Assembly: GCA_030682385.1 (NCBI GenBank) | Contig: JAUXOG010000067.1 | Location: forward strand, 8,790 to 72,789 | Direction: 5' to 3' | Source: Bacteroidota bacterium | Lineage (GTDB): Bacteria; Bacteroidota; Ignavibacteria; UBA10030; BY39 | Length of the DNA stretch: 64,000 nucleotides | Part shown: one piece after another, positions 1-64,000 of the stretch | How positions within the stretch are numbered: position 1 is the stretch's first letter | How the letters are laid out: each line of letters starts with the position of its first letter | The notes under the pieces: model-generated | What the model was told of the DNA's origin: nothing | The model's input: the letters and a program-made list of their open reading frames with translations, nothing else | Database searches by the model: none | Translations under genes and position numbers: made by a program

Positions 1-398
1 TGATTTAAGCTCCGTGAATAATGAATCCACCTACTCCCGAATGCTTTCGGTACTTCCGCTTGCACTTCGTTTCAGCGGACAAGTCGGCGGACAGGTATCG
101 AATAGTGAATAACGAATGCCGAAAAAAATTTGAAAACCGTGGCGGGATGCCCACACTTGTCCAGAGGTCCGGAGAGATTCCTTCGGAAGATGCTGCGAAC
201 TCAAGAATTGAGAAAAAGTTTGAATGAGGGGAGAAGAGTCGCCGCCCTGGAGATTATAGATTTTGATATATGCACTGTTTACCAATTAATGAAACTCCTT
301 TATGTTATTAGAAAGTTTGTTATCTATTGGTGCCAACTGCCGTAATCCACTGCCGGAAGTATAACATTTTTCGCGTATAAAGTCAAGCCTGCCTGCGC

Positions 399-472
399 CT
401 GCCCGCTGCCAGCCCGACATCTGTCTGGCGAGCAGGCGGGGTAGGCAGGTGTTTTTTTATTTTTTAGCGGAA
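399..472 (+). terminator. GC-rich hairpin followed by a long T-run, a rho-independent-like terminator. It belongs to the GC-rich CCTGCCCGC/GGCAGGCGGG hairpin family seen again at 26.7 kb and 62.4 kb
   Basis: gcctgcctgcgcctgcccgctgcc ... gcgagcaggcggggtaggcaggtg pairs as a long stem and is followed by gttttttta ttttttag. It sits at the tail of the unannotated 1-360 region. Confidence 0.55.
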
Positions 473-671
473 ATTTTTATTTTAAAAATATAAGTATTCA
501 CCCCCCACCCCATAACCTGTTGATATTAAAGAAATTATGGGTGTTATTTTAAAAAATATACATTTAAATATAGTGTGTTTTATTGTGTAATCTTAGTTTT
601 GCAAGTCGGATGTAAACAAAATCCGACCTACGCTAAGAACAAATTCCTCCTATCAAGAAATCGCTTCACGA

Positions 672-775
672 CTCCACTACTCCACTACTCCACCACGCCA
701 CCACGCCACTACTCCACCACTCCACTACTCCATTACTCCATTACTTCACTACCCCATACTCCTACCCACTATCTC
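672..775. repeat. Degenerate 8-bp tandem repeat (CTCCACTA and variants, about 13 copies)
   Basis: Direct reading: ctccacta ctccacta ctccacca cgccacca cgccacta ctccacca ctccacta ctccatta ctccatta cttcacta ... It overlaps the last ~10 codons and 3' flank of the minus-strand cyclodeaminase gene and produces the artefactual + ORF 575..985. Confidence 0.85.
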
Positions 776-1375
776 CATTATTTCGCTGCTCAACTTTTTA
801 CAAGTTTTCATTACCGATTCGACCTCTTCAGATTTCCATCCGACAAATTCAATATCATTAATGCCGGCGAGATTAATTTTTACATTCAAAGCGGCGCCTT
901 CGGCAGCAGCTTGAAGCATCAAAGCAGCTACGCCGGCATCGCTGACCGAGTTTGTGTTTCCCTTCTCTGCAACTATCTTGGCTAATGCAAGCGCATCGAC
1001 GCAGTGCTTCATAACTTCGAGAGGTATAAGCGTTGCCTCTTTTGTCGCTGATTGTATTGCTGCGCTGCGAATCGCCTTTTGTGCATCGCTCTCTTTCGGC
1101 AAGCTGTATGCTTCCATCACTTTGTTAAAAGCTTGCGTATCTTTATCAATCAAATCAGTAAATTGCTTACGGAGCGGTTCTATTTTTTCTAAAACCTTTT
1201 TTATTTCTTCTTCAACATCCCCATATTTCTTTTTGCCAATTGTTAAGTTGCAGACCATAGCGGTGAGTGCTGACCCAAGGGCGCCGGCTAATGCCGCAAC
1301 ACTTCCGCCTCCGGGCGCAGGCGAGTTTGAGGCGAGCTCATTTAGAAATTCTTCAACAGTTTTTTTTGCCAACAT
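749..1375 (-). CDS. Formimidoyltetrahydrofolate cyclodeaminase (cyclodeaminase/cyclohydrolase family, FtcD C-domain-like)
   Basis: 208 aa. The N-terminal SNSPAPGGGSVAALAGALGSAL signature is typical of the cyclodeaminase domain. It lies next to the formimidoyltransferase and hut genes. Confidence 0.8.
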   Translation of the reverse strand: MLAKKTVEEFLNELASNSPAPGGGSVAALAGALGSALTAMVCNLTIGKKKYGDVEEEIKKVLEKIEPLRKQFTDLIDKDTQAFNKVMEAYSLPKESDAQKAIRSAAIQSATKEATLIPLEVMKHCVDALALAKIVAEKGNTNSVSDAGVAALMLQAAAEGAALNVKINLAGINDIEFVGWKSEEVESVMKTCKKLSSEIMEIVGRSMG

Positions 1376-1424
1376 TTACTAACCTTTTTGATCCGCCTGA
1401 GGCGGATTGACTTTGGATTTTTTT

Positions 1425-2468
1425 TTATATCATATACTCGATGATTTTTTTGTTGGGGTCGAATGTTTCGAATTGGCTCAATCCTAAATACTGAGAAGCT
1501 AAATTTATCAAGTCCATTTCCGAAACATTCAGATTATTTAATTGCTCGCCTAAATAAAATTTTCCGGCAGCTATTAATGCGTCTTTTGGAACAAGTCCGA
1601 TAATTTCGCTGCCTGTAACCTCGACGCCGAGAGATTGCGCCTCCTTTTTAACTTCCTCGAAAGCAACATGCGGCATTGTATCATTGAAATTAGTCAGATT
1701 AATCGATATTTGAGCGATGTTGAAACGGTCGAGCAGCACACCCATAGCTTTTACCGATTTAAGCGATCCGGGAACATTCACAGTTTTTCCCTTTTTATCT
1801 TTAACCACTTCTCCCTTTTCGTTTTTCATTGGTCTGCCGCTTTCACGTATTCGTAAAGCAATTTCGTGGGCAATGCTTTTATCGTTGGTTTTTAAATTTA
1901 CATTGTAGGCAATCAGGAAAAAGCGGGCACCGGTAACCGTAGCTCCCGATTTTGGATTGAACTGTGTTGCGCCGGCAACCGGAAAATCGGGAAACCAGTT
2001 CGGGTCGTTCAATTTCTCGGCGAGTCCTTCGTATTCACCTTTCCGTATCGTTGCTAAGTTTATTCTGTCCGGTTTTGCAGCAGCTTCTTCGTATAAAAAA
2101 ACAGGGATTCCAAGTTCAGTGGCAACCCGTTGTCCATACTCATTTGCAAGCCGAACGCAATCAGCCATTGTGGTACCGCTTAAAGGAACGAAAGGAACGA
2201 CATCCACCGCTCCGAGGCGCGGATGTTCGCCTTTGTGATTTCTCATATCAATTAATTCGGATGCTGCTTTTGTCGTTTGGAAAGCTGCCTCTTTAACAGC
2301 TTCAGGTTCGCCAACGAATGTTACCACGGTACGGTTATAATCTTTGTCCGGTTCAACGCTTAAAAGCTTTACATTCTTTACAGAATCGATTCGCGATGCA
2401 ATTTCATCGATGATGTTCGCATCTTGACCCTCGCTGAAATTCGGGACGCACTCTACTAAATGTTTCAT
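1425..2468 (-). CDS. ftcD: Glutamate formimidoyltransferase (FtcD N-domain-like)
   Basis: 347 aa, N-terminal VECVPNFSEG motif, 5-gene hut context. Confidence 0.85.
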   Translation of the reverse strand: MKHLVECVPNFSEGQDANIIDEIASRIDSVKNVKLLSVEPDKDYNRTVVTFVGEPEAVKEAAFQTTKAASELIDMRNHKGEHPRLGAVDVVPFVPLSGTTMADCVRLANEYGQRVATELGIPVFLYEEAAAKPDRINLATIRKGEYEGLAEKLNDPNWFPDFPVAGATQFNPKSGATVTGARFFLIAYNVNLKTNDKSIAHEIALRIRESGRPMKNEKGEVVKDKKGKTVNVPGSLKSVKAMGVLLDRFNIAQISINLTNFNDTMPHVAFEEVKKEAQSLGVEVTGSEIIGLVPKDALIAAGKFYLGEQLNNLNVSEMDLINLASQYLGLSQFETFDPNKKIIEYMI

Positions 2469-2483
2469 TAAAAATCCTTTTTA

Positions 2484-3818
2484 TTAATATTCTAGAAATA
2501 CACCATTTTTTATAACACGATATACATGATTTTCGCCGAAGTGGTAAGGAAGAAATTTATAATTCGGAATATCCAAAATAACTACATCGCCCCGTTTGCC
2601 TATATCTATACTGCCAATTTCATTCGAGAGATTTAAAGCCGCCGCCGCATTAATTGTGGATGCAGTTAAAACTTCCTCCGGACTCATTTTCATGTGAGTG
2701 CAGGCGATAGTCATCATCAGGGGCATCGAGTACGACATACAGGAGCCGGGATTGAAATCGGTGGCAATTGCAACAACCACTCCATTCTCAATCAGTTTCC
2801 GTGCGGGGGCGTATTGATGATTTAGAAAGAAAGAAACTCCGGGCAAAAGTACTGCTGCAACATTTCCTTGTTTTAAGGAGTTGATACCATCATCTGTAAT
2901 ATGTTCCAGGTGGTCAGCAGAAACAGCGCCGATTCTTCCTGCTAATTCTGCACCGCCGAATGAAGTTAGTTCTTCGGCATGAATTTTTGGAAGCAGCCCG
3001 TGTTGCTTTCCGAGTGTTAAAATTTTTTCAGATGTTTCAACATCGAAGTAGCCTTTTTCACAGAACACATCGCAAAAGTCGGCAAGTTTGCGTTGCCCTA
3101 TGTAAGGTATCATTTGATCGCATATCAAACTAACATACCCGTCCGGATTATTTTTGAATTCGGTCGGGAAGGCGTGGGCACCAATGAAAGTAGATACGAT
3201 CGATATAATTTCTTCCTGCCGCAGTTCGCGGATAACATCTAACATTTTGATTTCTGAATCGAAATCCAACCCATAACCGCTTTTAATTTCTACCGTGGTT
3301 GTTCCCTGTTTCAGCATTGAAGTTAAATAACGGCGGGCTTTTTTCTTTAATTCTTTTTTTGATGCTTCGCGTGTTATACGGACGGAACTTAAAATGCCGC
3401 CCCCTTTTTCAGCAATCTCCTGATAAGTTTCACCGGCTGAGCGCATACCGAATTCGTCCTCGCGGCTGCCGCCAAAAACAAGATGAGTGTGTGAATCGAC
3501 AAAACCGGGCATCACGACTTTATCAGAACAATCGTATTCTATAAAATTGTTAGATAAGTTTTGGGGTAAATCCTCCATCTTTCCGAAGTGCGAAATAAGT
3601 CCGTTTTCGATTACCACGACGGCGTTCTCGACGATGCCCAAATTTCGCATTTCATCACCAACACGAAAGCGTCTATCTTTAGGAGATGTTAATTCCGACG
3701 AGAGAGTAACAAGCTGTTTTATGTTCGTTAATTTGAGATTCACATTGCAAAGATAAGAAAAGGGGGCTGATTTTGCAAAGTTTTTTTTATCGGTTGCAAG
3801 AAAAACCAACGCTGGCAC
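2484..3818 (-). CDS. hutI: Imidazolonepropionase
   Basis: PGFVDSHTHLVFGGSRE metal-binding motif with an amidohydrolase fold. The N-terminus is uncertain: the track start may be TTG/GTG, and the true start is probably downstream of 3818. Confidence 0.85.
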   Translation of the reverse strand: MPALVFLATDKKNFAKSAPFSYLCNVNLKLTNIKQLVTLSSELTSPKDRRFRVGDEMRNLGIVENAVVVIENGLISHFGKMEDLPQNLSNNFIEYDCSDKVVMPGFVDSHTHLVFGGSREDEFGMRSAGETYQEIAEKGGGILSSVRITREASKKELKKKARRYLTSMLKQGTTTVEIKSGYGLDFDSEIKMLDVIRELRQEEIISIVSTFIGAHAFPTEFKNNPDGYVSLICDQMIPYIGQRKLADFCDVFCEKGYFDVETSEKILTLGKQHGLLPKIHAEELTSFGGAELAGRIGAVSADHLEHITDDGINSLKQGNVAAVLLPGVSFFLNHQYAPARKLIENGVVVAIATDFNPGSCMSYSMPLMMTIACTHMKMSPEEVLTASTINAAAALNLSNEIGSIDIGKRGDVVILDIPNYKFLPYHFGENHVYRVIKNGVFLEY

Positions 3819-3956
3819 ATACCACGAATAAAAAATTCAGAAGAACTCGTTCTTGTGGTGTCCAGAAAAATCCCGCCGGTCAATTTCCGACATTAGAAAT
3901 AATTGCAAAAGTAATTCTGAAGCTGCCCTAACTAAAACAAAGGGAGTTCAGAAACA

Positions 3957-4268
3957 TTAACCTTTTCGTGTAAGTTCTAATCTGCTTGCGTGCTTTTGTA
4001 CGGCTAATTTTGTTGTGCCGATTTTCTTAGCAATTTTATCGGTATCAATTTTTCCGTACCATTTTTTCAGGTATTCGACGTTTTTAGGATCCCACGTAGG
4101 TGTCGGATTTTTACATCGAATCTTGTTAAGGTGAGCGGTTGCCCTTATAGTGTTTATACTCCTTCCAAGTAGCTTTGAAGTATAGATAACCCCGTTAGCA
4201 GGACAATGTTTTTTTAGAAGACTAATTTCTTCTTTTGTCCAACGCTCATATTTTTTCTTTTTTATCAT
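3957..4268 (-). CDS. Hypothetical small basic protein with two tandem ~40-aa HTH-like repeats
   Basis: 103 aa. WTKEEISLLKKH...NTIRATAHLNKI and WDPKNVEYLKKWYGKIDTDKIAKKIGTTKLAVQKHASRL are internal repeats. No family is recognised. Confidence 0.4.
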   Translation of the reverse strand: MIKKKKYERWTKEEISLLKKHCPANGVIYTSKLLGRSINTIRATAHLNKIRCKNPTPTWDPKNVEYLKKWYGKIDTDKIAKKIGTTKLAVQKHASRLELTRKG

Positions 4269-4340
4269 CTTCAGTATCTCCTATGTTATTTGTATCGGTA
4301 ATATATGAAATATGAAATTAAAGTCAAAACGTATGTGTAA

Positions 4341-4808
4341 TTATCCAACCTGAGTCGAGAGGAAGATGCCTACGCTCATTTGGCTGATTTGGTCTTGCAG
4401 TTCTTCGATCTGATCGATGTGGCGGTCTTCGTCCAACAAAATATTCTCTAACATTTCACGGGTTGCAAAATCCCTTACATCGCCTGCAAATATAATTACA
4501 TCGTTGTACATTTTAATCGCATCCGATTCTGAAGCGAGATCACTTGCGAGCATTTGCGGAACATCGGCTCCGATTTTTACAGTCCCGAGTTTGCTTACAA
4601 CCGGAGTTCCTTCCAGAAAGATTATTCTTGCGATTAGTTTTTCAGCGTGTTTCATCTCGTCGATTGCACGCTTTTCAAAAAGCTTGTGAAGTTTCTCGTA
4701 GCCCCAATTATTACACATCTCGGAGTGAACCATGTATTGATTAACTGCGGTTAGCTCGTCTGCTAAAAGCAGATTTAATTTTTCGAGTAGCTCTTTATTT
4801 CCTTTCAT
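4341..4808 (-). CDS. bfr: Bacterioferritin
   Basis: 155 aa with ferritin-like diiron ligand spacing (ELTAVNQY..E..H; EDRHID). Typical Bfr length. Confidence 0.85.
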   Translation of the reverse strand: MKGNKELLEKLNLLLADELTAVNQYMVHSEMCNNWGYEKLHKLFEKRAIDEMKHAEKLIARIIFLEGTPVVSKLGTVKIGADVPQMLASDLASESDAIKMYNDVIIFAGDVRDFATREMLENILLDEDRHIDQIEELQDQISQMSVGIFLSTQVG

Positions 4809-4849
4809 AGTGAGTCCTTTCGTTTAAAAATTATCCGATGAAATTGTTG

Positions 4850-6217
4850 TTACTCCACTTTTATTTGATACTGCTGTATTTTGGTATAAAGTGTTTTTAA
4901 ACTAATGCCAAGTATTTTAGCGGCTTCGGCTTTATTGTTTTGCAAGCTTTTCAATACACCTTCGATGTGTGTTTTCTCTACATCTTTTATTGGAACATGG
5001 CTGCCAATCAATCCGCTTTGTTCAAGGTTTTGCAGAAGGTTGGATGACCGCAATGGAAGCGATAAATCGTAAGGCTGTATCAAATCATCTCTCGAGAGTA
5101 TTGCTGCACGTTCGATCATATTTTCAAGTTCGCGTACATTTCCGGGCCAATCGTATTTTATAAGTACCTCCATCGCGGCTGGACTTAGCTGTTTACGGAC
5201 TTTCATTTTTAGTTTCTTCGTTAGGAAAAATTCTACTAAACGGGGTATATCTTCTTTTCTTTCCTTCAAAGTTGGCATCTCAATCGTGATGACATTCAGT
5301 CGGTAGAGCAAATCTTCGCGGAATCTTCCTTGTTTTACTTCTTCAACTAAATCTTTGTTTGTTGCGGAAATAATTCGCACATCCGATTTCAGTACCGCAT
5401 TACCACCAACACGCCGGAACTCGCCGCTCTGTATAAACCTCAATAATTTTGGCTGTATTAGCGGGCTTATATCACCGATTTCATCCAAAAACAAAGTCCC
5501 GTTGCCGGCGAGCTCAACCAAACCCTGCTTCATCGAACGGGCATCGGTGAAAGCGCCACGTTCGTGGCCAAACAATTCACTTTCGATTAGCGTGTCTGGA
5601 ATTGAGGCACAATTGAGGGCAACAAACGGCTTGTCGGCACGATCGCTGTTTTTATAAATAAAACTTGCTACTAACTCTTTACCCGTTCCACTAGCACCTT
5701 GAATTAATATGGTCGATTCTGTCGGTGCAATTTTCAAAGAAATATCTAAAACCTTTTTAAAATTCGGACTGCTGCCTATGATTTCAGTAGAACCGGCAAT
5801 ACGTAATAATTCAGCTTTTATTAATTGGTTCTCGCGAAGAAGTGTTTGCTTTTCAATTATTTTTTTGATCGTTCGGTGCAACTCGGTTGCTGAATATGGT
5901 TTAGTAAGAAATTCGTAAGCGCCCGACTTCATGCAATCGATAGCTATTCTTATATCGCCAACGCCGGTCAGCATAACCACATCGATATTCTGTAAATTTT
6001 CTTTAATAAATTTGAGGACATCGACACCATTGACCTTCGGCATTTTAATATCTAAAAGTGCAATGTCGAATGCTTTCGTTTGAAGCATGTTTATTGCCTG
6101 GACACCATCGGATACTAAATCAATATCGTATCCGGCAGTTTCCAAAAAATATTTCAGCATAAAACGGAATTCTTCTTCATCGTCCGCGATTAATATTCTT
6201 GTACTCTGTTTTACCAT
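4850..6217 (-). CDS. Sigma-54-dependent response regulator (NtrC/AtoC family)
   Basis: REC domain (ILIADDEEEF...D) plus AAA+ sigma-54 activator domain (GASGTGKELVA, ESELFGHERGAFTDA) plus C-terminal HTH (AAKILGISLKTLYTKI). Confidence 0.9.
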   Translation of the reverse strand: MVKQSTRILIADDEEEFRFMLKYFLETAGYDIDLVSDGVQAINMLQTKAFDIALLDIKMPKVNGVDVLKFIKENLQNIDVVMLTGVGDIRIAIDCMKSGAYEFLTKPYSATELHRTIKKIIEKQTLLRENQLIKAELLRIAGSTEIIGSSPNFKKVLDISLKIAPTESTILIQGASGTGKELVASFIYKNSDRADKPFVALNCASIPDTLIESELFGHERGAFTDARSMKQGLVELAGNGTLFLDEIGDISPLIQPKLLRFIQSGEFRRVGGNAVLKSDVRIISATNKDLVEEVKQGRFREDLLYRLNVITIEMPTLKERKEDIPRLVEFFLTKKLKMKVRKQLSPAAMEVLIKYDWPGNVRELENMIERAAILSRDDLIQPYDLSLPLRSSNLLQNLEQSGLIGSHVPIKDVEKTHIEGVLKSLQNNKAEAAKILGISLKTLYTKIQQYQIKVE

Positions 6218-6233
6218 AAATTAAGTATCTCCA

Positions 6234-7346
6234 TTAATAATTTTTAAAGTCGGTATCTACCGGGACTGCAAATCGGATCGTTGTTCCTTTGTTGGCTTCC
6301 GATTCTGCTAAAATATATCCACCGTGCACCTCAACTATTAATTTGCAGAGAGCCAAACCCAAACCGGTAGTTTTTTCTTTATTCGGAGTTTCCGGTTTGT
6401 ACTTATCAAAAATATGTAGAAGCATATTTCCGGGAATACCAACACCGTTATCGGAAACCGAAACTTCTACAAACTGACGCAGCGCCCCATCCTGTTCTTT
6501 ATGAATTGCCGTAGTACTAATCGAAATTTTTCCCCCCGTTGACGAGTATTTAATTGCATTATCCAAAATGTTAATTAGAACCTTCTCAATTTTTTCAGAA
6601 TCGATTTCTATAGTCGGAACATTTTTATCTATCGATAGTTCGAAATTAATATTTTTTGCTTTTGCGTCGGCTTCCAATCGGCTGCAAACGGCAGGCACAA
6701 GTTCGTCGAGGTTTACGGGCAATTTATCGAGTTGTACATTGCCGCTTTCTAACTGAGCTAAATCAATCAAGTCGTTTATCGTTGCATTTATTTTCATCAA
6801 TGTATGGTCGATGTGGTTTAGTAATTCTCGTTGCTTTTCAGATACAATATTATCAAGCCCTTTGTTTAAAAGACTAACAGCCGATTTTACAGCAGCAAGT
6901 GGAATGCGCAGTTTGTGCATGACAAGTGTCGGAAAATCAATCTGAATTTCTTGCAGCCTTCTATCTTCTTCGCGCGACCGTATTAATGATTTCATTTTAT
7001 CAAGCAACAAATCCACCTGTATCGGTTTTTCGAGGAAATCGCATGCACCGTATTTTATGCTTTCAACAGCGCTCGGTATATCCGCAAAAGCCGTAACCAT
7101 AATGATGTCGGTGTTTGGCGTTATTCGACGCAGAGTTTTTAATGCTTCGAGTCCATCCATTTCCTCCATTCTTATATCGAGTAAAATTATAGTGTAATCT
7201 TTTAATGCAACCATACTCAATGCTTCGTCCCCACTTGATGCTTCATCGACAAGAAATCCTTCTCCTTGGAGTTGATCTTTTAACATTGAGCGAAAATGTT
7301 TCTCGTCGTCAACAATAAGTATCCGATTAAAACTCTCTTTTTCCAT
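6234..7346 (-). CDS. Hybrid response-regulator receiver / histidine kinase
   Basis: N-terminal REC (ILIVDDEKHFRSML...DIRMEEMDG), an H-box (MHKLRIPLAAV) and a C-terminal HATPase_c (DNGVGIP...GLGLALC). Adjacent to the NtrC-like regulator. Confidence 0.8.
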   Translation of the reverse strand: MEKESFNRILIVDDEKHFRSMLKDQLQGEGFLVDEASSGDEALSMVALKDYTIILLDIRMEEMDGLEALKTLRRITPNTDIIMVTAFADIPSAVESIKYGACDFLEKPIQVDLLLDKMKSLIRSREEDRRLQEIQIDFPTLVMHKLRIPLAAVKSAVSLLNKGLDNIVSEKQRELLNHIDHTLMKINATINDLIDLAQLESGNVQLDKLPVNLDELVPAVCSRLEADAKAKNINFELSIDKNVPTIEIDSEKIEKVLINILDNAIKYSSTGGKISISTTAIHKEQDGALRQFVEVSVSDNGVGIPGNMLLHIFDKYKPETPNKEKTTGLGLALCKLIVEVHGGYILAESEANKGTTIRFAVPVDTDFKNY

Positions 7347-7494
7347 CTATGGCTCCTTCTATATGATTGTCTAACATATCGTATTTTATCGAAAAAGATT
7401 ATCAAAGTCAACTTTTTTTTGAAAATTTTACAAACGGTTGCTTTTTTATGCTTTTCTTAATAAATTTACAGAAATTTTACCCACGCAAAATCCT

Positions 7495-9054
7495 ATGAAA
7501 AAACTACAACTTGACGGAAACAACCTAACAATCACCAATGTCGCGGCTGCTGTTAATAATTTTAACAATATAAAAATAGATTTTACCAAAGATGCGGCGA
7601 GGAATATTAAGGCATCACGTACGATGGTTGACAATTGGGTGCGAAACGGAGATATTATTTACGGAGTTACTACAGGCTTTGGCGAATTCAGCAACGTTAC
7701 AATTAGCACCGAAGACATCGAGCAACTTCAGGAAAATTTAATTATGAGCCACTCAGCCGGTGTGGGCGAACCGCTGCCGCTCGAAGTTGTACGTGCGATG
7801 ATTATTTTGCGACTGAATGCACTTGCAAAAGGTTACTCAGGAATTCGTTATGAAACTTTGGATTTTGTTAGAAAAGTTTTCAATGCCGGCATCACTCCTG
7901 TAATTCCGTCGAAAGGATCTGTCGGATCCAGCGGCGACCTCGTTCAACTTTCGCATTTAGTTTTGACTATGATGGGAAAAGGAAAAGTTTTGTATGAAGA
8001 TATTTTAATGGACTCATCGATTGCATTAAAAAAGATTGGACTTGAACCGCTGCGTCTAAGTGCGAAGGAAGGTTTAGCTCTCATCAACGGAACACAACTG
8101 ATGACTGGATACGGAGCGTTAATAATGTTCGCAGCCGCTCAACTTTGTAAGATTGCAGATATTGCTGCAGCGATGAGCTTTGAAGCATTGAAAGGAACCG
8201 ATACAGCATTCGACGAGCGGATACATAATCTGAGACCGCACGAGGGACAAAAAATATCGGCAGCAAATTTACGCAAACTTATTGCAGGCAGCGAGATTCG
8301 TGAATCGCACCGTAAAGACGATCCTCGCGTTCAAGATGCTTACTCACTACGATGTATCCCGCAGGTTCACGGCGCTTCGCGCGATGCAATTAATTACGCA
8401 TACAATGTAATTGAAACTGAGATAAACTCAGTTACCGACAACCCGATAATTTTTCCAAAAGAAAAAATACATTTAGAAGGGGGCAACTTCCACGGTCAAC
8501 CGCTTGCTCTTGCACTCGACTTTACCGGAATTGCACTTGCCGAGTTTGCCAATATTTCGGAACGCCGAATCGAGAGAATGTTAAACGGAAATTTAAGCGG
8601 ACTTCCACGCTTTTTAACAACACGCGGCGGACTAAACTCGGGCTTGATGATAGCTCAATATACTGCAGCATCGCTCGTCTCTGAAAACAAAGTTCTTGCT
8701 CACCCGGCTTCGGTCGATTCGATTCCCACTTCAGCAAGTCAGGAAGACCACAACAGTATGGGGTCGATTAGCGCCGCAAAAGCATGGCAGATTCTGAAAA
8801 ATGTGCAAGCGGTTTTGGCTATCGAACTTATGGTCGCTGCACAAGCTGTCGATTTTGCCTCAATAAATGTAACGACTGCGAAAGTTATGAAGCTTGGTAA
8901 AGGAAGCGCTGCGGCTTACAAATTAATTCGAAAACATATTTCGCATCTAACCGGTGATAGAGTTTTACACGACGATATTTCGAAATCGTTGAACTTAATT
9001 ACAACGGGTGCTGTTATCAGTGAAACTGAAAAAGCAATTGGAAGAATTGAGTAA
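7495..9054 (+). CDS. hutH: Histidine ammonia-lyase (MIO-dependent aromatic amino acid lyase family)
   Basis: GSVGSSGDLVQLSH is a MIO-forming motif, an SSG variant of the usual ASG. About 520 aa. Start placed at MKKLQLDG (7495), not the track start 7438. Confidence 0.85.
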   Translation: MKKLQLDGNNLTITNVAAAVNNFNNIKIDFTKDAARNIKASRTMVDNWVRNGDIIYGVTTGFGEFSNVTISTEDIEQLQENLIMSHSAGVGEPLPLEVVRAMIILRLNALAKGYSGIRYETLDFVRKVFNAGITPVIPSKGSVGSSGDLVQLSHLVLTMMGKGKVLYEDILMDSSIALKKIGLEPLRLSAKEGLALINGTQLMTGYGALIMFAAAQLCKIADIAAAMSFEALKGTDTAFDERIHNLRPHEGQKISAANLRKLIAGSEIRESHRKDDPRVQDAYSLRCIPQVHGASRDAINYAYNVIETEINSVTDNPIIFPKEKIHLEGGNFHGQPLALALDFTGIALAEFANISERRIERMLNGNLSGLPRFLTTRGGLNSGLMIAQYTAASLVSENKVLAHPASVDSIPTSASQEDHNSMGSISAAKAWQILKNVQAVLAIELMVAAQAVDFASINVTTAKVMKLGKGSAAAYKLIRKHISHLTGDRVLHDDISKSLNLITTGAVISETEKAIGRIE

Positions 9055-9096
9055 TGAGCGGTGAGCGGTGAGCATTGAGCATTGAGCGATGAGCCA
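9055..9096. repeat. Heptamer tandem repeat TGAGCNN x6
   Basis: tgagcgg tgagcgg tgagcat tgagcat tgagcga tgagcca, immediately after the hutH stop codon. Confidence 0.85.
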
Positions 9097-9203
9097 TTCG
9101 ACTACGATCAGGGTAAACGTTGAGCGAAGGATTTTTGCATAGAATTGAATGCCCTGAGTGATTAAGAAATATTTTGTAAACAAACAATAGAAAGAAGATT
9201 AAT

Positions 9204-10295
9204 ATGAAACTTACAGAAAAAATAATCCGTGCGATGCCTAAAGTTGTTTTGCACGACCACCTCGACGGCGGCTTACGTCCGCAAACAGTTATCGATTTAG
9301 CCAAAGACCACGGTTACACAAAGCTGCCGACAAAAGATGCGGGTGAACTTGCCGAATGGTTTCACCGCGGTGCCAAACGGGGAAGTTTGCCTCTTTACCT
9401 CGAAGGCTTCGAACACACAACAGGCGTTATGCAAACCGAAGAAGCTCTCGAACGGGTAGCTTACGAAATGATGGAAGATATGAAGAACGATGGTGTTGTG
9501 TATGTTGAAACTCGCTTCTCCCCCATCTTCCATACAAACAAAGGATTGCATTGGGAAGAAATTGTAAATGCTGTTTTAAAAGGTTTAGAAAGAGGTAAAA
9601 AAGATTTCGATGTTGACTACGGTGTAATCATCGCAGCGATGCGAAATATGAAACTCTCGGAAGAGATGGCAGAGTTAGCTGTGGATTTCAGAGAAAAAGG
9701 AGTTGTAGGTTTTGACCTTGCCGGCGAAGAAGGTGGCTTTCCTCCTAAAAAACATGTAGAGGCTTTCCAATATATTCAACGTGAGAACTTTCACATTACA
9801 ATTCACGCGGGCGAAGCTTTCGGAAAAGAATCTATCTGGCAGGCAATCCAGTGGTGCGGCGCCGATAGAATTGGGCATGCTACACGGCTCATCGAAGATT
9901 TCGCAATTGACGAACAAGACCCGACACACGTAATTAAAATGGGATATTTAGCCCAGTATGTTTTAGACAAACGGATTCCACTCGAAATTTGTTTAACGAG
10001 CAATGTCGATACAGGTGCTGTAAAAAGTTTGGAAGAGCATCCATTCGGACTTTACTACCGCTACAAATTCAGAGTTACTTTGAATACCGACGACAAACTG
10101 ATGAGCAATACTACAATGACTAAGGAATACAAAATTGCAAACGAAGTGTTCGGTTTAGAGTTTGATGATTTGGAAAAACTATCCATCAACGCAATGAAGA
10201 GTGCTTTCGTACCTTACAAGCAACGGATCGAACTCATCTACAAAAAAATTAAGCCGGGCTTTACGAAGTTGAGAAGCAGCATGAAGAAAAAGTAA
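9204..10295 (+). CDS. add: Adenosine deaminase
   Basis: VVLHDHLDGG N-terminal zinc-binding motif. The C-terminal SNTDD-like region is TLNTDD. 363 aa. Confidence 0.85.
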   Translation: MKLTEKIIRAMPKVVLHDHLDGGLRPQTVIDLAKDHGYTKLPTKDAGELAEWFHRGAKRGSLPLYLEGFEHTTGVMQTEEALERVAYEMMEDMKNDGVVYVETRFSPIFHTNKGLHWEEIVNAVLKGLERGKKDFDVDYGVIIAAMRNMKLSEEMAELAVDFREKGVVGFDLAGEEGGFPPKKHVEAFQYIQRENFHITIHAGEAFGKESIWQAIQWCGADRIGHATRLIEDFAIDEQDPTHVIKMGYLAQYVLDKRIPLEICLTSNVDTGAVKSLEEHPFGLYYRYKFRVTLNTDDKLMSNTTMTKEYKIANEVFGLEFDDLEKLSINAMKSAFVPYKQRIELIYKKIKPGFTKLRSSMKKK

Positions 10296-10314
10296 TTTTC
10301 ATAAAAAGTTTTGC

Positions 10315-10358
10315 CCCAAACCCCGAATCGTTTTTTAACAATCGGGGTTTTTTGTTTC
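10315..10358 (+). terminator. Putative intrinsic terminator after add
   Basis: ccccga...tcgggg hairpin followed by a tttttt run. Confidence 0.5.
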
Positions 10359-10665
10359 ACCGATTCACCCGTTCTCCCCTTCTTCCTTTCTACCAGTCAA
10401 CAGCTACCGAGGATAACTAATTTCAGCATTCCACGGCTCATTATTGCAAACCATTCGTAAAATATTTCCTATAAGTTGATTTAATTTGACATAAATCACA
10501 TCGTTTTTTTTTTTTTTTGTTAGTAGTTTTTGAGGTTTAAAATTTGATTTTTTGCAATAAGATGTTTATATAATTACAAAGATAACGCGAAGGCAAAATG
10601 AAACTGAAAGAAACATAATTTATCAGCCGAATCTTTAGAGCAGGTTCAACAATACCAAAAACTAC

Positions 10666-11736
10666 ATGGAGAAGGATATGAAGTTTGGTGGAAAAATTAA
10701 ATACCTCAATCCAAAACTGAAAAGGATTCTGTATTGGGGGATAGCGACAGCTATTCTGCTATTTGCCCCATTTTGTGGGAAGGAAGCTCCGATGGAGCCG
10801 GGCAATTGCTTTGAGGCCGGGCCAATTTTGTTTGTTTCGGATAAAAGCGGTTTATGGCAGCTCTACAGTATGAACACAGATGGCTCCAATGTCAAGCAGC
10901 TTACATTTGATCCGAACTTTCCCGTTGATGAAGCACGCTGGTCGCCGGATGGAAAGAAGATCGTGTTTACAAGTATGGATGATAGAGTAGCTCCTAATCA
11001 GCGAGGACGAGCTCTTTATGTGATGAATGCCGATGGGACAGAACGATATAAACTGACAAACCCTCCATTCGAGGCATTTCATTATCCATTCGACACGCGG
11101 CCGGTTTGGTCGGATGATGGCAAGCGCATTGCCTTCTCCCGCCTAATGCCACCGGAGATGTCAGGAGACTTTGATACTTTCATGATTGACGTTGATGGAA
11201 AAAACGAACTAAGAATCACCAACTATAGAAACCTATTGGAGTTTGTGACTGCATTTGTTAATGATTCGACACTGCTTGGAACGTATTGTGATTATCGTAG
11301 GCCCGACCAGAAGGGGCAAATTGCATACCTTGACATAAGAACTGGGAATTATTTCAAAACGATAAGCCCTTATGAGAAAGATGATTCTAGTCCAGTGCTC
11401 TCTCTGGACAAGCGGAGTGTTGCGTTTAGCTCGTTAACAACCAAGGATGGTTTAAGGGGAAGATTTCTTAATCTTATGGAATCTGACGGGTCGAACCGCA
11501 GGCAGTTTTTTATTAGCTCGCGTCAATATGAGTATCCGGTTGAGTGGTCGCCTGACGGTCAGAGAATACTTTGCATAACGCAAGACCCGAATGTGAAAAG
11601 CGATCCTAATGATCCGTATAGTAACTTTCTTCAGGATATTCTGATAGTTAGCGTGGAAGATAGTTCTGTCCGAATAATAACACCATTTCCATACCGGGAA
11701 GCCTATTCAACAGCCACAAGCTGGCGGAGGAGGTGA
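10666..11736 (+). CDS. TolB-like PD40 beta-propeller repeat protein, membrane-anchored or secreted
   Basis: N-terminal hydrophobic segment. Repeated WSPDGKKIVF / WSDDGKRIAF / WSPDGQRIL PD40 motifs. Confidence 0.7.
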   Translation: MEKDMKFGGKIKYLNPKLKRILYWGIATAILLFAPFCGKEAPMEPGNCFEAGPILFVSDKSGLWQLYSMNTDGSNVKQLTFDPNFPVDEARWSPDGKKIVFTSMDDRVAPNQRGRALYVMNADGTERYKLTNPPFEAFHYPFDTRPVWSDDGKRIAFSRLMPPEMSGDFDTFMIDVDGKNELRITNYRNLLEFVTAFVNDSTLLGTYCDYRRPDQKGQIAYLDIRTGNYFKTISPYEKDDSSPVLSLDKRSVAFSSLTTKDGLRGRFLNLMESDGSNRRQFFISSRQYEYPVEWSPDGQRILCITQDPNVKSDPNDPYSNFLQDILIVSVEDSSVRIITPFPYREAYSTATSWRRR

Positions 11737-11947
11737 TGCCGTATGAGGGTGGATAAATAATTCGGGGTAGTGCTGGCATACTACCCCACTGAATCGGCAA
11801 ACAAGATTCTCGGAAGCAACAAGTTAGCTCTATCCCGAGTTTCCCGGGACATCGCGTTTTTGTTTGCCAATAGAAAGATAATATTCCGCAGGAATTATTT
11901 CAACAATTTGTTCTAACAATAAACATAATATATAAGGAGATTAAGCC

Positions 11948-14900
11948 ATGAAATTAAAATCAGCTTTATTTATAACTCTCTTCCTACTTCTCTGTTTGTT
12001 TGAGAATTTGCAAGGACAAAGGATTATCTCGTTCCGCGACAAACACGGGAATACCTTACAAGCCGAAGTGGATGAGAAAACCGGGAGTGCCAAGAGAATT
12101 TTTGGCCTCAATCTGAATACACGTCAGTATGGATATGACCGAAGCAGTCTAACATCTGAAACCGTGAAGCAGCTTGGCAAACGCCTAATCGATGATTACG
12201 AAGAAATCCTGAAGACATCTTCGAAAAATGTTAATTTGAAGAAAGTGGATACCGATGGTCAATGGTGGTTTGTCGAGTATGAGCAAACTTTTGCTGGGAT
12301 TCCTGTATACAGTTCAGAAGCTGGTTTCACAATTGATCCTCAAGGAAACATTGTTACTGCAGGTGCTGTCGTCTTTCCGAATATAAGCATACGAACACAA
12401 GCCACCGTCCCTTCATTTCAGGCAATGTCAAAAGTAAAAGAAGAATTCGGAAGCGATAGCGCTACTGTTGAAAACGAACCTGAACTGTTTATAATTCCAA
12501 TAGAGCATGAGGCAAACTACAAATATTATCTTGTATGGAAAATAGGTCTTTCTTCCCTTCATCCATTGAGAGATACCGTTTATTTCGTGAGTGCAGAGAA
12601 TGGCAGCATTCTTAAGCGTCTCAGTAACATCCGAAATGATGTTATCTATGGTACAATCACAGGTAATTATTATCCTCAGCGCAGTTATGATCCCCCAATA
12701 CGTGTGGCCTATCCAACCACGTATATCAGGATGTATGATAAATTAGGCCAGGATGTTGTCTCTACGAATGCTGACCAGAACGGCAATTATTCGATAACGT
12801 ATTCAGTGGCATATGCAACTTATTATCTCGATATCAACTTGCAAAATCATTGGATACAGTTACGCAATGCGAGTGATAAAATTATCAGGAATACTTTTGC
12901 TTTCACACGAGCATCAAGTATCAGGCATGATTATGAATGGCCCGCAGGTGATGCAACAAATGTTTGGTATCATGCCACAAAAATTCATAATTTCTATCGC
13001 GGTAGCCCTTTTAGCTATACTGGGATGGACTATCAAATGAAAGCAACCGTAGGATTGGGAACGGATAGGAATGGGGCAGCTGATGGCACAAACATTTTCT
13101 TCGGATCGCAAGGTGGTCAATTGTGGGCTCGCTCAAGCGATGTCGTCTATCATGAATATACTCACAACACAATCTATCGCATCTACGGTGGTTGGATAGG
13201 TAGCGGTGGCAACACACAGGCATCTGCGATGGATGAGGGAATCTCAGATTACTTTGCGTGTACGTTCAACAATGATCCCTTAATGGGGGAAGATGTTCTG
13301 ATTGACCGAAATCTGAACAACGACACTTTTACATGGGACCCTGACAAAGGACCACATTGGAATGGTCAAGTCATCGGTGGTGCAGTATGGGACTTTCGTG
13401 AAGTCGTCAGCAGAAATGTAGCTGATAATCTTGCTTTCAAAGCTTTACAGGTGGTGCCGCGAGCGAGAGACTTTCCCACATATCTCTACAACATAATGGT
13501 TGCCGACAACGGCACGTATAACGGCGCCCATCGTTCTCAATTACGAACAGCCTTCGCCGCGCATAGCATTAACACTACCGAGCCGCTTCTCCCTCCTGTC
13601 ATCTCCGGTTTTACGCAAACACCATCGGTAATCTATAGGGGTGGTTCGGGAACAGTAACCGCACATCTATCGCAAGGGAATGGAAATATATCATACACAT
13701 GGTCGCCTACCTTTTTCCCTCAAGGTGCCTCTGTTGTGAGTTTCGACGAAAATAAAGCAAATATCTATTACGGATACAGCAAGACAGTTTCAACCGATGA
13801 TAGTAAAATTCCTGCTACAACGCTAACATGCACAGCAATCAATGAGGTAGGTTCTTCAACTTTGACAACCTTTGTTTACTTTTCAAGTGGTGGCGGCGGC
13901 GGTTGCCCATTCGTTTATACCTGGAACGGCAACGAATATATAGAGGATAATAACATACTTCCTCAAAGTGTTTATACTCCACCAGAAGAAGGGCTTGTTA
14001 CAGATTACTATCAACTTTTCACTGAGCCAGTTGAAACTGAAGGTAAATATAAATTACGAGTGGGCGAGTTTGAACAGGAAATATCAACACTCGATCAGTT
14101 TAAATTGTTAATAGTTGACCATATACCTGAAGCTATGGTTTCAGCTAACGACAATGGAGAGATTAGCTTATACGCCAAACCAGCTTCGTTAACCAACGCA
14201 AATGTTGACGACGGCGATGTTTATAAATTGGTTTACGAGAGGGATGATAATTATGTTGAAACCGAACCCGACCAATCGATGCAGCTAACATTCGAGGACG
14301 GACAAGTTGGCAGCGATAAAGTGATGTTGTTGCAAGCCAGTTCGGATTTGAAAGTACCATTCGGGGCTTTAGAAAAGTTAAACGGAAAGAATATAAACCC
14401 GCAGGATATCAAAGCGCGGAAAAATATGTCGTACGTATGGGTGCCTGTGGATGTGCAAAATCATAAAGAAACAAATATTGATATTGGTATTGCTTGGACA
14501 GGAACAGCAAAATTAGATTATATAGAATTAAGCAATAAACTGAATTTGGATTATACGTTACATGAATCTGAACTGATTTCAGCCGAACATTCGCAGGACG
14601 GTGATGTTACCTCTTTACTACAAAATAGCGATGGAAACATAGTAGAATTAAAACCGCAAGAATGGGTCGATTTAGTTTTCACAGCCCCACCTTTATCAGA
14701 GGGTATGAAACGCTCGTTTATATTTGTATCGTGTGGAAGGTATGTAACAATACCCGAAGATAAAAAAGAAACTCAAACCTTATCCCAAAAGGGTGGTATA
14801 AATGAAAATGTGAGAACGGTGAAGTTACCTGTTAGTTACGAATTGTTCGACAATCACCCTAACCCGTTTAACCCGATAACCAAAATCAGTTACACGATCC

Positions 14901-15106
14901 CTGAACCTAATTTTGTATCCTTAAAAATCTTTGATGTATTAGGTCGTGAGATAGCTACTCTTGTAGCAGAGTATCAGGATGCTGGTTATAAAACGGTAGA
15001 ATTTTCCGGAGTGTCCACCAACGGCGGATTACCAAGCGGCGTATATTTTTACAAACTGCAAGCTGGTAGTTTTATATCTGTTAAGAAGATGCTGCTCGCA
15101 AAATAA
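11948..15106 (+). CDS. Secreted zinc metallopeptidase (HEXXH) with a T9SS C-terminal sorting domain
   Basis: Signal peptide, VVYHEYTHN zinc-binding motif. The C-terminal ~80 aa match the Por/T9SS CTD (FDNHPNPFNPITKISYTIP...GVYFYKLQAGSFISVKKMLL). Confidence 0.75.
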   Translation: MKLKSALFITLFLLLCLFENLQGQRIISFRDKHGNTLQAEVDEKTGSAKRIFGLNLNTRQYGYDRSSLTSETVKQLGKRLIDDYEEILKTSSKNVNLKKVDTDGQWWFVEYEQTFAGIPVYSSEAGFTIDPQGNIVTAGAVVFPNISIRTQATVPSFQAMSKVKEEFGSDSATVENEPELFIIPIEHEANYKYYLVWKIGLSSLHPLRDTVYFVSAENGSILKRLSNIRNDVIYGTITGNYYPQRSYDPPIRVAYPTTYIRMYDKLGQDVVSTNADQNGNYSITYSVAYATYYLDINLQNHWIQLRNASDKIIRNTFAFTRASSIRHDYEWPAGDATNVWYHATKIHNFYRGSPFSYTGMDYQMKATVGLGTDRNGAADGTNIFFGSQGGQLWARSSDVVYHEYTHNTIYRIYGGWIGSGGNTQASAMDEGISDYFACTFNNDPLMGEDVLIDRNLNNDTFTWDPDKGPHWNGQVIGGAVWDFREVVSRNVADNLAFKALQVVPRARDFPTYLYNIMVADNGTYNGAHRSQLRTAFAAHSINTTEPLLPPVISGFTQTPSVIYRGGSGTVTAHLSQGNGNISYTWSPTFFPQGASVVSFDENKANIYYGYSKTVSTDDSKIPATTLTCTAINEVGSSTLTTFVYFSSGGGGGCPFVYTWNGNEYIEDNNILPQSVYTPPEEGLVTDYYQLFTEPVETEGKYKLRVGEFEQEISTLDQFKLLIVDHIPEAMVSANDNGEISLYAKPASLTNANVDDGDVYKLVYERDDNYVETEPDQSMQLTFEDGQVGSDKVMLLQASSDLKVPFGALEKLNGKNINPQDIKARKNMSYVWVPVDVQNHKETNIDIGIAWTGTAKLDYIELSNKLNLDYTLHESELISAEHSQDGDVTSLLQNSDGNIVELKPQEWVDLVFTAPPLSEGMKRSFIFVSCGRYVTIPEDKKETQTLSQKGGINENVRTVKLPVSYELFDNHPNPFNPITKISYTIPEPNFVSLKIFDVLGREIATLVAEYQDAGYKTVEFSGVSTNGGLPSGVYFYKLQAGSFISVKKMLLAK

Positions 15107-15123
15107 ATTACAATACTACAAGT

Positions 15124-15178
15124 AGCCGGCTCCTTTAGAACATCAAACATTCACCGTTCTTGGAGCCGGTTCTTTTTT
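15124..15178 (+). terminator. Intrinsic terminator
   Basis: gccggctcc ... ggagccggt stem followed by tcttttttat. Confidence 0.7.
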
Positions 15179-15282
15179 ATATACCAAACCTTTGGCGAAT
15201 TACACCTATCTTGCTTTTTAAAACTAACTTTCCTAAATTTCACACGTCATTTTATAATTTTCCCATCAAAGGAGTTTGACTT

Positions 15283-15702
15283 ATGAATTTTTATCAATCA
15301 GGTTGGACTAAAGTTTTAACAACCTATCATCGCTTTGCGGGCAGTTGGGCTTGGATATTTCACCGCATCAGCGGCTTGGCTCTTACTGCTTATATCTTTA
15401 TGCACATCATTGCATTATCAAATTTACAGAAACATAAAATCGATGGCGGCAAAGCTTTCAACGAAGAAATGGCACTCTTCTCATCTCCGTTTTTCCTGGT
15501 AATAGAATGGCTGCTCTTCGCTTTCGTGCTGTATCATACTCTAAACGGAATTCGAATTGTGCTCGTTGATTTTGCCAATGGCGCCCGCTACCATAAGCAA
15601 CTTCACTATGCTGTTGTAACAATCGGTGTCATTGCATTCATAGCGATGGGTTATGTTATTTTCAGTCATCAAGTTAATAAAACTGTTGCAATGTTATTTT
15701 AA
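15283..15702 (+). CDS. sdhC: Succinate dehydrogenase cytochrome b subunit
   Basis: 139-aa polytopic membrane protein, first gene of a C-D-A-B operon. Confidence 0.75.
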   Translation: MNFYQSGWTKVLTTYHRFAGSWAWIFHRISGLALTAYIFMHIIALSNLQKHKIDGGKAFNEEMALFSSPFFLVIEWLLFAFVLYHTLNGIRIVLVDFANGARYHKQLHYAVVTIGVIAFIAMGYVIFSHQVNKTVAMLF

Positions 15703-15722
15703 AATTTATTTAGGAGCATTTT

Positions 15723-16076
15723 ATGTCGTATAAACATTTAGGTTCACGAAATTCAGGCGCACCCGGCTGGTTGTTTCAACGCATAACGGGAATTGTGCTG
15801 ATAGTGGCAATGGTCGGCCATTATATTCTAATGCACTACACTCCGACATCGGGACATTCATTTGCTTCAACTTTCGAGCGGATGCAAAACCCGCTCTGGA
15901 AAGTTTTTTATCTCTCGTTTGTTGTGGTTGGAATTTACCATGGCTTGAACGGAGTTTGGGGAGTTGTGCGCGATTTTAAAATGAAAAGATGGCTCAGTAT
16001 GACGATTCTCGGTGCGATGATTATTTTGGGCATCGCCTTTGCAGTTTTCGGATTTATGAATGTTCTGGTTTTTTAA
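15723..16076 (+). CDS. sdhD: Succinate dehydrogenase hydrophobic membrane anchor subunit
   Basis: 117-aa membrane protein between sdhC and sdhA. Confidence 0.7.
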   Translation: MSYKHLGSRNSGAPGWLFQRITGIVLIVAMVGHYILMHYTPTSGHSFASTFERMQNPLWKVFYLSFVVVGIYHGLNGVWGVVRDFKMKRWLSMTILGAMIILGIAFAVFGFMNVLVF

Positions 16077-16085
16077 AATAATGAA

Positions 16086-16101
16086 TCCGTTAGCTAACGG
16101 A
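16086..16101. promoter_or_regulatory. Perfect 16-bp palindrome TCCGTTAGCTAACGGA between sdhD and sdhA
   Basis: Direct reading. The same palindrome recurs at 24584-24599, with variants at 18722, 26837 and 42630. Candidate operator or RNA hairpin. Confidence 0.5.
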
Positions 16102-16137
16102 TGAACATTGAATTTAGAATAAAGAAGGATTTGTTAA

Positions 16138-17886
16138 ATGATTCACAAACACGATGTACTAATAGTAGGTGCCGGACTTGCCGGTTTACGTGCCGCGGTT
16201 GAATTAGCCGGCAAAGCCGATGTTGCAGTGCTTTCAAAAGTTTTTCCAACACGCTCGCACTCTGGTGCCGCTCAGGGCGGAATAGCCGCCGCTCTCGGTA
16301 ACGAAGAAGAAGACCACGTCGAGTGGCACATTTTCGATACTGTAAAAGGGAGCGATTATTTAGGCGATCAGGATGCGATTGAGATGATGGTATCGGAGGC
16401 GCCCGAAGTAATTATCGAACTCGAACACATGGGCGTGCCGTTCAGCAGAACAAAAGAAGGAAAAATTGCACAACGGCAATTCGGCGGACACACACGTCCG
16501 AAAGTTGGTGCCGACGGAAAAGAAACCCGAGTAGCAATTCAACGAGCTTGTTATGCTGCCGACAGAACCGGTCACGTCATTCTGCACACTTTGTATGAAC
16601 AATGCGTAAAGCATAATGTGCATTTTTATTCCGAGTATTATGTTGTTTCGCTTATTGTAAAAGATGGGGTCTGCCGCGGACTTGTTGCTTTCGATATTCA
16701 AACCGGCGAGCTGCATACTTTCCACGCAAAGGCAGTGATGTTCGGAACAGGCGGTTACGGAAGAGCCTGGAAAATTACATCGAATGCGTATGCGAATACC
16801 GGCGACGGAGTTGCGATTGCGTATCGTGCGGGGATTCCGCTAGAAGATATGGAGTTTGTTCAGTTCCATCCAACAGGACTTTGGAAGTTAGGAATTTTAG
16901 TAACCGAGGGTGCACGCGGCGAAGGCGGCTATCTTAAAAATAAAAACGGTGAACGCTTTATGAAAAACTATGCACCGACTGTAATGGAGCTTGCACCTCG
17001 CGATATGGTAACCCGCTCAATCACAACTGAAATTTTAGAAGGACGCGGGATTGACGGAAAAGATTACGTGCATCTCGACCTCACACATGTTGGTGAAGCT
17101 ACTTTAAAAGAACGCCTCCCCGAAATTATCGGCTTTGCTAAAACTTATGTTGGCGTCGACCCTGTAAAAGCGCCGATACCAATTCAACCGACAGCACACT
17201 ACTCGATGGGCGGAATTCCGACTTCTCTTTTCGGTGAAGTTTATTTAGATGAGAAGGGAACAATTCTTACCGGCTTTTATGCTGCCGGCGAATGTGCCTG
17301 CATCAGCGTTCACGGCGCCAATCGTTTAGGAACTAACTCGCTCTTAGATGGCGTAGTCCACGGTCGCAGAACAGGAAAACAAATTGCAAAATTTTTACAA
17401 ACTGCCGAGTTCAGTGAATTACCGGAAAATGCCGATACAGCCGACCGTGCAAGGATTGATGAATTGTTCGCTTCTACAAATTTCAAAGAATCGTATCATC
17501 ACATTAAAGATACGCTACGCGATAATATGATGGCAAAAGCAGGCGTGTACCGGAACGAAAAAGATTTGAAAGAAATGAAGCAAATAATTCATGAACTCCG
17601 TGAAAAATATAAAAATGTCGGTTTGCGGGATAAGAGTAAAAATTTCAACACCGAGTTAATGGAGGTTTTGGAGTTAGGTCATTTACTCGAATTTTCAGAA
17701 GTAGTTGTTGAAGGTGCGATTGCCCGTCAGGAATGCCGCGGCGCTCACTGGCGCACCGATTTCGAAAAGCGCGACGACACGAACTGGATGAAACACACAT
17801 TCGCATTCAGAACCGAGAAAGGCATCGAGTTAAAATACAAACCGGTTACAGTTACAAAATATCAACCGATGGAAAGAAAATATTAA
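16138..17886 (+). CDS. sdhA: Succinate dehydrogenase flavoprotein subunit
   Basis: [13 protein letters not shown] fold. [10 protein letters not shown] marks the covalent-FAD His region. 582 aa. Confidence 0.9.
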
Positions 17887-17926
17887 CCGGCAAATTACAA
17901 ATATCAAATTATCAATAGGCATAAAT

Positions 17927-18625
17927 ATGCAAGTAACATTCTCAATCCAAAGATACGATTCATCTAAAGACAAAAAGCCATATCGGCAGGAATTCAAATT
18001 AGACGTTGAGCCGACGGATAGAATCCTGGATTGCCTCGACCGCATCAAGTGGGATTTCGAAGGAAGTTTAACTTACCGCCGTTCCTGCTCTCACGGAATT
18101 TGCGGCTCGGACGCAATCAACATCAACGGTAAAAACATGCTCGCCTGTCAGGTTCTGATACAGGACATTAAGAAGAAACGTATTAAAATCGACCCTATTC
18201 CCGGAATGCCTATCATCAAAGATTTGGTTGTGGATACTACCGATTTCTTCGCAAAGTACGAAGTAGTAAAGCCGTATCTGATTGCAAAAAATCCTCCGCC
18301 AAAAGAACGCTTCCAATCAGTCGCAGACAGAGCGTTAATAGATGAAGCGGTTAACTGTATTTTGTGCGGCGCCTGCACAAGCTCCTGCCCTTCGATGTGG
18401 GGCAATCCAAATTATTTAGGTCCTGCCGCAATGCTCAAAGCTTACCGCTTCGCATTCGACAGCCGCGACGAAGCCCCCGCCGAACATTTAGAAGCAATCG
18501 ACACAAGCGACGGTGTTTGGCGTTGTCATACAATATTCAATTGTGTAGAAGCCTGCCCGAAAGAAATTAACCTCACCTGGCACATCTCGCAGTTGAAAAA
18601 GAAAATGGTGGAGAGAGAGTTGTAA
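17927..18625 (+). CDS. sdhB: Succinate dehydrogenase iron-sulfur subunit
   Basis: CSHGICGSDA (2Fe-2S) and CILCGACTSSCP / CHTIFNCVEACP (4Fe-4S and 3Fe-4S) cysteine clusters. Confidence 0.9.
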   Translation: MQVTFSIQRYDSSKDKKPYRQEFKLDVEPTDRILDCLDRIKWDFEGSLTYRRSCSHGICGSDAININGKNMLACQVLIQDIKKKRIKIDPIPGMPIIKDLVVDTTDFFAKYEVVKPYLIAKNPPPKERFQSVADRALIDEAVNCILCGACTSSCPSMWGNPNYLGPAAMLKAYRFAFDSRDEAPAEHLEAIDTSDGVWRCHTIFNCVEACPKEINLTWHISQLKKKMVEREL

Positions 18626-18687
18626 AAATAAGTAGTAAGAAGTAAATAGTATGTAGATGCCCTGATTCCGAAGTGTTCGGGAGCGGG

Positions 18688-18737
18688 GCTTTTTTGTTTA
18701 ACTCCTTCCAATTTTCTATTAATCCGTTAGCTAAAGG
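18688..18737. promoter_or_regulatory. Conserved 33-nt motif (GGCTTTTTTGTTTAACTCCTTCCAATTTTCTAT) followed by a TCCGTTAGCTAAAGGA near-palindrome
   Basis: 30/33 identical to 24607-24640 upstream of hemE. Contains TTTG and, ~20 nt later, TAtt, resembling the FCB-group -33/-7 promoter layout. Confidence 0.4.
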
Positions 18738-19023
18738 ATTTCTTTTTTGGCTCATCGAAAGGTTTGTTTACATTTCAAGATTCCTTTTTAGAACGTAGAA
18801 CGTTCTTTACTCATTTGACGCTCGAATTATACGATAAAACACATTCCATTCAACCGCACGATTTTACCCCCCCCCATAACAGCTATAACTCCTTATATTT
18901 CAACTGGTTATAAAAGGCAATTTTTTTGGCGAAAAAATAGGATTTTTAAAAAATAAAATATATATTACCAGCAAACAAATAAAAACAATTCGCTCGACTC
19001 TTTGAGCGGAAAGGACTGCGGTT

Positions 19024-20739
19024 ATGAAAAATGCATTTATTATTTTTTTTATTGCTTTCACTTTATTAATCAGTTTTTTTGATAGCGAGATAGTTTTAGC
19101 TCAAAATATTAAAAGGTTACAAAATTTTGTTGATGACCGAAAAAACAAAATAGACCCTTCATTTTTAATAGATGATTCTTCGCGAACAATTAATGTGGGG
19201 AAGTTACAAAACCAAAATGTATTACAACTGCTAACCGATACAACCGGCTGCCCGACTGAGTTGACAACGGAGATGAGACTTACTCCAGATATTGGTGGAT
19301 ATCCAACAATAGCACAACAGGGCGAAGATTACATACATCTAACATGGGATTTTGATGGTGATAAATTAATGTATGCGCGCTCGATCGATCAGGGTATTAC
19401 ATTCAATGTAAGAGACATAACAGATACAATTATGTTTCCTAAAGGTGTTGCATCGGCAAGAATATTAGCAAGCGAAAAATATGTCTATTTATTTTTCCTT
19501 TCGATGAGTGGAGGACAAGACATATCGCCTGTTTATATGATTCGTTCATCAGATAGAGGTGAAACATTTGATACCCCCCGTATTACAACTAATATGAATG
19601 CAGTTACAGCTACATTTCAGTGGCAGGCAATTTCAGGAGACACAATAGTTTTATTACACAATCGTTATTTACACTATTCCACAAGTGCCGGTAATACCTG
19701 GCGAACAAAAAGGAATCGCTTGAGTTTTTTGCTAAAGGAATCGCGTTATGGTTTAAATAAAATTATAATTAATAACGGCATTGTACACATCATATATGAA
19801 AAATATATATATAACAAATATCGGAGACGATATGTAAAAGAAGTTTTATACCGACGGACAGCAAATTTAGGCAGGAGTTGGAGCCGTCAGCGAGTGCTTT
19901 CAGCTATAGATGGAAATACATCGTGGAACCCATTAGGTTTAACAGCTTCAATAAACGGAGATATATATGCTAGCTGGCGTGAGCATAGGCTTGGTAGTTA
20001 CAACGGATTGAGTGGTAGTTTTGCATATCGCAAGTCGGAGGATAATGGATTGAGCTGGGGACCAGAAATTGCATTAACACAAACACCCGAGGCATATCCC
20101 GCTGTAATGCCAATACATGTTAACAGTTACACAGGTAATCCCGTAGCAGTTGTATGGACAAAAGACACAACAAACATTTTCTTTGGTCCTTTTATTTCAC
20201 AAGTAAAGGCACGGATATCTTTAAATAGAGGTAATACCTGGTGTCCGGAAGTACAAATCACACCGGAAGATAATTCAGGTGCCAATGCAGTTTGTGTTTT
20301 AAATTCGCGTATATTAATACTTTATAGTAAAAATATGTTACCAGGACTTGGTGAGTGGGCTATCCATATGAGATCTGCCCCTTTTAAAATACATTCATCA
20401 TCTCAGTTTCAAAATAACGGTGGGGGCGAACTTGGCAGTGAAGAACTTGGAAAAATTATACTTGAGCAGAACTATCCCAATCCATTTAATTCTAATACAA
20501 ATATTGTATTTTACGTACCATCATTTATTGAAAGCCCTGTTGTTACATTAAAGGTATATAATCTGCTGGGGCAGGAGGTATCAGCGATAATTGAAAACGA
20601 ACAAATCGAAAGCGGCGAACATACGAAAGAATTTAATGCTGCACACCTGTCATCTGGTGTGTATTATTATCAGTTGAATGTTAGAGATGACGAAGGACAA
20701 GTATATAGAGAAATGAAGAAATTATTGATAATTAAATAG
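19024..20739 (+). CDS. Secreted BNR/Asp-box repeat (sialidase-like beta-propeller) protein with a T9SS C-terminal sorting domain
   Basis: Signal peptide. SxDxGxTW-type repeats (SSDRGETF, STSAGNTW, SEDNGLSW, SLNRGNTW). C-terminal NYPNPFNSNTNIVFYVP...GVYYYQL CTD. Confidence 0.7.
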   Translation: MKNAFIIFFIAFTLLISFFDSEIVLAQNIKRLQNFVDDRKNKIDPSFLIDDSSRTINVGKLQNQNVLQLLTDTTGCPTELTTEMRLTPDIGGYPTIAQQGEDYIHLTWDFDGDKLMYARSIDQGITFNVRDITDTIMFPKGVASARILASEKYVYLFFLSMSGGQDISPVYMIRSSDRGETFDTPRITTNMNAVTATFQWQAISGDTIVLLHNRYLHYSTSAGNTWRTKRNRLSFLLKESRYGLNKIIINNGIVHIIYEKYIYNKYRRRYVKEVLYRRTANLGRSWSRQRVLSAIDGNTSWNPLGLTASINGDIYASWREHRLGSYNGLSGSFAYRKSEDNGLSWGPEIALTQTPEAYPAVMPIHVNSYTGNPVAVVWTKDTTNIFFGPFISQVKARISLNRGNTWCPEVQITPEDNSGANAVCVLNSRILILYSKNMLPGLGEWAIHMRSAPFKIHSSSQFQNNGGGELGSEELGKIILEQNYPNPFNSNTNIVFYVPSFIESPVVTLKVYNLLGQEVSAIIENEQIESGEHTKEFNAAHLSSGVYYYQLNVRDDEGQVYREMKKLLIIK

Positions 20740-20790
20740 CTAAACAAATGTTAAATAGTATTATTAACAAAACTAAATTACAAAATTAAA

Positions 20791-23700
20791 ATGAAAGGGA
20801 AAAAAATGAAAACTGTACATTTTTTATTGAGTCTAATTTTTTCAATTAGTACCTGCGTAGTTCAGGCGGACGAATGGAAGTCGTTGAATGGTCCACCTGC
20901 AGGAGCCGCGGTACGAGATTTTTCTGTTGTCAATTCCACAATCTATGCAGCCGATGCAGTTCGACTATCAAAATCAATAAATACAGGTGTTAATTGGTCG
21001 CAAACACTGGCTTTGGTCGAAATGCCGTTAGTTGTATCGGCAAATCCAGCCAATGCAAACCTGTTAATAGTTGGCAAGCTTGATACAATTAAATATTCAA
21101 GCAACGGTGGTGATTCGTGGAGAAACATAGAAACATTAATGAAGCCAAATCGGCTTACTCGCTCACCCGATGTTTCTACTTTTGATAAAGTTTATCTCGG
21201 CACAAATTTTAAACCTGATAATTCATCATTAAGGAATTCAACTGATAATGGGTGGGGATGGAGTGATATCGGTTATTTTCATTCTTCAGCTACTGCAACA
21301 AATATAACCGATATTGCAGTAAAAACGGGTACAAATAGTATAGAAATTTGGGTATGCGGGACGAAGAAAGGTATAAGCACAGTATATAATCCTAAACGGG
21401 GAGTTTGGCGAACGACAGACGGTGGAGTTAATTGGAATTATATCGGGTTGTATGATAAAGAAGTTACAGCCATAGCTGTGCACCAAAATATAGTTATGGC
21501 AGGCGATGCCGCAGGTAAGTTGTATCAGAAGGATGGTATTTCAGATTTTCTGCCAGTTCCCGGATTCAAGAGTACTGATGCAAAAAAGGTAAATAATATA
21601 CAGAGAATCAATGATAAATGGTATGTTGGAGCCAAAACAGGAGCATTCCGGCTTGATAATGCAGTATGGAAACATGTATTGAAAGGTCGCAATGTCTTTT
21701 CAATTAAATCGGATAATAATACAATATATGCTGGAACCGACCGAGGTCTGATGAAATCTACGGACTATGGTGAAAGTTGGAGTGAGGTAAATTATACAAG
21801 CACTCGTAGTACTGGTGTATATAGCGTTGTCTCTAAAGATAATTATGTATTAGCATTACACAAAGAAAGTAGTAAATATTTTATCATCAGCCGTTATGAA
21901 AACGGTGTATGGGAAAAGATAATCGACACTTTTTTAGAAGACAAATTTATAGGTAGAAATATCATATTTCACCCGTCAATTGATACTGTTGTTTTTGCTG
22001 TAGGTTCAATAGATACTGCTGGTGATCGAGCAGTTATATATAAATCGATCGATAGAGGATTAAATTGGTATAGAGTATTTACATCAACCGGTAAAGGTGG
22101 GCAGATACGGGTTGAGGGGTTATCTTTTTCTAATGGCTGTAATAATATTTTTGCTTATGGCCGTTTTGGTAAGTTCAGTGGAGTTGAAAGAAATGTAATT
22201 GCCAGTACTGATAACCTCGGAGAATCGTGGAATGAAAATTATAACCCTGTAGATGGAGGGAATAAATTAGTGAGCGCTATCATTTCCCATCCAACGACAA
22301 CATCTTTATTTGCAGCTCTGCCCTCTGGAAGCATCAAAGGTTTATATCAAACAACAAATTGTGGTTTTGCATGGCCAAGGCATCAAGCTTTTAGAGGTAA
22401 ACCAATTTCTAGTCTTGCTATGGATATGAATAATCCAAGTTATCTATACACAAGTGGAGGAAGGTTTGTTTATAGGATTGGAATAAACAATACAGATACA
22501 TGTAGAATAGGAAAATTTAGTGGAGTAGATAATATTATTTTAAAACCTAATGTGAATGATAACTTATTTGCTATTGTTAGATTCGCTGGAAAAGATAGTA
22601 TAGTCAGATATTTAGGAGGTAGTAATTTACTCCAGAGCTGGGAAGTTTTCGGCGATAGGTTGCCAAGGAAAAAACATATTAATCAAATCTCATTTTCAAT
22701 AACACATAGTGATACATTATATGCTGCAAGTGATTCAGGTGTTTACAAAATCTATGCGCCGACTAAGCCAATTTCAATTGCGTGTCCTGATGGATTTAAT
22801 AAAATTGCTTCTATCGGCTCTGATGAACAATTAATAATAAAAGAAACGTTCACAATAGAATCAGATCAAACAATGTTAATAGATGCAGGCGCAACACTTA
22901 TTTTTTCACCGGGTGCACAACTTCGTGTAAATGGTCATTTAATTGTTCAGGGTACACCTGAAAATAAAGTCCGTTTTATATCCGAGAATCCATCTCAGCG
23001 CTGGGGCGGAATTTATCTTGCAAAAGATTCACGTGCCGATATCGAGAACGTTGAAATCACCGGTGCGGTTGCCGGTATTATCGGCACAAAAGCTGAATTG
23101 AATATGAGTAACTCAGACATAAAGAATTGCTTAATCGGTGTAGGGCTTTATGGTAAAACAAGTGAACCATCACAGATAAATTTTACAAACATCGAACAGA
23201 ATGCCTGGGGCATAGCCACACTTGACGGCAGTGATGCGGTGATAAAAAATAGCCGTATTGCTGGCGGTCAGAAAGGTGTTTTAATCGAAGCAAGTTCTCC
23301 GGAGTTTTACGGTAATACCATTAGCGATAACAGCCAAGTCGGAGCTGTCATATATGCCAACGGTTATGCCCGATTCGGCAGCATCTCACCAAATCAACAA
23401 GGTTCAAATATCATTTCAAATAATGGAAGCGCGCAAATTCTTGCTTTCAACGGATATGCATTTCTCGGTTACACGGATGGCAATTTTGTTCTCGGCGGTA
23501 ATAATACAGTTATCACTCCCGACCCTTACATTCCTATCGCTGTAACTCTTAATAATTCACAAATGAATGCAATGCTTACAAACTGGGGTACAACCAACGT
23601 AAACCAAAATGATTTTATTACTGATGCAACATCACAAATTGCTTATACTACGCCATTATATGATCCTGAAGAAATTGATATGATGTTTTCAGATGCAATG

Positions 23701-24546
23701 CAATATCGCTCAACAGGTAATCATGGATATGCAATATACAATTATCAAAACATAATCAATTATGGTGATTCGCACGAGGCAGTCCGGGCATTTGTTGAGC
23801 TTCGGGAAACATATACGGAACTATTGAATGCCGAAACCGATCAGATGGCGCAGTGGCGTAGTTATTTGCAGACTCTACATCAACATCCAAATCCGTTAAT
23901 CGTCAGGTCTGCCGTTGTATGGTTAGCACACGAGTATGCAAATGCCGATATGCTTGAAGAGGCGCTTGCTAAATATGAGTCGGCACTCTCGCTTCCTCTT
24001 AGTAATGATACTCGAATTTCGGTATTGTTATCAAAGATGTTATTAGAAGGTTATGAGTCGGATTATATAGATGCAGCAGAAGAAACATTCCAACAGCTTA
24101 AAACACAATTTCCAAATGATGAACGGACACAACTTGCTCAACTGCATTATGAACTGCTTTCGAGCGAGCAGTCGGTTGAATTGTTTGCTAAAACATCCGG
24201 TTTTAAAGTGTTGATGCGCGAACTGCCCAAATTTCTAAAAGCTGAGCAAAAATTAAATAGCATACCTCAAGAATTTAGGATTGAACAAAATTATCCTAAT
24301 CCGTTTAATCCGAGCACGCTTATAAAATACCAGCTTCCGCAAGCTAACAAGGTCGAGATAAAGATTTACAATATCTTCGGACAGGAAGTGAAGAAGTTAG
24401 TAGATGAAGTGAAAGATGCAGGATATTATGAGATAGTTTGGAACAGCGACAACAACACGGGCAGCCATGTTGCAAGCGGTGTTTATCTTTACAGGCTAAT
24501 TGCTGGCTCGTACACATCTGTAAAGAAGATGATCCTGATGAGGTAA
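20791..24546 (+). CDS. Large secreted protein with BNR/Asp-box repeats, a right-handed beta-helix region, and a T9SS C-terminal sorting domain
   Basis: 1251 aa with a signal peptide and multiple SxDxGxSW repeats. NxxGxxI/V beta-helix-like repeats at aa 700-900. C-terminal NYPNPFNPSTLIKYQLP...GVYLYRL CTD. Confidence 0.7.
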   Translation: MKGKKMKTVHFLLSLIFSISTCVVQADEWKSLNGPPAGAAVRDFSVVNSTIYAADAVRLSKSINTGVNWSQTLALVEMPLVVSANPANANLLIVGKLDTIKYSSNGGDSWRNIETLMKPNRLTRSPDVSTFDKVYLGTNFKPDNSSLRNSTDNGWGWSDIGYFHSSATATNITDIAVKTGTNSIEIWVCGTKKGISTVYNPKRGVWRTTDGGVNWNYIGLYDKEVTAIAVHQNIVMAGDAAGKLYQKDGISDFLPVPGFKSTDAKKVNNIQRINDKWYVGAKTGAFRLDNAVWKHVLKGRNVFSIKSDNNTIYAGTDRGLMKSTDYGESWSEVNYTSTRSTGVYSVVSKDNYVLALHKESSKYFIISRYENGVWEKIIDTFLEDKFIGRNIIFHPSIDTVVFAVGSIDTAGDRAVIYKSIDRGLNWYRVFTSTGKGGQIRVEGLSFSNGCNNIFAYGRFGKFSGVERNVIASTDNLGESWNENYNPVDGGNKLVSAIISHPTTTSLFAALPSGSIKGLYQTTNCGFAWPRHQAFRGKPISSLAMDMNNPSYLYTSGGRFVYRIGINNTDTCRIGKFSGVDNIILKPNVNDNLFAIVRFAGKDSIVRYLGGSNLLQSWEVFGDRLPRKKHINQISFSITHSDTLYAASDSGVYKIYAPTKPISIACPDGFNKIASIGSDEQLIIKETFTIESDQTMLIDAGATLIFSPGAQLRVNGHLIVQGTPENKVRFISENPSQRWGGIYLAKDSRADIENVEITGAVAGIIGTKAELNMSNSDIKNCLIGVGLYGKTSEPSQINFTNIEQNAWGIATLDGSDAVIKNSRIAGGQKGVLIEASSPEFYGNTISDNSQVGAVIYANGYARFGSISPNQQGSNIISNNGSAQILAFNGYAFLGYTDGNFVLGGNNTVITPDPYIPIAVTLNNSQMNAMLTNWGTTNVNQNDFITDATSQIAYTTPLYDPEEIDMMFSDAMQYRSTGNHGYAIYNYQNIINYGDSHEAVRAFVELRETYTELLNAETDQMAQWRSYLQTLHQHPNPLIVRSAVVWLAHEYANADMLEEALAKYESALSLPLSNDTRISVLLSKMLLEGYESDYIDAAEETFQQLKTQFPNDERTQLAQLHYELLSSEQSVELFAKTSGFKVLMRELPKFLKAEQKLNSIPQEFRIEQNYPNPFNPSTLIKYQLPQANKVEIKIYNIFGQEVKKLVDEVKDAGYYEIVWNSDNNTGSHVASGVYLYRLIAGSYTSVKKMILMR

Positions 24547-24572
24547 AATTTCATTCTTAGATTTTTTAAAAG

Positions 24573-24616
24573 AGCCGATTCAGTCCGTTAGCTAACGGAT
24601 GGGTCGGCTTTTTTGT
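24573..24616 (+). terminator. Intrinsic terminator whose loop contains the TCCGTTAGCTAACGGA palindrome
   Basis: agccga ... tcggct stem plus tttttt. The palindrome at 24584-24599 sits inside the loop. Confidence 0.6.
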
Positions 24617-24643
24617 TAAATTCCCTCCAATTTTCTATATTTA
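24607..24643 (+). promoter_or_regulatory. Conserved 33-nt motif. Candidate hemE promoter (TTTG, 20-nt spacer, TATATTTA)
   Basis: Near-identical copy of 18688-18720. The TAnnTTTa-like element ends 17 nt upstream of the hemE ATG. Confidence 0.4.
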
Positions 24644-24660
24644 ACAAAAACTATTTAATT

Positions 24661-25710
24661 ATGAAATTACAAAACGATTTATTCTTAAAAGCATGTAAAC
24701 GCCAGCCGATCGAACGAACGCCGATCTGGATAATGCGACAGGCGGGGCGATATTTACCTGAATACAGAGCAATCCGTGCAAAGACGGATTTCCTCACGCT
24801 TTGCAAAACTCCTGAACTCGCAGCCGAAGTTACAATTCAACCTGTGGATATCATCGGTGTGGATGCTGCGATAATTTTTTCCGATATACTCGTTATTCCC
24901 GAAGCTATGGGAATGGAGCTAATTGTAGAAGAAGGCAAAGGCGGACCGCAATTCCCTTCACCTGTTCGCAGCACATCCGAAATTAATAAACTCGCGATTC
25001 CCGACCCATACGATAAATTAAAATATGTAATGGATGCACTGAGTTTAACAAAACAAAATTTGGAAGGGCGTGTTCCGCTCATCGGTTTTTCAGGTTCACC
25101 CTGGACGCTGGCAACCTACATGGTTGAAGGAAGAGGAAAGCAGGAATTTAAAATTATTACCGAACTGATAAATGAACGACCAAAAGATGCTCACAAACTT
25201 TTGGATAAACTCGCCCGCTCAGCCGCTGATTATTTGAGCGCTCAAATTGAATCGGGTGCGAACGCAGTTCAGATATTCGACACGTGGGGCGGGATTCTTC
25301 CACAAGAACAGTTCGAAGAATTTTCTCTGCGTTACATAGAGCAAATTATTGCAAGCATAAAACGCAAGGATGAGCCAGTGATTGTTTTCTGCAAAGACTG
25401 CGGGCATGCCCTTGAAGCAATTGCAAACACAGGATGCGATGTGGTTGGATTAGATTGGACAGTTGATATCGGTGAGGCACGAAAATTAATCGGCAATAAA
25501 GTGGCACTTCAGGGAAACATGAATCCTCACAAGCTTTATGAGGATGAGGAAAAAATACGCGAAGAAGCAAAGTCGATACTTGAGAAATTCAGTAAAGGCA
25601 GCGGACACGTTTTTAATTTAGGTCACGGAATTCTACCCGATGTTCCTGTTGCACATGCAAAAGCATTGGTAGATGCCGTGAAAGAAGAGAGTGTTAAATA
25701 CCATAAGTAG
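24661..25710 (+). CDS. hemE: Uroporphyrinogen decarboxylase
   Basis: PIWIMRQAGRYLPEY N-terminal signature. Start placed at MKLQNDLF (24661), not the track start. Confidence 0.9.
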   Translation: MKLQNDLFLKACKRQPIERTPIWIMRQAGRYLPEYRAIRAKTDFLTLCKTPELAAEVTIQPVDIIGVDAAIIFSDILVIPEAMGMELIVEEGKGGPQFPSPVRSTSEINKLAIPDPYDKLKYVMDALSLTKQNLEGRVPLIGFSGSPWTLATYMVEGRGKQEFKIITELINERPKDAHKLLDKLARSAADYLSAQIESGANAVQIFDTWGGILPQEQFEEFSLRYIEQIIASIKRKDEPVIVFCKDCGHALEAIANTGCDVVGLDWTVDIGEARKLIGNKVALQGNMNPHKLYEDEEKIREEAKSILEKFSKGSGHVFNLGHGILPDVPVAHAKALVDAVKEESVKYHK

Positions 25711-25711
25711 A

Positions 25712-26689
25712 ATGGATAATAAAAAAACGGCAGTAATACTTTTTCAGTTAGGTGGGCCGGATTCGCTTGATGCGGTCGAACAGTTTCTCTACAACCTATT
25801 CTGCGATCCTGACATTTTCGATTTTCCTTTAGCATTTCTTTTGCGTAAACCATTAGCGGCAATTCTTTCACAATCTCGCGCACGTGTGGTTAAACATCAC
25901 TATATCACGATCGGTGGTAAATCGCCAATACTCGAACTCACACGTCTTCAAGCCGATGCACTCGAAACCGAACTCCGTAAACATATTGATGCAAAAGTTT
26001 TCGTTGCTATGCGGTACTTTTCCCCGACAATTGAATCGGTGGTTACAAGTTTATCAAAATCGGATTTCGACCGTTTCATTTTGTTTCCTCTTTATCCACA
26101 CTACTCAAAACCAACTTCAGGCTCTAGTTTTAATGAATGGAACCGACAGTGTAAAAAAGTAAAGTTCCAGCCGAATCAAGAAATCTCTATAAATAATTTC
26201 CACGATAATGATTTATATATTGATTCGTTGGTTGATCAAATTAATAATTCGTATAAGAAGTTTGAGAACATACCCGCAAAAGAAATTCACATCGTTTTCA
26301 GTGCACACGGAGTTCCCGAAAGTTTAATAGCAGCGGGCGACCCGTATAAAAGTCAAACAGAGCGGACTGTTGAATTAGTTACTCAGCGGGGAAAATGGGA
26401 ATCGCCGCACACATTATGCTATCAGAGCAAAGTCGGACCTTTGAAGTGGTTGCAGCCAACTTTGCAGGATACGATAAAAAGATTAGCGGGAACCGGCACA
26501 CGATATTTGTTAGTAGTTCCGATATCTTTTGTATGCGAGCACATCGAAACGCTACACGAAATTGATATACAAACCCGCGCATTGGCAGAGGGGCTTGGTG
26601 TGAAGCAATTCGAGATGATGCCGGCTTTGAACGCACATCCGAAGTTTATTGAAGCGTTGAAACAGATGGTTTTAGAAGTAATTAAGTAA
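25712..26689 (+). CDS. hemH: Ferrochelatase
   Basis: Ferrochelatase fold, about 325 aa, immediately after hemE. Start chosen at MDNKKTAV so it does not overlap hemE. Confidence 0.8.
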   Translation: MDNKKTAVILFQLGGPDSLDAVEQFLYNLFCDPDIFDFPLAFLLRKPLAAILSQSRARVVKHHYITIGGKSPILELTRLQADALETELRKHIDAKVFVAMRYFSPTIESVVTSLSKSDFDRFILFPLYPHYSKPTSGSSFNEWNRQCKKVKFQPNQEISINNFHDNDLYIDSLVDQINNSYKKFENIPAKEIHIVFSAHGVPESLIAAGDPYKSQTERTVELVTQRGKWESPHTLCYQSKVGPLKWLQPTLQDTIKRLAGTGTRYLLVVPISFVCEHIETLHEIDIQTRALAEGLGVKQFEMMPALNAHPKFIEALKQMVLEVIK

Positions 26690-27003
26690 ATTGGTTCATT
26701 GAATCAATGCCCGCCTGCCTTAACGGATTCAATTTAGCGGGCAGGGATAAATTAACAAATGAAAGAATCTTTTCTGAATATCGAATAATGAATAATGAAG
26801 TGTGCCTTAGTGTCCGTCAACTGACGGATTTGTGTCTAGGTGACAAAAAGCTGAGCCACTAATTCCACGAATATGCACACGAATTAGTGTATATTAGTGT
26901 AACCTGCCCGACGGCAGGCGGGTTCGTGGCGAAAAATTAACCCACATGGTGTTAAAAATCTTCTCTGATAATTTAATAAATCTCTAATGACAAATTTGGA
27001 TCA

Positions 27004-28401
27004 ATGGTTTCACAAAAACTTAGAAAAAAAGTTGTAATAATAGGCGCTGGAATATCAGGATTAACAACTGCATACTGGCTTCAACAAAAAGGTATCGACG
27101 TAACTGTTCTTGAAAAAGATTCTGAAGTAGGCGGGACGATGAAAACTGTAAACGAAAACGGCTGGCTCGTGGAATCGGGTCCAAACAGCGCGCTTGAAAC
27201 GACACCGTTGTTCAACCAGCTATTTACCGACTTAGGAATTCTTGATGAACGCATTTACGCCCACGAAGCATCCAACAAGCGATATATATTGAGAGATAAT
27301 GTTTTGCATCCGTTACCGATGAACCTGCCCGCTTTTCTTAAAACAAAACTATGGAGTATAAAAGGAAAACTACGCTTACTAAAAGAACCTTTTATCGGTC
27401 GCGCTGAGAAGGAGGAATCTATTGCTGAGTTTGTAGAGAGAAGACTTGGACGAGAATTTTTAGATTATGCAATCAACCCTTTTGTAGCCGGTGTTTATGC
27501 GGGAAATCCGGAAGACCTTTCGGTTCGCTCTGCATTTCCAAAACTTTATGCACTCGAAGAAAAATACGGCGGGTTGATTAAGGGAATGATTAAAGGACGC
27601 AAGGAACGAAAGCAGCGCGCCGAGAAAGCAAAAGATTCGGCAAAAATGTTCTCGTTCAAAAACGGGATGCAAACATTGCCGAGAGCATTGAGCAAAGTGC
27701 TTGGAGATACGGTCCATTTAAATGCGAGTGTTATAAATATAATTCCGACTAAGATTGGCGAAAGAAGAATTTTTGTAACAACATATCAGCAGAATGGAGA
27801 AACAAAAAGTGTTGAAAGCGATGCTGTGATTTTAGCAGTTCCTTCATACGTTGCATCCAGCATTATAGAGCCAATCGATCCTGAAACTTCAAAAGTTCTG
27901 AACTCAATCTATTATCCTCCTGTAGCAGAGATAGTTTTGGGTTACGCGAAGGAAAATATAAATCGGGATTTGGATGGTTTCGGATATCTAATCCCTGCAA
28001 AAGAAAATCGAAAAATCTTGGGTACAATTTGGTCGTCAACAATTTTTCCGAATCGAGCGCCCGAAGGATTCGAATCGTTTACAACATTCGTAGGCGGTTC
28101 CCGCAGCCCTGATCTGTTAGAAAATAGCGATGAAAATATATTGGATATTACAAATTCAGAAGTGAAATCTTTAATCGGTATCAGTGGAAGTCCTGCTTTC
28201 AAAAAAATTATACGATGGGAGAAAGCAATTCCTCAGTATAAATTAGGATACTATAAAACTATCGCAACTATAGAGAGGTTTGAACAGAACTTCGGCGGCG
28301 CCTTTATTTGCAGCAACTACCGCGGCGGCATTTCGGTAGGTGATTGTGTGATGAGTGCGGAGAAAATCGCTGAATACGCTACAAAATATTTATCTAAATA
28401 G
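27004..28401 (+). CDS. hemY: Protoporphyrinogen oxidase (HemY-type FAD amine oxidase)
   Basis: VVIIGAGISGLTTAYWL...LEKDSEVGG dinucleotide fold. 465 aa, in the hemE-hemH neighbourhood. Confidence 0.75.
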   Translation: MVSQKLRKKVVIIGAGISGLTTAYWLQQKGIDVTVLEKDSEVGGTMKTVNENGWLVESGPNSALETTPLFNQLFTDLGILDERIYAHEASNKRYILRDNVLHPLPMNLPAFLKTKLWSIKGKLRLLKEPFIGRAEKEESIAEFVERRLGREFLDYAINPFVAGVYAGNPEDLSVRSAFPKLYALEEKYGGLIKGMIKGRKERKQRAEKAKDSAKMFSFKNGMQTLPRALSKVLGDTVHLNASVINIIPTKIGERRIFVTTYQQNGETKSVESDAVILAVPSYVASSIIEPIDPETSKVLNSIYYPPVAEIVLGYAKENINRDLDGFGYLIPAKENRKILGTIWSSTIFPNRAPEGFESFTTFVGGSRSPDLLENSDENILDITNSEVKSLIGISGSPAFKKIIRWEKAIPQYKLGYYKTIATIERFEQNFGGAFICSNYRGGISVGDCVMSAEKIAEYATKYLSK

Positions 28402-28481
28402 GCATAAAATTTCAAAAAAAAAATCAAGAGGCAAAAGGATTAATGGTCAGGGGTCTGTCTAAGTTTCTTATTACTCAACCT

Positions 28482-29342
28482 TTAAATTCTTATTGATAAA
28501 GTGACTTTGCTCGACCGTGTAGTATAGTCCGAGTAAAACTCAAACTTAATTTTATTATTTTCAACGTAAACTTTTTCCCCCTCACTGCTGATTGCATCGG
28601 AAATGTTAAATATGTAAATTGCGCCAGCAGCAATAAAGCATCCTAAGCTTATATCTTCATATAAATTGGTTTGGTCATTATAATAATCTCGGAGTGCCTG
28701 TGTCCTTGAGTTCTCAGCGTCTGTCTTTGCTGTTAATTTCAAATTGTGAAATATAAAAGCCGCAGAAACCAGTATTACTTCAGTTCCTGCGATCAGAAAT
28801 CCTTTTGTGTTTTGTCCTTTATATAATTGACCCCAACCCGGTAATAATGTTGAACGCCAAACAGGTGAGAAAGAACTTGGTGGTGATTCAAACCCCTTTG
28901 TTTTGGGAATCTTCACTAAGCTCCAAAAAGTGTATGACGTACCCTCAGTTTCTTGGTATCTTTCTTCTTCAATCAGACCCCGTATGGTTATAGACTTTCC
29001 ATCTATTGCCAATTCTCTCGCACTCTTTCTCACTAATTCGATAGATTGGTTGTTATTCAAATTTCGTTGTATGAGATACGAAGTATCACGCTGTGATGCA
29101 GTAACTACAATTTCTCTGCTCTGTTGGATTCGATAGATTGCATCTACCAGCGCTTTTTCATGTGCATCTGAATAAGAAGAATCGCTCGTGCCGATACCGA
29201 TAAAATAATCGTTGAGGTATCCTTTTGGTGTTTCGTCAATCCAGCGTGGGTGATCTGATTGGTTGCTTTGCGCGTTAGCCCGTAGGAGAAAAAATGCCAG
29301 CATCATTATCAATGCTGGCATTCGCTTGATTACTTTCAACAT
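28482..29342 (-). CDS. Hypothetical secreted/membrane protein, LPP20-like N-domain plus a C-terminal transmembrane segment
   Basis: Signal peptide MLKVIKRMPALIMMLAFFLLRANA. LLPGWGQLYKGQN is followed by a hydrophobic helix. Confidence 0.4.
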   Translation of the reverse strand: MLKVIKRMPALIMMLAFFLLRANAQSNQSDHPRWIDETPKGYLNDYFIGIGTSDSSYSDAHEKALVDAIYRIQQSREIVVTASQRDTSYLIQRNLNNNQSIELVRKSARELAIDGKSITIRGLIEEERYQETEGTSYTFWSLVKIPKTKGFESPPSSFSPVWRSTLLPGWGQLYKGQNTKGFLIAGTEVILVSAAFIFHNLKLTAKTDAENSRTQALRDYYNDQTNLYEDISLGCFIAAGAIYIFNISDAISSEGEKVYVENNKIKFEFYSDYTTRSSKVTLSIRI

Positions 29343-29350
29343 TATGATCC

Positions 29351-29953
29351 TTACTTAGATTGGTCTTTGAGTTCTTTCAAAAGATCATCAGCAACTTTTT
29401 CGGCTTTCTGGTTATTTTCCTTTTGGGCTTGCTTCTTCATTTCATCATATGCGCCATAAAGCGATGCCTGATAATCTTTCTTTGAGATTTTTAGACGAGT
29501 GTAGCAATTGTAAGAATATGTCAGACCGCTTGGCTCGTTCTTCTCAACTTTTTCCCAATACGATTCCGGGCTGGTAACGCCCATGATTCGTTTGGTATCG
29601 GATACCCAAGCAATTGCAAACGAGCTATAACGACCGACATCACCATCGCTCATGTTGGCGCCTTGCAACGCTTGAGTAGTTTGTGTTTTAACTTCGTTCC
29701 CCATTGTGTTAACAAGCTTTTGCATACCGTCTGCATTGGCTTGATTCATGCCGAAGGACATATCGTATGCTTTGGTCATAACACCTGTAACGTAGAGATC
29801 ACCGTCTGTGAACTCGCTCGTTTTCATGAGCCAATCGGGCTTACTTGAAGTGCTTGCATTGATTGTTTTTTCTTCACCGATTTGCATTTCTTTGGAGCCG
29901 GAGCAGCCGAAGATTGAAAAGGCAAGTACTAAAATTAAAGCTATGAATTTCAT
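29351..29953 (-). CDS. Hypothetical lipoprotein (LPP20-like)
   Basis: Lipobox LAFSIFGCSG. DGDLYVTGVMTKAY resembles the LPP20 family. Confidence 0.45.
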   Translation of the reverse strand: MKFIALILVLAFSIFGCSGSKEMQIGEEKTINASTSSKPDWLMKTSEFTDGDLYVTGVMTKAYDMSFGMNQANADGMQKLVNTMGNEVKTQTTQALQGANMSDGDVGRYSSFAIAWVSDTKRIMGVTSPESYWEKVEKNEPSGLTYSYNCYTRLKISKKDYQASLYGAYDEMKKQAQKENNQKAEKVADDLLKELKDQSK

Positions 29954-30028
29954 AAGAGTCTCCTTATTTTAATGATTGATGTTGGATGAACTTCAGTTCG
30001 TCATATATGTAAAATGAAGTTTGGATTG

Positions 30029-30592
30029 CTATCGTTGTTTTGATGTTATTGATAAAAGCTGTACTGTATCGAAAAATAACTTTCGGGATTTTTTCAATTC
30101 TTCCTTGACGGTGGCTAAAGAGAATTTACCGCCATGAACAATGCTGTTTCTACGGTCTCTTACAATTTCCAGTTCTTTCAATAATCTCGGTGATTCGGAA
30201 CTAACCTTCTTTCCAGTCGCATCTTTGAAACCTTTAGTAAGTCTTTCAGATATTTTCCAATGAATTTTAAGGTAGCATTCTTTGGACATTCCAATTTTCT
30301 TTGTGTCCAAGTTATCTCTTAGCCAGGCAGAGACAAAAAGTTCAAGTGCTGAAAAATACGAGACCAATGCTATCCACTTCAACCGACTTTTCTGAATGCC
30401 TTGTGCTTCTTCAGCCCTTGCGCCTAGTTCATCCGCGATTGCCGCATAGTTGCGTGAAATAGCTCCCAGAAATTTGTACCTACACTGGAAGCCGCATTTG
30501 GGACACTTCATCAATGTTGCAAAGCTTCTCCTATTTTTAGTCTGGGGCATCATTTTAGTTTTTCTGCAACTTGGACAAGCAGCACCGTTCAT
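30029..30592 (-). CDS. Zinc-ribbon protein with a C-terminal R-x4-H (HEPN-like) motif. Candidate toxin or defence effector
   Basis: CPSCRK-x19-CPKCGFQC forms a CxxC...CxxC ribbon. RRNSIVHGG near the C-terminus fits the HEPN Rx4-6H signature. The ATG at 30592 is preferred over the TTG track start at 30613. Last gene of a tight three-gene operon. Confidence 0.4.
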   Translation of the reverse strand: MNGAACPSCRKTKMMPQTKNRRSFATLMKCPKCGFQCRYKFLGAISRNYAAIADELGARAEEAQGIQKSRLKWIALVSYFSALELFVSAWLRDNLDTKKIGMSKECYLKIHWKISERLTKGFKDATGKKVSSESPRLLKELEIVRDRRNSIVHGGKFSLATVKEELKKSRKLFFDTVQLLSITSKQR

Positions 30593-30614
30593 ATTCTTAC
30601 CTAACGAAATCAAT

Positions 30615-30875
30615 CTATTCGCCTTTTATTCTTCTTCTAATTTTCCGATGCGGATCGGGGTTGTTCGGCCAAAGGCTGGGTCCCTTGCGAGGTTTCACAG
30701 ACTTCTCTACAGGAGGTTCTGCAATTTTCTTCCAAATCCCATTTCCTAAATTCTCGATGCAATTATTACTTTCTAAGTATATCTTTACCTTCAGGAAGTT
30801 TCGATGTTCCTTTTCATTAAATTTCTCTCCAATTTCCATTTTACGAAAGGTATTTTCTATCCAGGGATTAAACAT
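30615..30875 (-). CDS. Hypothetical 86-aa protein with a basic C-terminus (middle gene of the three-gene operon)
   Basis: ATG start confirmed. 1-nt gap to the downstream gene. No family recognised. Confidence 0.4.
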   Translation of the reverse strand: MFNPWIENTFRKMEIGEKFNEKEHRNFLKVKIYLESNNCIENLGNGIWKKIAEPPVEKSVKPRKGPSLWPNNPDPHRKIRRRIKGE

Positions 30876-30887
30876 AAAGCCTTCCCC

Positions 30888-31187
30888 TTAATTTTCATTG
30901 GGAAGTTGACTTAAAAAAACTTTTACTTCCTCAGTGGTATAAAATTTCTTTTTGGGTAACCATTGTTCACCATCCTTTTTCTGATAAGAATAGAAAGGTG
31001 AAGAAGATTTATCTTGAGCAACCTTCAAGATTCTCTTTTCCTCTGATATAATGATTGCAACAGCAGTAACTTTGTCCTGAGTAGTGTGTGTCCATGGGTC
31101 ATTGCTAAGATGTTTCAGCGGATTCTCAATTTCTGTCAATTTGAAGTTGAGTTCAGATTCATCTGGAGTTATATTTTGTGGGTACAT
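30888..31187 (-). CDS. Hypothetical 99-aa protein (first gene of the three-gene operon)
   Basis: ATG start confirmed. 12-nt gap to the next gene. No family recognised. Confidence 0.4.
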   Translation of the reverse strand: MYPQNITPDESELNFKLTEIENPLKHLSNDPWTHTTQDKVTAVAIIISEEKRILKVAQDKSSSPFYSYQKKDGEQWLPKKKFYTTEEVKVFLSQLPNEN

Positions 31188-31669
31188 ATGTCGTTGTGCC
31201 TTAGTATTTATTCAAATGAAACTCACTTACTTCTCTAATCTTATTTGAAATTCTAACTTCATCAATAATACCAACAATTCCATAAAAAAAAGTTCCATTA
31301 TTATAAGAACCTATCGTAGGTGGGTAACCAGAGCCAGTTGAGACAAAACTTCCACTAGCAAGATCAACTTCCCGTTGGAGAACACCGTCAATAAAAAGTC
31401 GCTCTTTACGTGTTACAAAGTCGACCTGTGCTACCACATGATACCAGACACGTGAATGTAGTGTCGTTGAATGGATTATGGGCCACCCCCCCGTTGTATG
31501 TGCACCAAAGAAGATAGCCGAGTCGGGAGATGTAGCAAGCTGTACTTCGCCATCATTTCCGTTATAGTAGATATCCTTGCCCTGGTGTCCAATTTGTAAC
31601 TTTGACCCACGCTTCAATTGTCTGCTGTTGCGGTACAGACCCAAAAAGCGAAGTGCCGAGCGTAACTGG

Positions 31670-33175
31670 GGTATTATAATCCCAGATTGTTCAATAGGGC
31701 ATAATTTCTAATGACCGCCATTAGGAAAAAGCATAGCTAAGTTGTTATTTTATAGTAAGTTGTGCTATATTAGTCGAGCATAAAAACGATAATTTAACGA
31801 GTAAGAAAAGCATACATCAAAATGGAACTAAAAATCGAGTTTACCGACAAAGAGATCACTCCTTGGGGCGGCATGGTTTTAATGAAACAGTTGATAGAGA
31901 AGACAAAGATAAATGAAATATTAGAACGTCTTCCACTACCTGCTCAAAACTCAAATCGAGGTTATAACCCGATACAGTTGATAAACAATTTTTGGGTAAG
32001 CATATGGAGCGGAGCCAGTCGTTTTGAGCATTTAGAAGTGACAAGAATGGACAAAGTAATACAGAAAATATTTCGTTGGAAACAAATGGCTGGGCATAAA
32101 TCTTTCCAAAGATATTTTAAGAAATTCGGACAAGCAGATAACCAGCGAGTATTTACCGAACTATTCAACTGGTTTTTCAAACAGATAAAATTCGATAACT
32201 ACACATTAGATTTAGACTCAACGATAATGACAAGATATGGGAATCAACAAGGGGCGAAGAAAGGTTATAATCCGAAGAAGCCGGGGCGAAATAGTCATCA
32301 TCCTTTGATAGCATTTGTAGCAGATGTACGAATGACGGTAAACTTTTGGTTAAGAAGCGGGAACTCATATACAACAAATAATTTTTACAATTTTCTTGAA
32401 AACACCTTTGAGCGATTAGAAGGAAAGACTATAGGACTCTTAAGAGCAGACAGTGGGTTTTATGATAAAAAGATATTAGAATACTTGGAAAATCGAACAA
32501 AACCGGTCAATTACATAATAGCGGCAAAATTTTACAGACCTTTAAAACTAGCCATAGCAAGAGAGAAAACCTATTTAAGATTAGATGATGGGATAGAGAT
32601 AAGTGATACTATGTACCAAAGTCCTGAATGGGAAAAACCAAGACGTATGATAATAGTAAGACAAGAAATAAACCTACGTCCAAAAGCAACGGGAAAGCAG
32701 TTGCGGTTATTTGGAGAAGAAGAAGTATATAAAAATTACCGTTATAGTTGTTTAATAACCAACCTTAGCTTGTCGGCAAAGATGATATGGGATGCATACC
32801 GAAACAGAGCAGATGCAGAGAATCGAATAAAGGAATTGAAAGAAGATTTTGGAGCCGATAGTTTTAATGTAGAAAATTTCTTTGCGACTGAGGCAGCACT
32901 AAACTTTGTAGTGATGGGTTATAATTTGATGAGTTTATTTAGACAAGCAATACTACAAACAAAAACACAGCAACAATTAAAAACACTACGGTATAGAGTA
33001 TTTGCTATTGGCGCATACATTACAAAAAATGGTAATGATAGGATATTAAAATTATCATTAGCAATGAAACGGCGAAGCTGGTTTGAAGGACTTTGGTCGA
33101 GTACAAATCTTTTCAGCTGGCCGTTTGTTGCATTAAAAGAAAATTTCTAATGACAAATCTGGGATAATTAAAACT
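31670..33175 (+). mobile_element. Insertion sequence, IS4/IS1380-family-like, ~1.5 kb
   Basis: One transposase ORF. Imperfect terminal inverted repeats TTATAATCCCAGATT (left) and AATCTGGGATAATTAA (right). Boundaries are approximate and the target-site duplication is unresolved (possibly AACT). Confidence 0.7.
31822..33150 (+). CDS. DDE transposase (IS4/IS1380 family)
   Basis: 442 aa. NSHHPLIAFVADVRMTVNFWLRSGNSYTTNN and LLRADSGFYDKKILEYLE are characteristic DDE_Tnp_1-like blocks. Confidence 0.8.
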   Translation: MELKIEFTDKEITPWGGMVLMKQLIEKTKINEILERLPLPAQNSNRGYNPIQLINNFWVSIWSGASRFEHLEVTRMDKVIQKIFRWKQMAGHKSFQRYFKKFGQADNQRVFTELFNWFFKQIKFDNYTLDLDSTIMTRYGNQQGAKKGYNPKKPGRNSHHPLIAFVADVRMTVNFWLRSGNSYTTNNFYNFLENTFERLEGKTIGLLRADSGFYDKKILEYLENRTKPVNYIIAAKFYRPLKLAIAREKTYLRLDDGIEISDTMYQSPEWEKPRRMIIVRQEINLRPKATGKQLRLFGEEEVYKNYRYSCLITNLSLSAKMIWDAYRNRADAENRIKELKEDFGADSFNVENFFATEAALNFVVMGYNLMSLFRQAILQTKTQQQLKTLRYRVFAIGAYITKNGNDRILKLSLAMKRRSWFEGLWSSTNLFSWPFVALKENF

Positions 33176-35109
33176 TCTGGCATTTCCCCATTTCCCAACA
33201 ACTATTGCTGCATTGTTTGATATTCCGGTGTGTCCATTACCACTTGCATCTGCGACTGTGTTACCACTTGTTTCATCAAAGTGATAAAGTGCAATTGTAT
33301 TAGCATCGGTGGTATAAGGTCCACTATTAGAAGAAAGTGTTGTCACGTTTCTTTCGTTCGAATCACTCGTTAAGTTGCTATTATTCACTACCCTCACTTT
33401 GAAATAGTAAGTTGTATTTTGAGTCAATCCGCTCACCGTTGTGCTCGTAGTTGATTTGGATGCAATTGTCTGATATAACGTTCCTGAACTCGGAGTGAAA
33501 CTGCTTGTGGTTGATTTATGAATCTCATACTGTTTAAAATCAGCATCATTATTCTGGCTCCAACTCAAATTTACAGAAGATGTAGTAATGTTGGTTGGAA
33601 CGTACAGCGTTACAGACGTTGGGTTGCTTGCCGCCGGAACAGTCATAGAAACATTAACTGAATCGTTTCCGCCATTTGACGTAACGCTGAGCTTTCCCGA
33701 ATAATTTCCAGCGCCTAAACCAGAGCGATTTACATAAACATTTACAGTCATTTGATTGCTTCCGTTAGAAGGATTCACTGTCAGCCAATTTTGGTTTGAA
33801 GAAACTTGCCAGTTCAATGTACCAGACCCGCCGTTGGAAATATTGAAGTTTAAATTTGTTAATGTGCTGCCAAAATCCAATTGCTTTGTAGATAATGCTA
33901 ATGTTGGAACAGTTGGAGTCCTCATTTGAATTGCGACAGATTGACTTCCTCCATTTGAGGTAATATTTACTTGACCTGCATAACTATTTCCAGCCGTCAA
34001 TCCCGCCCTACTTACTTGAACTGTTACTACGTCTGTTTCGCTTCTTGTCGAATCATTTGTCGGAACGACGGAAATCCACGCTTGCGGAGATGCTGCTGAC
34101 CAGTTGAGCGTTCCCGTTCCCGTGTTAGAGATATTGAACTGAAGATCAATTTTGTCTAACCCAAAATCAAGTAATAAAGGCGAGGCGGTAAGTTGAGGTA
34201 AATTAGGATTCTGTACAGTCATAGTTATTGCAATATCTTTATTGCCGCCGTTGGAAGTGACAGTCAGTGTATTGTTGTAATTTCCATAGCTTAGTCCAGT
34301 GCGATTTACAGTTAAAGTTAGTGTGCTGGTGCCTGTCGTTAGCGATCCAGAAGCCGGATTCACTGTCAACCAATCAGCACTTTTGATGATAGACCAATTT
34401 ATAGTCCCAATTTGTGTTGTGTTCGTGAGTATGCAAGTTAAAGTTGTGATCCCAACGCCAAAATCAAGATTAGAACTTGAGACAGATAATTGCGGCAATA
34501 ATAATTCTAATTGAATGTCCGCAGACGCAGTGTAGCCTTCCTTCACTGCTACATTGATTGAGTTTTGTTTATAACCATCCTTAGTTGCAATTACACTATA
34601 TTGCCCCGATGAGACATTTGAAATCACGTAATTACCAAAACCATCCGTTGTTACTACAGAAGTCGTTGGATTAGTTGTAATAAGTGCACCTGATAAACCG
34701 TTATTAGTTATTTTTTCAGCAACCCTACCACTTATTTTTGTTTCAACTACTGGCACTTCCGTAGGTTTCTGTTTGCATGTGTTGAATAAAAATATTACTG
34801 TGATGATTAAACTTATTATTAAACATTTCATATGCTACCCTACAAATGACCCAATAATAAATAGCTTCCGTTATATGTGAAGATCTGCAGGTAGAAAACT
34901 ACCTACGTTATCTATGTGAAGTCTGCCAATGATTAAGTTTCTGAAATAATATCTGAATGTCAAGTAAAAAGGAGTAAACGAAGTAATATGCAAACACAGA
35001 GAAATTAGTAAATGTTTTAAAACAAAAATTAGGAATTTTCACCAAATTTCCTTATTAATTTATTACTTTTTTAACAAACTTCAGCACAACGAATATTCAT
35101 CAGTAGATT

Positions 35110-35952
35110 ATGGCAAATATAAAATTATTTGAAACAAAAAAAATTCGTTCTCAATGGGATGAACAAGAGCAGAAATGGTATTTTGCAATTGTTGATGTTG
35201 TTGCAGTGCTAACTGAGAGTGTTGATGCTCAGGCGTATTGGCGAAAGCTAAAAGAACGCCTTAAAAAGGAGGGAAATGAAACCGTGACAAACTGTCACGC
35301 TTTGAAAATGCAAGCAATGGACGGAAAAATGCGCCTCACCGATGTGGCAGATGTCCAGCAGATGCTTCGTCTAATCCAATCTATTCCTTCTCCAAATGCA
35401 GAACCTTTCAAACTCTGGTTAGCAAAAGTTGGGAATGAACGACTTGAGGAAATTGAGAATCCCGAGCTTGCACAAATGCGTATGCGTGAAATATATAAGG
35501 CAAAGGGTTACAGCGATGAATGGATCGAAAAGCGTGTCCGCGGCATTGCAGTAAGGGATGAGCTTACGAATGAATGGAAGAAGCGGGGTGTGAAAGAAGC
35601 AAAGGAATATGCAATCCTCACTGCCGAAATAAGCAAAGCCACATTTGGTTTAGTGCCAAGTGATTATAAAAAGCTAAAAGGATTAACGAAACCGCAGGAG
35701 AATTTGCGCGACCATATGAATGATCTTGAATTAATTTTTACCATGTTGGGCGAAGCAGCCACAACGGAAATAGCTCGAAATAAAGATGCGCAGGGTTTTC
35801 CTGAAAATGAGCAAGCCGCAGTCGAAGGTGGTACAGTGGCAGGAAATGCCAGAAAAGAATTGGAAAAGAAATCGGGCAGACAAGTAGTAACAAGTCAGAA
35901 TTATAAATTATTTTCAGAGAAAAAGGTACGACAACTAAGAAAGAAAAAGTAA
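35110..35952 (+). CDS. DinD/Bro-N-like (phage antirepressor-like, DNA-damage-inducible protein D family) protein
   Basis: KIRSQWDEQEQKWYFAIVDVVAVLTES ... AQAYWRKLKERL ... IQSIPSPNAEPFKLWLAKVG resembles the DinD/Bro-N N-terminal module. Identified from sequence memory only. Confidence 0.5.
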   Translation: MANIKLFETKKIRSQWDEQEQKWYFAIVDVVAVLTESVDAQAYWRKLKERLKKEGNETVTNCHALKMQAMDGKMRLTDVADVQQMLRLIQSIPSPNAEPFKLWLAKVGNERLEEIENPELAQMRMREIYKAKGYSDEWIEKRVRGIAVRDELTNEWKKRGVKEAKEYAILTAEISKATFGLVPSDYKKLKGLTKPQENLRDHMNDLELIFTMLGEAATTEIARNKDAQGFPENEQAAVEGGTVAGNARKELEKKSGRQVVTSQNYKLFSEKKVRQLRKKK

Positions 35953-36011
35953 TTTGTTAACATAAAATAAAGACAAACAAACCTCAGATATAAATTTCGT
36001 TAGGAGATTAC

Positions 36012-37523
36012 ATGGAAAAATTTAAACAAAGCGTTTTTGAACTAATCAGCCAAACATCGGCAAACTTACCGCCCGATGTCCGCAAAGCAATATCAAAAGC
36101 AATGGGCGACGAAACGCCAAACACACAAGCCGCACTCGCACTCAGCACAATTGCCATCAACATTGATATGGCACAGCAAAGCATTGCCCCAATTTGTCAG
36201 GATACGGGTATGCCGACATTCTTCATCCACACACCTGTCGGTATAAACCAAGTTGCGATGAAGAAAGCAATCGAAGAAGCAATTGTAGAAGCGACGAAAG
36301 CAGGAAGACTACGTCCGAACTCTGTTGATTCAATCACGGGTAAAAATTCTGGAAATAATCTCGGTCCCGGAACTCCCGTTTATCACTTCGAACAGTGGGA
36401 GAAAGATGATATCGAAGTTAAGCTTCTTCTCAAAGGAGGAGGATGCGAAAATAAAAATATCCAATACTCGGTTCCTGTAACTTTAGAAAATTTAGGGAGA
36501 GCTGATAGAGATTTAGAAGGTGTGCGAAAATGTATAATGCACGCAGTGTGGCAAGCACAAGGACACGGTTGCAGTGTGGGGTCGCTTGGAGTTTGTATCG
36601 GCTCCGACCGAGCGACAGGTTACGACTTAGCAAAGCAACAATTCCTAAGAACTCTCGACGATGTAAATCCTAATCCACAACTTGCTGAACTTGAAAACAA
36701 AATAATGGAAGATGCCAACAAACTCAACATCGGAACGATGGGCTTTGGCGGCAAAACTACTTTAATCGGATGCAAGATTACTGCTGCTAACCGATTGCCA
36801 GCAAGCTTCTTCGTGTCTGTCGCATACGACTGCTGGGCATTCAGAAGGTTGGGCGTTATTATAGATCCGAAGACGGGAGAAATTAAGAGTTGGCTTTACA
36901 AGGGTACAGAAGAAATTAAAAAGATGGCAGACTATGAGAATATCAAGCTGACAGGAAAAGAAATAAAAATAGATACACCGATAAGTGAGGAGAAAATCCG
37001 CTCACTAAAAGTCGGCGATGTTGTTTTACTGAATGGAATAATTTACACGGGACGCGATGCCATGCATGCGTATCTTGTTAAACACGACTCGCCTATTGAT
37101 TTAAAAGGCGGAGTAATTTACCACTGTGGACCTGTTATGTTAAAGAAAGATGGCGAGTGGTTTGCCAATGCAGCCGGTCCGACGACAAGCGGAAGAGAAG
37201 AACCTTATCAAGCCGATGTTATTAAAAAATTTGGTGTTCGTGCTGTTATCGGTAAAGGTGGTATGGGAAAGAGGACTTCGGATGCCTTAAAAGAATTCGG
37301 AGCAGTCTATCTCAACGCAATAGGGGGTGCGGCACAATATTACGCAAAGTGTATTACTAAAGTGGAAAGTGTTAATTTTCTTGAAGAATTCGGCATTCCT
37401 GAGGCAATGTGGCATTTACGCGTTGTTGATTTCCCGGCAATCGTTACAATGGATGCTGCCGGAAACAGCTTGCACGCAGATATCGAAAAAGCTTCAGCAG
37501 AAGAACTCAAAAAATTTGTATAA
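36012..37523 (+). CDS. fumA: Class I fumarate hydratase (Fe-S hydro-lyase, fused alpha/beta)
   Basis: 503 aa with a CQDTGMP catalytic-region motif. The C-terminal beta-domain is fused. Confidence 0.75.
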   Translation: MEKFKQSVFELISQTSANLPPDVRKAISKAMGDETPNTQAALALSTIAINIDMAQQSIAPICQDTGMPTFFIHTPVGINQVAMKKAIEEAIVEATKAGRLRPNSVDSITGKNSGNNLGPGTPVYHFEQWEKDDIEVKLLLKGGGCENKNIQYSVPVTLENLGRADRDLEGVRKCIMHAVWQAQGHGCSVGSLGVCIGSDRATGYDLAKQQFLRTLDDVNPNPQLAELENKIMEDANKLNIGTMGFGGKTTLIGCKITAANRLPASFFVSVAYDCWAFRRLGVIIDPKTGEIKSWLYKGTEEIKKMADYENIKLTGKEIKIDTPISEEKIRSLKVGDVVLLNGIIYTGRDAMHAYLVKHDSPIDLKGGVIYHCGPVMLKKDGEWFANAAGPTTSGREEPYQADVIKKFGVRAVIGKGGMGKRTSDALKEFGAVYLNAIGGAAQYYAKCITKVESVNFLEEFGIPEAMWHLRVVDFPAIVTMDAAGNSLHADIEKASAEELKKFV

Positions 37524-37723
37524 AATATAAATTTTATACATCGTCAACTTGAAAATTAGATATTTTACTGTTATATTACTTTCAGTTTAATCTGTTCATT
37601 TGTTCTTCCAATCCGTTTTGGACATATCAGTTCTTAAGGGAAATAGTTCTTATCGAATTTTTTTTAATTAGTTCTTAAATAATAATATTTGATAATCTCA
37701 AAAAAAATCAAAGGAGAATCAAA

Positions 37724-39004
37724 ATGGCTACACTCAAAGCAAAACTTGCTGAAATTATTCCTGGTCTTCGCGATGAGATCAAAAATCTCGTGAAAGAGCA
37801 CGGAGCAAAAGTAGTTTCAGAAGTAACAGTCGAACAATTATACGGTGGACAACGCGGCGTTAAATGCCTCGTTTGCGACACCTCTGAAGTCCCACCTGAC
37901 AAGGGATTGATAATTCGGGAGCGACCAATCGGTGAAATCAAAGACAAACTTCCCGAAGAAATTTTTTATTTACTCTGTACCGGCGAATTGCCCGATGCTG
38001 ATGCGCTCAAATCGCTGCAAGCCGATTTAGAAGCACGGCAGGATGTTCCGAGTTATGTATGGGATGTTTTAAAAGCAATGCCCAAAGATTCGCATCCGAT
38101 GGTAATGCTGAATACAGCAATACTCGTTATGGAAAAAGAATCGGTTTACCGTCAAAGATATAACGAGGGTATGAAGAAAGATGTTTACTGGGAACCGATG
38201 TTGGAAGATGCACTTAATTTGATGGCACGACTTCCGAACGTCGCAGCCGGAATTTATCGTATGCGTTTCAATAGAGGAGATAGAATCTCTCCGAAAAAAG
38301 GACTCGATTGGGCTGCGAATTATGTACACATGTTAGGTCTGCCCGATCCAAACGGTGAGTTCACAAAACTGATGCAGCTCTATTTAACTCTACACACCGA
38401 CCACGAAAGCGGTAACGTAAGCGCAGCAACTACTGCAACAGTTTCATCGGCGTTGAGCGATCTTTACTATGCAGTATCAGCCGGATTAAACGGACTTGCC
38501 GGTCCTTTACACGGACTTGCAAATCAGGAATGCCTTGCCTGGATTCTTGAGACGAATAAAAAATTCGGCGGCGCTCCGACTCCCGATCAACTTAGAACTT
38601 ACGCTCAGGAAACTTTGAACGCAGGAAGAGTGGTACCGGGTTACGGACACGCAGTATTAAGAATCACCGATCCACGCTTTGATGCTTTCTTGGCATTCGG
38701 CAAAAAATATTGCAGCGGTGATCCTGTGTTCGATTCAGTTGCACATGTATTCGATGTTGTTCCCGATGTCTTGAAACAAGTTCAGAAAATTAAAGACCCG
38801 TGGCCCAACGTTGATGCAGGCTCAGGTGCATTGTTGTATCATTACGGTATGACTGAATTCGATTACTATACAGTTCTGTTTAGTGTATCGCGTACACTCG
38901 GCGTGTCAGCCCAAGCTATTATTGCACGTGCGATGGGCTACCCGATTGTCAGACCGAAGTCGGTTACAACAAAATGGGTAAAAGCTCAGGTAACAAAAGC
39001 TTAA
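37724..39004 (+). CDS. gltA: Citrate synthase
   Basis: GYGHAVLRITDPRF active-site signature. 426 aa. Confidence 0.9.
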   Translation: MATLKAKLAEIIPGLRDEIKNLVKEHGAKVVSEVTVEQLYGGQRGVKCLVCDTSEVPPDKGLIIRERPIGEIKDKLPEEIFYLLCTGELPDADALKSLQADLEARQDVPSYVWDVLKAMPKDSHPMVMLNTAILVMEKESVYRQRYNEGMKKDVYWEPMLEDALNLMARLPNVAAGIYRMRFNRGDRISPKKGLDWAANYVHMLGLPDPNGEFTKLMQLYLTLHTDHESGNVSAATTATVSSALSDLYYAVSAGLNGLAGPLHGLANQECLAWILETNKKFGGAPTPDQLRTYAQETLNAGRVVPGYGHAVLRITDPRFDAFLAFGKKYCSGDPVFDSVAHVFDVVPDVLKQVQKIKDPWPNVDAGSGALLYHYGMTEFDYYTVLFSVSRTLGVSAQAIIARAMGYPIVRPKSVTTKWVKAQVTKA

Positions 39005-39028
39005 CAAATTGATTGTTATCTTCAATCC

Positions 39029-39066
39029 AAAGCCGACTCAAATAATAAGGGTCGGCTTTTTTATTA
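39029..39066 (+). terminator. Intrinsic terminator after citrate synthase
   Basis: aagccgac ... gtcggctt stem plus ttttttatt. Confidence 0.75.
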
Positions 39067-39106
39067 CATTTGCACATTTACAAAATTTTTAGTTTCTTAT
39101 TTCGAA

Positions 39107-39901
39107 ATGAAAGCCAACATCAACGGAATACGCATATACTACACAGAAAGCGGTAATCCTGCAGGACTTCCCGTCGTTTTCATACATGGTTTTCCTTTCA
39201 ACAGTTCAATGTGGACTCCTCAATTAAAATCAATCTCCGGCAAATACCGTGCGATTACTTTCGATGTAAGAGGTCACGGCGAAAGTGACTTCGGCGATGG
39301 GCAATTCTTGATTGAATTTTTTGTTGATGATTTATTCGGACTGCTCGACTATTTAAAAATTGAGAAAGCTGTTTTAGTAGGACTTTCGATGGGCGGTTAT
39401 ATCGCACTTCGAGCAATTGAACGCCATCCTGAGAGAGTTGCCGCATTGGTTTTGTGCGATACAAAATCTGCAGCCGACACGAACGAGGTAAAAATCAGAA
39501 GAGCACGGCAAATTCAGATTGTAAAGAGTGTAGGGATTGCCCGGTTTGCAGAAGATTTTTTAAAAGCAATTTTTTCGGAAGAAACTTTTATACGTCTTCC
39601 AAGCATCGTTGATATGATTAGAAACATTATTTTGAAAACTTCGCCGCTCTCTGTTGCTTCGACATTAATTGCACTGGCAGCAAGAACCGATACGACACGA
39701 GCTTTACCGGAAATAAAAGTTCCGACTTTAATAATGGTCGGCGAGAGAGATACACTCACAACACCTGCCGATGCGTTGGAGGTGAAAAATCAGATACCGA
39801 ATTCCGAGATGCACATAATTCCCAATGCCGCACACATGAGCAATTTAGAAAATTCTTCTGCATTCAATAAACACCTTTTCGATTTTTTAGAGAAGATTTG
39901 A
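39107..39901 (+). CDS. Alpha/beta-fold hydrolase
   Basis: VVFIHGFPFNSSMW and nucleophile elbow GLSMGG. 264 aa. Confidence 0.8.
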   Translation: MKANINGIRIYYTESGNPAGLPVVFIHGFPFNSSMWTPQLKSISGKYRAITFDVRGHGESDFGDGQFLIEFFVDDLFGLLDYLKIEKAVLVGLSMGGYIALRAIERHPERVAALVLCDTKSAADTNEVKIRRARQIQIVKSVGIARFAEDFLKAIFSEETFIRLPSIVDMIRNIILKTSPLSVASTLIALAARTDTTRALPEIKVPTLIMVGERDTLTTPADALEVKNQIPNSEMHIIPNAAHMSNLENSSAFNKHLFDFLEKI

Positions 39902-40183
39902 TTTTTATTTGGACTTATGTATATTAGCGTCAGTTTTGTTTTATAAAAGTTATCTCACGGGATAAAGACAACTATGGTTTACACGCATGTTCTCAATAGA
40001 GGGCTTGGTATTAAGAGTCCGTTAGACTGAATTAGTTAAGGATGATAGATATGCACAACCTATTTTTAAATATTTACAAAATAAACGAAAATCGAAACAT
40101 TTGGGTGATAGATATGCAGCGCCGTGCATATATGTATTCGTTAATAAACTAAACGGTGCAGTATAAGCAATAGTTAGGCATAA

Positions 40184-41302
40184 GTGATGATTGAATTAAA
40201 AGGAATAAAGAAGTTTATGTTAATCATAGGTGGAGTTATTTTTTTAACAATTATTAGTTTCCTTTTAGTATTGATTTTTATGAGTTCTGGAAAACCCAAC
40301 CAATTTCTTGATAAGAATGGGAAAGTGTTTAAAAACAGCATATCAGAAAAAGTGTTTCTAGAAATAAATGGCACAAGGCAAGGGATGTTTATAAAGGGAG
40401 AGAACTTAGATAATCCTATCATTCTTTATATGCACGGCGGAATGCCGGATTATTTTTTAACAGAAAAATTTCCGACTCAGCTAGAAAAGAACTTTACAGT
40501 GGTGTGGTGGGAACAACGAGGTTGCGGTATATCGCATAATTCGAATTTAACAAATAATTATACAACTTTGGATCAACTTGTTGATGACTCCATTACATTA
40601 ACTGAATATCTGTTAAAACGCTTTAATAAGAAGAAAATTTATTTAATGGGTCATTCCGGCGGTACTTTCATTGGTGTTTATGTTATTGATAAAGTTCCAG
40701 AATTATATTATGCATACATCGGCATCGCTCAGATGTCCGATCAACGCAAATCGGAAAAGATTGCCTACAACTATATGCTTAGTAAATACCAAGAATTAGG
40801 GAATCGAAAAATGGTTGAAGTTTTACAGCGTATATCTCTCGGATATAATGGGGAATTACCAGACGAATATGTAAAAATTAGAGACGTTGCAATGCACGAA
40901 CTTGGTATTGGAACAATGAGAAAAATGAAAAATCTAATCACAGATCTTATTCTTCCATCATTGTTGTTTAGTGAATACACAATATCAGAGAAGTACAATT
41001 TATGGGTTAATAAATCACAATCGGGTATCAGCCAAAACTGGAAAAGAATGATAAATACAAACTTAATGGAAAGTAAGAATTCTTTTCGAGTTCCGGTTTA
41101 TTTTTTTCACGGTATTGATGATTATACTTGTTCTTATGAATTGGCAAAAGAATATTTTACAAAAATCAAAGCTCCAATAAAAGGATTTTATACATTTTAT
41201 CAATCAGCACATAGTCCGATATTCGAAGAACCTATAAAAATGAATAAAATATTAGTCAATGATATAGTGAATTCAAGAACAGAGTTAGCAGATAAAATGT
41301 AA
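40184..41302 (+). CDS. Alpha/beta-fold hydrolase with an N-terminal transmembrane anchor
   Basis: N-terminal transmembrane helix. HGGMPDYF oxyanion region and GHSGGT nucleophile elbow. Confidence 0.65.
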   Translation: MMIELKGIKKFMLIIGGVIFLTIISFLLVLIFMSSGKPNQFLDKNGKVFKNSISEKVFLEINGTRQGMFIKGENLDNPIILYMHGGMPDYFLTEKFPTQLEKNFTVVWWEQRGCGISHNSNLTNNYTTLDQLVDDSITLTEYLLKRFNKKKIYLMGHSGGTFIGVYVIDKVPELYYAYIGIAQMSDQRKSEKIAYNYMLSKYQELGNRKMVEVLQRISLGYNGELPDEYVKIRDVAMHELGIGTMRKMKNLITDLILPSLLFSEYTISEKYNLWVNKSQSGISQNWKRMINTNLMESKNSFRVPVYFFHGIDDYTCSYELAKEYFTKIKAPIKGFYTFYQSAHSPIFEEPIKMNKILVNDIVNSRTELADKM

Positions 41303-41432
41303 TGGGTAATGGGTAATGCCTAACCAGCGCCTCAACGCCGACCGCCATTTTAGTTCGGTGGTTTTGTGATTTTTGAAATTGTGTTTAAGTTATAGTTTGT
41401 TGTTCTAAGTGTTCGTTCTAATTAATTAACTT

Positions 41433-41490
41433 ACAAACTGCACTTGCGAATGCAATCCTCCAGAGGCGGACAGGCTTAAGTGCAGTTTGT
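41433..41490. repeat. 13-bp perfect inverted repeat (ACAAACTGCACTT / AAGTGCAGTTTGT) with a 32-nt loop
   Basis: Direct reading. Followed on the + strand by ttaatcttt. Possible weak terminator or regulatory hairpin. Confidence 0.6.
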
Positions 41491-41572
41491 TTAATCTTTG
41501 GCAATGCGTTTTAGCTTAGCTTCCTTGTTCTGGGCGGCGGGTTAGGCGCAACGTCGTTAGCCTGCAATAACA

Positions 41573-41863
41573 ATGGTACACTATCTCATTAAATATTATT
41601 TTGCAATTACTTTTGGTTGTGTATTTCCGATAATGTTAATTTTAAACATACTTCCACAACAATCATTGCATTCGTTGATATTTCCATCAATTAGGTGGGC
41701 GGGTATCATTGGAATATATTTAACATACTATCTTTTTGAAAAGAAAAATTACTGGGTTTTATATTACAATCTTCGGCTTCAAGGTATTTATATTCTTTTC
41801 AGTATTGCCGTTGTATATGAAATATCTACTTTTTTAGTTGGTTTATGGATTCTAAAAAGTTAG
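41573..41863 (+). CDS. Small hydrophobic membrane protein (about three transmembrane helices), hypothetical
   Basis: 96 aa, very hydrophobic. Overlaps the start of the downstream ABC ATPase, which suggests translational coupling. Confidence 0.45.
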   Translation: MVHYLIKYYFAITFGCVFPIMLILNILPQQSLHSLIFPSIRWAGIIGIYLTYYLFEKKNYWVLYYNLRLQGIYILFSIAVVYEISTFLVGLWILKS

Positions 41864-42468
41864 TTGTTGATTCAATTGTATTTAGGTATGCCACCAAAGA
41901 GATACTTCGAGGAATATATTTCGATTTAGAATTAGGCAGTATTTGTGGTTTGTATGGAATAAATGGTTCAGGAAAAACTACGCTTATTAAAATTATCGCA
42001 GGTTTATTGAAACCGGCAAGTGGCTCAATATTTATTGCTGGCAAAGTATTTAATTCACCACAATTAAAAGACCGTTTTTCTCAGATTTCGTTTTTATCGC
42101 AAGAAAGTTTTTTACCTGACGATTTACGTGTTAAAGATTTGATAAGACACTTTCCTAAAGATAGTGAGCAGTTGTTGGCAGATGAAATGATTTCAAAATA
42201 TCTTAATCAAAAAATTTATTCTTTATCCACTGGAGAGCGAAGATATATTGAAGTTAGATTGATTTTGTCATTACAAAGACCTTTTGTTTTATTAGATGAA
42301 CCATTTACTGGACTTGAACCGATTAAAATTGAAAAGGTTGTTCAATTACTTCAGAAAGAAAAAGAAAATGGTCGAGGAATATTACTCACAGATCATTATC
42401 GCCAATACGTTTCTTCTGTAATTGATAGAGCATATCTATTAAACGAAGGTTATTGCAAAACAATATAA
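41845..42468 (+). CDS. ABC transporter ATP-binding protein (short, 207 aa)
   Basis: Walker A GINGSGKTT, signature LSTGERRY, Walker B LLDEPFTGLE. Confidence 0.8.
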   Translation: MDSKKLVVDSIVFRYATKEILRGIYFDLELGSICGLYGINGSGKTTLIKIIAGLLKPASGSIFIAGKVFNSPQLKDRFSQISFLSQESFLPDDLRVKDLIRHFPKDSEQLLADEMISKYLNQKIYSLSTGERRYIEVRLILSLQRPFVLLDEPFTGLEPIKIEKVVQLLQKEKENGRGILLTDHYRQYVSSVIDRAYLLNEGYCKTI

Positions 42469-42735
42469 CGTAATTGCAGGCTAACCAGTCACTCAAACTG
42501 ACATTACAACCGCGCGCGCCTGAGTTGTGAGTGTTGAATTATTAAATGACAACACACGATATAACAGCACATTTTAAATTTAAACTTTTAATCGACGCGC
42601 TGGAACATTGCAACGCAGGTTAGTTCCAGTCCGTTAGGCAACTAAAATCTGGTGTAGATATGTTTAATATAAAGAACGTATCTGTTAGGAACGTAAAACG
42701 TTCTAAGCTAACGGACGTTCTAAAGGAAAAGAAAA

Positions 42736-43128
42736 ATGCAAATTGACCACTTTGTTTTAAACGTGAACGACATCGAAGAAACTATTAAGTTCTACAAGCG
42801 CGTAGTGGGTGCGGAATTGGTAGATTATGAAGCATGGAAATCGGGGTCGGTAAAATACCCGGCACTTCTTTTCACGCTCCAAAAAATTATTCTCCATACA
42901 CTAACCACAAAAGCTGAAATTAACTCAGCCAACCCACAAACCGGCAGCGCAGATTTTTGTTTCCACTGGGATGGAAATATTTCAGCAGCAGTTGAGCATC
43001 TTGCCCAACACGGTGTATCAGTCGAGCTTGGACCTGTCGAGAGAATGGGAACGCACGGAAAAGGGAAAAGTGTTTTCTTCAGAGACCCTGAAGGAAATTT
43101 GCTTGAGTTTATTAGTTATTTGCCGTAA
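42736..43128 (+). CDS. Glyoxalase/bleomycin-resistance/VOC family protein
   Basis: 130 aa. VDHFVLNVNDIEETIKFY ... DPEGNLLEF is typical of the VOC fold. Confidence 0.7.
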   Translation: MQIDHFVLNVNDIEETIKFYKRVVGAELVDYEAWKSGSVKYPALLFTLQKIILHTLTTKAEINSANPQTGSADFCFHWDGNISAAVEHLAQHGVSVELGPVERMGTHGKGKSVFFRDPEGNLLEFISYLP

Positions 43129-43203
43129 GTTTGAAATATCAATATAGTTTTTTATCTTGTAGTTGCAATTAATAATGCTAAGTATAAAAAGGAGAACTGT
43201 AAA

Positions 43204-43680
43204 ATGAAATATTATCTGATTTTCTTCGCACTAATTTTGACTCTGTTTGAATACTCATTCAGTCAAACAAAATGTTATCCTTGGAAGGAATTTGAGAAAT
43301 CCGGGTTTACATATACTGAGTTAGAGTCTCTTTACACAGAGGCGGTCAATATAGATACGGCAACTTTTACAGCTTTTAAAGGTAGAGAAGACGAATTGTA
43401 TAAGGCATGGGTGAAACTATTGCAGGATATATCTGCTTTTCTTTGGAAGAATAATTTTAAATGGGGAACAGCAACTAACTGTTGGAATCGGTTCTACTTC
43501 GATAAAGATGGAACAATCGAACACTACATCTATAAGATTGACGAATTTGAAAAAGCAGAAGAATTTGAAAAACTAATGAATAAATTTATTCAAGATTATA
43601 AATTTCCACTAACAGCAGAATTGAAATTTAAGCAATGTGGTTATGCGCAATTTCAAGATAAAAAGGAAAAAAATGAGTAA
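43204..43680 (+). CDS. Hypothetical secreted protein
   Basis: Signal peptide [21 protein letters not shown]. No family recognised. Confidence 0.45.
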
Positions 43681-44650
43681 CCAAATTAATAACTTTCAGC
43701 GTCTTCGACGCACACGCATGAACCCTATCATACGTTCGATGGTACGCGAAACCGAGCTTTCAAAAAACGATTTTATATATCCGCTGTTTGCAGTGCCGGG
43801 AAATAAATTCAAGAAGGAAGTCTCTTCCATGCCCGGTGTCTATCAGATGTCGGTTGATGAAATCGTGCGTGAATGTGTTGATGTAAAAAACCTCGGAATA
43901 CCTGCGGTCATTCTTTTCGGCATCCCCGAGAAGAAAGATGAAGTCGGCAGCGGCGCATACGATCCGAACGGTATAATCCAGCAATCAGTTCGCGCAATCA
44001 AAAAAGAAGTCCCTGAGCTTTATGTAATAACCGATGTATGCCTATGTGAGTACACCTCGCACGGACACTGTGGAATTGTTAAAGGCGATGAAATATTAAA
44101 CGACCCTTCAATCGAATTGTTAGCCAAAGAAGCACTTACACACGCACAAGCCGGTGCCGATATGGTTGCACCATCGGATATGTTCGACGGACGTGTAAAA
44201 GCAATCAGGGAAATGCTGGATAAAAATAATTTCCACAATCTACCGATAATGTCGTACGCTGCAAAGTATGCATCCGGATTTTACGGACCATTCCGTGAAG
44301 CCGCCGAAAGCACGCCGCAGTTCGGCGACAGGCGCTCGCACCAGATGGATCCTGCAAACTCTGACGAGGCAATACGGGAAGTTGAAGCGGACATTGAGGA
44401 GGGGGCTGATATAGTTATGGTCAAACCGGCGCTTCCATATCTCGATATAATCAGGCGCGTGAAAGATGAATTCAGAATGCCGACGGCTGCATACAATGTT
44501 AGCGGTGAATACTCGATGATTAAAGCGGCGGGTAAATTAGGTTGGATTGACGAACAGCGGGTGATGCTTGAAGTTCTAACCAGCATCAAACGTGCGGGCG
44601 CTGATTTGATTTTAACTTACTTTGCAAAAGATGCGGCAAAGTTGCTTTAG
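43673..44650 (+). CDS. hemB: Porphobilinogen synthase (delta-aminolevulinate dehydratase)
   Basis: [18 protein letters not shown]-terminus. Active-site lysine regions (VKPALPYLD). Start placed at MSNQINNF. Confidence 0.9.
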
Positions 44651-44829
44651 AACAATTACCATTGTAGCGGATGTCCAATAAAGTGAAATTTTGTCTTAGT
44701 GTTATTTAGTGAACTTGTGTCTTAGTGGTAAATATTGTTCTTTAATTTTTTTTCTATTACCACTTAGACACTAAGAACACTTAACCCACGAAGAATTTTT
44801 GGACAACCTCTATCTGCTTTTCTTTTCAA

Positions 44830-45840
44830 ATGCCAAACCCAACCCAACACCATATTAAAAAAGTTCTTATAACAAGTGGGACAGGCTTCATTGGCTCCAA
44901 CCTTGCCGAAGCTTTATTGAAAGAGGGCTGCCAGGTCCGCATACTCCTGCGGGATAATTCAGACTTACGTGCAGTTAAAGGTTTAAGCGTTGAGCATTTT
45001 ATCGGAGACATACTCGACAAGAATTCTTTGCGACAAGCAATGGATGGATGCGATACGGTTTTTCATACAGCCGCAATTGTGGCGATGTGGAAGAAAAAAG
45101 GAACGGAACAAAAGGAGGTGAACGTCCTCGGCACTAAAAACGTAGCCGAAGTCGCTCTTGAAACAGGCGTTAAAAAATTCGTCCACACAAGTTCAATCGC
45201 TGCTTTAGGTTACCGCACCGACGGAAAATTATCCGACGAGACAACCGATTTCAACTGGAACACACAACTCACGTACAAATATTCAAAACACTTAGCCGAG
45301 CTTGAAATATTTAAAGCCATCGAGAAAGGACTCGACGCAGTAATTGTTAATCCTGCTGTAGTAATCGGACCAAAGGATTACCGATTTCACGGCGGTTCGC
45401 TGATTAAAAGAGTAAGCAGCGGCATGGTTCCTTTTTACATTGATGGTGGAATAAACATCGTTTATATCGATGATGTCGTCTTCGGACATATCCAAGCAGC
45501 GAAGGTTGGAAGAATTGGTGAAAGATATGTTTTAGGAGGAACGAATCTTACCATCAAAGAAGCATTCGAACAGGTAGCTGAAGTGGTTGGAGTTACTCCG
45601 CCAAAATTTAAAGCCCCAACACTTTTAGTAAAGTCGGCTGCAAAATTTTTTGATTTGATAAGCAGTGTTACGGGGAAAAAACCTTTTATCAGTTCCGATT
45701 TGATTGCGAGTATCGGAATAAATTTTTGGTTTAACACTGAAAAAGCAGAGCGAGGATTTGGATATCAGATAACACCGTTTAAGGAAGCGGTGAAAAAAAC
45801 TTATGTGTGGTATAAAGCGGAGGGGTTGTTGGAATCATGA
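44830..45840 (+). CDS. NAD-dependent epimerase/dehydratase (extended SDR family)
   Basis: VLITSGTGFIGSNLAEAL Rossmann motif and a YKYSK (YxxxK) catalytic motif. Confidence 0.8.
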   Translation: MPNPTQHHIKKVLITSGTGFIGSNLAEALLKEGCQVRILLRDNSDLRAVKGLSVEHFIGDILDKNSLRQAMDGCDTVFHTAAIVAMWKKKGTEQKEVNVLGTKNVAEVALETGVKKFVHTSSIAALGYRTDGKLSDETTDFNWNTQLTYKYSKHLAELEIFKAIEKGLDAVIVNPAVVIGPKDYRFHGGSLIKRVSSGMVPFYIDGGINIVYIDDVVFGHIQAAKVGRIGERYVLGGTNLTIKEAFEQVAEVVGVTPPKFKAPTLLVKSAAKFFDLISSVTGKKPFISSDLIASIGINFWFNTEKAERGFGYQITPFKEAVKKTYVWYKAEGLLES

Positions 45841-45927
45841 AATAGTGGATGAATGGTTAATGATTGTGTTTTGTATTTTTCGCAGTTCTATATTCATCAT
45901 CCTTGATTACAAATTGGTAAGGTTGGT

Positions 45928-46212
45928 TTATTTTGTTAGATGGAATTCTTTTTTACAATGGAGAAGAGCCAATATTTCAATTTCTTCTCCTGAAATTTCG
46001 TAAATTAATCTATAGGAATATATTATTAATTCTCTAATATTCGTTTCATTCATCTCGGGAACAATTCTACCCATCGAAGGAAAAAGACTCAAACGCTCTG
46101 CTCTCTCTATGATTTCTGTTGTAACTTTTTTAGCATAGTATTTTGAATCTTTAGCAATAAAATCATGTATTTGCCTTAAATCGTTCTTGGCAGGAATCGA
46201 CCACTTTACCAT
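45928..46212 (-). CDS. Type II toxin, RelE/ParE family
   Basis: 94 aa, MVKWSIPAKNDLRQIHDFI...LLHCKKE, typical ParE/RelE fold signature. ATG overlaps the upstream small ORF stop (ATGGTAA). Confidence 0.75.
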   Translation of the reverse strand: MVKWSIPAKNDLRQIHDFIAKDSKYYAKKVTTEIIERAERLSLFPSMGRIVPEMNETNIRELIIYSYRLIYEISGEEIEILALLHCKKEFHLTK

Positions 46213-46385
46213 GTTTCAATTTCTTTTTTTAATTCCTCCGTTGAAACTACTTCATTATTTTGTACGGCTGACTGTCCTCTTTTAATTTTGTCTATCACAT
46301 ATAAATGATACATAATGTCTTCAATGTCAACATCTTCTGGTAAATTTGATATCGACTCGATTATTTCTTTTTTAATTACTTGCAT
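46206..46385 (-). CDS. Putative antitoxin (addiction-module component, about 59 aa)
   Basis: Read directly off the minus strand: [59 protein letters not shown]. 4-nt overlap with the toxin. Below the ORF-track size cutoff. Confidence 0.6.
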   Translation of the reverse strand: MQVIKKEIIESISNLPEDVDIEDIMYHLYVIDKIKRGQSAVQNNEVVSTEELKKEIETW

Positions 46386-46512
46386 ATGTTTGCCTTATCT
46401 CTTAATGTTTGATTATAAGCTAATAATAAAAACTTTAATTATCAATTCTATGCTTTTTGTTTTGCAGTTTTATATTTCTTAAATTTCACAAAAATATTTT
46501 TAAGTCAATTAT

Positions 46513-47802
46513 ATGAACACATCAAAGTCAGATACACTATTCGAAAAAGCAAAACAATTAATCCCCGGCGGTGTGAACTCGCCCGTGCGGGCTTTCAAAT
46601 CTGTAGGCACAAATCCTCTATTCATACAAAAAGCAAAGGGTTCCAAACTATGGGATGCCGATGGAAACGAATTCATCGATTACGTTGGCTCGTGGGGACC
46701 GATGCTGCTTGGGCATTCACATCCAAAAATAATTGAAGCAATTAAGAAAACTGCTGAAAACGGAACAAGCTTCGGCGCCCCAACCGAGCTTGAAGTGATG
46801 ATCGCTGAATTGATTACGAAGATAATGCCTTCAATCGAAATGGTTCGAATGGTAAACTCAGGCACAGAAGCAACAATGAGCGCAATCAGGCTTGCACGCG
46901 CATACACGGGTAAAGATAAGATGATCAAATTTGAAGGATGCTACCACGGACACGGCGATTCGTTTCTAATAAAAGCCGGTTCGGGGGCTATGACTTTCGG
47001 AGTCCCTGACAGTCCCGGTATTCCGAAAGGCATTGCCGATTATACTTTGACTGCGCGCTTCAATGATATCGCTTCGGTTGAGGAATTGATTTCGAAAAAC
47101 AAATCAGAGATTGCCGCGTTAATCGTTGAGCCCGTTGTCGGAAACATGGGATGCATTCCGCCGCGAGAAAATTTTCTGAAACAACTGCGGCAGTTATGCA
47201 CACGGGAAAATATAGTTCTGATTTTCGATGAAGTGATGACCGGGTTTCGCATTTCTCTCGGCGGTGCTCAGGAACTTTACAAAATTAAACCAGACATTAC
47301 CACACTTGGCAAAATTATCGGCGGAGGTTTGCCTGTTGGCGCTTACGGCGGCAAAAAAGAAATAATGCAATTGGTTTCACCAAGCGGACCTATGTATCAA
47401 GCCGGAACGCTATCGGGCAATCCGTTAGCTATGGCGGCGGGGTTTGAAATGCTTTCGATTATTTCACAAGATAAATCTGTTTATAAAATTCTTGAGGAAC
47501 GGTCCGCACAATTAGAAAATGGGATGCGGGAGACTCTGCAAAAATTTAGTTTGAATTACAGGATAAACAGAGTCGGTTCTATGTTCACTTTGTTTTTCAC
47601 TGATAAAGAAGTCTTTGATTATGATAGTGCCAAAACATCGGATACTAAAAAGTTCGCTTTATATTTTAATGAGATGTTGATGCAGGGAATATATTTAGCT
47701 CCGTCGCAGTTTGAAGCTGCATTTGTTTCGGCGGCACATTCTACGGAAGATATTGAAAAGACAAATCGAGCGTTTGCTGAAGCGATTAAAAATATAACGT
47801 AG
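46513..47802 (+). CDS. hemL: Glutamate-1-semialdehyde 2,1-aminomutase
   Basis: Class-III aminotransferase with a PLP-lysine region ([17 protein letters not shown]). 429 aa. Confidence 0.9.
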
Positions 47803-48182
47803 AGACGTTCCATGGAACGTCTCCTGTCTTACGCACTGGGACACCCAAAACCAAGAATTGGAGTTTTATAAGATTAATAATTAACATACCGCTCCTACGG
47901 AGCGGGTAATATATTCTTTGATACATAGCTACAGACATACGAGTCCTACGGACTCGATAAATGGTAGTTATGAAACGACTCCAAAGGAGTCGAATGTCTG
48001 TAGTATTTGAAATATAAAATAATACCGACCCCAGCGGGGTCGAATGTTTGTATGTATTTTCCGTCTTACGCATTGGGACACCCGTATCCAAAAGTAAAAT
48101 GCGGTTTTTGGTAATATTTCTAAAGATTTTTCGTTTTTGTTAAAATTGTGCGGAAGTCAGGAGACGTTCCATGGAACGTCTC
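47802..48182. repeat. Copy 1 of a ~340-bp multi-hairpin intergenic element, bounded by two identical 22-bp palindromes (GAGACGTTCCATGGAACGTCTC)
   Basis: The core 47824-48160 is highly similar to 62190-62540. It contains four CGAnTCC-N3-GGAnTCG-type hairpins (ccgctcctacggagcgg, cgagtcctacggactcg, cgactccaaaggagtcg, cgaccccagcggggtcg). It also has two internal direct copies of CGTCTTACGCAYTGGGACACCC. Confidence 0.8.
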
Positions 48183-48258
48183 TACTGCATTTTTTTCCAA
48201 CACAAAAGCCATCCCGAAAATCGAGATGGCTTTTGTATTTAAATAAAATTTAAACTTA

Positions 48259-49734
48259 CTAATTTCCGACACTGCCATAAAGGAATGCAGTAGCATTTCC
48301 ATTCGAACCGCTTACAGAAATTTTTACCACAACCGGCATAATCTGTGGTGTTCCGGCTGGCGTGGCATCGACCACAGTAAGTGTGAAATCAGTTCTTCCA
48401 GGACCGCGGAAGAGATAATCGTTTAATGGTTCATCGGGTAAGCCGCCAACTTTTGCAGCCCAGTTAGTACCTTCAGGTGGCGAGAATTCGATGGTTGATG
48501 AGATTTGGGTTCCCGGTGCAAGTGGATTTCCGTGTTGGTCGGATATATTTACGCTAAACGTTTGCGACCCACCGCGCGGAACGTTGATTGTATAGGACGG
48601 ACTTACGCTAATGCCTGGAACTCCGGAGAATAGTATTATAACGCTATCTTTAACAATAACGCCATTTTGTCCGATAGTTTGAGCATAAATCCATGCATAG
48701 CCTGGTCCAAATCCGGGGACAGCGTAATTTGGTAATGGATTGCCGCTATAAAGAGTTGCTGTTGTTTGTCCTTTTATATCGGTATAGCGCGCAGCAGTTA
48801 CGATACCACCTGTTGTATTAAAATAAACCGCCGTCCCTTGATGAACAGGATTGCTATATTTATCTCCAACCTGTACAAGGATTTCGTTCGTCCTTCCAAT
48901 CCAATTGTATGCGGCAAAGTTAGATTGTTTAGGACCGATTGAAAAATAATTCTGGTCGGGTAAACCGGCATTTACGACGACACGAGTTGGTGTTGAACGA
49001 ACCCAAACTCCATCACTCTCTCTTCTCAACGAAGCGACTATCTGAAGGACACCTGAAATCGTTCCGCTGTTCACAGTCGTTGCGACCCGCCCCGCTGAAT
49101 TTGTTAACGACCACGAAGGTGAAACATAGGCGCCTCCTGCAACCGGAGGTCCTGCAATAGAAAAGGTTACAGTATCACGCTGCGAAATACTGATTGGAAA
49201 TCCAAGTGAATCTCTAACTTCATATAGTATTATAGCAGTTTCGTTACCCCCAACTCCATAAACTTTTATATCAATTGTTTGTGGACCCATGAAGGCAATT
49301 GTTTGAGGCATACCTGAGCCGGGCGGAATTCCACCACCACCCCCAATTGTTGTTGTTGTATCGAGTGTGATTGTAATCGGAGGAATCGGATATTTCGATC
49401 CAACTTCTACTTCAAATGTGAAGGGGGATTCTTCTTTGTATCCTTCTTTTTTTATATTCATTGTTACATTTAACTGAACCGCAGGCTCAAGTGTAAATTG
49501 AAAGTAATAATTCCCATCTTGATCTGTTGAGTCGATCATCGGAGTCAAACCGCTTGCAGTTAAATTTACTTGTACATCCTTAACCGGTAATATCATATTT
49601 TGCTTTTGCTCTACGACTTTACCGGATATTATCACAAGTGTTTCCTCTTCTACCGGGGCTACCTTGTCCGTACAGCTATAGAGTGTGAATAGAAACAGAG
49701 CCGCAAGCAGACACATCAATATTTTTATTTTCAT
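48259..49734 (-). CDS. Lipoprotein with carboxypeptidase-regulatory-like and Ig-like beta domains, last gene of the pilus cluster
   Basis: Lipobox LFTLYSCTD. ISGKVVEQ beta-sandwich N-domain. Gly/Thr-rich Ig-like repeats. Confidence 0.45.
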   Translation of the reverse strand: MKIKILMCLLAALFLFTLYSCTDKVAPVEEETLVIISGKVVEQKQNMILPVKDVQVNLTASGLTPMIDSTDQDGNYYFQFTLEPAVQLNVTMNIKKEGYKEESPFTFEVEVGSKYPIPPITITLDTTTTIGGGGGIPPGSGMPQTIAFMGPQTIDIKVYGVGGNETAIILYEVRDSLGFPISISQRDTVTFSIAGPPVAGGAYVSPSWSLTNSAGRVATTVNSGTISGVLQIVASLRRESDGVWVRSTPTRVVVNAGLPDQNYFSIGPKQSNFAAYNWIGRTNEILVQVGDKYSNPVHQGTAVYFNTTGGIVTAARYTDIKGQTTATLYSGNPLPNYAVPGFGPGYAWIYAQTIGQNGVIVKDSVIILFSGVPGISVSPSYTINVPRGGSQTFSVNISDQHGNPLAPGTQISSTIEFSPPEGTNWAAKVGGLPDEPLNDYLFRGPGRTDFTLTVVDATPAGTPQIMPVVVKISVSGSNGNATAFLYGSVGN

Positions 49735-49769
49735 AGCTTTTTTCCTAATATATTCTTTTAAAAAATTCT

Positions 49770-51026
49770 TTATTTACTTTTATACCTATCGAGTTCCTTA
49801 TCGAATTTTTGCCGCTGTGTCTCAATCAGGTTTTCCTTTACTTTTCTTGCCATTCTTTCGTGTAAAGTTGGAACGAGTTCGATCTTTAAAAGTATAGTTA
49901 ATTCTTTTTTTGATGTTAAAACTTTGTCGTAGCCGAAAATATATCTCAAGCCAAAAACCCACCACGGCAAATCTTTTAATATCGGAATACCACTTCGTTC
50001 CTTCGAATCAAAGTTTGAATATAAACCACCTATCACAGCTTCTTCGCCATCAATCATCAATAAAACAGTTTTAGCTCTGGTTCTACTGATAGTTGGGGCT
50101 TCGCCGAGGGCGGTGATTACGCTTCTCTCAACTTCGAGGTCTAAATAAACAAATTCATTTTCACCTTCTTTAATTACATACGGAGTAACTTCGATAATCG
50201 TACCAGTAGGAATCTGTTCAATAACAGTATTTCCCGCGAAGTCTTTTTTCTTCACAGAAATATCTTCACCGACCTGTATCTTTCCTTTTTCGCTGGATCG
50301 CACAACTATTTGCGGATTGGATATTACCTCGCCCAAATTATTTTCTGAAAAGAGACGGACTATGGCATCTAAATTTCCAAAGGATAAATCGACACCCTTT
50401 AATGCAAGATTAAAGAGAAGAGTATCGCTCACTTTTTTGGCAGTTTGCTGTTCGATAGTCAGTGATTTAAATTGATCATCGGGTTTGCTTCTAAAAAATT
50501 TCCAATTAATACCCGATTCATGCATTTTGTTTAAATCGACATTGAAGAAGACGGCAGAAATCTTAACTTCGCGGCTGTTCATATTTACCGGTTCTTTTTC
50601 GAATGCCAGCCCGCCTGTCGCTTTGTCGGTTACTGCTTCACCCTTTGCTCCTGTAATCTCAAAATAGTCTTGATATTCTAAATACCATAAATTGTTGATT
50701 TTAAGTATTAATTCCAGTGCGTCCTGCCAGTGCATTGCTTTTATATCGATACCGATTGGTATGGCTCGTTTAGAGGGATCGATAATTAGTTTCCCAAGGT
50801 ATTTTTTACTGACATCACTTAGAGCTGCGATTGCTTTATCGAACGGGGTGGTTTGTGCGATAGAGGCTATCTCGTCCTTGGATACAAATTCTCTTAGGAC
50901 TCGTTTTTCAGTTTGGGAAAAAGCAACTTGTTCAGAAACGAGACTAAAAATTAATAGTAGCGCAAATAAAGTTAATAAGTTTTTTTTTAATGTTTTCATT
51001 TTGTCCTCACTTCTGTTTTTGTCCAT
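49770..51026 (-). CDS. pilQ: Type IV pilus secretin (PilQ/GspD family), short form
   Basis: Secretin C-domain signature VISNPQIVVRSSEKGKIQVGEDI ... GIPILKDLPWWVFGLRYIFG. Signal peptide present. Confidence 0.8.
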   Translation of the reverse strand: MDKNRSEDKMKTLKKNLLTLFALLLIFSLVSEQVAFSQTEKRVLREFVSKDEIASIAQTTPFDKAIAALSDVSKKYLGKLIIDPSKRAIPIGIDIKAMHWQDALELILKINNLWYLEYQDYFEITGAKGEAVTDKATGGLAFEKEPVNMNSREVKISAVFFNVDLNKMHESGINWKFFRSKPDDQFKSLTIEQQTAKKVSDTLLFNLALKGVDLSFGNLDAIVRLFSENNLGEVISNPQIVVRSSEKGKIQVGEDISVKKKDFAGNTVIEQIPTGTIIEVTPYVIKEGENEFVYLDLEVERSVITALGEAPTISRTRAKTVLLMIDGEEAVIGGLYSNFDSKERSGIPILKDLPWWVFGLRYIFGYDKVLTSKKELTILLKIELVPTLHERMARKVKENLIETQRQKFDKELDRYKSK

Positions 51027-51891
51027 AACGAATATTCAATTCAAATTTTTCTATTATACCACCCTTGTTCAACGTACATTCAATACGTCCGAGAACCGGG
51101 TCAACCTTAGTTACATAGCCTAAATAAACCTCATCGCCCTCAGTCAGCGCCCGCATTTTATTACTCTGGTCGATTACAAAAGCTTTGCCGGGCACTACAG
51201 CTTTTAAATCGGAACGCTCAATTTCAACCAGGTCATCAAGGTTGGGGGGCAAATCTCTAAGTATTAATGGTGCAAACGGGTCGGTGGTTAGTGTGGCTGG
51301 AATCAGCTTCTGTTCGCCTGCCGACGAGTAAAGTTCGGGAATCGACGAAAAGTAAGCATCTAAAAGTATTTGGTAAGTAACCAACAACTCGGTTTCTTTA
51401 GTTTCCTTATTTGTAGTTTCTAAACCGCGTAATGCCATCGCATTAATTTTATATAAGAGCCGGTTGTTTTCGAGATACCAGATGAAGCGGAAAAGATTTT
51501 CAAAGGGTGCCTCGCCTTTTAAATTGTAAGTATTAAATCCATAATTTTGTGCGGCATTGGCACCTACGAAAAGCATATCTAATTTTATTTCGCCACTTTT
51601 ACCAATCAACTGATTAATATAATTATATGTTTCGCCGGTAACATTAACCGGTGGGATATCTTTGTTTCTCGATTCCCATCTTTCTTTAGTGCTAACTAAT
51701 TGCTCGCTTAAAGAATTAAATTGATTGACTAAGTCGGGAGTGTTTTGCAGTTCTGCATCTATCGTCTGTATTTGTTTTTGTATAGTTCCAATTTTTTTAG
51801 GCAGATGCGCGCTCCTGAAATAAAAACCGATTGCTAAAATAATCCCTAGAAGAACTCCTAAAACAATTGTATTTCGTAATATATATGACAC
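51007..51891 (-). CDS. PilO-PilP fusion pilus assembly protein
   Basis: N-terminal transmembrane helix plus coiled coil (PilO-like). C-terminal DPFAPL...beta domain typical of PilP. Confidence 0.6.
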   Translation of the reverse strand: MSYILRNTIVLGVLLGIILAIGFYFRSAHLPKKIGTIQKQIQTIDAELQNTPDLVNQFNSLSEQLVSTKERWESRNKDIPPVNVTGETYNYINQLIGKSGEIKLDMLFVGANAAQNYGFNTYNLKGEAPFENLFRFIWYLENNRLLYKINAMALRGLETTNKETKETELLVTYQILLDAYFSSIPELYSSAGEQKLIPATLTTDPFAPLILRDLPPNLDDLVEIERSDLKAVVPGKAFVIDQSNKMRALTEGDEVYLGYVTKVDPVLGRIECTLNKGGIIEKFELNIRYGQKQK

Positions 51892-51908
51892 TTCATCCTC
51901 CTAATCTC

Positions 51909-53522
51909 TTAATGTGGTTTTTCTTCTGATTGTTGGGCCGATCCAGTCTGTTGACTAGACGGCGGTTCGTTTTGCCGAATTTCGATACCTTTGGGAATGC
52001 TAAGTTCATAGTTGTAAACCGTTTTTTCGCGGATCTCTTCTTGAAGTACTTTATTTAAAATTGCGTTTGAATTAAGTTGTGCAATTTTGGGAATTCTTGA
52101 GCGATATATTGCAAAACCGTTAAATACTAAATTTCCTCCTTGGGCACCTTTAAGGTCGGTAATCCAGAGAGAGTTGATATTTTCGATGGAATGCGAGACT
52201 TTCTCGATTAACTGCGACCATTTATCATATCCCGGAACAATTGAATCATAAACTGAAAGTGCAAGACGATAGCGTTCGAGTTGGTCATTGAGACTGCTAA
52301 TTTTAACTTGTAGTCTTTGGTTTTCTTCTAATTGTGCTTGCTTTTGTACAAGAATTTCTTTTTGGGAATGTAGTTCGGAATTGAGCATCGATATTTGATA
52401 AGTGAAATAAAAAGTACTGAAAAATATAAGACTGAGAAGTAGATACCCGTGCCAGCCTAATTTAAAAGCACGTTGTTCTTCGCGGATAAACTCGGGAAGT
52501 AGATTGATTGGATAGAACGCAGGATTATTTTCGTCTAAAATTTTCCATGCGGTTGCTATTGCCACTGCATATTCGGGTATAAGTTCTTGCGTTTCGGGGG
52601 AAAGAAAACTTGTATCAAGATAAGGTGTTTGCAAATACTGGATATCGACTTCGGGTAATTGGTCTTTTAGAAACTCGTCGAAAGTACTGCGGCGGCTTTC
52701 GCCCGCTAATAATATCCGGTCGATGCGTGGAATTCCTAAATTATCTTGTTCCAATAAGAGGCGGCTATAAACAGTATTTTGAATATTTATTGAATCGTAG
52801 CCTTCGCCTAATACCGGGGCGAAATGGAAGAACTCAGACCCTTTCATAAAAATCAAACGGGTAAACTCGGTGCCTACGTAAACGATAGCGCTGATTTCAT
52901 CAGGAGCGAAGCCGTAGTTAGCACGTGCTAAGTTCATTAGTGCAATATCTGATGTTTCTATTAGGGGAATTCTGGGAGTGCGGTTGTTGAGGAAGGGTTT
53001 AATGTCTTCAATTGTTCGGTACAAACTAATTCCGTCTTCGCGAACGGCGCAAACCAAGTTTCTATCGGATGAATAGAAAACATCAACCGCATCTTGTGCG
53101 GGTTGAACAGAACGAACTTTTTTTAACTCTTCTATGATTCTCTCTTTAAGCTTTGTCCCTTTCAGCCCAAAATCGCTCTCGATCGTATGATAGTAAACGC
53201 TTGGTTCAGAGATAGCATATCCAAGTAAGTACGACGTTGGTTTATATTCAGATAAGAGACCAATCAAAACACTGTTGTTGTCTTCACTGCTTTCAGGGCG
53301 ATCTGCCCCGGTTGGTATCGAGAATGTATCGGTTGTGGTTTCAGCGAAACCATCTGACAAATCTTTGAGCTGCCGTTCTTCTAATTTGTTTACGAGCGAG
53401 GCAACTTTTAGCTCATCAATAACAACACTTTTACCCTTCTTCGATAATTTAGCAAATTTAATTTCAAGGCCATCAACAAAAAGACCGACGGCACTTTTTT
53501 TATTACCTCTCATGGTCGCCAT
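51909..53522 (-). CDS. PilM-PilN fusion pilus assembly protein
   Basis: N-terminal actin-like PilM ATPase-fold region. C-terminal transmembrane helix (GYLLLSLIFFSTFYFTY) plus a coiled coil, as in PilN. Confidence 0.65.
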   Translation of the reverse strand: MATMRGNKKSAVGLFVDGLEIKFAKLSKKGKSVVIDELKVASLVNKLEERQLKDLSDGFAETTTDTFSIPTGADRPESSEDNNSVLIGLLSEYKPTSYLLGYAISEPSVYYHTIESDFGLKGTKLKERIIEELKKVRSVQPAQDAVDVFYSSDRNLVCAVREDGISLYRTIEDIKPFLNNRTPRIPLIETSDIALMNLARANYGFAPDEISAIVYVGTEFTRLIFMKGSEFFHFAPVLGEGYDSINIQNTVYSRLLLEQDNLGIPRIDRILLAGESRRSTFDEFLKDQLPEVDIQYLQTPYLDTSFLSPETQELIPEYAVAIATAWKILDENNPAFYPINLLPEFIREEQRAFKLGWHGYLLLSLIFFSTFYFTYQISMLNSELHSQKEILVQKQAQLEENQRLQVKISSLNDQLERYRLALSVYDSIVPGYDKWSQLIEKVSHSIENINSLWITDLKGAQGGNLVFNGFAIYRSRIPKIAQLNSNAILNKVLQEEIREKTVYNYELSIPKGIEIRQNEPPSSQQTGSAQQSEEKPH

Positions 53523-53590
53523 TATATATAGAACCTTTCATAAACTTATAAACAATTTAATAAATTGTTTTATCAAAAAAAAATACGAAA

Positions 53591-54814
53591 TCAATGTGTT
53601 ACTAAATTTAAAATTTGCTGGAGCCGACGCTTGTTATTTGCATAACTCATAGCATTTTCGAGTGAAATTCTCTTTGTTAAATATAAGCGCTTTAAATCCT
53701 GTTCTAAGGTAGTCATTCCTTCGTCGCCAGATTCAGACATCATCTGGTATATCTCGCTGGTATTATTATTTTTGATTGCTGCTTTTACAGAAGGATTAGC
53801 AACCATAATTTCCTTGGCTAATACTACTTTTCCATCTAAACTTGGAATAAGTTTTTGCGATATTACTAATTTAACAACATCTGCCAAACGATTACGTACA
53901 CGTTCCTGCTCGTATGGTGGAACTTCCCCGATAATTCTATCGATACTTTCAACCGCAGATGATGTGTGAAGGGTTGAAAATACTTTATGACCGCTGTCGG
54001 TTATTTCGAGGGCTGTCATAATTGTATCCGGATCGCGCATCTCACCTATCACTATAATATCAGGGTCTTGCCGGAGCGATTGGATAGCTCCTTCTTTAAA
54101 AGAAAGTACATCACGCCCAATTTCCCGATGCCGGATTATACATCTATCCGACTTATGCACATATTCGATCGGCGAAGCAATTATTACAACATGTCCATCT
54201 ACAGAATGATTGTTCGCGTCGATGATTGTATCTAATGTAGAACTTTTTCCTGAACCAGTAATACCCGTTACGAGTATCAAACCTTCCATCGTATGAGCGA
54301 GATTGAGTATTTTAGAAACATTCGAGTGAAAGTCTAATAATTTATACGGACGCACGATGGCATTTATAACACGCATATTCAATGCTAACTGGTCGAGGTC
54401 GAAGTAAGTATCGGCACGAAAACGGTACATCAGATCGTTTTTAAAAATAGTATATGAAAAATCTAAATTACGATTTTCGTAAAGAAATTGTCTTTGGCGT
54501 TCGAGCAAAATAGTAAGAATGATAATGTTGATTTCATCGAAAGTATATGAACCGGACGCGGTATCCGGTTTTTTATCGCCATAAATACGATACCAAATTC
54601 TCCCTTGCGATCCGAAGCCACCGATATCGATATCGGAGGCATGGTTTTCTTCCATCCGAATTAAAAAACTATCGAATAATTTTTTAATGATAGTACGTTC
54701 TTCAGGACCCTGGCGATTTACGAGGTCGCCGATAATCATCATTCTCTCGACACCATAAGCGGTATCGGGAATACTTGCTGTAATATGTTTTAATATTAAT
54801 TTCGCTTCTTCCAT
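53591..54814 (-). CDS. pilT: Twitching-motility retraction ATPase (PilT/PilU family) with an N-terminal extension
   Basis: Walker A GITGSGKSSTLD. Asp box, Walker B and His box (HTSSAVESIDRI) are conserved. 407 aa. Confidence 0.8.
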   Translation of the reverse strand: MEEAKLILKHITASIPDTAYGVERMMIIGDLVNRQGPEERTIIKKLFDSFLIRMEENHASDIDIGGFGSQGRIWYRIYGDKKPDTASGSYTFDEINIIILTILLERQRQFLYENRNLDFSYTIFKNDLMYRFRADTYFDLDQLALNMRVINAIVRPYKLLDFHSNVSKILNLAHTMEGLILVTGITGSGKSSTLDTIIDANNHSVDGHVVIIASPIEYVHKSDRCIIRHREIGRDVLSFKEGAIQSLRQDPDIIVIGEMRDPDTIMTALEITDSGHKVFSTLHTSSAVESIDRIIGEVPPYEQERVRNRLADVVKLVISQKLIPSLDGKVVLAKEIMVANPSVKAAIKNNNTSEIYQMMSESGDEGMTTLEQDLKRLYLTKRISLENAMSYANNKRRLQQILNLVTH

Positions 54815-54889
54815 TAATACAGAACTTTAATTATATCCTGATAAAACATTGAAAAATATAGTTTAATATATGAAAATTATTTACACTTG

Positions 54890-56305
54890 TCAATATTCAG
54901 GAATTCTAACATTTTCCCACCAATTAGCAATAGAGTAAGTTGACCGGTAAAAACCCGGAAAGAATGGCGGTCTTACACTTGTATTGCTAAGTCTTTCGTC
55001 ATAATAATACCTTTTCGAAAAACCATTTTTTAGTGTTGAACCGGCAAATTGCCCCACAGCTCCCCGTGTATTTTGTATGAGTCCACCGACTATTTTTAAC
55101 CAACCACTTACCGGACGTGAATTCCAGTCCTCAGCTGTAAATGAACCAGCCCGCGAAAAAATACTTGCATGAATTTCGCAATTAGTGTTATTTGCAGTGT
55201 TGTTAGATACGATAACACTTCCCTCAGAAACTAATCCTAACATATCGTCGCTTGTAATAATTGTTTGGGGATTCCGTTCATAAGTAACATCGTCAATTAC
55301 ATACATGTTATTTAACGATCCGATTGAGAGACGACCATCTAATTTACCCTTCACATATACTATCTGATTACCTAATATAACTCCGTTGAATCCTGCAGCA
55401 TTAAGTATGACAGAATCTACAATGGGACCTGCGGCGGAATTTCGTATATATGCTTTTCCGTCGTTATTGTCGGAGGTTCCGGCATTTAATTCTACCCAAA
55501 TATCATTTGTATATCTTTTGCCACCGGATGTTGAAGCGGCTATGAGTTCGTTCAGATCAGTTGGATATTGAATGGGTGCGACACCGGTCTCGTATCCTTT
55601 TTTAAAAATCGCATTACTTTGTCCGCTCCCGGGTTTCGGATTGAAAGCTTTTGCAGTTGTTACCTTTTCGATGAAAACCGGGCTGCCGCTTATATGTAAA
55701 TTACCGTTGGAGTGAACGCGGCCCCAAACCGTATCGCCGGTTATCCAGAAAACATTTCCCTCAAAATTGGTCATCCAGGCATACATCGAGAAGCTTTGGG
55801 CTAACTGCTTTGAAAAGAAAACTTCTACCGTATCGTGATAAGTTTTGGGAGGAATTCCCCGGGTGCTTGTAAATGTAGAAACTGTACGCAGTCGAAGATT
55901 TGTCATGCTTAAACTATCAACCCTCGCGGTAAATGAACCCCCTTTAAGGTTGCCCGAAGTAAAAGTTTGCGTTGTAATGACCCCTCGTAACCCTGGGTTC
56001 TGATATAATTTGCTGATGGAAGCATTTGCACCCATCACTGCAAGGTTGTGTGATTGTGAAACATCATAATAATATGCCATATTATCGATAGAATTAGATT
56101 CGAGCCAATTTAAGCGAGTACCAACTATTCCGAAAATGACTCCGAAACCTAACACAAGTATTATTGCGCCTTTGCCGAACATAATGTTTTCTCCTTTATC
56201 GTTTAAAATTTTGTGATGCGAGTCGAGTTTGCCGCCAGTAAGAACTTGAGAATAAAGCATTTTGTTCGCCCGGACGAACATCTCGTGGATCACGATATAA
56301 TGCAT
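54890..56305 (-). CDS. Hypothetical membrane-anchored pilus-associated protein
   Basis: Internal Met followed by a hydrophobic helix (MFGKGAIILVLGFGVIFGIV). No family recognised. Assignment is by position in the pilus cluster. The N-terminus may be shorter than the track ORF. Confidence 0.35.
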   Translation of the reverse strand: MHYIVIHEMFVRANKMLYSQVLTGGKLDSHHKILNDKGENIMFGKGAIILVLGFGVIFGIVGTRLNWLESNSIDNMAYYYDVSQSHNLAVMGANASISKLYQNPGLRGVITTQTFTSGNLKGGSFTARVDSLSMTNLRLRTVSTFTSTRGIPPKTYHDTVEVFFSKQLAQSFSMYAWMTNFEGNVFWITGDTVWGRVHSNGNLHISGSPVFIEKVTTAKAFNPKPGSGQSNAIFKKGYETGVAPIQYPTDLNELIAASTSGGKRYTNDIWVELNAGTSDNNDGKAYIRNSAAGPIVDSVILNAAGFNGVILGNQIVYVKGKLDGRLSIGSLNNMYVIDDVTYERNPQTIITSDDMLGLVSEGSVIVSNNTANNTNCEIHASIFSRAGSFTAEDWNSRPVSGWLKIVGGLIQNTRGAVGQFAGSTLKNGFSKRYYYDERLSNTSVRPPFFPGFYRSTYSIANWWENVRIPEY

Positions 56306-56813
56306 ACGAATTTTGAACTTCTAACGTAATCTCGACTATTTTAATCATTGCTAAATCAATTGAAGCAATCGGTGGTATGAGTGTATCCAATTGCCCTTGG
56401 CTATAATATCGCAGCCTAAAATCGGTTACAATTCCGATACTTTGGATTGCGCCCCCATTTACACGTCTGTGTAAAAAACGATCCCTCTCATTTTGAGTGT
56501 GAGCAAGTCCACTCACATGACCTAACCAATACTCGACTCTGTCGGGGGTACCGCTTCGATTCAAATCGGATAAAAAGGTGATCGCCGTGTCGCGCGCGTG
56601 AATAACGGTAGCTGAATCCTCATTTACACCGACACCCATATTCCGGAACTCCCCCTCAACAATTTGGACTATTGATATCAGCATTTGCTGAACAAGCACA
56701 TCGCCATTTATCAGTGTTGAATTTTCGCCTACAACATTGTTTGCATTAATTATACTCAGTAGCAATACGCCTCCGATTATTGTTGCTATTATTATATCAA
56801 GAAAAGTTGCCAT
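56196..56813 (-). CDS. Minor-pilin-like protein (N-terminal hydrophobic helix)
   Basis: MATFLDIIIATIIGGVLLLSII resembles a prepilin N-terminus, with an acidic residue at +4 or +5. 205 aa. Confidence 0.45.
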   Translation of the reverse strand: MATFLDIIIATIIGGVLLLSIINANNVVGENSTLINGDVLVQQMLISIVQIVEGEFRNMGVGVNEDSATVIHARDTAITFLSDLNRSGTPDRVEYWLGHVSGLAHTQNERDRFLHRRVNGGAIQSIGIVTDFRLRYYSQGQLDTLIPPIASIDLAMIKIVEITLEVQNSYALYRDPRDVRPGEQNALFSSSYWRQTRLASQNFKR

Positions 56814-56830
56814 ATCTTCCTCATTTTTTT

Positions 56831-57367
56831 TTAGTCAAAGTGAAAATATCCCATAACTATAGATGTTTTTAACGTATCGGTACTTAATGGTTGGATACGA
56901 CTGATATTTATATCAAGCCGCTTTACGAAAGTTCTGGATGTTACCTTTTGATTAATATTATCAGGGTTCACGTAATAGACTTGAAATGAAGTTTTGTATG
57001 TTCCAATAATTCCGGGATTTGAATTTTCAATTATCGAATAATTGTGCAAATCATCAATATCGTCAAACGTGGGAAAGCTTGTTTCGGGTTCTTCGTCTAT
57101 AGGAGGCGGGTTTTCAGGTCCCAATGAAGTGGGATTTTTTAAAAGACCCATGGATGCTGTTGTGATATTAGAATCTATTGTAGCTTCATCAAAATTTAAT
57201 CCGTTTGCAAGCTCCATATATGTAGTGGCAAGTGTCAGTTGGTTTATACCTAATTGAGAACTGTCGATTGTGTCTCCACTTCGTGCTAATAGCTGATAAA
57301 AAGAGACTATTAGGGTCGAGAAGAGTACAAAAGCTCCAATCGTTAGCAGAGTTTGGTTAGATGACAT
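56831..57367 (-). CDS. Minor-pilin-like protein
   Basis: MSSNQTLLTIGAFVLFSTLIVSFYQLL N-terminal hydrophobic helix. 178 aa. Confidence 0.4.
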   Translation of the reverse strand: MSSNQTLLTIGAFVLFSTLIVSFYQLLARSGDTIDSSQLGINQLTLATTYMELANGLNFDEATIDSNITTASMGLLKNPTSLGPENPPPIDEEPETSFPTFDDIDDLHNYSIIENSNPGIIGTYKTSFQVYYVNPDNINQKVTSRTFVKRLDINISRIQPLSTDTLKTSIVMGYFHFD

Positions 57368-57738
57368 ATTACCAGTCTCCTCTATTGTTATTTATTTTAG
57401 TAACATTAAAATATTCACTCAACATATTTTTGTTTAACATTGTAGCGCCATTGCGCTGATAATCGAAATCGTTTGTCGTATATCCATAAAAGTTTCTTTT
57501 TATTATGCTAATTACTTACAAATTACATTTGCATCAAGTCACTTTCTGTCTTCTCAGTCGCAAAAATCCGGTTGCAAAGTGAGAAGTATCACCATTAAAG
57601 GAACAATGGATATGCCAGGCAGGTATTATAAATTGTGGGGGTATAAAGATATAAGTTTTAGAAGGATAGTGAATGTAAAATGTGAAGAAAGAAAGGTAAA
57701 AATTACCTTCAACCCTTGTAATATCTACAATAATGACA

Positions 57739-59538
57739 CTAATCTTCAGTTGTTGTGGCAAGTATCTCCTCGAATGTTGTTACACCTTCCATCATCCTTT
57801 CCATACCGGCTCTACGTAACGACCACACACCATCTTTGGCGGCTTGTTCGCGAATTGCATTTTCATCTATATCGTTTCCTGCACTTACTATCAGTTGTTT
57901 AATTTCGCGTGTGAAATATAGAGCTTCGTGAATTGCACATCGTCCTTTCCAGCCCTGATTACATTTTTCGCAGCCGATTGGCTCGTAAAAAGTGCTGTTG
58001 TCCAACATCTCGTCTGTAAATCCAAACTTAATATAGATTTCTCTTTCTTTTTCATTTAAAGGCATCGGCTTTTTGCAGTTTTTGCACAAGGTTCGTATAA
58101 GTCGTTGAGCAACTACTATATTTATGGCATAAGCGATAAGGAACGGTTCCACACCCATCTTAAATAAACGTGATATTGCACTTGGCGCATCGTTAGTATG
58201 GAGTGTAGAAAAAGTTAAGTGACCTGTGTTTGCAAGTTTAATTGCAATTTCTGCTGTAGTTTTATCACGCATTTCTCCCACAAGAACTATATCAGGATCG
58301 TGCCGTAAAATACCTCGCATGGCACTGTCAAAATCCATCTTGGGACCAATCTTTAATTGTCTGGCTCCTCTAATAATGTACTCAACGGGATCTTCTACGG
58401 TTAGTACGTTTACAGTGGGATCGATAACCTGATGTAAGGCTGCTATTAGAGTTGTACTTTTTCCGCTTCCTGTAGGACCGGTTAATATCACGATTCCCTG
58501 TGGTTTTGAAATTGCTTTGTAGAAACAATCGCGTGCAGGTCCTTGTAAACCGAGTTTGTTCAAATCTGTAATTACTTTTCGATCATCGAGAACACGAATT
58601 ACAATGCTTTCTAATTTGTGGCTGAACTCGGTGGCTACTATAGGCATAATTGAAACGCGGAAACGCATTTGATGACCATCGATAACACGCTGGATAAAAC
58701 CATCCTGCGTCATTTCACGCTCGAAGCGGTCGATATTTTTCGACCTGTCCTTTACTACTGCGGCAATCGCTTCGGGCATTGTGTTCTCCTGTGTATGCCA
58801 AAGTTTTAAGTTACCATCTAATCGAAAGAGGAAATCGGTGCGGTTTCCTTCTCTCGCTATAATATGTATATCGCTTGCACCCTGGCGAACTGCTTCAACT
58901 AAAGCTCCTTCGACTAAATTTATTAGGGCGCTTTTACTGATTTCAGCTTCGAGGGCTTCTTCGTCAACGCCTTCTTCTTCTTTTACATTAATACCGATAT
59001 CCGATGTTTCAAGGAGTTTTAAAAATTCATTTTCAGGCGGGAATATTTTCTCTAATAAGTTTGTAATTTCTTTAAAGCGACAGTAGCAAACTTCGTATTT
59101 TTTAACACCGAAATTCCGTGCTATAACCGGGATTCGTTTATCGGTAGGATCGGCTGCTATGATTATCAGTTTCTCAGAAACTTTATCGTCGAACTTCAAG
59201 GGTATAATTTTGGTCTCTATCAACATCGAACGATAAGTATCTGGCAGACCTTCGACCGTTTTTTTTATGAAGGCGATGCGGGGTAGATCGAGAACCTCGT
59301 CGGCGAGATAGATTTCACGAAAGGCGTATAAATTGGCTACTTCACGAAATACAGCATCGTGATCGATTTGAAAATCTGATACAAGAATTTGACCCAAATT
59401 ACGGCGTTTTTTCTTATCCTCTGTATCTTTTATACGAAGCGAATGTTCTAATACTTCATAATCGATAATACCCTTCTTTAGAAGAGTATATCCTATTTTA
59501 TCAGTAATGTCGATTTCGGGCATATTTAAGTAAACCAA
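57739..59538 (-). CDS. pilB: Type IV pilus assembly ATPase (PilB/GspE family)
   Basis: N-terminal GSPII_E_N-like domain. Walker A LTGPTGSGKSTTL. A CxxC...CxxC zinc-binding tetracysteine (CKNCKK...CEKCNQGW). Confidence 0.9.
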   Translation of the reverse strand: MVYLNMPEIDITDKIGYTLLKKGIIDYEVLEHSLRIKDTEDKKKRRNLGQILVSDFQIDHDAVFREVANLYAFREIYLADEVLDLPRIAFIKKTVEGLPDTYRSMLIETKIIPLKFDDKVSEKLIIIAADPTDKRIPVIARNFGVKKYEVCYCRFKEITNLLEKIFPPENEFLKLLETSDIGINVKEEEGVDEEALEAEISKSALINLVEGALVEAVRQGASDIHIIAREGNRTDFLFRLDGNLKLWHTQENTMPEAIAAVVKDRSKNIDRFEREMTQDGFIQRVIDGHQMRFRVSIMPIVATEFSHKLESIVIRVLDDRKVITDLNKLGLQGPARDCFYKAISKPQGIVILTGPTGSGKSTTLIAALHQVIDPTVNVLTVEDPVEYIIRGARQLKIGPKMDFDSAMRGILRHDPDIVLVGEMRDKTTAEIAIKLANTGHLTFSTLHTNDAPSAISRLFKMGVEPFLIAYAINIVVAQRLIRTLCKNCKKPMPLNEKEREIYIKFGFTDEMLDNSTFYEPIGCEKCNQGWKGRCAIHEALYFTREIKQLIVSAGNDIDENAIREQAAKDGVWSLRRAGMERMMEGVTTFEEILATTTED

Positions 59539-60905
59539 CTAATTATATTTTGTAGTTCGATGAAGCCCATACCGGGGCGTTTCGGTTTTATAAATGCTGT
59601 CTCGGATGATACAAGTGTCAATCCTGTAAGCACTATCATAATAATCATTGTTATCCAGAGCTGTATAAAATCGATAGCATTTCGCATTTTATAACTGGTT
59701 TCTTTTTCATAGTATTCAGCCAATTGGTGAGCTGTGTGTTTGACAGTTCCAGTTTCTGCACCGCTATGAAAACGCGAGATTGCAGTCTTAGTAAATACAC
59801 CCGACGCTTCAAAAGCTTCTGTTATGCCTGCCCCTTTTTCGACCATCATCGGAATAGCGATGGTTTTTATTTGGGCTTCCATATATCTGTTTCCGCAAGC
59901 TTCGGCTGCCATTCTAATGACATCGATATTTTCGCCCGAACCGCTATAGAGTGCATGAAACACACGGCAGAATATTTCGATACTTGTTTTATGTAACAGC
60001 GACCCGATTGCCGGAATTTTCCAGATAAACTTGTCCAATATGTACTTTCCTCGAGGTGTTGTAAAAAATCGTATCGCAAGAATAATAGGGACTAATGTTG
60101 CAATCAAAATGACGACTATGTTATCGAGTATGAAATAGCTCAACTGGAGTGTTGCATTGGTCATTGGTGGCAGATCTATTTTCATTTTTGCAAATATCTC
60201 AGCCATCGGTTTAAATATCCATCCGATGTAATAAATTACAGCGGCGAAAAGGGCAGCCAATGTAACTAATGGCATAATGAGTGCACTTTTTAAATCTTTT
60301 TTAAACTGTGCCTGACGTTCAAGAAATTTTGCAGTACTTTCATAAATCTCAGCCATATTACCGCTTTTAGAAGCAAGCCCTAACATGTGTGCAGTAAATT
60401 TTCCGAAAACTGCTTCTTGTTTTACAAAAACTTTTTCGCTGTCTCTTCCCTGCTTCAGCTCCGTGTTTATTTCGCGTATCGTGTCCCTGAGTGTTTTATT
60501 CTCGATATCGTTTGTCATTAATTGCAGAATTTCGTTGTAAGGTAACTTTTGTCGTATCAAATCGGCACTAACCCGGACAAATGTTACAATATCAGCCATA
60601 GGTGGTTTAGGTCTTATATCGAATAGCTTTTTCCGGACATATAAAACACGAAAGCCCATTTTCGATAGGGCTTCCTGAACCTCTTCTTTTGTAAAGGCTT
60701 TTTGTTCACCGGTAGCAGGTTTTTCGTTACCCTTTTGTACTTTGTAAATAAAAGTACCCCGTATAGTCAACTTTAGAACTTTAAACTTCCTCTGCACAGC
60801 CATCTGGTTAGCTTTTTCCTTTGCGAGCCTGGGGCTGTCGGCTTCAAGAATACCTTGTACTGTTTTTCCGTTTGTTGATATTCCTTCTAATCGAAATTCT
60901 GGCAT
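59526..60905 (-). CDS. pilC: Type IV pilus inner-membrane platform protein (PilC/GspF family)
   Basis: Two T2SSF-type repeats. MPEFRLEGISTNGKTVQGILEA N-terminus is typical of PilC. Overlaps pilB by 13 nt. Confidence 0.85.
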   Translation of the reverse strand: MPEFRLEGISTNGKTVQGILEADSPRLAKEKANQMAVQRKFKVLKLTIRGTFIYKVQKGNEKPATGEQKAFTKEEVQEALSKMGFRVLYVRKKLFDIRPKPPMADIVTFVRVSADLIRQKLPYNEILQLMTNDIENKTLRDTIREINTELKQGRDSEKVFVKQEAVFGKFTAHMLGLASKSGNMAEIYESTAKFLERQAQFKKDLKSALIMPLVTLAALFAAVIYYIGWIFKPMAEIFAKMKIDLPPMTNATLQLSYFILDNIVVILIATLVPIILAIRFFTTPRGKYILDKFIWKIPAIGSLLHKTSIEIFCRVFHALYSGSGENIDVIRMAAEACGNRYMEAQIKTIAIPMMVEKGAGITEAFEASGVFTKTAISRFHSGAETGTVKHTAHQLAEYYEKETSYKMRNAIDFIQLWITMIIMIVLTGLTLVSSETAFIKPKRPGMGFIELQNIISWFT

Positions 60906-60957
60906 TTTTTTTATCCTCTATAAATTATAACCAATAATATAAAATTTTAGTATCACT

Positions 60958-61338
60958 TTATTGGAAATCACCGTTGAACGTATAAGGTCCAAATTTACCA
61001 TCGGCATCCAATTCAACCACGATTGTCCCATATCCAAATTTTGAAGTCGCTGTAAATTCTACAGAATTAGGAGATTCCAGATAAGTATATGTTGCATTCT
61101 CGTTATCTGCAAGATTAGCTGGTATATTTAAATTAAGATACGACCTGCTGCCGCCGCCTAAAGGTTCGGGTTTTAAACGATATCTATACGCATACTGCCC
61201 AAGATTCATCATATCGTTTATGATTGCATCCTTATTTGAGCTAACAGAGGTAGCCGTAAACAAATAAATTCCCACTACAATTGCGATTCCGACAATGATC
61301 ACACCAAGTATGAGCAGCATTAGTTGTTGTTGACCCAT
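60958..61338 (-). CDS. Atypical pilin-like protein (paralogue 1)
   Basis: 126 aa. MGQQQLMLLILGVIIVGIAIVVGI N-terminal helix with no canonical GFTLIE. Paralogous to 61454-61834. Lies directly upstream of pilC-pilB. Confidence 0.5.
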   Translation of the reverse strand: MGQQQLMLLILGVIIVGIAIVVGIYLFTATSVSSNKDAIINDMMNLGQYAYRYRLKPEPLGGGSRSYLNLNIPANLADNENATYTYLESPNSVEFTATSKFGYGTIVVELDADGKFGPYTFNGDFQ

Positions 61339-61357
61339 ATAGCGACCTTTCTGTTAT

Positions 61358-61420
61358 TCGCGTCATAAAATAAAACGCTGCCAAATATAAGAATTGTTAG
61401 TAAAAATTTCATTTGGCAGC
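61358..61420 (-). terminator. Intrinsic terminator between the two pilin paralogues (minus strand)
   Basis: GCTGCCAAAT ... ATTTGGCAGC 10-bp stem. On the minus strand it is followed by gttttattttatg. Confidence 0.65.
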
Positions 61421-61453
61421 GCATTGAACTTAAAAGTTTCCGTTGATACAAAA

Positions 61454-61834
61454 TTATTTGAATTGACCCTCGTATGCCCAATCAGTTAATTTACCTTCTG
61501 GGCCGAGTATGGCTACTACTGTTCCATAATCTAAGTGTGTTGCTGTAATTGTAACTTCATCTGCTTCGCCCACGACAGCTACATATGTAGCATTTTCGGT
61601 AGTTACTAATTTTGTTGGAATGGTATAACCGGTATAGGCACCAGCGCCACCGCCCATCGAGGCAGGACGGATACGATATTGATATGCATTTGCAGCAAGG
61701 TTGTTCATGTCGTTAATAATAGCATCTTTGGCGGATTGAACACTGCCCGCTGAAAACATTGTTATACCGACAGCGATAGCGATACCAACTATGATAACGC
61801 CCAAAATGATTAATAAAAGTTGTTGTTGACCCAT
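61454..61834 (-). CDS. Atypical pilin-like protein (paralogue 2, probably the major subunit)
   Basis: 126 aa. MGQQQLLLIILGVIIVGIAIAVGI. Own promoter candidate upstream and a terminator downstream. Confidence 0.5.
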   Translation of the reverse strand: MGQQQLLLIILGVIIVGIAIAVGITMFSAGSVQSAKDAIINDMNNLAANAYQYRIRPASMGGGAGAYTGYTIPTKLVTTENATYVAVVGEADEVTITATHLDYGTVVAILGPEGKLTDWAYEGQFK

Positions 61835-61929
61835 TGTGAAATCTCCTTATGTTGTTTGTTGTTGTTAGTTAGTTGTTAAAAAAAAAATTCTACTTACTGA
61901 AACTAATTATTATCTGATAATCCTAGTTT

Positions 61930-61945
61930 TACAACCCACGTGCCA
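61930..61945 (-). promoter_or_regulatory. Sigma-54-type promoter candidate upstream of the pilin gene
   Basis: The minus strand reads TGGCAC-GTGGG-TTGTA (consensus TGGCAC-N5-TTGCW). It lies about 85 nt upstream of the 61834 ATG. An NtrC-type activator is encoded at 4850-6217. Confidence 0.35.
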
Positions 61946-62126
61946 CCGGATAAAAATGTTAGAAATGGGATAAAACAAAGGATATAAGGATATACTTCAG
62001 CCAACTTATTAAAGGGGTAGGTAATAATTACCGAAATGGGTTGCATTTGTTACAAAGTCGGTAAAAATGCCTGAATATCGCTCTCCACTTCCTGTTTTTT
62101 CACTTTGTAATTCTTTATATCCTTCG

Positions 62127-62591
62127 CTCTGCTGGTTGCTGAGCTGTTAAACTGAGCTTGTCGAAGTTTTATCGAAGCTGGTTGCTCCCGTCTTACACAT
62201 AGGGCACCCAAAACCAAGAATTGGAGTTTTATAAGATTAAAAATTAACATTAGTTACAGACATACGAGTCGCCTTTGGCGACCTACGGACTCGATAAATG
62301 GTAGTTATGAAACGACTCCAAAGGAGTCGAATGTCTGTAGTACTTGAAATATAAAATAATACCGACCCCAGCGGCCTGCCCGCCGTCCCTCTTTTCGGGA
62401 CTTTGGTAGGCGGGGGGGCGAATGTTTGTATGTATTTTCCGTCTTACGCACTGGAACACCCGTATCCAAAAATAAAATGCGGTTTTTTGTAATATTTCTA
62501 AAGAATTTTCGTTTTTGTTAAAATTGTGCGGAAATCAGGTCTTTATTCTTATCTCTGCTGGTTGCTGAGCTGTAAACTGAGCTTGTCGAAG
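62127..62591. repeat. Copy 2 of the ~340-bp multi-hairpin element, bounded by 39-40-bp direct repeats (CTCTGCTGGTTGCTGAGCTGT(T)AAACTGAGCTTGTCGAAG)
   Basis: The core 62190-62540 aligns to 47824-48160 with two module swaps. One hairpin module is replaced by attagtta. The cgaccccagcggggtcg hairpin is expanded to a GC-rich hairpin containing GCCTGCCCGCC...GGTAGGCGGGGGGG. Confidence 0.8.
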
Positions 62592-62637
62592 CAACCATTT
62601 TCTAAAATCTTGTTTTCTCTCATGCAGCACCCAATAA

Positions 62638-64000
62638 TTAGTCAGCCCCATTTTCTACATAAAAAATTTTTATGGTATTCAATAAATGTTGTTCAAACAA
62701 CGGAAGCCCTGCAAGCATTACAACAATATTTCCCTTTTCAATCAATCCCTCATCTAAAAGTTTTTTCTGGATTTTCTCAAAGGCAAGGGCGGTGTTGTTT
62801 TTGAGATTTCTTAACACAATGCTCTGAACGCCCCACACCAAATTTAATTTACGGCTAACTGATTCATTCTCAGTTACCGCAATTATTGGTGCAGCCGGTC
62901 GGAAGTTTGCAACACGAATTGCAGCTTCGCCCGAAAAAGTTATAACTATTATCGCCGAAGCTTCTAACTGATCGGAAAGCCCAACAGCCGACCTTGCTAA
63001 CGAGTTATACAAATTGCCGCTAGAAAAATTGTGCACATGTTTTTTCTCAACTGATTTTGCAATTTTATCCATAATTTTTACAGCATCTATTGGATATTTG
63101 CCAACCGAGGTTTCGCCGCTCAACATAACCGCATCGGCGCCATCAAGAACGGCATTAGCTACATCGCTTACTTCGGCACGTGTAGGTCGTGGATTGTTGA
63201 TCATAGATTCTAACATCTGCGTTGCCACGATTACCGGCTTACCTAACTCGTTGCATTTTCGAATTATTTCTTTTTGAATTAAAGGTACTTCTTCGAGCGA
63301 AATTTCAACACCCAAATCTCCACGAGCTACAATTACACAATCGGCAATTTTTATAATATCGTCAAGCCGGTTTAAAGCTTCCGGTTTTTCAATTTTTGCA
63401 ATCACGGGAATATGCTGCTTTGAGTTTTGCGTAATATATTTTTTTATCTCTTCAATATCACTTGTCGAGCGGACAAAAGATAAAGCACAATAATCGATGC
63501 CATGCTTGATTCCGAAATCCAGATCGTTTTTGTCTTTCTCTGTAAGTGCGGGCGAACTGACTGCCACGCCGGGCAAGTTTATTCCTTTATTCGAGTATAA
63601 CTCGCCACCGTCGATGACTTTGCAAGTAATATTACTCCCCTTTACATTTATTACCGTCAGTTCTATTTTACCATCATCTATTAAAATTTTATCCCCTTTT
63701 TTTACATCTTGCGGCAGGTTCATATAAGTTGTGGGGATTTTTAACTCCGAACTTTTATGTGAATAGAAATCTGAATCGGTTGTGATAATAATTTTATCGT
63801 TTTTTTTAACCACAATAGGTTCGGTGTGTAGTTTTCCGATTCTGATTTTCGGTCCTTGCAAATCCTGAATAATCGCAATATTCTTGCCAGTAATTTTCGT
63901 GGCTTTTCTGATGTTTTGGATGTAATTGAGATGCTCGTTTTGCGTACCGTGCGAAAAATTCAAACGTGCTGCATCCATCCCCGCATCAATCAATTGCACG
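62638..64000 (-). CDS. pyk: Pyruvate kinase (5' end beyond the window)
   Basis: MDAARLNFSHG, K+ binding region and conserved C-terminal domain. The ORF runs off the window edge, so it is partial. Confidence 0.85.
   Translation of the reverse strand, partial: VQLIDAGMDAARLNFSHGTQNEHLNYIQNIRKATKITGKNIAIIQDLQGPKIRIGKLHTEPIVVKKNDKIIITTDSDFYSHKSSELKIPTTYMNLPQDVKKGDKILIDDGKIELTVINVKGSNITCKVIDGGELYSNKGINLPGVAVSSPALTEKDKNDLDFGIKHGIDYCALSFVRSTSDIEEIKKYITQNSKQHIPVIAKIEKPEALNRLDDIIKIADCVIVARGDLGVEISLEEVPLIQKEIIRKCNELGKPVIVATQMLESMINNPRPTRAEVSDVANAVLDGADAVMLSGETSVGKYPIDAVKIMDKIAKSVEKKHVHNFSSGNLYNSLARSAVGLSDQLEASAIIVITFSGEAAIRVANFRPAAPIIAVTENESVSRKLNLVWGVQSIVLRNLKNNTALAFEKIQKKLLDEGLIEKGNIVVMLAGLPLFEQHLLNTIKIFYVENGAD

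What the first reader, a model, noticed from the sequence alone, without database searches (positions are those of the whole stretch)
47900..48060. Inside the element: a tandem array of short hairpins of one design (CGAnTCC-loop3-GGAnTCG) with module swapping between copies
Four hairpins share the same 7-bp stem and 3-nt loop architecture with compensatory changes that keep pairing: ccgCtcc/ggaGcgg, cgaGtcc/ggaCtcg, cgaCtcc/ggaGtcg, cgaCCcc/ggGGtcg. Most are followed by AATGTYTG. Between the two copies, whole hairpin modules are deleted or replaced rather than point-mutated. Compensatory stem changes are the classic signature of selection on RNA or DNA structure, not on coding. An outer stem CAGACAT...ATGTCTG encloses two of the hairpins, giving a larger multi-stem fold.
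Basis: seen in the sequence. Interest (0 to 1): 0.7.

Follow-up and report, generated by a model that had tools for sequence, protein, structure and literature searches.

The report
Hairpin modules inside an IS1634-derived MITE
The four look-alike hairpins are real, but they are the repeated palindromic filling of a small non-autonomous transposon (a MITE derived from an IS1634-family insertion sequence) that jumped into the hemL terminator, so this is a fairly ordinary mobile-DNA feature and there is no evidence for a new structured RNA.

Summary
Four perfect hairpins (7-bp stem, 3-nt loop) lie at 47889-48042, against 0.04 expected by chance. A 10-bp outer stem encloses two of them. Stem differences are always two-sided.

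The array is the passenger segment of a 339-bp MITE (47823-48161). A second copy lies at 62188-62539. Its terminal inverted repeats and about 100 bp of one end match an IS1634-family insertion sequence found intact in metagenomes. A relative with 92% identical hemL has the empty site, with one copy of the 20-bp target that is duplicated here.

Only four copies of the hairpin-bearing MITE were found. A covariance model of the 41-nt module finds nothing else in 332 kb. Rfam gives no hit.

The modules sit in both orientations. The three-hairpin block is inverted between two lineages. Copy 2 carries a 38-nt deletion and two nested hairpin insertions.

There are only 3-4 compensatory events and no G-U intermediate inside a hairpin stem. 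This fits DNA-level palindrome dynamics such as template switching as well as it fits selection on an RNA fold. Any function, such as a terminator or insulator, is inferred and untested.

Verdict: a new member of a known kind, of low to moderate interest.

The parts
47823..48161 (+). MITE copy 1 (339 bp), a non-autonomous derivative of an IS1634-family IS. Its layout is left TIR plus IS-end fragment, then the hairpin array, then a complete 101-bp mini-MITE unit.
   Evidence: The ends CCTGTCTTACGCAC and GTGCGGAAGTCAGG match the ends of intact IS copies. A relative has the empty site. The window holds no transposase.
47803..47822 (.). Left copy of the 20-bp target-site duplication AGACGTTCCATGGAACGTCT, which is part of the palindromic hemL terminator stem.
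   Evidence: The single copy in L063 is followed by CTGCATTATTTTTTTT.
48162..48181 (.). Right copy of the 20-bp target-site duplication.
47823..47885 (+). Left TIR (47823-47836) plus a degenerate fragment of the IS-end 'R' unit, including TGGGACACCC.
   Evidence: It is identical over 29-31 nt to the IS end that overlaps the transposase stop codon.
47886..48060 (.). Hairpin array, the passenger segment. It holds four modules of about 50 nt, the first two reversed and the last two forward.
47889..47905 (.). Hairpin H0, CCGCTCC-tac-GGAGCGG, in a reverse-orientation module. It is deleted in copy 2.
47940..47956 (.). Hairpin H1, CGAGTCC-tac-GGACTCG, in a reverse-orientation module.
47976..47992 (.). 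Hairpin H2, CGACTCC-aaa-GGAGTCG, in a forward module.
48026..48042 (.). Hairpin H3, CGACCCC-agc-GGGGTCG, in a forward module. Its orthologue in L001 is CGACTCC-agc-GGAGTCG.
47929..47938 (.). 5' arm of the outer stem, CTACAGACAT. It is the flank of the reversed module H1.
47994..48003 (.). 3' arm of the outer stem, ATGTCTGTAG. It is the flank of the forward module H2.
48061..48161 (+). Complete 'R' unit, a 101-bp mini-MITE with its own TIRs. It is homologous to the transposase-upstream end of the IS at 75-79% over about 90 nt.
   Evidence: Solo R units occur in L045 and L039.
62188..62539 (+). MITE copy 2 (352 bp). It lacks H0, has a 12-nt insertion in H1 (62271-62282) and a 41-nt GC-rich hairpin insertion in H3 (hairpin region 62363-62420). 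H2 is intact at 62313-62329.
62118..62166 (.). Left copy of an imperfect direct repeat of about 50 nt that flanks copy 2. About 22 extra nt lie between it and the element.
   Evidence: (families D4 and D9).
62544..62591 (.). Right copy of the direct repeat that flanks copy 2.

Best explanation
The hairpin array is the internal passenger segment of a miniature inverted-repeat transposable element (MITE) that is mobilised in trans by an IS1634-family DDE transposase.

Shown:
- The element is 339-352 bp and non-coding.
- It carries the terminal inverted repeats and subterminal sequences of that IS.
- It sits at unrelated loci, flanked by the long, variable target duplications typical of IS1634 (20, about 50 and 84 bp).
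- Copy 1 was inserted into the palindromic terminator of hemL, and a close relative has the empty site.
- The array is built from a module of about 50 nt: a 7-bp GC-rich perfect palindrome with a 3-4-nt loop, then (A/T)ATGTYTGTAG, then an A/T-rich spacer ending in AATAATAC. Modules occur in both orientations, and the outer stem is simply the flanks of two oppositely oriented modules.
- The array evolves by DNA-level rearrangement: module deletion, nested hairpin insertions, and inversion of the whole three-hairpin block between lineages.

Inferred:
- The strictly two-sided stem changes, and the lack of G-U states within the stems, come mainly from palindrome-specific mutation, meaning template switching or intra-strand correction between arms, together with duplication of modules. 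Selection on an RNA fold is the less likely cause.
- If the array does anything for the host or the element, the most likely role is as short GC-rich stem-loops with A/T-rich flanks that act in either direction as weak terminators or 3'-end protecting structures. That would insulate neighbouring genes when the element lands in intergenic terminators.
- The array may have started as a target-derived segment trapped between two mini-MITE units.
For: Anatomy and chance.

Element ends match IS ends:
- The same 29-31-nt terminus occurs in 30+ metagenome and MAG loci.
- 24 loci carry a transposase homologue next to it.
- The intact 512-aa transposase in L048 scores 2.7e-107 (359.8 bits, cut-off 100) against NF033559, the IS1634 family model.
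- The other IS end, CCGGACTTCCGCAC / GCTGAAGTCAGG, matches the MITE right end.

Mobility:
- Four copies lie in different contexts.
- The empty site in L063 has one copy of the palindrome.
- The duplications are 20 bp (copy 1) and 84 bp (L001).
- IS1634 and IS1549 are documented to make direct repeats of 8-514 bp (PMC2266710).

The element is non-coding. Its indels of 38, 12 and 41 nt break every reading frame, and the longest spurious ORF has no homologue.

The module family is confined to this MITE. The covariance model R1 finds only the 14 modules in 332 kb, and the regex and hairpin scan gives the same result.

Pairing statistics: 98.7% of cells paired, 4 of 7 pairs with two-sided change and 0 with one-sided change.

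Inversion: the L001 array aligns to the reverse complement of H1-H3 with score 101-106, against 36 for the forward orientation and a maximum of 25 in shuffles. The flanking R units are collinear.

Both strands fold equally well, with z = -5.4 and -6.4.

The terminator scan flags hairpins of the array and of the duplicated target: 6 sites against 0.7 expected.

Template switching is known to create and repair perfect stems and to invert the spacers of inverted repeats (PMC8794818; PMC8604942 abstract).
Against: Stems are more conserved than spacers between the diverged copies W1 and L001. About 3 substitutions fall in 42 stem nt, while the spacers carry many substitutions and indels. This is also what selection on structure would give.

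One orthologous pair shows a clean compensatory change, and the design is kept across copies that are about 75-80% identical.

The two imperfect pairs seen are both G-U on the same (minus) strand of the element. One is in the L005 outer stem and the other is the terminal pair of L001 M3. That would fit an RNA read from that strand, but n = 2.

No direct evidence for termination or any other activity exists. The U-tracts are poor for most hairpins.

The origin of the array is unknown. It has no similarity to the IS interior or to other host DNA in the data.

The 41-nt and 12-nt insertions are not reverse-complement copies of nearby sequence, so simple template switching does not explain them.
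Confidence: 0.75

Rival explanations
1. The array, or the whole element, encodes a structured non-coding RNA such as an sRNA or a cis-regulatory or processing signal. Its multi-stem fold would be under purifying selection, and the compensatory changes would record that selection.
For: The fold is very stable (z = -6.9). Stem changes are two-sided with none one-sided. One orthologous compensatory change is seen. The hairpin design and outer stem are conserved in L001 at about 75% identity. Both imperfect pairs are G-U on the same strand.
Against: Rfam gives no hit at gathering threshold, and only noise at E up to 10. Both strands fold equally well. There is no wobble pair in 77 stem cells. The block works 'equally' in either orientation, since it is inverted between lineages. 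A whole module can be deleted and 12-41-nt insertions are tolerated. No convincing promoter is found. Only 4 copies exist, all inside a transposon.
Confidence: 0.1
2. Each hairpin module is an independent REP/REPIN-like micro-element, mobilised for example by a RAYT or IS200-type Y1 transposase, that has repeatedly inserted into the MITE.
For: The modules occur in both orientations, like REP pairs in BIMEs. Copy 2 shows further small GC-rich hairpins inserted exactly inside existing hairpins. Other GC-rich palindromic repeats are seen next to ends of related elements (L026, L028 and L005).
Against: The module is never found outside the four MITE copies, either in the 64-kb window or in 332 kb of window plus loci. 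The inserted 12-nt and 41-nt sequences have no other copy. Module order and spacers are collinear between copies once the inversion is allowed for, so the modules were inherited as a block and not inserted one by one.
Confidence: 0.07
3. The hairpins are cis-acting sites needed for transposition, for example binding sites for the transposase or a host factor.
For: They are conserved in all four copies of this MITE lineage.
Against: The autonomous IS copies and the 101-105-bp mini-MITEs have the same ends but no such hairpins (the BLAST of the array hits only L005 and L001). Number and orientation vary: there are 4, 3 and 3 modules, and the block is inverted.
Confidence: 0.04
4. The hairpins are a chance clustering of palindromes, or a coding or CRISPR-like feature.
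For: None beyond superficial repetitiveness.
Against: Shuffles give 0.04 hairpins against 4 observed. The indels break all reading frames and the ORF has no homologue. The region is not a CRISPR-type array of identical repeats alternating with unique spacers, and TRF finds no tandem array.
Confidence: 0.01

Closest known systems
MITEs derived from insertion sequences, here from an IS1634-family IS (IS1634 / IS1549 type)
   Same: The element is short and non-coding. It has the TIRs and subterminal sequence of an autonomous IS, multiple copies, target-site duplications and a documented empty site. The long, variable direct repeats (20-84 bp) match the peculiarity reported for IS1634 and IS1549 (PMC2266710).
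   Different: This lineage carries about 175 nt of palindromic modules that are absent from the parent IS and from the minimal 101-105-bp MITE. It is a composite: a truncated R unit, a passenger and a complete R unit. In one text search pairing 'IS1634' with 'miniature inverted-repeat', none of the listed titles or abstract openings described such an element; the papers themselves were not opened.
BOX elements of Streptococcus pneumoniae (boxA-boxB(n)-boxC), and modular bacterial MITEs in general such as Correia, RUP and ERIC (from my own knowledge, not tested here)
   Same: They are modular repeats in which the number of internal hairpin-forming modules varies between copies. They are predicted to form stable stem-loops when transcribed, and they are intergenic.
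   Different: There is no sequence relationship. This element has a clear parent IS, TIRs and long TSDs, and its modules occur in both orientations.
REP / BIME / REPIN elements (from my own knowledge)
   Same: They are short GC-rich palindromes, often in alternating orientation, located downstream of genes. They can act as mRNA 3'-end stabilisers or weak terminators.
   Different: REPs are dispersed in hundreds of extragenic copies and are tied to a RAYT gene. These modules are found only inside one MITE lineage.
Template-switch (quasipalindrome) mutation of inverted repeats
   Same: It explains perfect stems, simultaneous two-sided changes and inversion of sequence between inverted repeats without selection (PMC8794818; PMC8604942 abstract).
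   Different: It is a mutational process and not an element family. The 12-nt and 41-nt insertions in copy 2 are not obvious reverse-complement copies of neighbouring sequence.

Membership tests
MITE (non-autonomous IS derivative) | Short (under about 500 bp) with no transposase or conserved ORF | tested here: met
   The copies are 339 and 352 bp. The indels break all frames, the 101-aa spurious ORF has no homologue, and tblastn with the transposase finds nothing in the window.
MITE (non-autonomous IS derivative) | Terminal inverted repeats identical or near-identical to those of an autonomous IS | tested here: met
   The left end CCTGTCTTACGCACTGGGACACCC is identical over 29-31 nt to the IS end in L003, L004, L020, L040 and others. 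The right ~90 nt is 75-79% identical to the other IS end in L004, L048 and L055.
MITE (non-autonomous IS derivative) | Flanking target-site duplication and an empty site in a relative | tested here: met
   A 20-bp duplication flanks copy 1. L063 has a single copy and no element. An 84-bp duplication flanks the L001 copy. The flanks of copy 2 are an imperfect repeat of about 50 nt with extra sequence.
MITE (non-autonomous IS derivative) | Multiple copies at unrelated loci | tested here: met
   There are two copies in the window and two in MAG G03 (L001, L005), all in different contexts. A short-read assembly of the same organism breaks inside copy 2.
IS1634 family (parent element) | DDE transposase matching the IS1634 family model | tested here: met
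   The L048 transposase (512 aa) scores 359.8 bits against NF033559 (cut-off 100). The L004 fragment gives 7.8e-21. The transposase is not in the window itself.
IS1634 family (parent element) | Long direct repeats of variable length at insertion sites (reported for IS1634 and IS1549) | tested here: met
   The repeats are 20, about 50 and 84 bp for the MITE. Repeats of about 85 bp flank a solo end in L010. The literature reports 8-514 bp (PMC2266710).
Known structured RNA family (Rfam) | Match to a covariance model at its gathering score | tested here: not met
   There are 0 hits in the window at gathering threshold. Below threshold only noise is seen, with the best hit over the array being MicF at 23.7 bits against a gathering score of 79.
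Structured RNA under selection (generic) | Statistically supported covariation among many independent orthologues, with wobble intermediates and a strand bias | tested here: inconclusive
   Four of 7 pairs change on both sides and 0/500 shuffles reach the observed covariation score. However, the rows are paralogous or near-identical modules from 4 copies. Only one compensatory event is orthologous. There is no G-U in the stems, and both strands fold equally well.
REP / REPIN | Many dispersed extragenic copies independent of other elements | tested here: not met
   The module occurs only inside the MITE copies, both in the window and across the 332 kb (window plus loci) searched.
REP / REPIN | Associated RAYT (Y1 transposase) gene in the genome | not tested
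   Only 64 kb of the genome is available and no search for a Y1 transposase was run.
Intrinsic terminator | GC-rich stem-loop followed directly by a U-tract, with termination shown experimentally | tested here: inconclusive
   The consensus scan flags H3 on both strands and H0 on the minus strand. The other hairpin-strand combinations have poor T-tracts. Activity cannot be tested here.
CRISPR array | Identical direct repeats alternating with unique spacers of similar length | tested here: not met
   The hairpins differ in sequence and orientation. The spacers are themselves repeated module flanks, and TRF finds nothing.

The most novel reading that the evidence does not exclude
The array is a functional cargo and not junk. 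On this reading it is a cluster of host terminator-like hairpins captured as a long target duplication between two mini-MITE units, and now spread by the MITE as a portable, orientation-independent terminator or insulator, or RNA-stabilising, cassette. The block bounded by inverted module flanks might even flip within populations, which would make it an inverton-like switch. The stems would then be kept by selection.
Probability: 0.12. Interest if true: 0.5.

Novelty: new member of a known kind. Interest (0 to 1): 0.27.

Why it matters
It explains an eye-catching 'covarying hairpin array' as transposon anatomy, which prevents it being annotated as a new ncRNA.

It documents a MITE lineage of the IS1634 family in Ignavibacteria-like bacteria, with an empty-site proof and long target duplications of 20-84 bp. 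This is useful material for the unsolved question of how IS1634-type elements make such long duplications.

It is also a compact natural example of perfect, apparently compensatory stems arising and rearranging in DNA palindromes through inversion, nested hairpin insertion and symmetric changes. That is a caution for covariation-based RNA discovery.

If the array turned out to be a mobile terminator or insulator cassette, the finding would be modestly more interesting.

Tried and rejected
1. Rfam at gathering threshold over the whole window and at E up to 10 over 47700-48300 gave no meaningful family.

2. I tried to harvest more copies through spurious ORFs. The search for homologous proteins with the 101-aa ORF across the array gave no hits.

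3. An exact look-up of hemL failed when given with its stop codon. The protein was later found as P0001.

4. A viral-contig scan with a module pattern gave one hit, a chance match in GC-rich coding DNA.

5. The metagenome scan with the 18-mer from the element end gave 56 loci. About a third are chance hits in unrelated GC-rich DNA, most of the rest are full, decayed or solo ends of the parent IS, and none is a new hairpin-bearing copy.

6. I looked for the 12-nt and 41-nt insertions of copy 2 elsewhere. No other copy exists, only 10-13-nt chance matches.

7. I first read the G-type and C-type stems as having 'swapped' between W1 and L001 through compensatory flips. I rejected this because the whole block is inverted, which explains the pattern without substitutions.

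8. I considered that the module flank AATGTTTGTA derives from the transposase start codon region (ATGTTTGTACGG in L048). I rejected this as too short, in the wrong orientation and without extended similarity (BLAST).

9. I considered IS200/IS605-PATE, IS110 bridge-RNA, retroelement (SINE-like) and CRISPR-like readings early on. I dropped them once the DDE IS1634 parent and its TIRs were found.

10. Extending the source genome through Logan contigs gave only short contigs, which break at the repeat.

Full report
OBSERVATION

There are four perfect hairpins, each with a 7-bp stem and a 3-nt loop:
- H0, 47889-47905: CCGCTCC-tac-GGAGCGG
- H1, 47940-47956: CGAGTCC-tac-GGACTCG
- H2, 47976-47992: CGACTCC-aaa-GGAGTCG
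- H3, 48026-48042: CGACCCC-agc-GGGGTCG

A 10-bp outer stem, CTACAGACAT (47929-38) / ATGTCTGTAG (47994-48003), encloses H1 and H2.

This is far beyond chance. The degenerate motif occurs 4 times against 0.19 expected. The 175-nt array holds 4 perfect hairpins with stems of at least 7 bp, against a mean of 0.04 in 2000 shuffles. Seven of the nine GC-rich perfect 7-bp hairpins in the 64-kb window belong to the two element copies or their duplicated targets. The array folds with z = -6.9. The whole element folds with z = -5.4 on the plus strand and -6.4 on the minus strand, so there is no strand preference.

WHAT THE SURROUNDING ELEMENT IS

The array lies in a repeat present twice in the window, at 47823-48161 and 62188-62539. 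Its ends are imperfect inverted repeats: CCTGTCTTACGCAC on the left and GTGCGGAAGTCAGG on the right.

Scanning public genomes and metagenomes with the left-end sequence showed that CC(T/C)G(A/T)CTTACGCAYTGGGACACCCAAA is the terminus of a widespread insertion sequence.
- 24 of the fetched loci carry a transposase homologue next to it.
- The intact 512-aa protein of L048 matches NCBIfam NF033559, 'IS1634 family transposase', at 359.8 bits against a cut-off of 100. The decayed copy in L004 gives 7.8e-21.
- The other IS end (CCGGACTTCCGCAC in L004...AAAATGTGCTGAAGTCAGG in L048) corresponds to the right ~100 nt of the window element at 75-79% identity over about 90 nt.
- The window has no transposase.

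The IS carries TTGGGACACCC in direct orientation at both ends. At one end this 11-mer encodes the last residues and lies just before the stop codon of the transposase. Solo 'R units' of 101-105 bp (L045, L039) look like deletions between these two repeats.

The window element is a composite. It consists of the left TIR plus a degenerate R fragment (47823-47885), the hairpin array (47886-48060), and a complete R unit with its own TIRs (48061-48161).

PROOF OF MOBILITY

Copy 1 lies between hemL (46513-47802, +) and a convergent gene (48259-49734, -). It is flanked by two copies of AGACGTTCCATGGAACGTCT (47803-22 and 48162-81).

A Logan contig from a relative with 92% identical hemL (L063) has only 100 bp between the same two genes. 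That interval holds a single palindrome, TAGAGACGTTTCATGAAACGTCTCTA, followed by CTGCATTATTTTTTTT. This is the empty site. The element therefore inserted into the hemL terminator stem with a 20-bp target duplication.

The copy in MAG G03 (L001) is flanked by an 84-bp duplication with 2 mismatches. Copy 2 in the window is flanked by an imperfect repeat of about 50 nt, with about 22 extra nt at the left junction.

Long direct repeats of variable length (8-514 bp) are the documented oddity of IS1634 and IS1549 (PMC2266710).

A short-read assembly of the same organism breaks 47 nt inside copy 2 (L069 ends at window 62234), as expected for a multicopy repeat.

ANATOMY OF THE ARRAY

When every hairpin is aligned with its flanks, one module emerges (alignment A2)...AATAATAC - CGAsTCC - NNN(N) - GGAsTCG - (A/T)ATGTYTGTAG...

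In copy 1, H0 and H1 are reversed and H2 and H3 are forward. The outer stem, and a further outer helix predicted by RNAfold, are therefore just the flanks of oppositely oriented modules.

A covariance model of the 41-nt module (R1) finds only the 12 training modules and the two disrupted modules of copy 2 (E = 1e-5 and 6.5e-5) in 332 kb of window plus loci. Regex and hairpin scans agree.

Only four copies of the hairpin-bearing MITE were found:
- W1 (window copy 1)
- W2 (window copy 2)
- L005, which is 95% identical to W1 and truncated on the right
- L001, which is about 75-83% identical

The parent IS and the mini-MITEs lack the array.

HOW THE ARRAY VARIES

W2 differs from W1 in three main ways:
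- a 38-nt deletion removes H0;
- a 12-nt insertion in H1 creates a competing hairpin, GTCGCC-ttt-GGCGAC;
- a 41-nt GC-rich hairpin is inserted in the 3' arm of H3, with one substitution.

The 93 nt between H1 and H3 are 99% identical. Neither inserted sequence has another copy in the data.

Between W1 and L001 the R units are collinear. The hairpin block, however, aligns only as a reverse complement, with score 101-106 against 36 forward and a maximum of 25 in shuffles. The H1-H3 block, bounded by the inverted module flanks at 47921-38 and 48043-57, has therefore been inverted in one lineage.

After allowing for this inversion, the orthologous stems compare as follows:
- H2 is identical.
- H1 is identical except for a broken terminal pair.
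- H3 differs by one clean compensatory change (C-G versus T-A) with the same loop.

COVARIATION

Counted on the module alignment, 98.7% of stem cells are paired. Four of 7 pairs show changes on both sides and none shows a change on one side only. No shuffle reaches the observed covariation score, and slid controls collapse.

The rows are paralogues and near-identical orthologues from four copies. The changes reduce to about 3-4 events:
- the G-type versus C-type stem at pair 4;
- the CC-type stem at pair 5;
- the H0 type, which may be a symmetric one-base deletion in each arm.

There is not a single G-U pair in the stems. The only two imperfect pairs are the outer stem in L005 and the terminal pair of L001 M3. 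Both would be G-U on the element's minus strand, but n = 2.

Perfect DNA palindromes with simultaneous two-sided changes, plus inversions of the sequence between inverted repeats, are what replication template switching produces without selection (PMC8794818; PMC8604942 abstract). The host hemL terminator palindrome also differs symmetrically between the window (TTCCATGGAA) and L063 (TTTCATGAAA). Here selection for a terminator stem is plausible, so the two causes cannot be separated by pattern alone.

MECHANISM, AND WHAT IS INFERRED

The following points are shown:
- This is a MITE of an IS1634-family element.
- The array is its passenger.
- The array evolves by DNA rearrangements.

The following points are inferred:
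(i) Stem perfection is maintained mainly by palindrome-specific mutation and module duplication.
(ii) If the array has a function, it most likely provides short GC-rich stem-loops with A/T-rich flanks that terminate or protect transcripts in either direction. The terminator scan flags H3 on both strands and H0 on the minus strand, with 6 sites in 800 nt against 0.7 expected, including the duplicated host palindrome. This would make insertions into intergenic terminators tolerable. W1 and L001 both sit between convergent genes.
(iii) The R-passenger-R layout suggests that the array began as target-derived DNA trapped between two mini-MITE units. Related loci show solo ends embedded in long duplications (L010, L009) and hairpin repeats next to element ends (L026, L028, L039).

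None of (i) to (iii) is tested.

RIVALS

- A selected structured RNA remains possible at about 0.1. It is disfavoured by the absence of an Rfam hit, the strand symmetry, the tolerance of inversion, deletion and 12-41-nt insertions, and the confinement of the array to a transposon.
- Independent REP-like micro-elements are disfavoured because the module never occurs outside the MITE and the block is inherited collinearly.
- A cis requirement for transposition is disfavoured because the parent IS and the mini-MITEs lack the array.
- Coding, CRISPR-like and chance explanations are rejected.

COMPARISON WITH KNOWN SYSTEMS, AND VERDICT

The element passes every MITE criterion tested: size and lack of coding, TIRs shared with an autonomous IS, TSD plus empty site, and multiple copies. 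Its parent passes the IS1634 family model and shows the family's long variable duplications.

The array resembles the variable internal modules of pneumococcal BOX elements, and also REP/BIME pairs, in what it looks like. That comparison rests on my own knowledge. It fails the REP criterion of dispersed independent copies.

This is a new member of a known kind. It has some instructive details: a long TSD in a terminator, an inverted hairpin block, and nested hairpin insertions. It is also a cautionary example for covariation-based RNA discovery. Interest is low to moderate.

Noticed in passing
window 47800-47825 and 48160-48185; L063 3793-3818: The hemL terminator palindrome, which is the insertion target, differs between the window (GTTCCATGGAAC) and the relative L063 (GTTTCATGAAAC) by a symmetric double change that keeps the stem perfect. 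Both TSD copies in the window carry the same version.
   Followed up: partly
window 47921-48057 versus L001 6295-6450: The three-hairpin block is in opposite orientation in two MITE lineages while the flanking R units are collinear. The inversion lies between inverted module flanks. Whether it flips within populations is unknown.
   Followed up: partly
L048 108-1759; L045 about 518-620; L039 860-958: The parent IS has TTGGGACACCC in direct orientation at both ends. At one end it encodes the transposase C-terminus ...FGCPNA just before the stop codon. Mini-MITEs of 101-105 bp look like deletions between these two 11-mers.
   Followed up: partly
L010 about 1-250 (minus strand); L009 4240-5100 and L061: Footprint-like structures are present. 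In L010 a 26-nt solo IS end lies between two direct repeats of about 85 bp. In L009/L061 there are tandem 332-bp units, each containing a solo end. These suggest long target duplications that persist after loss of the element.
   Followed up: no
L039 1004-1304: A tandem array of 5.2 copies of a 58-nt unit (93% matches), each unit with two hairpins, lies about 45 nt from a solo R unit. Its relation to the element is unknown.
   Followed up: no
L026 and L028 (next to the solo end); L005 3810-3880: A GC-rich palindromic repeat (CCCCTCTTGAGAGGGGGTAGGGGGTGTGTC and relatives) has 2 copies in L026 and 1 in L028 beside a solo IS end. A similar element truncates the L005 MITE copy. It probably belongs to a separate small repeat family of these genomes.
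   Followed up: no
window 62363-62420 and 62271-62282: The two insertions in copy 2 are themselves hairpins. They landed exactly inside existing hairpins and have no other copy in the data. Their origin is unexplained.
   Followed up: partly
window 62234 (L069 end): A Logan short-read contig of the same organism (100% identical over 3785 nt) ends 47 nt inside MITE copy 2, consistent with an assembly break at a multicopy repeat.
   Followed up: yes
window 48203-48240: A strong bidirectional intrinsic-terminator-like hairpin (AAAAGCCATCCCGAAAATCGAGATGGCTTTT) lies between the element and the convergent gene. It is conserved in L063 and L067.
   Followed up: no
L067 3790-4256: In another relative with 91% identical hemL, the hemL-downstream spacer lacks the palindrome and holds a 64-aa ORF on the minus strand instead. 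The intergenic region is therefore variable among relatives.
   Followed up: no

Follow-up and report, generated by a model that had tools for sequence, protein, structure and literature searches.

Type IVa pilus systems such as those of P. aeruginosa, M. xanthus and T. thermophilus have PilB, PilT, PilC, PilM, PilN, PilO and a secretin, all of which recur, as judged from homology or fold prediction, in the locus described here together with a set of minor pilin-like genes and a sigma-54-type pilin promoter; in Pseudomonas and Myxococcus, pilA has such a promoter. Canonical PilQ comprises roughly 700 amino acids, and GspL of type II secretion systems (T2SS) is a single polypeptide with a PilM-like cytoplasmic domain, a transmembrane (TM) segment and a PilN-like periplasmic domain. 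In archaeal type IV pilins and archaellins, especially the EppA-dependent ones with Gln at position +1, the hydrophobic helix starts with Gly-Gln and a conserved Glu5 is lacking, much as in the pilins of the present study; pyroglutamate formation from an N-terminal Gln is known for EppA-dependent pilins. For the type IV filament superfamily as a whole, a class III signal peptide with its own A24 peptidase counts as a defining and ancestral feature (PMC6668835). The T4aP-derived "T2SS" of Cytophaga hutchinsonii, a member of the FCB lineage like the carrier of our locus, reportedly branches with T4aP and has a very divergent major pilin (Denise et al. 2019, PMC6668835).

The locus encodes, in our reading, a type IVa-like retractile pilus of Ignavibacteria (Bacteroidota in GTDB) whose subunits represent a new, "born-mature" class of pilins that have neither a leader nor Glu5 and are probably independent of PilD. 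We assign this reading a probability of about 0.55, and a genome-wide absence of PilD is not established.

Organisation of the locus

The ORF list of the window (the whole analysed stretch of 64,000 nucleotides) contains twelve ORFs at positions 48259-61834, all on the minus strand, in the order two pilins, PilC, PilB, orf5-7, PilT, a PilM-PilN fusion, a PilO fusion, a short secretin and a lipoprotein (Table 1). This is the single-orientation pil cluster of the initial annotation, with each of the twelve ORFs where it had been placed; the cluster is not "complete", as had been stated there, because a prepilin peptidase is missing from it.

Table 1 Features of the pilus locus. Coordinates refer to the window.
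Feature	Coordinates	Strand	Evidence and remarks
Sigma-54-type promoter	61931..61945	-	TGGCAC-N5-TTGT, 97-111 nt upstream of pilin A start; read in sequence
Pilin A, 126 aa	61454..61834	-	Likely major subunit; N-terminus MGQQQLLLIILGVIIVGIAIAVG
Hairpin between pilin genes	61375..61422	-	13-bp stem, then UUUUAU; terminator/attenuator-like; -19.2 kcal/mol, z = -3.35
Pilin B, 126 aa	60958..61338	-	Paralogue, 52% identical to pilin A
PilC/GspF-type inner-membrane platform protein	59526..60905	-	Pfam T2SSF 3e-25
PilB extension ATPase	57739..59538	-	Pfam T2SSE 1e-100; TIGR02538 type IV-A PilB 1.6e-125
orf5, minor-pilin-like, 178 aa	56831..57367	-	N-terminus MSSNQTLLTIGA; family consensus MNTGQMLLVIGA; invariant FDDxDDY motif
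orf6, minor-pilin-like, 205 aa	56196..56813	-	N-terminus MATFLDIIIATIIGG
orf7, large pilin-like, 430 aa	54890..56182	-	From M42 of longest ORF; N-terminus MFGKGAIILVLGFG; DUF4900 region
PilT retraction ATPase	53591..54814	-	TIGR01420 PilT/PilU 3.9e-91; T2SSE 4e-34
PilM-PilN fusion, 537 aa	51909..53522	-	Actin-like PilM domain ~aa 10-330; TM and coiled coil 344-428; ferredoxin-like PilN domain 432-509
PilO with small C-terminal beta domain (PilP/DotF-like), 294 aa	51007..51891	-	Profile match to PilO 3jc8, E=0.002, positions 14-164
Short secretin, 418 aa	49770..51026	-	PF00263 4e-28 at aa 227-384
Lipoprotein	48259..49734	-	Big_1/invasin-D3 Ig-like domain match; ...LYSC lipobox by eye

PilB, PilT and PilC meet the test for a type IVa motor and platform. 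All three remain below the NCBIfam equivalog cut-offs (PilB 419.9 bits against 675 for TIGR02538, PilT 305.8 bits against 319.1 for TIGR01420, PilC matching GspF at 1e-39 and the Thermus-type PilC at 2e-37) and are therefore divergent members. In contrast to the type IVa systems, the accessory proteins of the locus all fall under the Pfam/NCBIfam thresholds, PilM-PilN and PilO-(PilP-like) are single polypeptides, and the secretin is much shorter than canonical PilQ. A pairwise fusion of the platform proteins had been inferred at first sight; it is supported for PilM-PilN, which has the fused architecture of GspL, and for the PilO part of the second protein (~294 aa in all loci), whereas the PilP part rests only on a weak match of the C-terminus to IcmG/DotF (7e-5 in one search, E=1 in another). 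The Akkermansia Amuc_1098-1102 cluster likewise has a long PilM-like protein beside a secretin, and the TM/coiled-coil part of our fusion weakly matches NF045709 (Amuc_1101 PilM-like; 4e-7, far under the cut-off); this is not a family-level match, and the subunit proteins differ. The outer-membrane secretin test was met via PF00263, a check that did not extend to N-terminal domains including AMIN, and homologues in related loci have 404-438 aa. The Big_1 lipoprotein is an accessory gene that lies downstream of the secretin in only ~3 other loci.

The 126-residue pilins

Both pilins, described from the outset as tandem paralogues, open with MGQQQL(L/M)L. The sequence and an in-frame TAA 5-6 codons 5' of each ATG agree with this start, and because of these stops a longer leader is impossible. 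The test for a class III leader was not met, as the ORFs begin with M-G-Q-Q-Q, which leads directly into the invariant hydrophobic alpha1-N helix without a preceding Lys or Arg. Nor was the test for Phe/Met+1 and Glu+5, and Pfam N_methyl (PF07963) and TIGR02532 had no match to the pilins at E<=0.1. A profile of the family aligned weakly with the helix of Geobacter PilA (E=0.029), with Q4 on F1, L8 on E5 and G17 on canonical G14, which puts the start of the ORF only ~3 residues upstream of canonical Phe1. The silence of both models and the position of Leu8 on Glu5 bear out the annotated lack of a Gly-Phe site and of Glu+5, features in which these pilins differ from those of type IVa systems.

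AF2 predicts one continuous helix from residue 3 to 55, as in pilins, with a hydrophobic N-terminal half of the long alpha1 that is packed on a four-stranded antiparallel sheet. The fold test is met, and the structure prediction that had been suggested as a check thus establishes the pilin fold of these proteins. Counting against our reading, a Foldseek comparison with the PDB gave no significant match.

Three features make pilin A the probable major subunit: a strong Shine-Dalgarno sequence (AAGGAG precedes this first pilin gene), the sigma-54-type promoter and the hairpin 3' of the gene. The promoter motif TGGCA[CT]N5TTG[CT] is located 63-161 nt upstream of 21 of the 119 pilin genes across the loci, where by our own calculation ~0.5 would be expected. 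The hairpin was missed by a consensus scan because its loop comprises 22 nt.

Conservation and synteny of the pilin family

The MGQQQ pilin family comprises more than 3,500 sequences in 2,154 clusters at 50% identity, and neither Pfam nor NCBIfam has a model for it; more than 2,000 such clusters are thus added as a family without a model. Its first 23 residues are nearly invariant. For comparison we used the best 80 genome loci, up to 20 kb each and all of Ignavibacteria, Melioribacteraceae or Kryptoniota type. MGQQQLLL is present in 102 of ~120 pilin ORFs across these loci, and every MGQQQ ORF encodes 95-157 aa. The order pilin(s)-PilC-PilB-[orf5-7]-PilT-PilMN-PilOP-secretin is conserved in ~50 of the 80 loci and in the complete genome of Melioribacter roseus P3M-2 (CP003557.1). 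The pilin genes thereby meet the test for linkage to a PilB/PilC-type machine, being located directly upstream of PilC-PilB; this linkage is genetic only, and assembly is inferred. A distinct filament subunit class using the T4P machinery, one of two alternatives in the initial annotation, is favoured by the large family, its position outside existing pilin models and this synteny with PilC/PilB/PilT.

Outside pilins, the head domain is found in tandem arrays secreted via Sec, in lipoproteins and in polytopic-membrane fusions that lack T4P neighbours. This distribution counts against our reading, as does a conservation of the head domain that is unusually high for an exposed major pilin.

Minor pilin-like proteins

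The start of orf7 is most likely M42 (56182 of the window) and not 56305. With the N-terminus given in Table 1, orf7 becomes the third protein with a pilin-like start, rather than the "membrane protein" it had been taken for. DUF4900 matches five of seven members of the orf7 family (best E 2.8e-6), the orf7 of the window being under the gathering score. In the orf6 family M1 and D6 are invariant, and D6 is the sole Glu5-like conserved acidic residue of the pilin set; the N-terminus has a weak, non-significant similarity (E=1.5) to the Thermus pilin TTHA1219. No match to orf5 was obtained in Pfam, NCBIfam or PDB sequences.

Search for a prepilin peptidase

As annotated, no PilD gene was detected in the window: the A24 motif GxGD[FVIALM]K is absent from all six frames, and only three ORFs of >=120 aa have >=3 hydrophobic segments, namely PilC, a 286-aa ORF that no Pfam model matches and a shadow ORF on the strand opposite the secretin/PilOP genes; none of them is a polytopic A24-like protein. 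The type IVa systems differ from our operon, which has no PilD in or near it. In the 80 loci the motif occurred only once, by chance, within an ORF of locus L029 that does not encode a membrane protein. A canonical G-FTLIE prepilin, whose existence would have spoken against the 126-residue proteins as substrates of the machinery, was likewise found neither in the window nor in the related loci. Since these scans covered 1.26 Mb (window plus loci) and not whole genomes, a PilD elsewhere in the genome remains possible. Genes for prepilin peptidases often lie away from the systems they serve, or one peptidase is shared between systems (PMC6668835). The authors of the complete M. roseus genome found neither pilA nor pilD (PMC3534657). 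For one Ignavibacteriales MAG, a Geobacter-like pilin recognised by PilFind has been reported (PMC7399161), so a canonical pilin and peptidase may exist in at least some members of the class.

These observations leave room for true class III substrates with an extremely short leader, cleaved after Gly (MG|QQQ, MNTG|Q, MFGKG|A) by an A24 peptidase encoded elsewhere, whose new N-terminal Gln may form pyroglutamate. We consider this possible but unlikely. Gly2 is invariant and followed by Gln, the orf5 consensus MNTG-Q and MFGK[GA] of orf7 look like short class III leaders, and both the frequency of unlinked peptidase genes and the PilFind-positive MAG are compatible with it. However, the A24 motif is missing from window and loci alike, pilD was not found in M. 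roseus, and a two-residue uncharged leader had no precedent in the literature searched, nor do we know of any substrate that has one. Moreover, the minor pilins have leaders of 1-5 residues, and orf5 and orf6 do not conserve a Gly ahead of the helix (MSSN-Q in the orf5 of the window, MSNLQ and MNQM in others); this variation speaks against a peptidase site with strict Gly(-1). Note that M-G|Q, MNTG|Q and MFGKG|A are all consistent with cleavage after Gly, and that Gly or Ser at position 2 suits removal by Met-aminopeptidase and the -1 residue of A24 peptidases alike.

Mechanistic model

For the born-mature pilins we assume that the proteins enter the inner membrane as N-in signal anchors and that at most the initiator Met would be removed, residue 2 being Gly or Ser, so that an A24 prepilin peptidase would not be needed. 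PilB and PilC would then pull the pilins from the membrane and assemble a filament that extends through the secretin, PilT would retract it, and orf5-7 would presumably act as priming or tip minor pilins. The neutral Gln-rich N-terminus may stand in for the salt bridge between Glu5 and the N-terminal amine in the filament core. PilD-independence, filament formation and the role of Gln are inferences. Whether Ignavibacteria lack an A24 prepilin peptidase altogether, their leaderless pilins starting with Gly-Gln-Gln-Gln after Met removal and polymerising without a salt bridge between Glu5 and the N-terminus, could in our view go either way. Experimental evidence for a filament from MGQQQ pilins is nil.

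It is improbable, but must be considered, that the locus encodes a T2SS-like secretion device or another non-pilus machine, in which the MGQQQ proteins form a short periplasmic pseudopilus or serve as membrane-anchored carriers of an extracytoplasmic binding domain. The highly conserved head domain in many non-pilin architectures would fit such a role, as would the slightly higher score of PilC against GspF than against PilC, the reported branching of the Cytophaga "T2SS" within T4aP, with a divergent major pilin (PMC6668835), and the type II pathway described for M. roseus (PMC3534657). Against it, PilT is kept inside the operon in all complete loci, the top score of PilB is type IV-A PilB, and the cytoplasmic domain of the PilM-PilN fusion is nearest to PilM. 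The test for T2SS membership (GspC, GspL, GspM, pseudopilins GspG-K, no retraction ATPase) was not met, no protein matching GspC/L/M at E<=0.1 in Pfam/NCBIfam. The multiple pilin copies per genome also speak for a pilus, and the sigma-54 promoter, the strong ribosome binding site and the hairpin 3' of the gene point to one subunit that is expressed at a very high level.

An ordinary Sec signal peptide, cut by signal peptidase I (e.g. after SAGS/SAQS, near residue 31) to free a soluble periplasmic protein, can claim a small-x-small motif (A-G/Q-S) after the hydrophobic stretch and the same head domain behind genuine Sec signal peptides, but this cleavage, the other annotated alternative, is very improbable because the hydrophobic N-terminus is essentially invariant (residues 1-23, over thousands of sequences, unlike signal peptides), and a hydrophobic stretch of ~22 residues without basic n-region, the continuous predicted helix and the tight synteny with PilC and PilB argue against it as well.

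Implications

If the born-mature reading is correct, the pilins are a bacterial exception to the rule of class III signal peptide and A24 peptidase, for which we found no report of an exempt bacterial type IV filament. Leader, Gly-Phe junction, Glu5 and PilD would then not be mechanistic necessities for type IV filaments, as the lineage concerned is widespread and no pilD has been recognised in its sequenced type strain. The locus would be a natural system in which the contributions of leader cleavage, N-methylation and Glu5 to membrane extraction and filament packing can be studied. The family would moreover be a new class of pilins, missed by the tested Pfam/NCBIfam pilin models and probably by PilFind- or MacSyFinder-style searches. 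This suggests that surveys based on motifs or profiles find too few type IV pili in the Ignavibacteria lineage of Bacteroidota. The "missing pilA" of M. roseus is explained by MROS_0599 and its neighbour. Other cultured carriers of the family are Melioribacter sp. OK-6-Me, Rosettibacter firmus and Stygiobacter electus.

Identification of the pilus cluster

The cluster most plausibly encodes a retractile pilus of the type IVa kind, built from a new class of pilins that have neither a leader nor Glu5 and that probably bypass prepilin peptidase; we assign this reading a probability of roughly 0.55. No earlier description of such a class was found in the searchable literature. The proposal of the initial annotation, unusual pilins served by type IV pilus machinery, is supported, and the minus-strand cluster of twelve ORFs is arranged exactly as described there (Table). 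It is flanked by the housekeeping genes hemL and pyruvate kinase, and ends with the gene of a lipoprotein that carries an Ig-like Big_1 domain. Standard models name four components, PilC (Pfam T2SSF, 3e-25), PilB (Pfam T2SSE, 1e-100; NCBIfam TIGR02538, 1.6e-125), PilT (NCBIfam TIGR01420, 3.9e-91) and a secretin of 418 aa (PF00263, 4e-28), all of which are divergent members of their families since every NCBIfam score falls below the equivalog cut-off. Pfam and NCBIfam scans gave nothing usable for the pilins, orf5, orf6, PilMN and PilOP, and an Rfam scan of the window returned no match.

Coordinates of the features discussed (window positions unless an accession or locus is named)
Feature	Position	Strand
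Tandem 8-nt array	656-772	
First minus-strand gene	749-1375	minus
Sigma-54 activator response regulator	4850-6217	minus
Hybrid histidine kinase	6234-7346	minus
IS4-type DDE transposase	31822-33150	
BRO-N domain protein	35110-35952	
Spurious 101-aa ORF	47786-48091	
MITE-like element, left copy	47788-48196	
Pilus cluster	48259-61834	minus
orf7, most likely start	56182	minus
orf5	56831-57367	minus
Pilin B	60958-61338	minus
Pilin A	61454-61834	minus
Sigma-54-type element TGGCAC-N5-TTGT	61931-61945	
MITE-like element, right copy	about 62185-62539	
M. roseus P3M-2 pilus operon	CP003557.1, 671,269-691,655	
M. roseus type-strain secretin gene (CP003557.1)	L085:17333-18576	
Secretin gene of near-identical metagenome contig	L084:17331-18575	

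The 537-aa PilMN is without a Pfam match. With Myxococcus xanthus PilN its family profile gives a match over positions 335-478 (E=2e-6). In the AlphaFold model, built using homologues taken from a protein search (pLDDT 76), a helix of 85 residues stands between an actin-like and a ferredoxin-like domain. The protein is therefore a genuine PilM-PilN fusion, as had been suspected. GspL of the type II secretion system has an analogous architecture. Of the second postulated fusion, PilOP (294 aa), only the PilO part could be substantiated (positions 14-164, E=0.002); the putative PilP part remains plausible but unproven, because the C-terminal ≈90 residues show merely a weak match of the IcmG/DotF type (7e-5, and E=1 in a second search). 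Both fusions keep their length in every related locus. Separate scans of 21-22 homologues of each yielded no more than a single weak match to PilN and a single weak match to PilO.

Start site and fold of the pilins

Both 126-aa pilin ORFs start with ATG-GGT-CAA-CAA-CAA, with an in-frame TAA 5-6 codons before either start codon, and a Shine-Dalgarno sequence (AAGGAG) precedes the first gene, which makes a hidden longer leader impossible. A mis-called start codon was rejected on the same grounds and because over 100 independent loci show the identical N-terminus. The family comprises more than 3,585 proteins in a 90%-clustered database, none of them with a Pfam domain, and 2,154 clusters at 50% identity (E<=1e-3). 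Across 20 aligned members, residues 1-23 (MGQQQLLLIILGVIIVGIAIAVG) vary little or not at all, the exact start MGQQQLLL is present in 102 of ≈120 pilin ORFs from 80 genome loci, and even divergent members conform to M-[G/S]-x-x-Q-[L/F]-L.

The AlphaFold model of the pilin (pLDDT 84) features a helix of residues 3-55 against four strands; a Foldseek search with this model yielded no significant match. Only the helix of Geobacter PilA provides a sequence-level link to a known pilin: it is matched weakly by the profile (E=0.029), with G17 of the family corresponding to the canonical G14, L8 to Glu5 and Q4 to Phe1. In this register the translated pilin therefore starts about three residues ahead of the canonical start generated by PilD, and it has no acidic residue at the Glu5 position.

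In the further pilin-like genes orf5, orf6 and orf7 the hydrophobic helix likewise begins after just 1-5 residues. The orf5 family has the consensus start MNTGQMLLVIGA, in which the Gly before Gln is not constant (MSSNQ in the window copy), and its alignment contains an invariant FDDxDDY motif (D103, D105, D106), a suspected metal-binding site, possibly for Ca2+. M1 and D6 are invariant in orf6, D6 being the only Glu5-like acid among the pilin-like proteins of the cluster. For orf7 the most likely start is M42 of the longest ORF (MFGKGAIILVLGFG); five of seven family members match DUF4900. Profile searches of the PDB with orf5 and orf6 were uninformative.

Prepilin processing and alternative roles

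The A24 peptidase motif GxGD[FVIALM]K, searched in six frames across the window and the 80 loci (1.26 Mb), gave one chance match only, in a non-membrane ORF. Apart from PilC, the only polytopic membrane ORFs of the window are a shadow ORF and one of 286 aa that matches no Pfam domain, so that the reported absence of a PilD gene from the window is confirmed. The initial annotation had also allowed for a canonical major pilin elsewhere; no ORF of the window and the 80 loci, which do not cover whole genomes, has the canonical prepilin start leader-G-[FILMVYW]xxxE. Independence of PilD is thus our favoured inference. It is not demonstrated, because whole genomes were not scanned, peptidase genes are frequently unlinked from their systems (PMC6668835) and a PilFind-positive Geobacter-like pilin ('e-pilin') has been reported for one Ignavibacteriales MAG (PMC7399161). 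That an A24 peptidase encoded elsewhere cleaves the pilins after Gly2 persists as a tentative alternative. Literature searches on leaderless type IV pilins or prepilin peptidase in Ignavibacteria retrieved nothing relevant, and the paper on the I. album genome is silent on pili.

That the 126-aa proteins form a pseudopilus or have a non-filament role is unlikely, although two features of the head domain (residues ≈30-126) keep this rival to a long filament alive. Firstly, the domain is not confined to proteins with the MGQQQ helix. It is repeated two to five times in tandem after Sec signal peptides (protein P0241) and is part of lipoproteins, of proteins 1,410-2,288 aa long, and of fusions with polytopic membrane domains whose neighbours are not type IV pilus genes (protein P0280, locus L082). 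Secondly, its alpha-beta loop motif (YQYRIRPxSMGGGxGxYxGY) is conserved to a degree unusual for an exposed pilin. This suggests an autonomous function of the head, perhaps in binding. Examples lacking the helix are P0241, P0242, P0245, P0269, P0279, P0326, P0277, P0280 and L082:8001-8537; P0280 is surrounded by TM2/RDD proteins. Processing of the pilins by cleavage of a Sec signal peptide is hardly credible.

Distribution in other genomes

Scanning one genome per species gave 489 confirmed loci, the best 80 of which were analysed. Nearly all of these 80 belong to Ignavibacteria, Ignavibacteriales, Melioribacteraceae, Kryptoniota or unclassified 'Bacteroidota' MAGs, frequently with several loci in one genome. 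The order pilin (1-4 copies)-PilC-PilB-PilT-PilMN-PilOP-secretin is found in ≈50 of them, with the orf5-7 module between PilB and PilT or else upstream on the opposite strand; the others are orphan pilin copies or are truncated by contig ends. Many genomes contain several dispersed orphan MGQQQ genes distant from assembly genes (L001-L080; for example L016, L035, L038, L039 and L070 of DATIXJ01, and L026, L048 and L055 of CAVQPS01), some preceded by a sigma-54-type promoter.

Melioribacter roseus P3M-2 likewise has the operon in its complete genome; of the two pilins encoded there, MROS_0599 is annotated as 'hypothetical protein'. The authors of this genome reported that they found neither pilA nor pilD (PMC3534657); the MGQQQ family is evidently the missing pilA of this organism. 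The type-strain secretin gene is split by a frameshift into pieces of 74 and 338 aa, and is intact (414 aa) in a near-identical metagenome contig. A pseudogene of the laboratory strain or an error in sequencing could account for the split, which bears on the choice of strain for piliation experiments.

Expression signals and surroundings

A sigma-54-type element precedes pilin A, and the motif recurs ahead of 21 of 119 pilin genes, at a distance of 63-161 nt (≈0.5 genes expected by our own calculation). Between pilin A and pilin B lies a hairpin whose 13-bp stem is accompanied by a U-run (z = -3.35). The sigma-54 activator (Response_reg, Sigma54_activat, HTH_8) and the adjoining kinase are candidates for PilR/PilS-like control of the pilin A promoter, though 55 kb distant. 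Promoter motif, hairpin and regulator are consistent with strong expression of a major pilin gene and read-through from it into the assembly genes.

A MITE-like element of ≈340-400 nt flanks the 14-kb cluster in direct orientation. Its two copies share blocks of 94-99% identity separated by indels, and the left copy, within which the spurious ORF falls, has 71-nt terminal inverted repeats. A mobile island, which these repeats had brought to mind, was rejected as an explanation of the cluster, since the gene order of the operon is kept throughout the class and the element was not found in the 80 related loci. The transposase (DDE_Tnp_1_4, 1e-51) and the BRO-N protein suggest mobile or phage-derived DNA in mid-window. 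Near the window start, an 8-nt motif (CTCCACTA or a variant of it) is repeated ≈14 times in tandem; the array overlaps the first minus-strand gene at its 3' end and runs on into its downstream sequence.

Follow-up and report, generated by a model that had tools for sequence, protein, structure and literature searches.

A GC-rich block in a MITE hairpin of an Ignavibacteria genome as a probable copy of a 21-nucleotide palindrome found in many phyla

Introduction

The GC clusters of yeast mitochondria, 30-60 bp in length, form several families with AG/TAG target features and are occasionally found in coding sequence, as in var1. The Rickettsia palindromic elements (RPE), whose description is attributed to Ogata et al. 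in 2000, reportedly measure ~100-150 bp, are confined to Rickettsia and sit in frame in genes, essential ones included. Repetitive extragenic palindromes (REP elements) have, according to PMC3733652, one end marked by a conserved, unpaired GTAG or CGTC tag.

Here we describe a GC-rich block located at 62373-62414 of the window, that is, of the whole 64,000-nt stretch of DNA analysed. This block probably represents a decayed copy, with internal nesting, of an ultra-short non-autonomous mobile element, named U. The U1 consensus, CCTGCCCGTCCGGCAGGCGGG, is 21 nt long, with a 6-bp stem CCTGCC/GGCAGG closing a 5-nt loop, and CGGG as a 3' tail, and U2, CCTGCCTGTCCGGTAGGCAGG, is a perfect-stem variant. 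As in REP elements, the sequence is an imperfect palindrome within the 20-40-nt range and is GC-rich relative to its genome. It starts with CCTG and ends with CGGG, CGTC being present only inside the loop, so that the REP tag is absent, and it forms neither an extragenic nor a species-specific family.

Results

Two non-coding repeats of ~340 nt were found on the forward strand of the window, at 47823-48161 (copy 1, 339 nt, downstream of hemL) and at 62187-62539 (copy 2, 353 nt, with the ends CCCGTCTTACACAT and the reverse complement of CCTGATTTCCGCAC), with 95.3% identity over 300 aligned nt outside indels. The internal 21-mer of the repeat matched 8 metagenome loci, in each of which this word forms one end of a full-length insertion sequence (IS); it gave 0 matches in the first genome-collection scan and in the viral-contig scan. 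The transposase of these full-length ISs, at loci L004 and L005, matched the IS1634-family NCBIfam model NF033559 with E = 4e-107, and the termini of the window repeat, CCTGTCTTACGCAC and the reverse complement of CCTGACTTCCGCAC, match both ends of the L004 and L005 elements. Judged from these sequence matches, the ~340-nt repeat is a non-autonomous MITE derived from an IS1634-family IS. Three other identities considered for the repeat, namely structured RNA, CRISPR-like array and REP cluster, were dropped, its ends matching IS1634-family IS ends.

The alignment of the two MITE copies (alignment A1) showed three larger indels and one single-base indel. Compared with the hairpin of copy 1, copy 2 exhibits a 41-column insertion at ~62373-62414 together with one T>G change. 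The empty-site hairpin of copy 1 (48026-48042, forward strand) is CGACCCCAGCGGGGTCG, or CGACCCC-AGC-GGGGTCG; it is intact, and its DNA fold has an energy of -7.6 kcal/mol (z = -3.4). Alignment with copy 1 and the predicted outer pairing place the host hairpin of copy 2 at 62363-62420 (forward strand), where it is split by the inserted module, with a left arm CGACCCC (62363-62369), the loop AGC and a right-arm remnant GGGGGCG (62414-62420). Since the GC-rich block lies inside a dispersed mobile element, the other copy provides a clean paralogous empty site.

Several features of the MITEs themselves were also observed. A perfect 20-nt direct duplication (47803-47822 and 48162-48181) brackets copy 1, the duplicated 20 nt being the palindromic hemL terminator AGACGTTCCATGGAACGTCT. 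This is unusually long for a target duplication; long, variable target duplications are a trait of IS1634, and no obvious one was seen for the full-length ISs of L004 and L005. The left terminus has a second, internal copy in each MITE (48060 and 62438), and each copy contains a series of hairpin-plus-AATGTCTGTAGTA units in both orientations. Downstream of pyruvate kinase, the flanks of copy 2 (62112-62186 and 62540-62591) show the arrangement A-B-A'-MITE-A''-B', with a ~50-nt segment duplicated at ~88% identity, which suggests successive events there. Two other indels between the copies, at 47888-47925 in copy 1 and at 62270-62281 in copy 2 (12 nt, placed in the loop of another hairpin), create or carry the small GC hairpins CCGCTCC-TAC-GGAGCGG and GTCGCC-TTT-GGCGAC; counts of such hairpins elsewhere were too low for a family.

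Four intergenic modules, at three loci of the window, all contain CCTGCCCG followed within 45 nt by [CT]AGGCGGG on the same strand. Module C (62375-62414, forward strand), which is absent from MITE copy 1, has the arms CCTGCCCG (62375-62382) and TAGGCGGG (62407-62414), and folding of its loop gave a nested hairpin GTCCC-TCTTTTC-GGGAC (62385-62401). Two modules occupy the hemH-hemY spacer in inverted orientation, ~157 nt apart: B2 (26903-26922, forward strand) is a minimal 20-nt unit, CCTGCCCG-AC-GGCAGGCGGG, and B1 (26710-26745, reverse strand), lying 20 nt past the hemH stop codon, has the arms CCTGCCCG and GGCAGGCGGG around an 18-nt AT-rich loop. Module A (388-449, forward strand) is a nested copy with outer U2-like arms, CCTGCCTG (388-395) and GTAGGCAGG (441-449), inner U1-like arms, CCTGCCCG (398-405) and CAGGCGGG (433-440), and, within the latter, an innermost hairpin CTGCCAG..CTGGCGAG; its DNA fold has an energy of -20.9 kcal/mol (z = -2.5). 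When the modules were compared with intrinsic terminators, defined by a GC-rich stem directly followed by a T-run, only module A was found to be followed by a T-run (452-466), and B1, B2 and C have none. With this T-run behind it, module A may have been co-opted as a terminator; it was not among the calls of a terminator scan that covered positions 1-20000 of the window.

The arm pair CCTGCCCG..(<=45 nt)..[CT]AGGCGGG, a pattern defined post hoc, occurs 4 times in the window and in 0 of 300 dinucleotide shuffles. The first arm, CCTGCCCG, was observed 6 times against 0.57 expected, two of the six being in coding sequence (18552 and 27324), and allowing one mismatch per arm revealed no further window loci. 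None of the modules combines the canonical TCC loop with a length of 21 nt, B2 being 20 nt long with the loop AC and B1, A and C being expanded or nested; similar loop variants were found elsewhere. To derive module C from U1, one more nested 21-nt hairpin and a C>T change are needed. We read the window modules as decayed or derived U copies; as no window copy matches the U1 consensus exactly, the activity in this genome may be ancient. Rfam 15 gave no gathering-level match in the window, with chance-level matches only at sites A and B, and a tRNA/tmRNA scan found none. The 8- to 14-mers shared between the window flanks and the fetched loci (TTCGTGGC, GTCGGCGGACAGGT) were within chance expectation.

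An earlier sequence-only reading of this DNA had proposed a GC-rich hairpin module recurring at three distant sites and replacing a simple hairpin in copy 2. The GC-rich sequences that it quoted are present in the window, the copy-2 hairpin is indeed altered, by a 41-nt GC-rich insertion relative to the intact copy-1 hairpin, and the four modules have both arms in common. The three loci stand, with four modules in all. The terminator-like hairpin that it placed at 401-447 does contain the GC-rich words, but the module spans 388-449; likewise, the repeats upstream of hemY proved to be two modules, at 26710-26745 and 26903-26922 instead of 26721-26762 and 26879-26897. The coordinates of these sites were thus shifted by 10-25 nt, and the identity of copies 1 and 2 as IS1634-family MITEs was not part of that reading.

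We compared these loci with the closest relatives, which are uncultured, with source records labelled Ignavibacteria or Bacteroidota, and whose HemY and FTCD_C proteins are 84-90% and 91-92% identical, respectively. The hemH-hemY spacer measures 314 nt in the window versus 37-81 nt in the relatives. The closest relative, L010, lacks B2 in its orthologous spacer, where the right junction falls exactly at TTCGTGGCG (alignment A3), and B1 is absent in L009, beside a shared ATAAATTAACAAATGAAAG (alignment A4); the left junctions are blurred by divergence. The spacer of module A is at least 748 nt long in the window versus 96-171 nt in relatives, and the orthologous spacer of L272 and L273 contains a simpler hairpin that has the 14-mer GGCGAGCAGGCGGG in common with module A. 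No complete module was found in ~75 kb from close relatives (L009-L011 and L272-L274). The four modules have their arms in common, orthologous and paralogous empty sites are found, and insertion was precise, without target-site duplication.

The expanded spacers (window positions 1-748 and 26690-27003) are mosaics of segments shared with different relatives and novel inserts. At 663-748, 8-mer tandem repeats (CCACTACT and CCACCACG variants) adjoin the FTCD_C stop codon and have apparently expanded from the 3' end sequence of this gene. The AT-rich motif GAATAATGAATAA(T/C)GAA recurs in the spacers (17-30, 100-120 and 26783-26800), and a related run is present in the L009 hemH-hemY spacer. The gene order past hemY differs between the window and L009, and an inserted island may account for the region 28482-35952, where ORFs lacking Pfam matches are accompanied by a weak HEPN-like match and a phage-associated protein, Bro-N.

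Outside the window, exact U1 was found in at least 120 stretches of species-representative genomes, isolates included, from ~15 phyla, this taxonomic breadth resting partly on the labels of metagenome-assembled genomes (MAGs). The carriers belong to Bacteroidota, Ignavibacteria, many Patescibacteria lineages, Planctomycetota, Nitrospirota, Elusimicrobia, Margulisiibacteriota, Chloroflexia, Acidobacteriota, Proteobacteria, Synergistales and Chlorobiaceae. For an exact 21-mer in the low-GC DNA of this collection, the chance expectation is estimated to be far below one. In viral contigs, exact U1 was present in 19 stretches and exact U2 in 15, with 0 for the reversed-sequence control, and a two-arm scan of low-GC viral contigs gave, among the matches listed, many 20-21-nt units CCTGCCCG-TCC-GGCAGGCGGG with unrelated flanks; the two-arm viral counts, like those of U1 in species-representative genomes, are lower bounds. 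BLAST searches with U1 yielded one exact match in PLSDB plasmids and none in GenBank phages. Point-mutated, 20-nt, nested and loop-expanded variants occur. The flanks of U are unconserved, with weak base preferences only; longer conserved flanks were not found around the 'ATC-U-CGC' contexts, and the search for other cross-phylum 12-mers or small-hairpin families in the fetched loci gave nothing convincing. No published description of U was found by sequence, peptide or concept in a literature coverage that excluded most subscription journals, where an earlier description is possible, and REP and HUH papers had nothing relevant for the arm sequences and related terms. U is apparently a widespread and undescribed mini-palindrome family, of which the window module is a member.

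The U sites are enriched in hairpin loops and tandem repeats. A perfect inverted repeat of at least 6 bp lies within 6 nt of 17.5% of U sites versus 1.7% of random positions drawn from these loci (p = 5e-15), which corresponds to a ~10-fold enrichment of U at the apex of host inverted repeats, and 5.6% of U sites versus 0.06% have a tandem-periodic context, a ~90-fold enrichment. Tandem heptamer repeats keep their phase across an inserted U unit, and this continuity indicates that no target duplication is made. We found also U nested in the loops of other U copies (L126). The preference for hairpin loops and the nesting of U in U match the position of module C in the MITE hairpin and the nesting in module A.

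Copies of U occur in both orientations, in unrelated genes and in simple repeats, and the same sequence is found across phyla. More than half of the low-GC U sites (78/134, 58%) are inside ORFs of 150 aa or longer. All six frames of U1 are free of stop codons, and an in-frame copy adds 7 codons; the peptides counted were RLPDGQ (27), PARPAGG (19), PPAGRAG (15), LPVRQAG (10), PACRTGR (4) and CPSGRR (3), the two Cys-encoding frames being depleted among coding copies. In the propeller protein of L233, RYD[ARLPDGQ]GKSF is present three times beside normal RYDGKSF blades. A termite-gut MAG, WRKG01 (IMG 2820306284), contains several distinct prophages with ~1 U copy per 1-1.5 kb in both orientations (loci L255, L254, L102, L032, L086 and L041), almost all in structural genes, namely terminase, portal, sheath and tape-measure. 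Among the large host ORFs examined, 6 of 10 code for aminoacyl-tRNA synthetases (aaRS). These enzymes are over-represented among U1 coding hosts (L162, L184, L208, L216/L244, L232 and L193), and in L193 U is located where an aaRS fragment meets a DUF559 endonuclease-like domain.

Occupied and empty versions of one coding site were found in the methionyl-tRNA synthetase (MetRS) of Ignavibacteria (genes at L208 and L275-L278). Three proteins have WGIKVPVD[PPAGRAG]SAxGKVIYVW, one has the variant LPAGQAG, and in six the insert is exactly absent. In the DNA, GA|T is the sequence of the empty site, and the filled one has GA|CCCGCCTGCCGGACGGGCAGG|T, identical in the three genes, CCCGCCTGCCGGACGGGCAGG being the exact reverse complement of U1. 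The three filled genes are 74-80% identical overall and 40-49% identical at four-fold sites, and filled and empty genes are interleaved in a neighbour-joining tree. U is patchily present at one identical MetRS codon whose neighbouring four-fold sites are near saturation. Such a patchy, interleaved distribution implies either repeated hits at one nucleotide position or several seamless losses with the sequence maintained, and under either route the unit behaves as an active element that inserts and excises precisely. The L278 MetRS (P0272) has in addition a second 7-residue insertion, RQSTGQS (alignment A5, columns 327-333), whose DNA, GCCCGTCAATCAACCGGGC, resembles a decayed unit of the U kind.

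Discussion

We propose that, once the two MITE copies had diverged, U inserted into the loop of the 7-bp hairpin in copy 2, or beside this loop, and that the other window modules would be further U copies, minimal in B2, loop-expanded in B1 and nested in A. U would be moved in trans by an enzyme encoded elsewhere, or, alternatively, might be driven by a host-general replication or repair route. In the former case, movement might proceed through single-stranded DNA, with seamless excision and insertion by an HUH/Y1-type enzyme (RAYT or IS200 type), a possibility that we put forward tentatively and consider somewhat doubtful. This type was chosen because its chemistry gives seamless excision and insertion and because it recognises hairpins. 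Hairpin loops would be targeted as the exposed single-stranded part of extruded hairpins, and genic copies would survive owing to the 21-nt length (7 codons) and the lack of stop codons in six frames. No RAYT/Y1 transposase was detected among the 29 window ORFs scanned in Pfam. Clustering of the ORFs beside U at 120 loci revealed no linked protein family, only common housekeeping families recurring, and in the U-saturated prophage contigs no candidate enzyme was seen among the 25 most frequent of 52 Pfam families, PHROGs giving ordinary prophage genes. In IS608 and REP/RAYT biochemistry, HUH enzymes are not known to transpose a substrate as small as a single 21-nt hairpin.

In a wider reading, to which we give a little less than even weight, U would be an undescribed kind of selfish DNA: a geneless, stop-free 21-bp palindrome, with one sequence in more than 12 phyla, that enters and leaves seamlessly at single-stranded loops, simple repeats and specific codons of essential genes (e.g. 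aaRS), its driver being either a broadly transferred enzyme or a replication or repair activity universal to hosts.

The best of the alternatives, though an unlikely one, is that the modules are a canonical REP/BIME, a species-adapted extragenic palindrome mobilised by a RAYT (TnpA-REP) encoded elsewhere in the genome. U does resemble such elements as a short, imperfect, GC-rich palindrome with conserved asymmetry that inserts without target duplication, the inverted B1 and B2 at ~157 nt recall a REP doublet, and RAYT subclasses with atypical flanking structures are reported in Bacteroidetes in PMC6006769. However, an end tag of the GTAG/CGTC kind described in PMC3733652 is absent, one 21-mer is found in many phyla instead of one family per species, low-GC copies are mostly within ORFs, and neither the 29 window ORFs scanned nor the surroundings of 120 copies showed a RAYT. 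The REP/BIME-like label given by the sequence-only reading is not supported by the ends of the unit, by its taxonomic distribution or by its location, 58% of low-GC U sites being in long ORFs. The idea of a mobile palindrome that spreads into pre-existing hairpins is borne out by the empty hairpin of MITE copy 1 and, family-wide, by the inverted-repeat flanks (17.5% versus 1.7%). Overall, the earlier interpretation is partly supported.

The hairpin might instead be a functional cis element under selection (a protein-binding site, or an mRNA or DNA structure), its spread reflecting recruitment and not selfish mobility. The exact sequence kept in three MetRS genes with near-saturated synonymous sites speaks for such a function, as does module A, which stands at the expected position of a terminator and is followed by a T-run. 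We nevertheless judge this improbable, because copies occur in both orientations, in unrelated genes, in prophage structural genes and in simple repeats, because they are exactly absent from close homologues, and because no Rfam match was obtained.

A purely local origin of module C, by replication template switching or quasi-palindrome extension of the MITE hairpin with no mobile element, is very improbable: the module C arms are not copied from neighbouring sequence and are identical at three other window sites and across phyla, even if MITE copy 2 has a 12-nt hairpin-forming insertion in another hairpin (62270-62281) and the B1 loop contains GATTCAAT, complementary to ATTGAATC in the upstream flank of B1 itself. 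Still less probable are independent GC-rich intrinsic terminators that came to similar words by convergence. The T-run behind module A and the position of B1, 20 nt beyond the hemH stop codon, would fit terminators, but no T-run follows B1, B2 or C, a MITE surrounds C, both 8-mers are present in the same order in all four modules versus 0 of 300 shuffles, the modules are absent in relatives and the arms recur in hundreds of unrelated contexts. On this point the earlier proposal holds, the shared arms and the empty sites in relatives favouring one small GC-rich palindromic element over independent terminator stems. A sequencing or assembly artefact common to public assemblies, for which one could invoke 21 as a common smallest k-mer and the many MAGs among U1 matches, is hardly credible, as isolate genomes from different laboratories carry the 21-mer, point-mutated, 20-nt, nested and loop-expanded variants exist, reading-frame usage is skewed as for translated sequence and U1 is not known to match any adapter sequence.

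Returning to the reading of the block as a U copy, if U is confirmed as mobile, it would be among the smallest mobile DNA units known, and unusual in keeping one sequence across phyla. Cultivable U1 carriers, such as Aequorivita capsosiphonis DSM 23843, Flavobacterium soyangense and Mucilaginibacter sp. PPCGB 2223, would offer a tractable system in which to study the copying of a bare hairpin into new sites. U would explain recurrent 7-residue indels (PPAGRAG, RLPDGQ, PARPAGG) in conserved proteins, which may mislead alignments and phylogenies, and it would be a source of new hairpins, terminators and intergenic expansion in AT-rich genomes. For annotators it provides a simple maskable signature.

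Compared with known systems, U is close to REP, BIME and REPIN elements, which are also short, GC-rich, imperfect, dispersed and non-autonomous palindromes without target duplication that can cluster or nest, often at gene 3' ends; U differs from REP by its shorter length (20-21 nt), the lack of a GTAG/CGTC tag, its presence in many phyla, its frequency in coding sequence and the fact that no RAYT linkage was seen. RPE are likewise palindromic selfish DNA that adds an in-frame peptide segment without destroying the protein, whereas U is only 21 bp long, is stop-free in six frames and crosses phyla. The yeast mitochondrial GC clusters are optional GC-rich palindromes in an AT-rich genome with presence/absence polymorphism, as U is, but they are organellar and eukaryotic, without cross-phylum identity. 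MITEs have in common with U that they are non-autonomous, dispersed and hairpin-forming; transposase-derived terminal inverted repeats and target duplication are both lacking in U, and the MITE of the window is only its landing site. Finally, inteins and homing introns resemble U in reoccupying the same site in essential conserved genes such as those of aaRS, with a patchy distribution and seamless absence, whereas U encodes nothing and its 7 residues stay in the called proteins.
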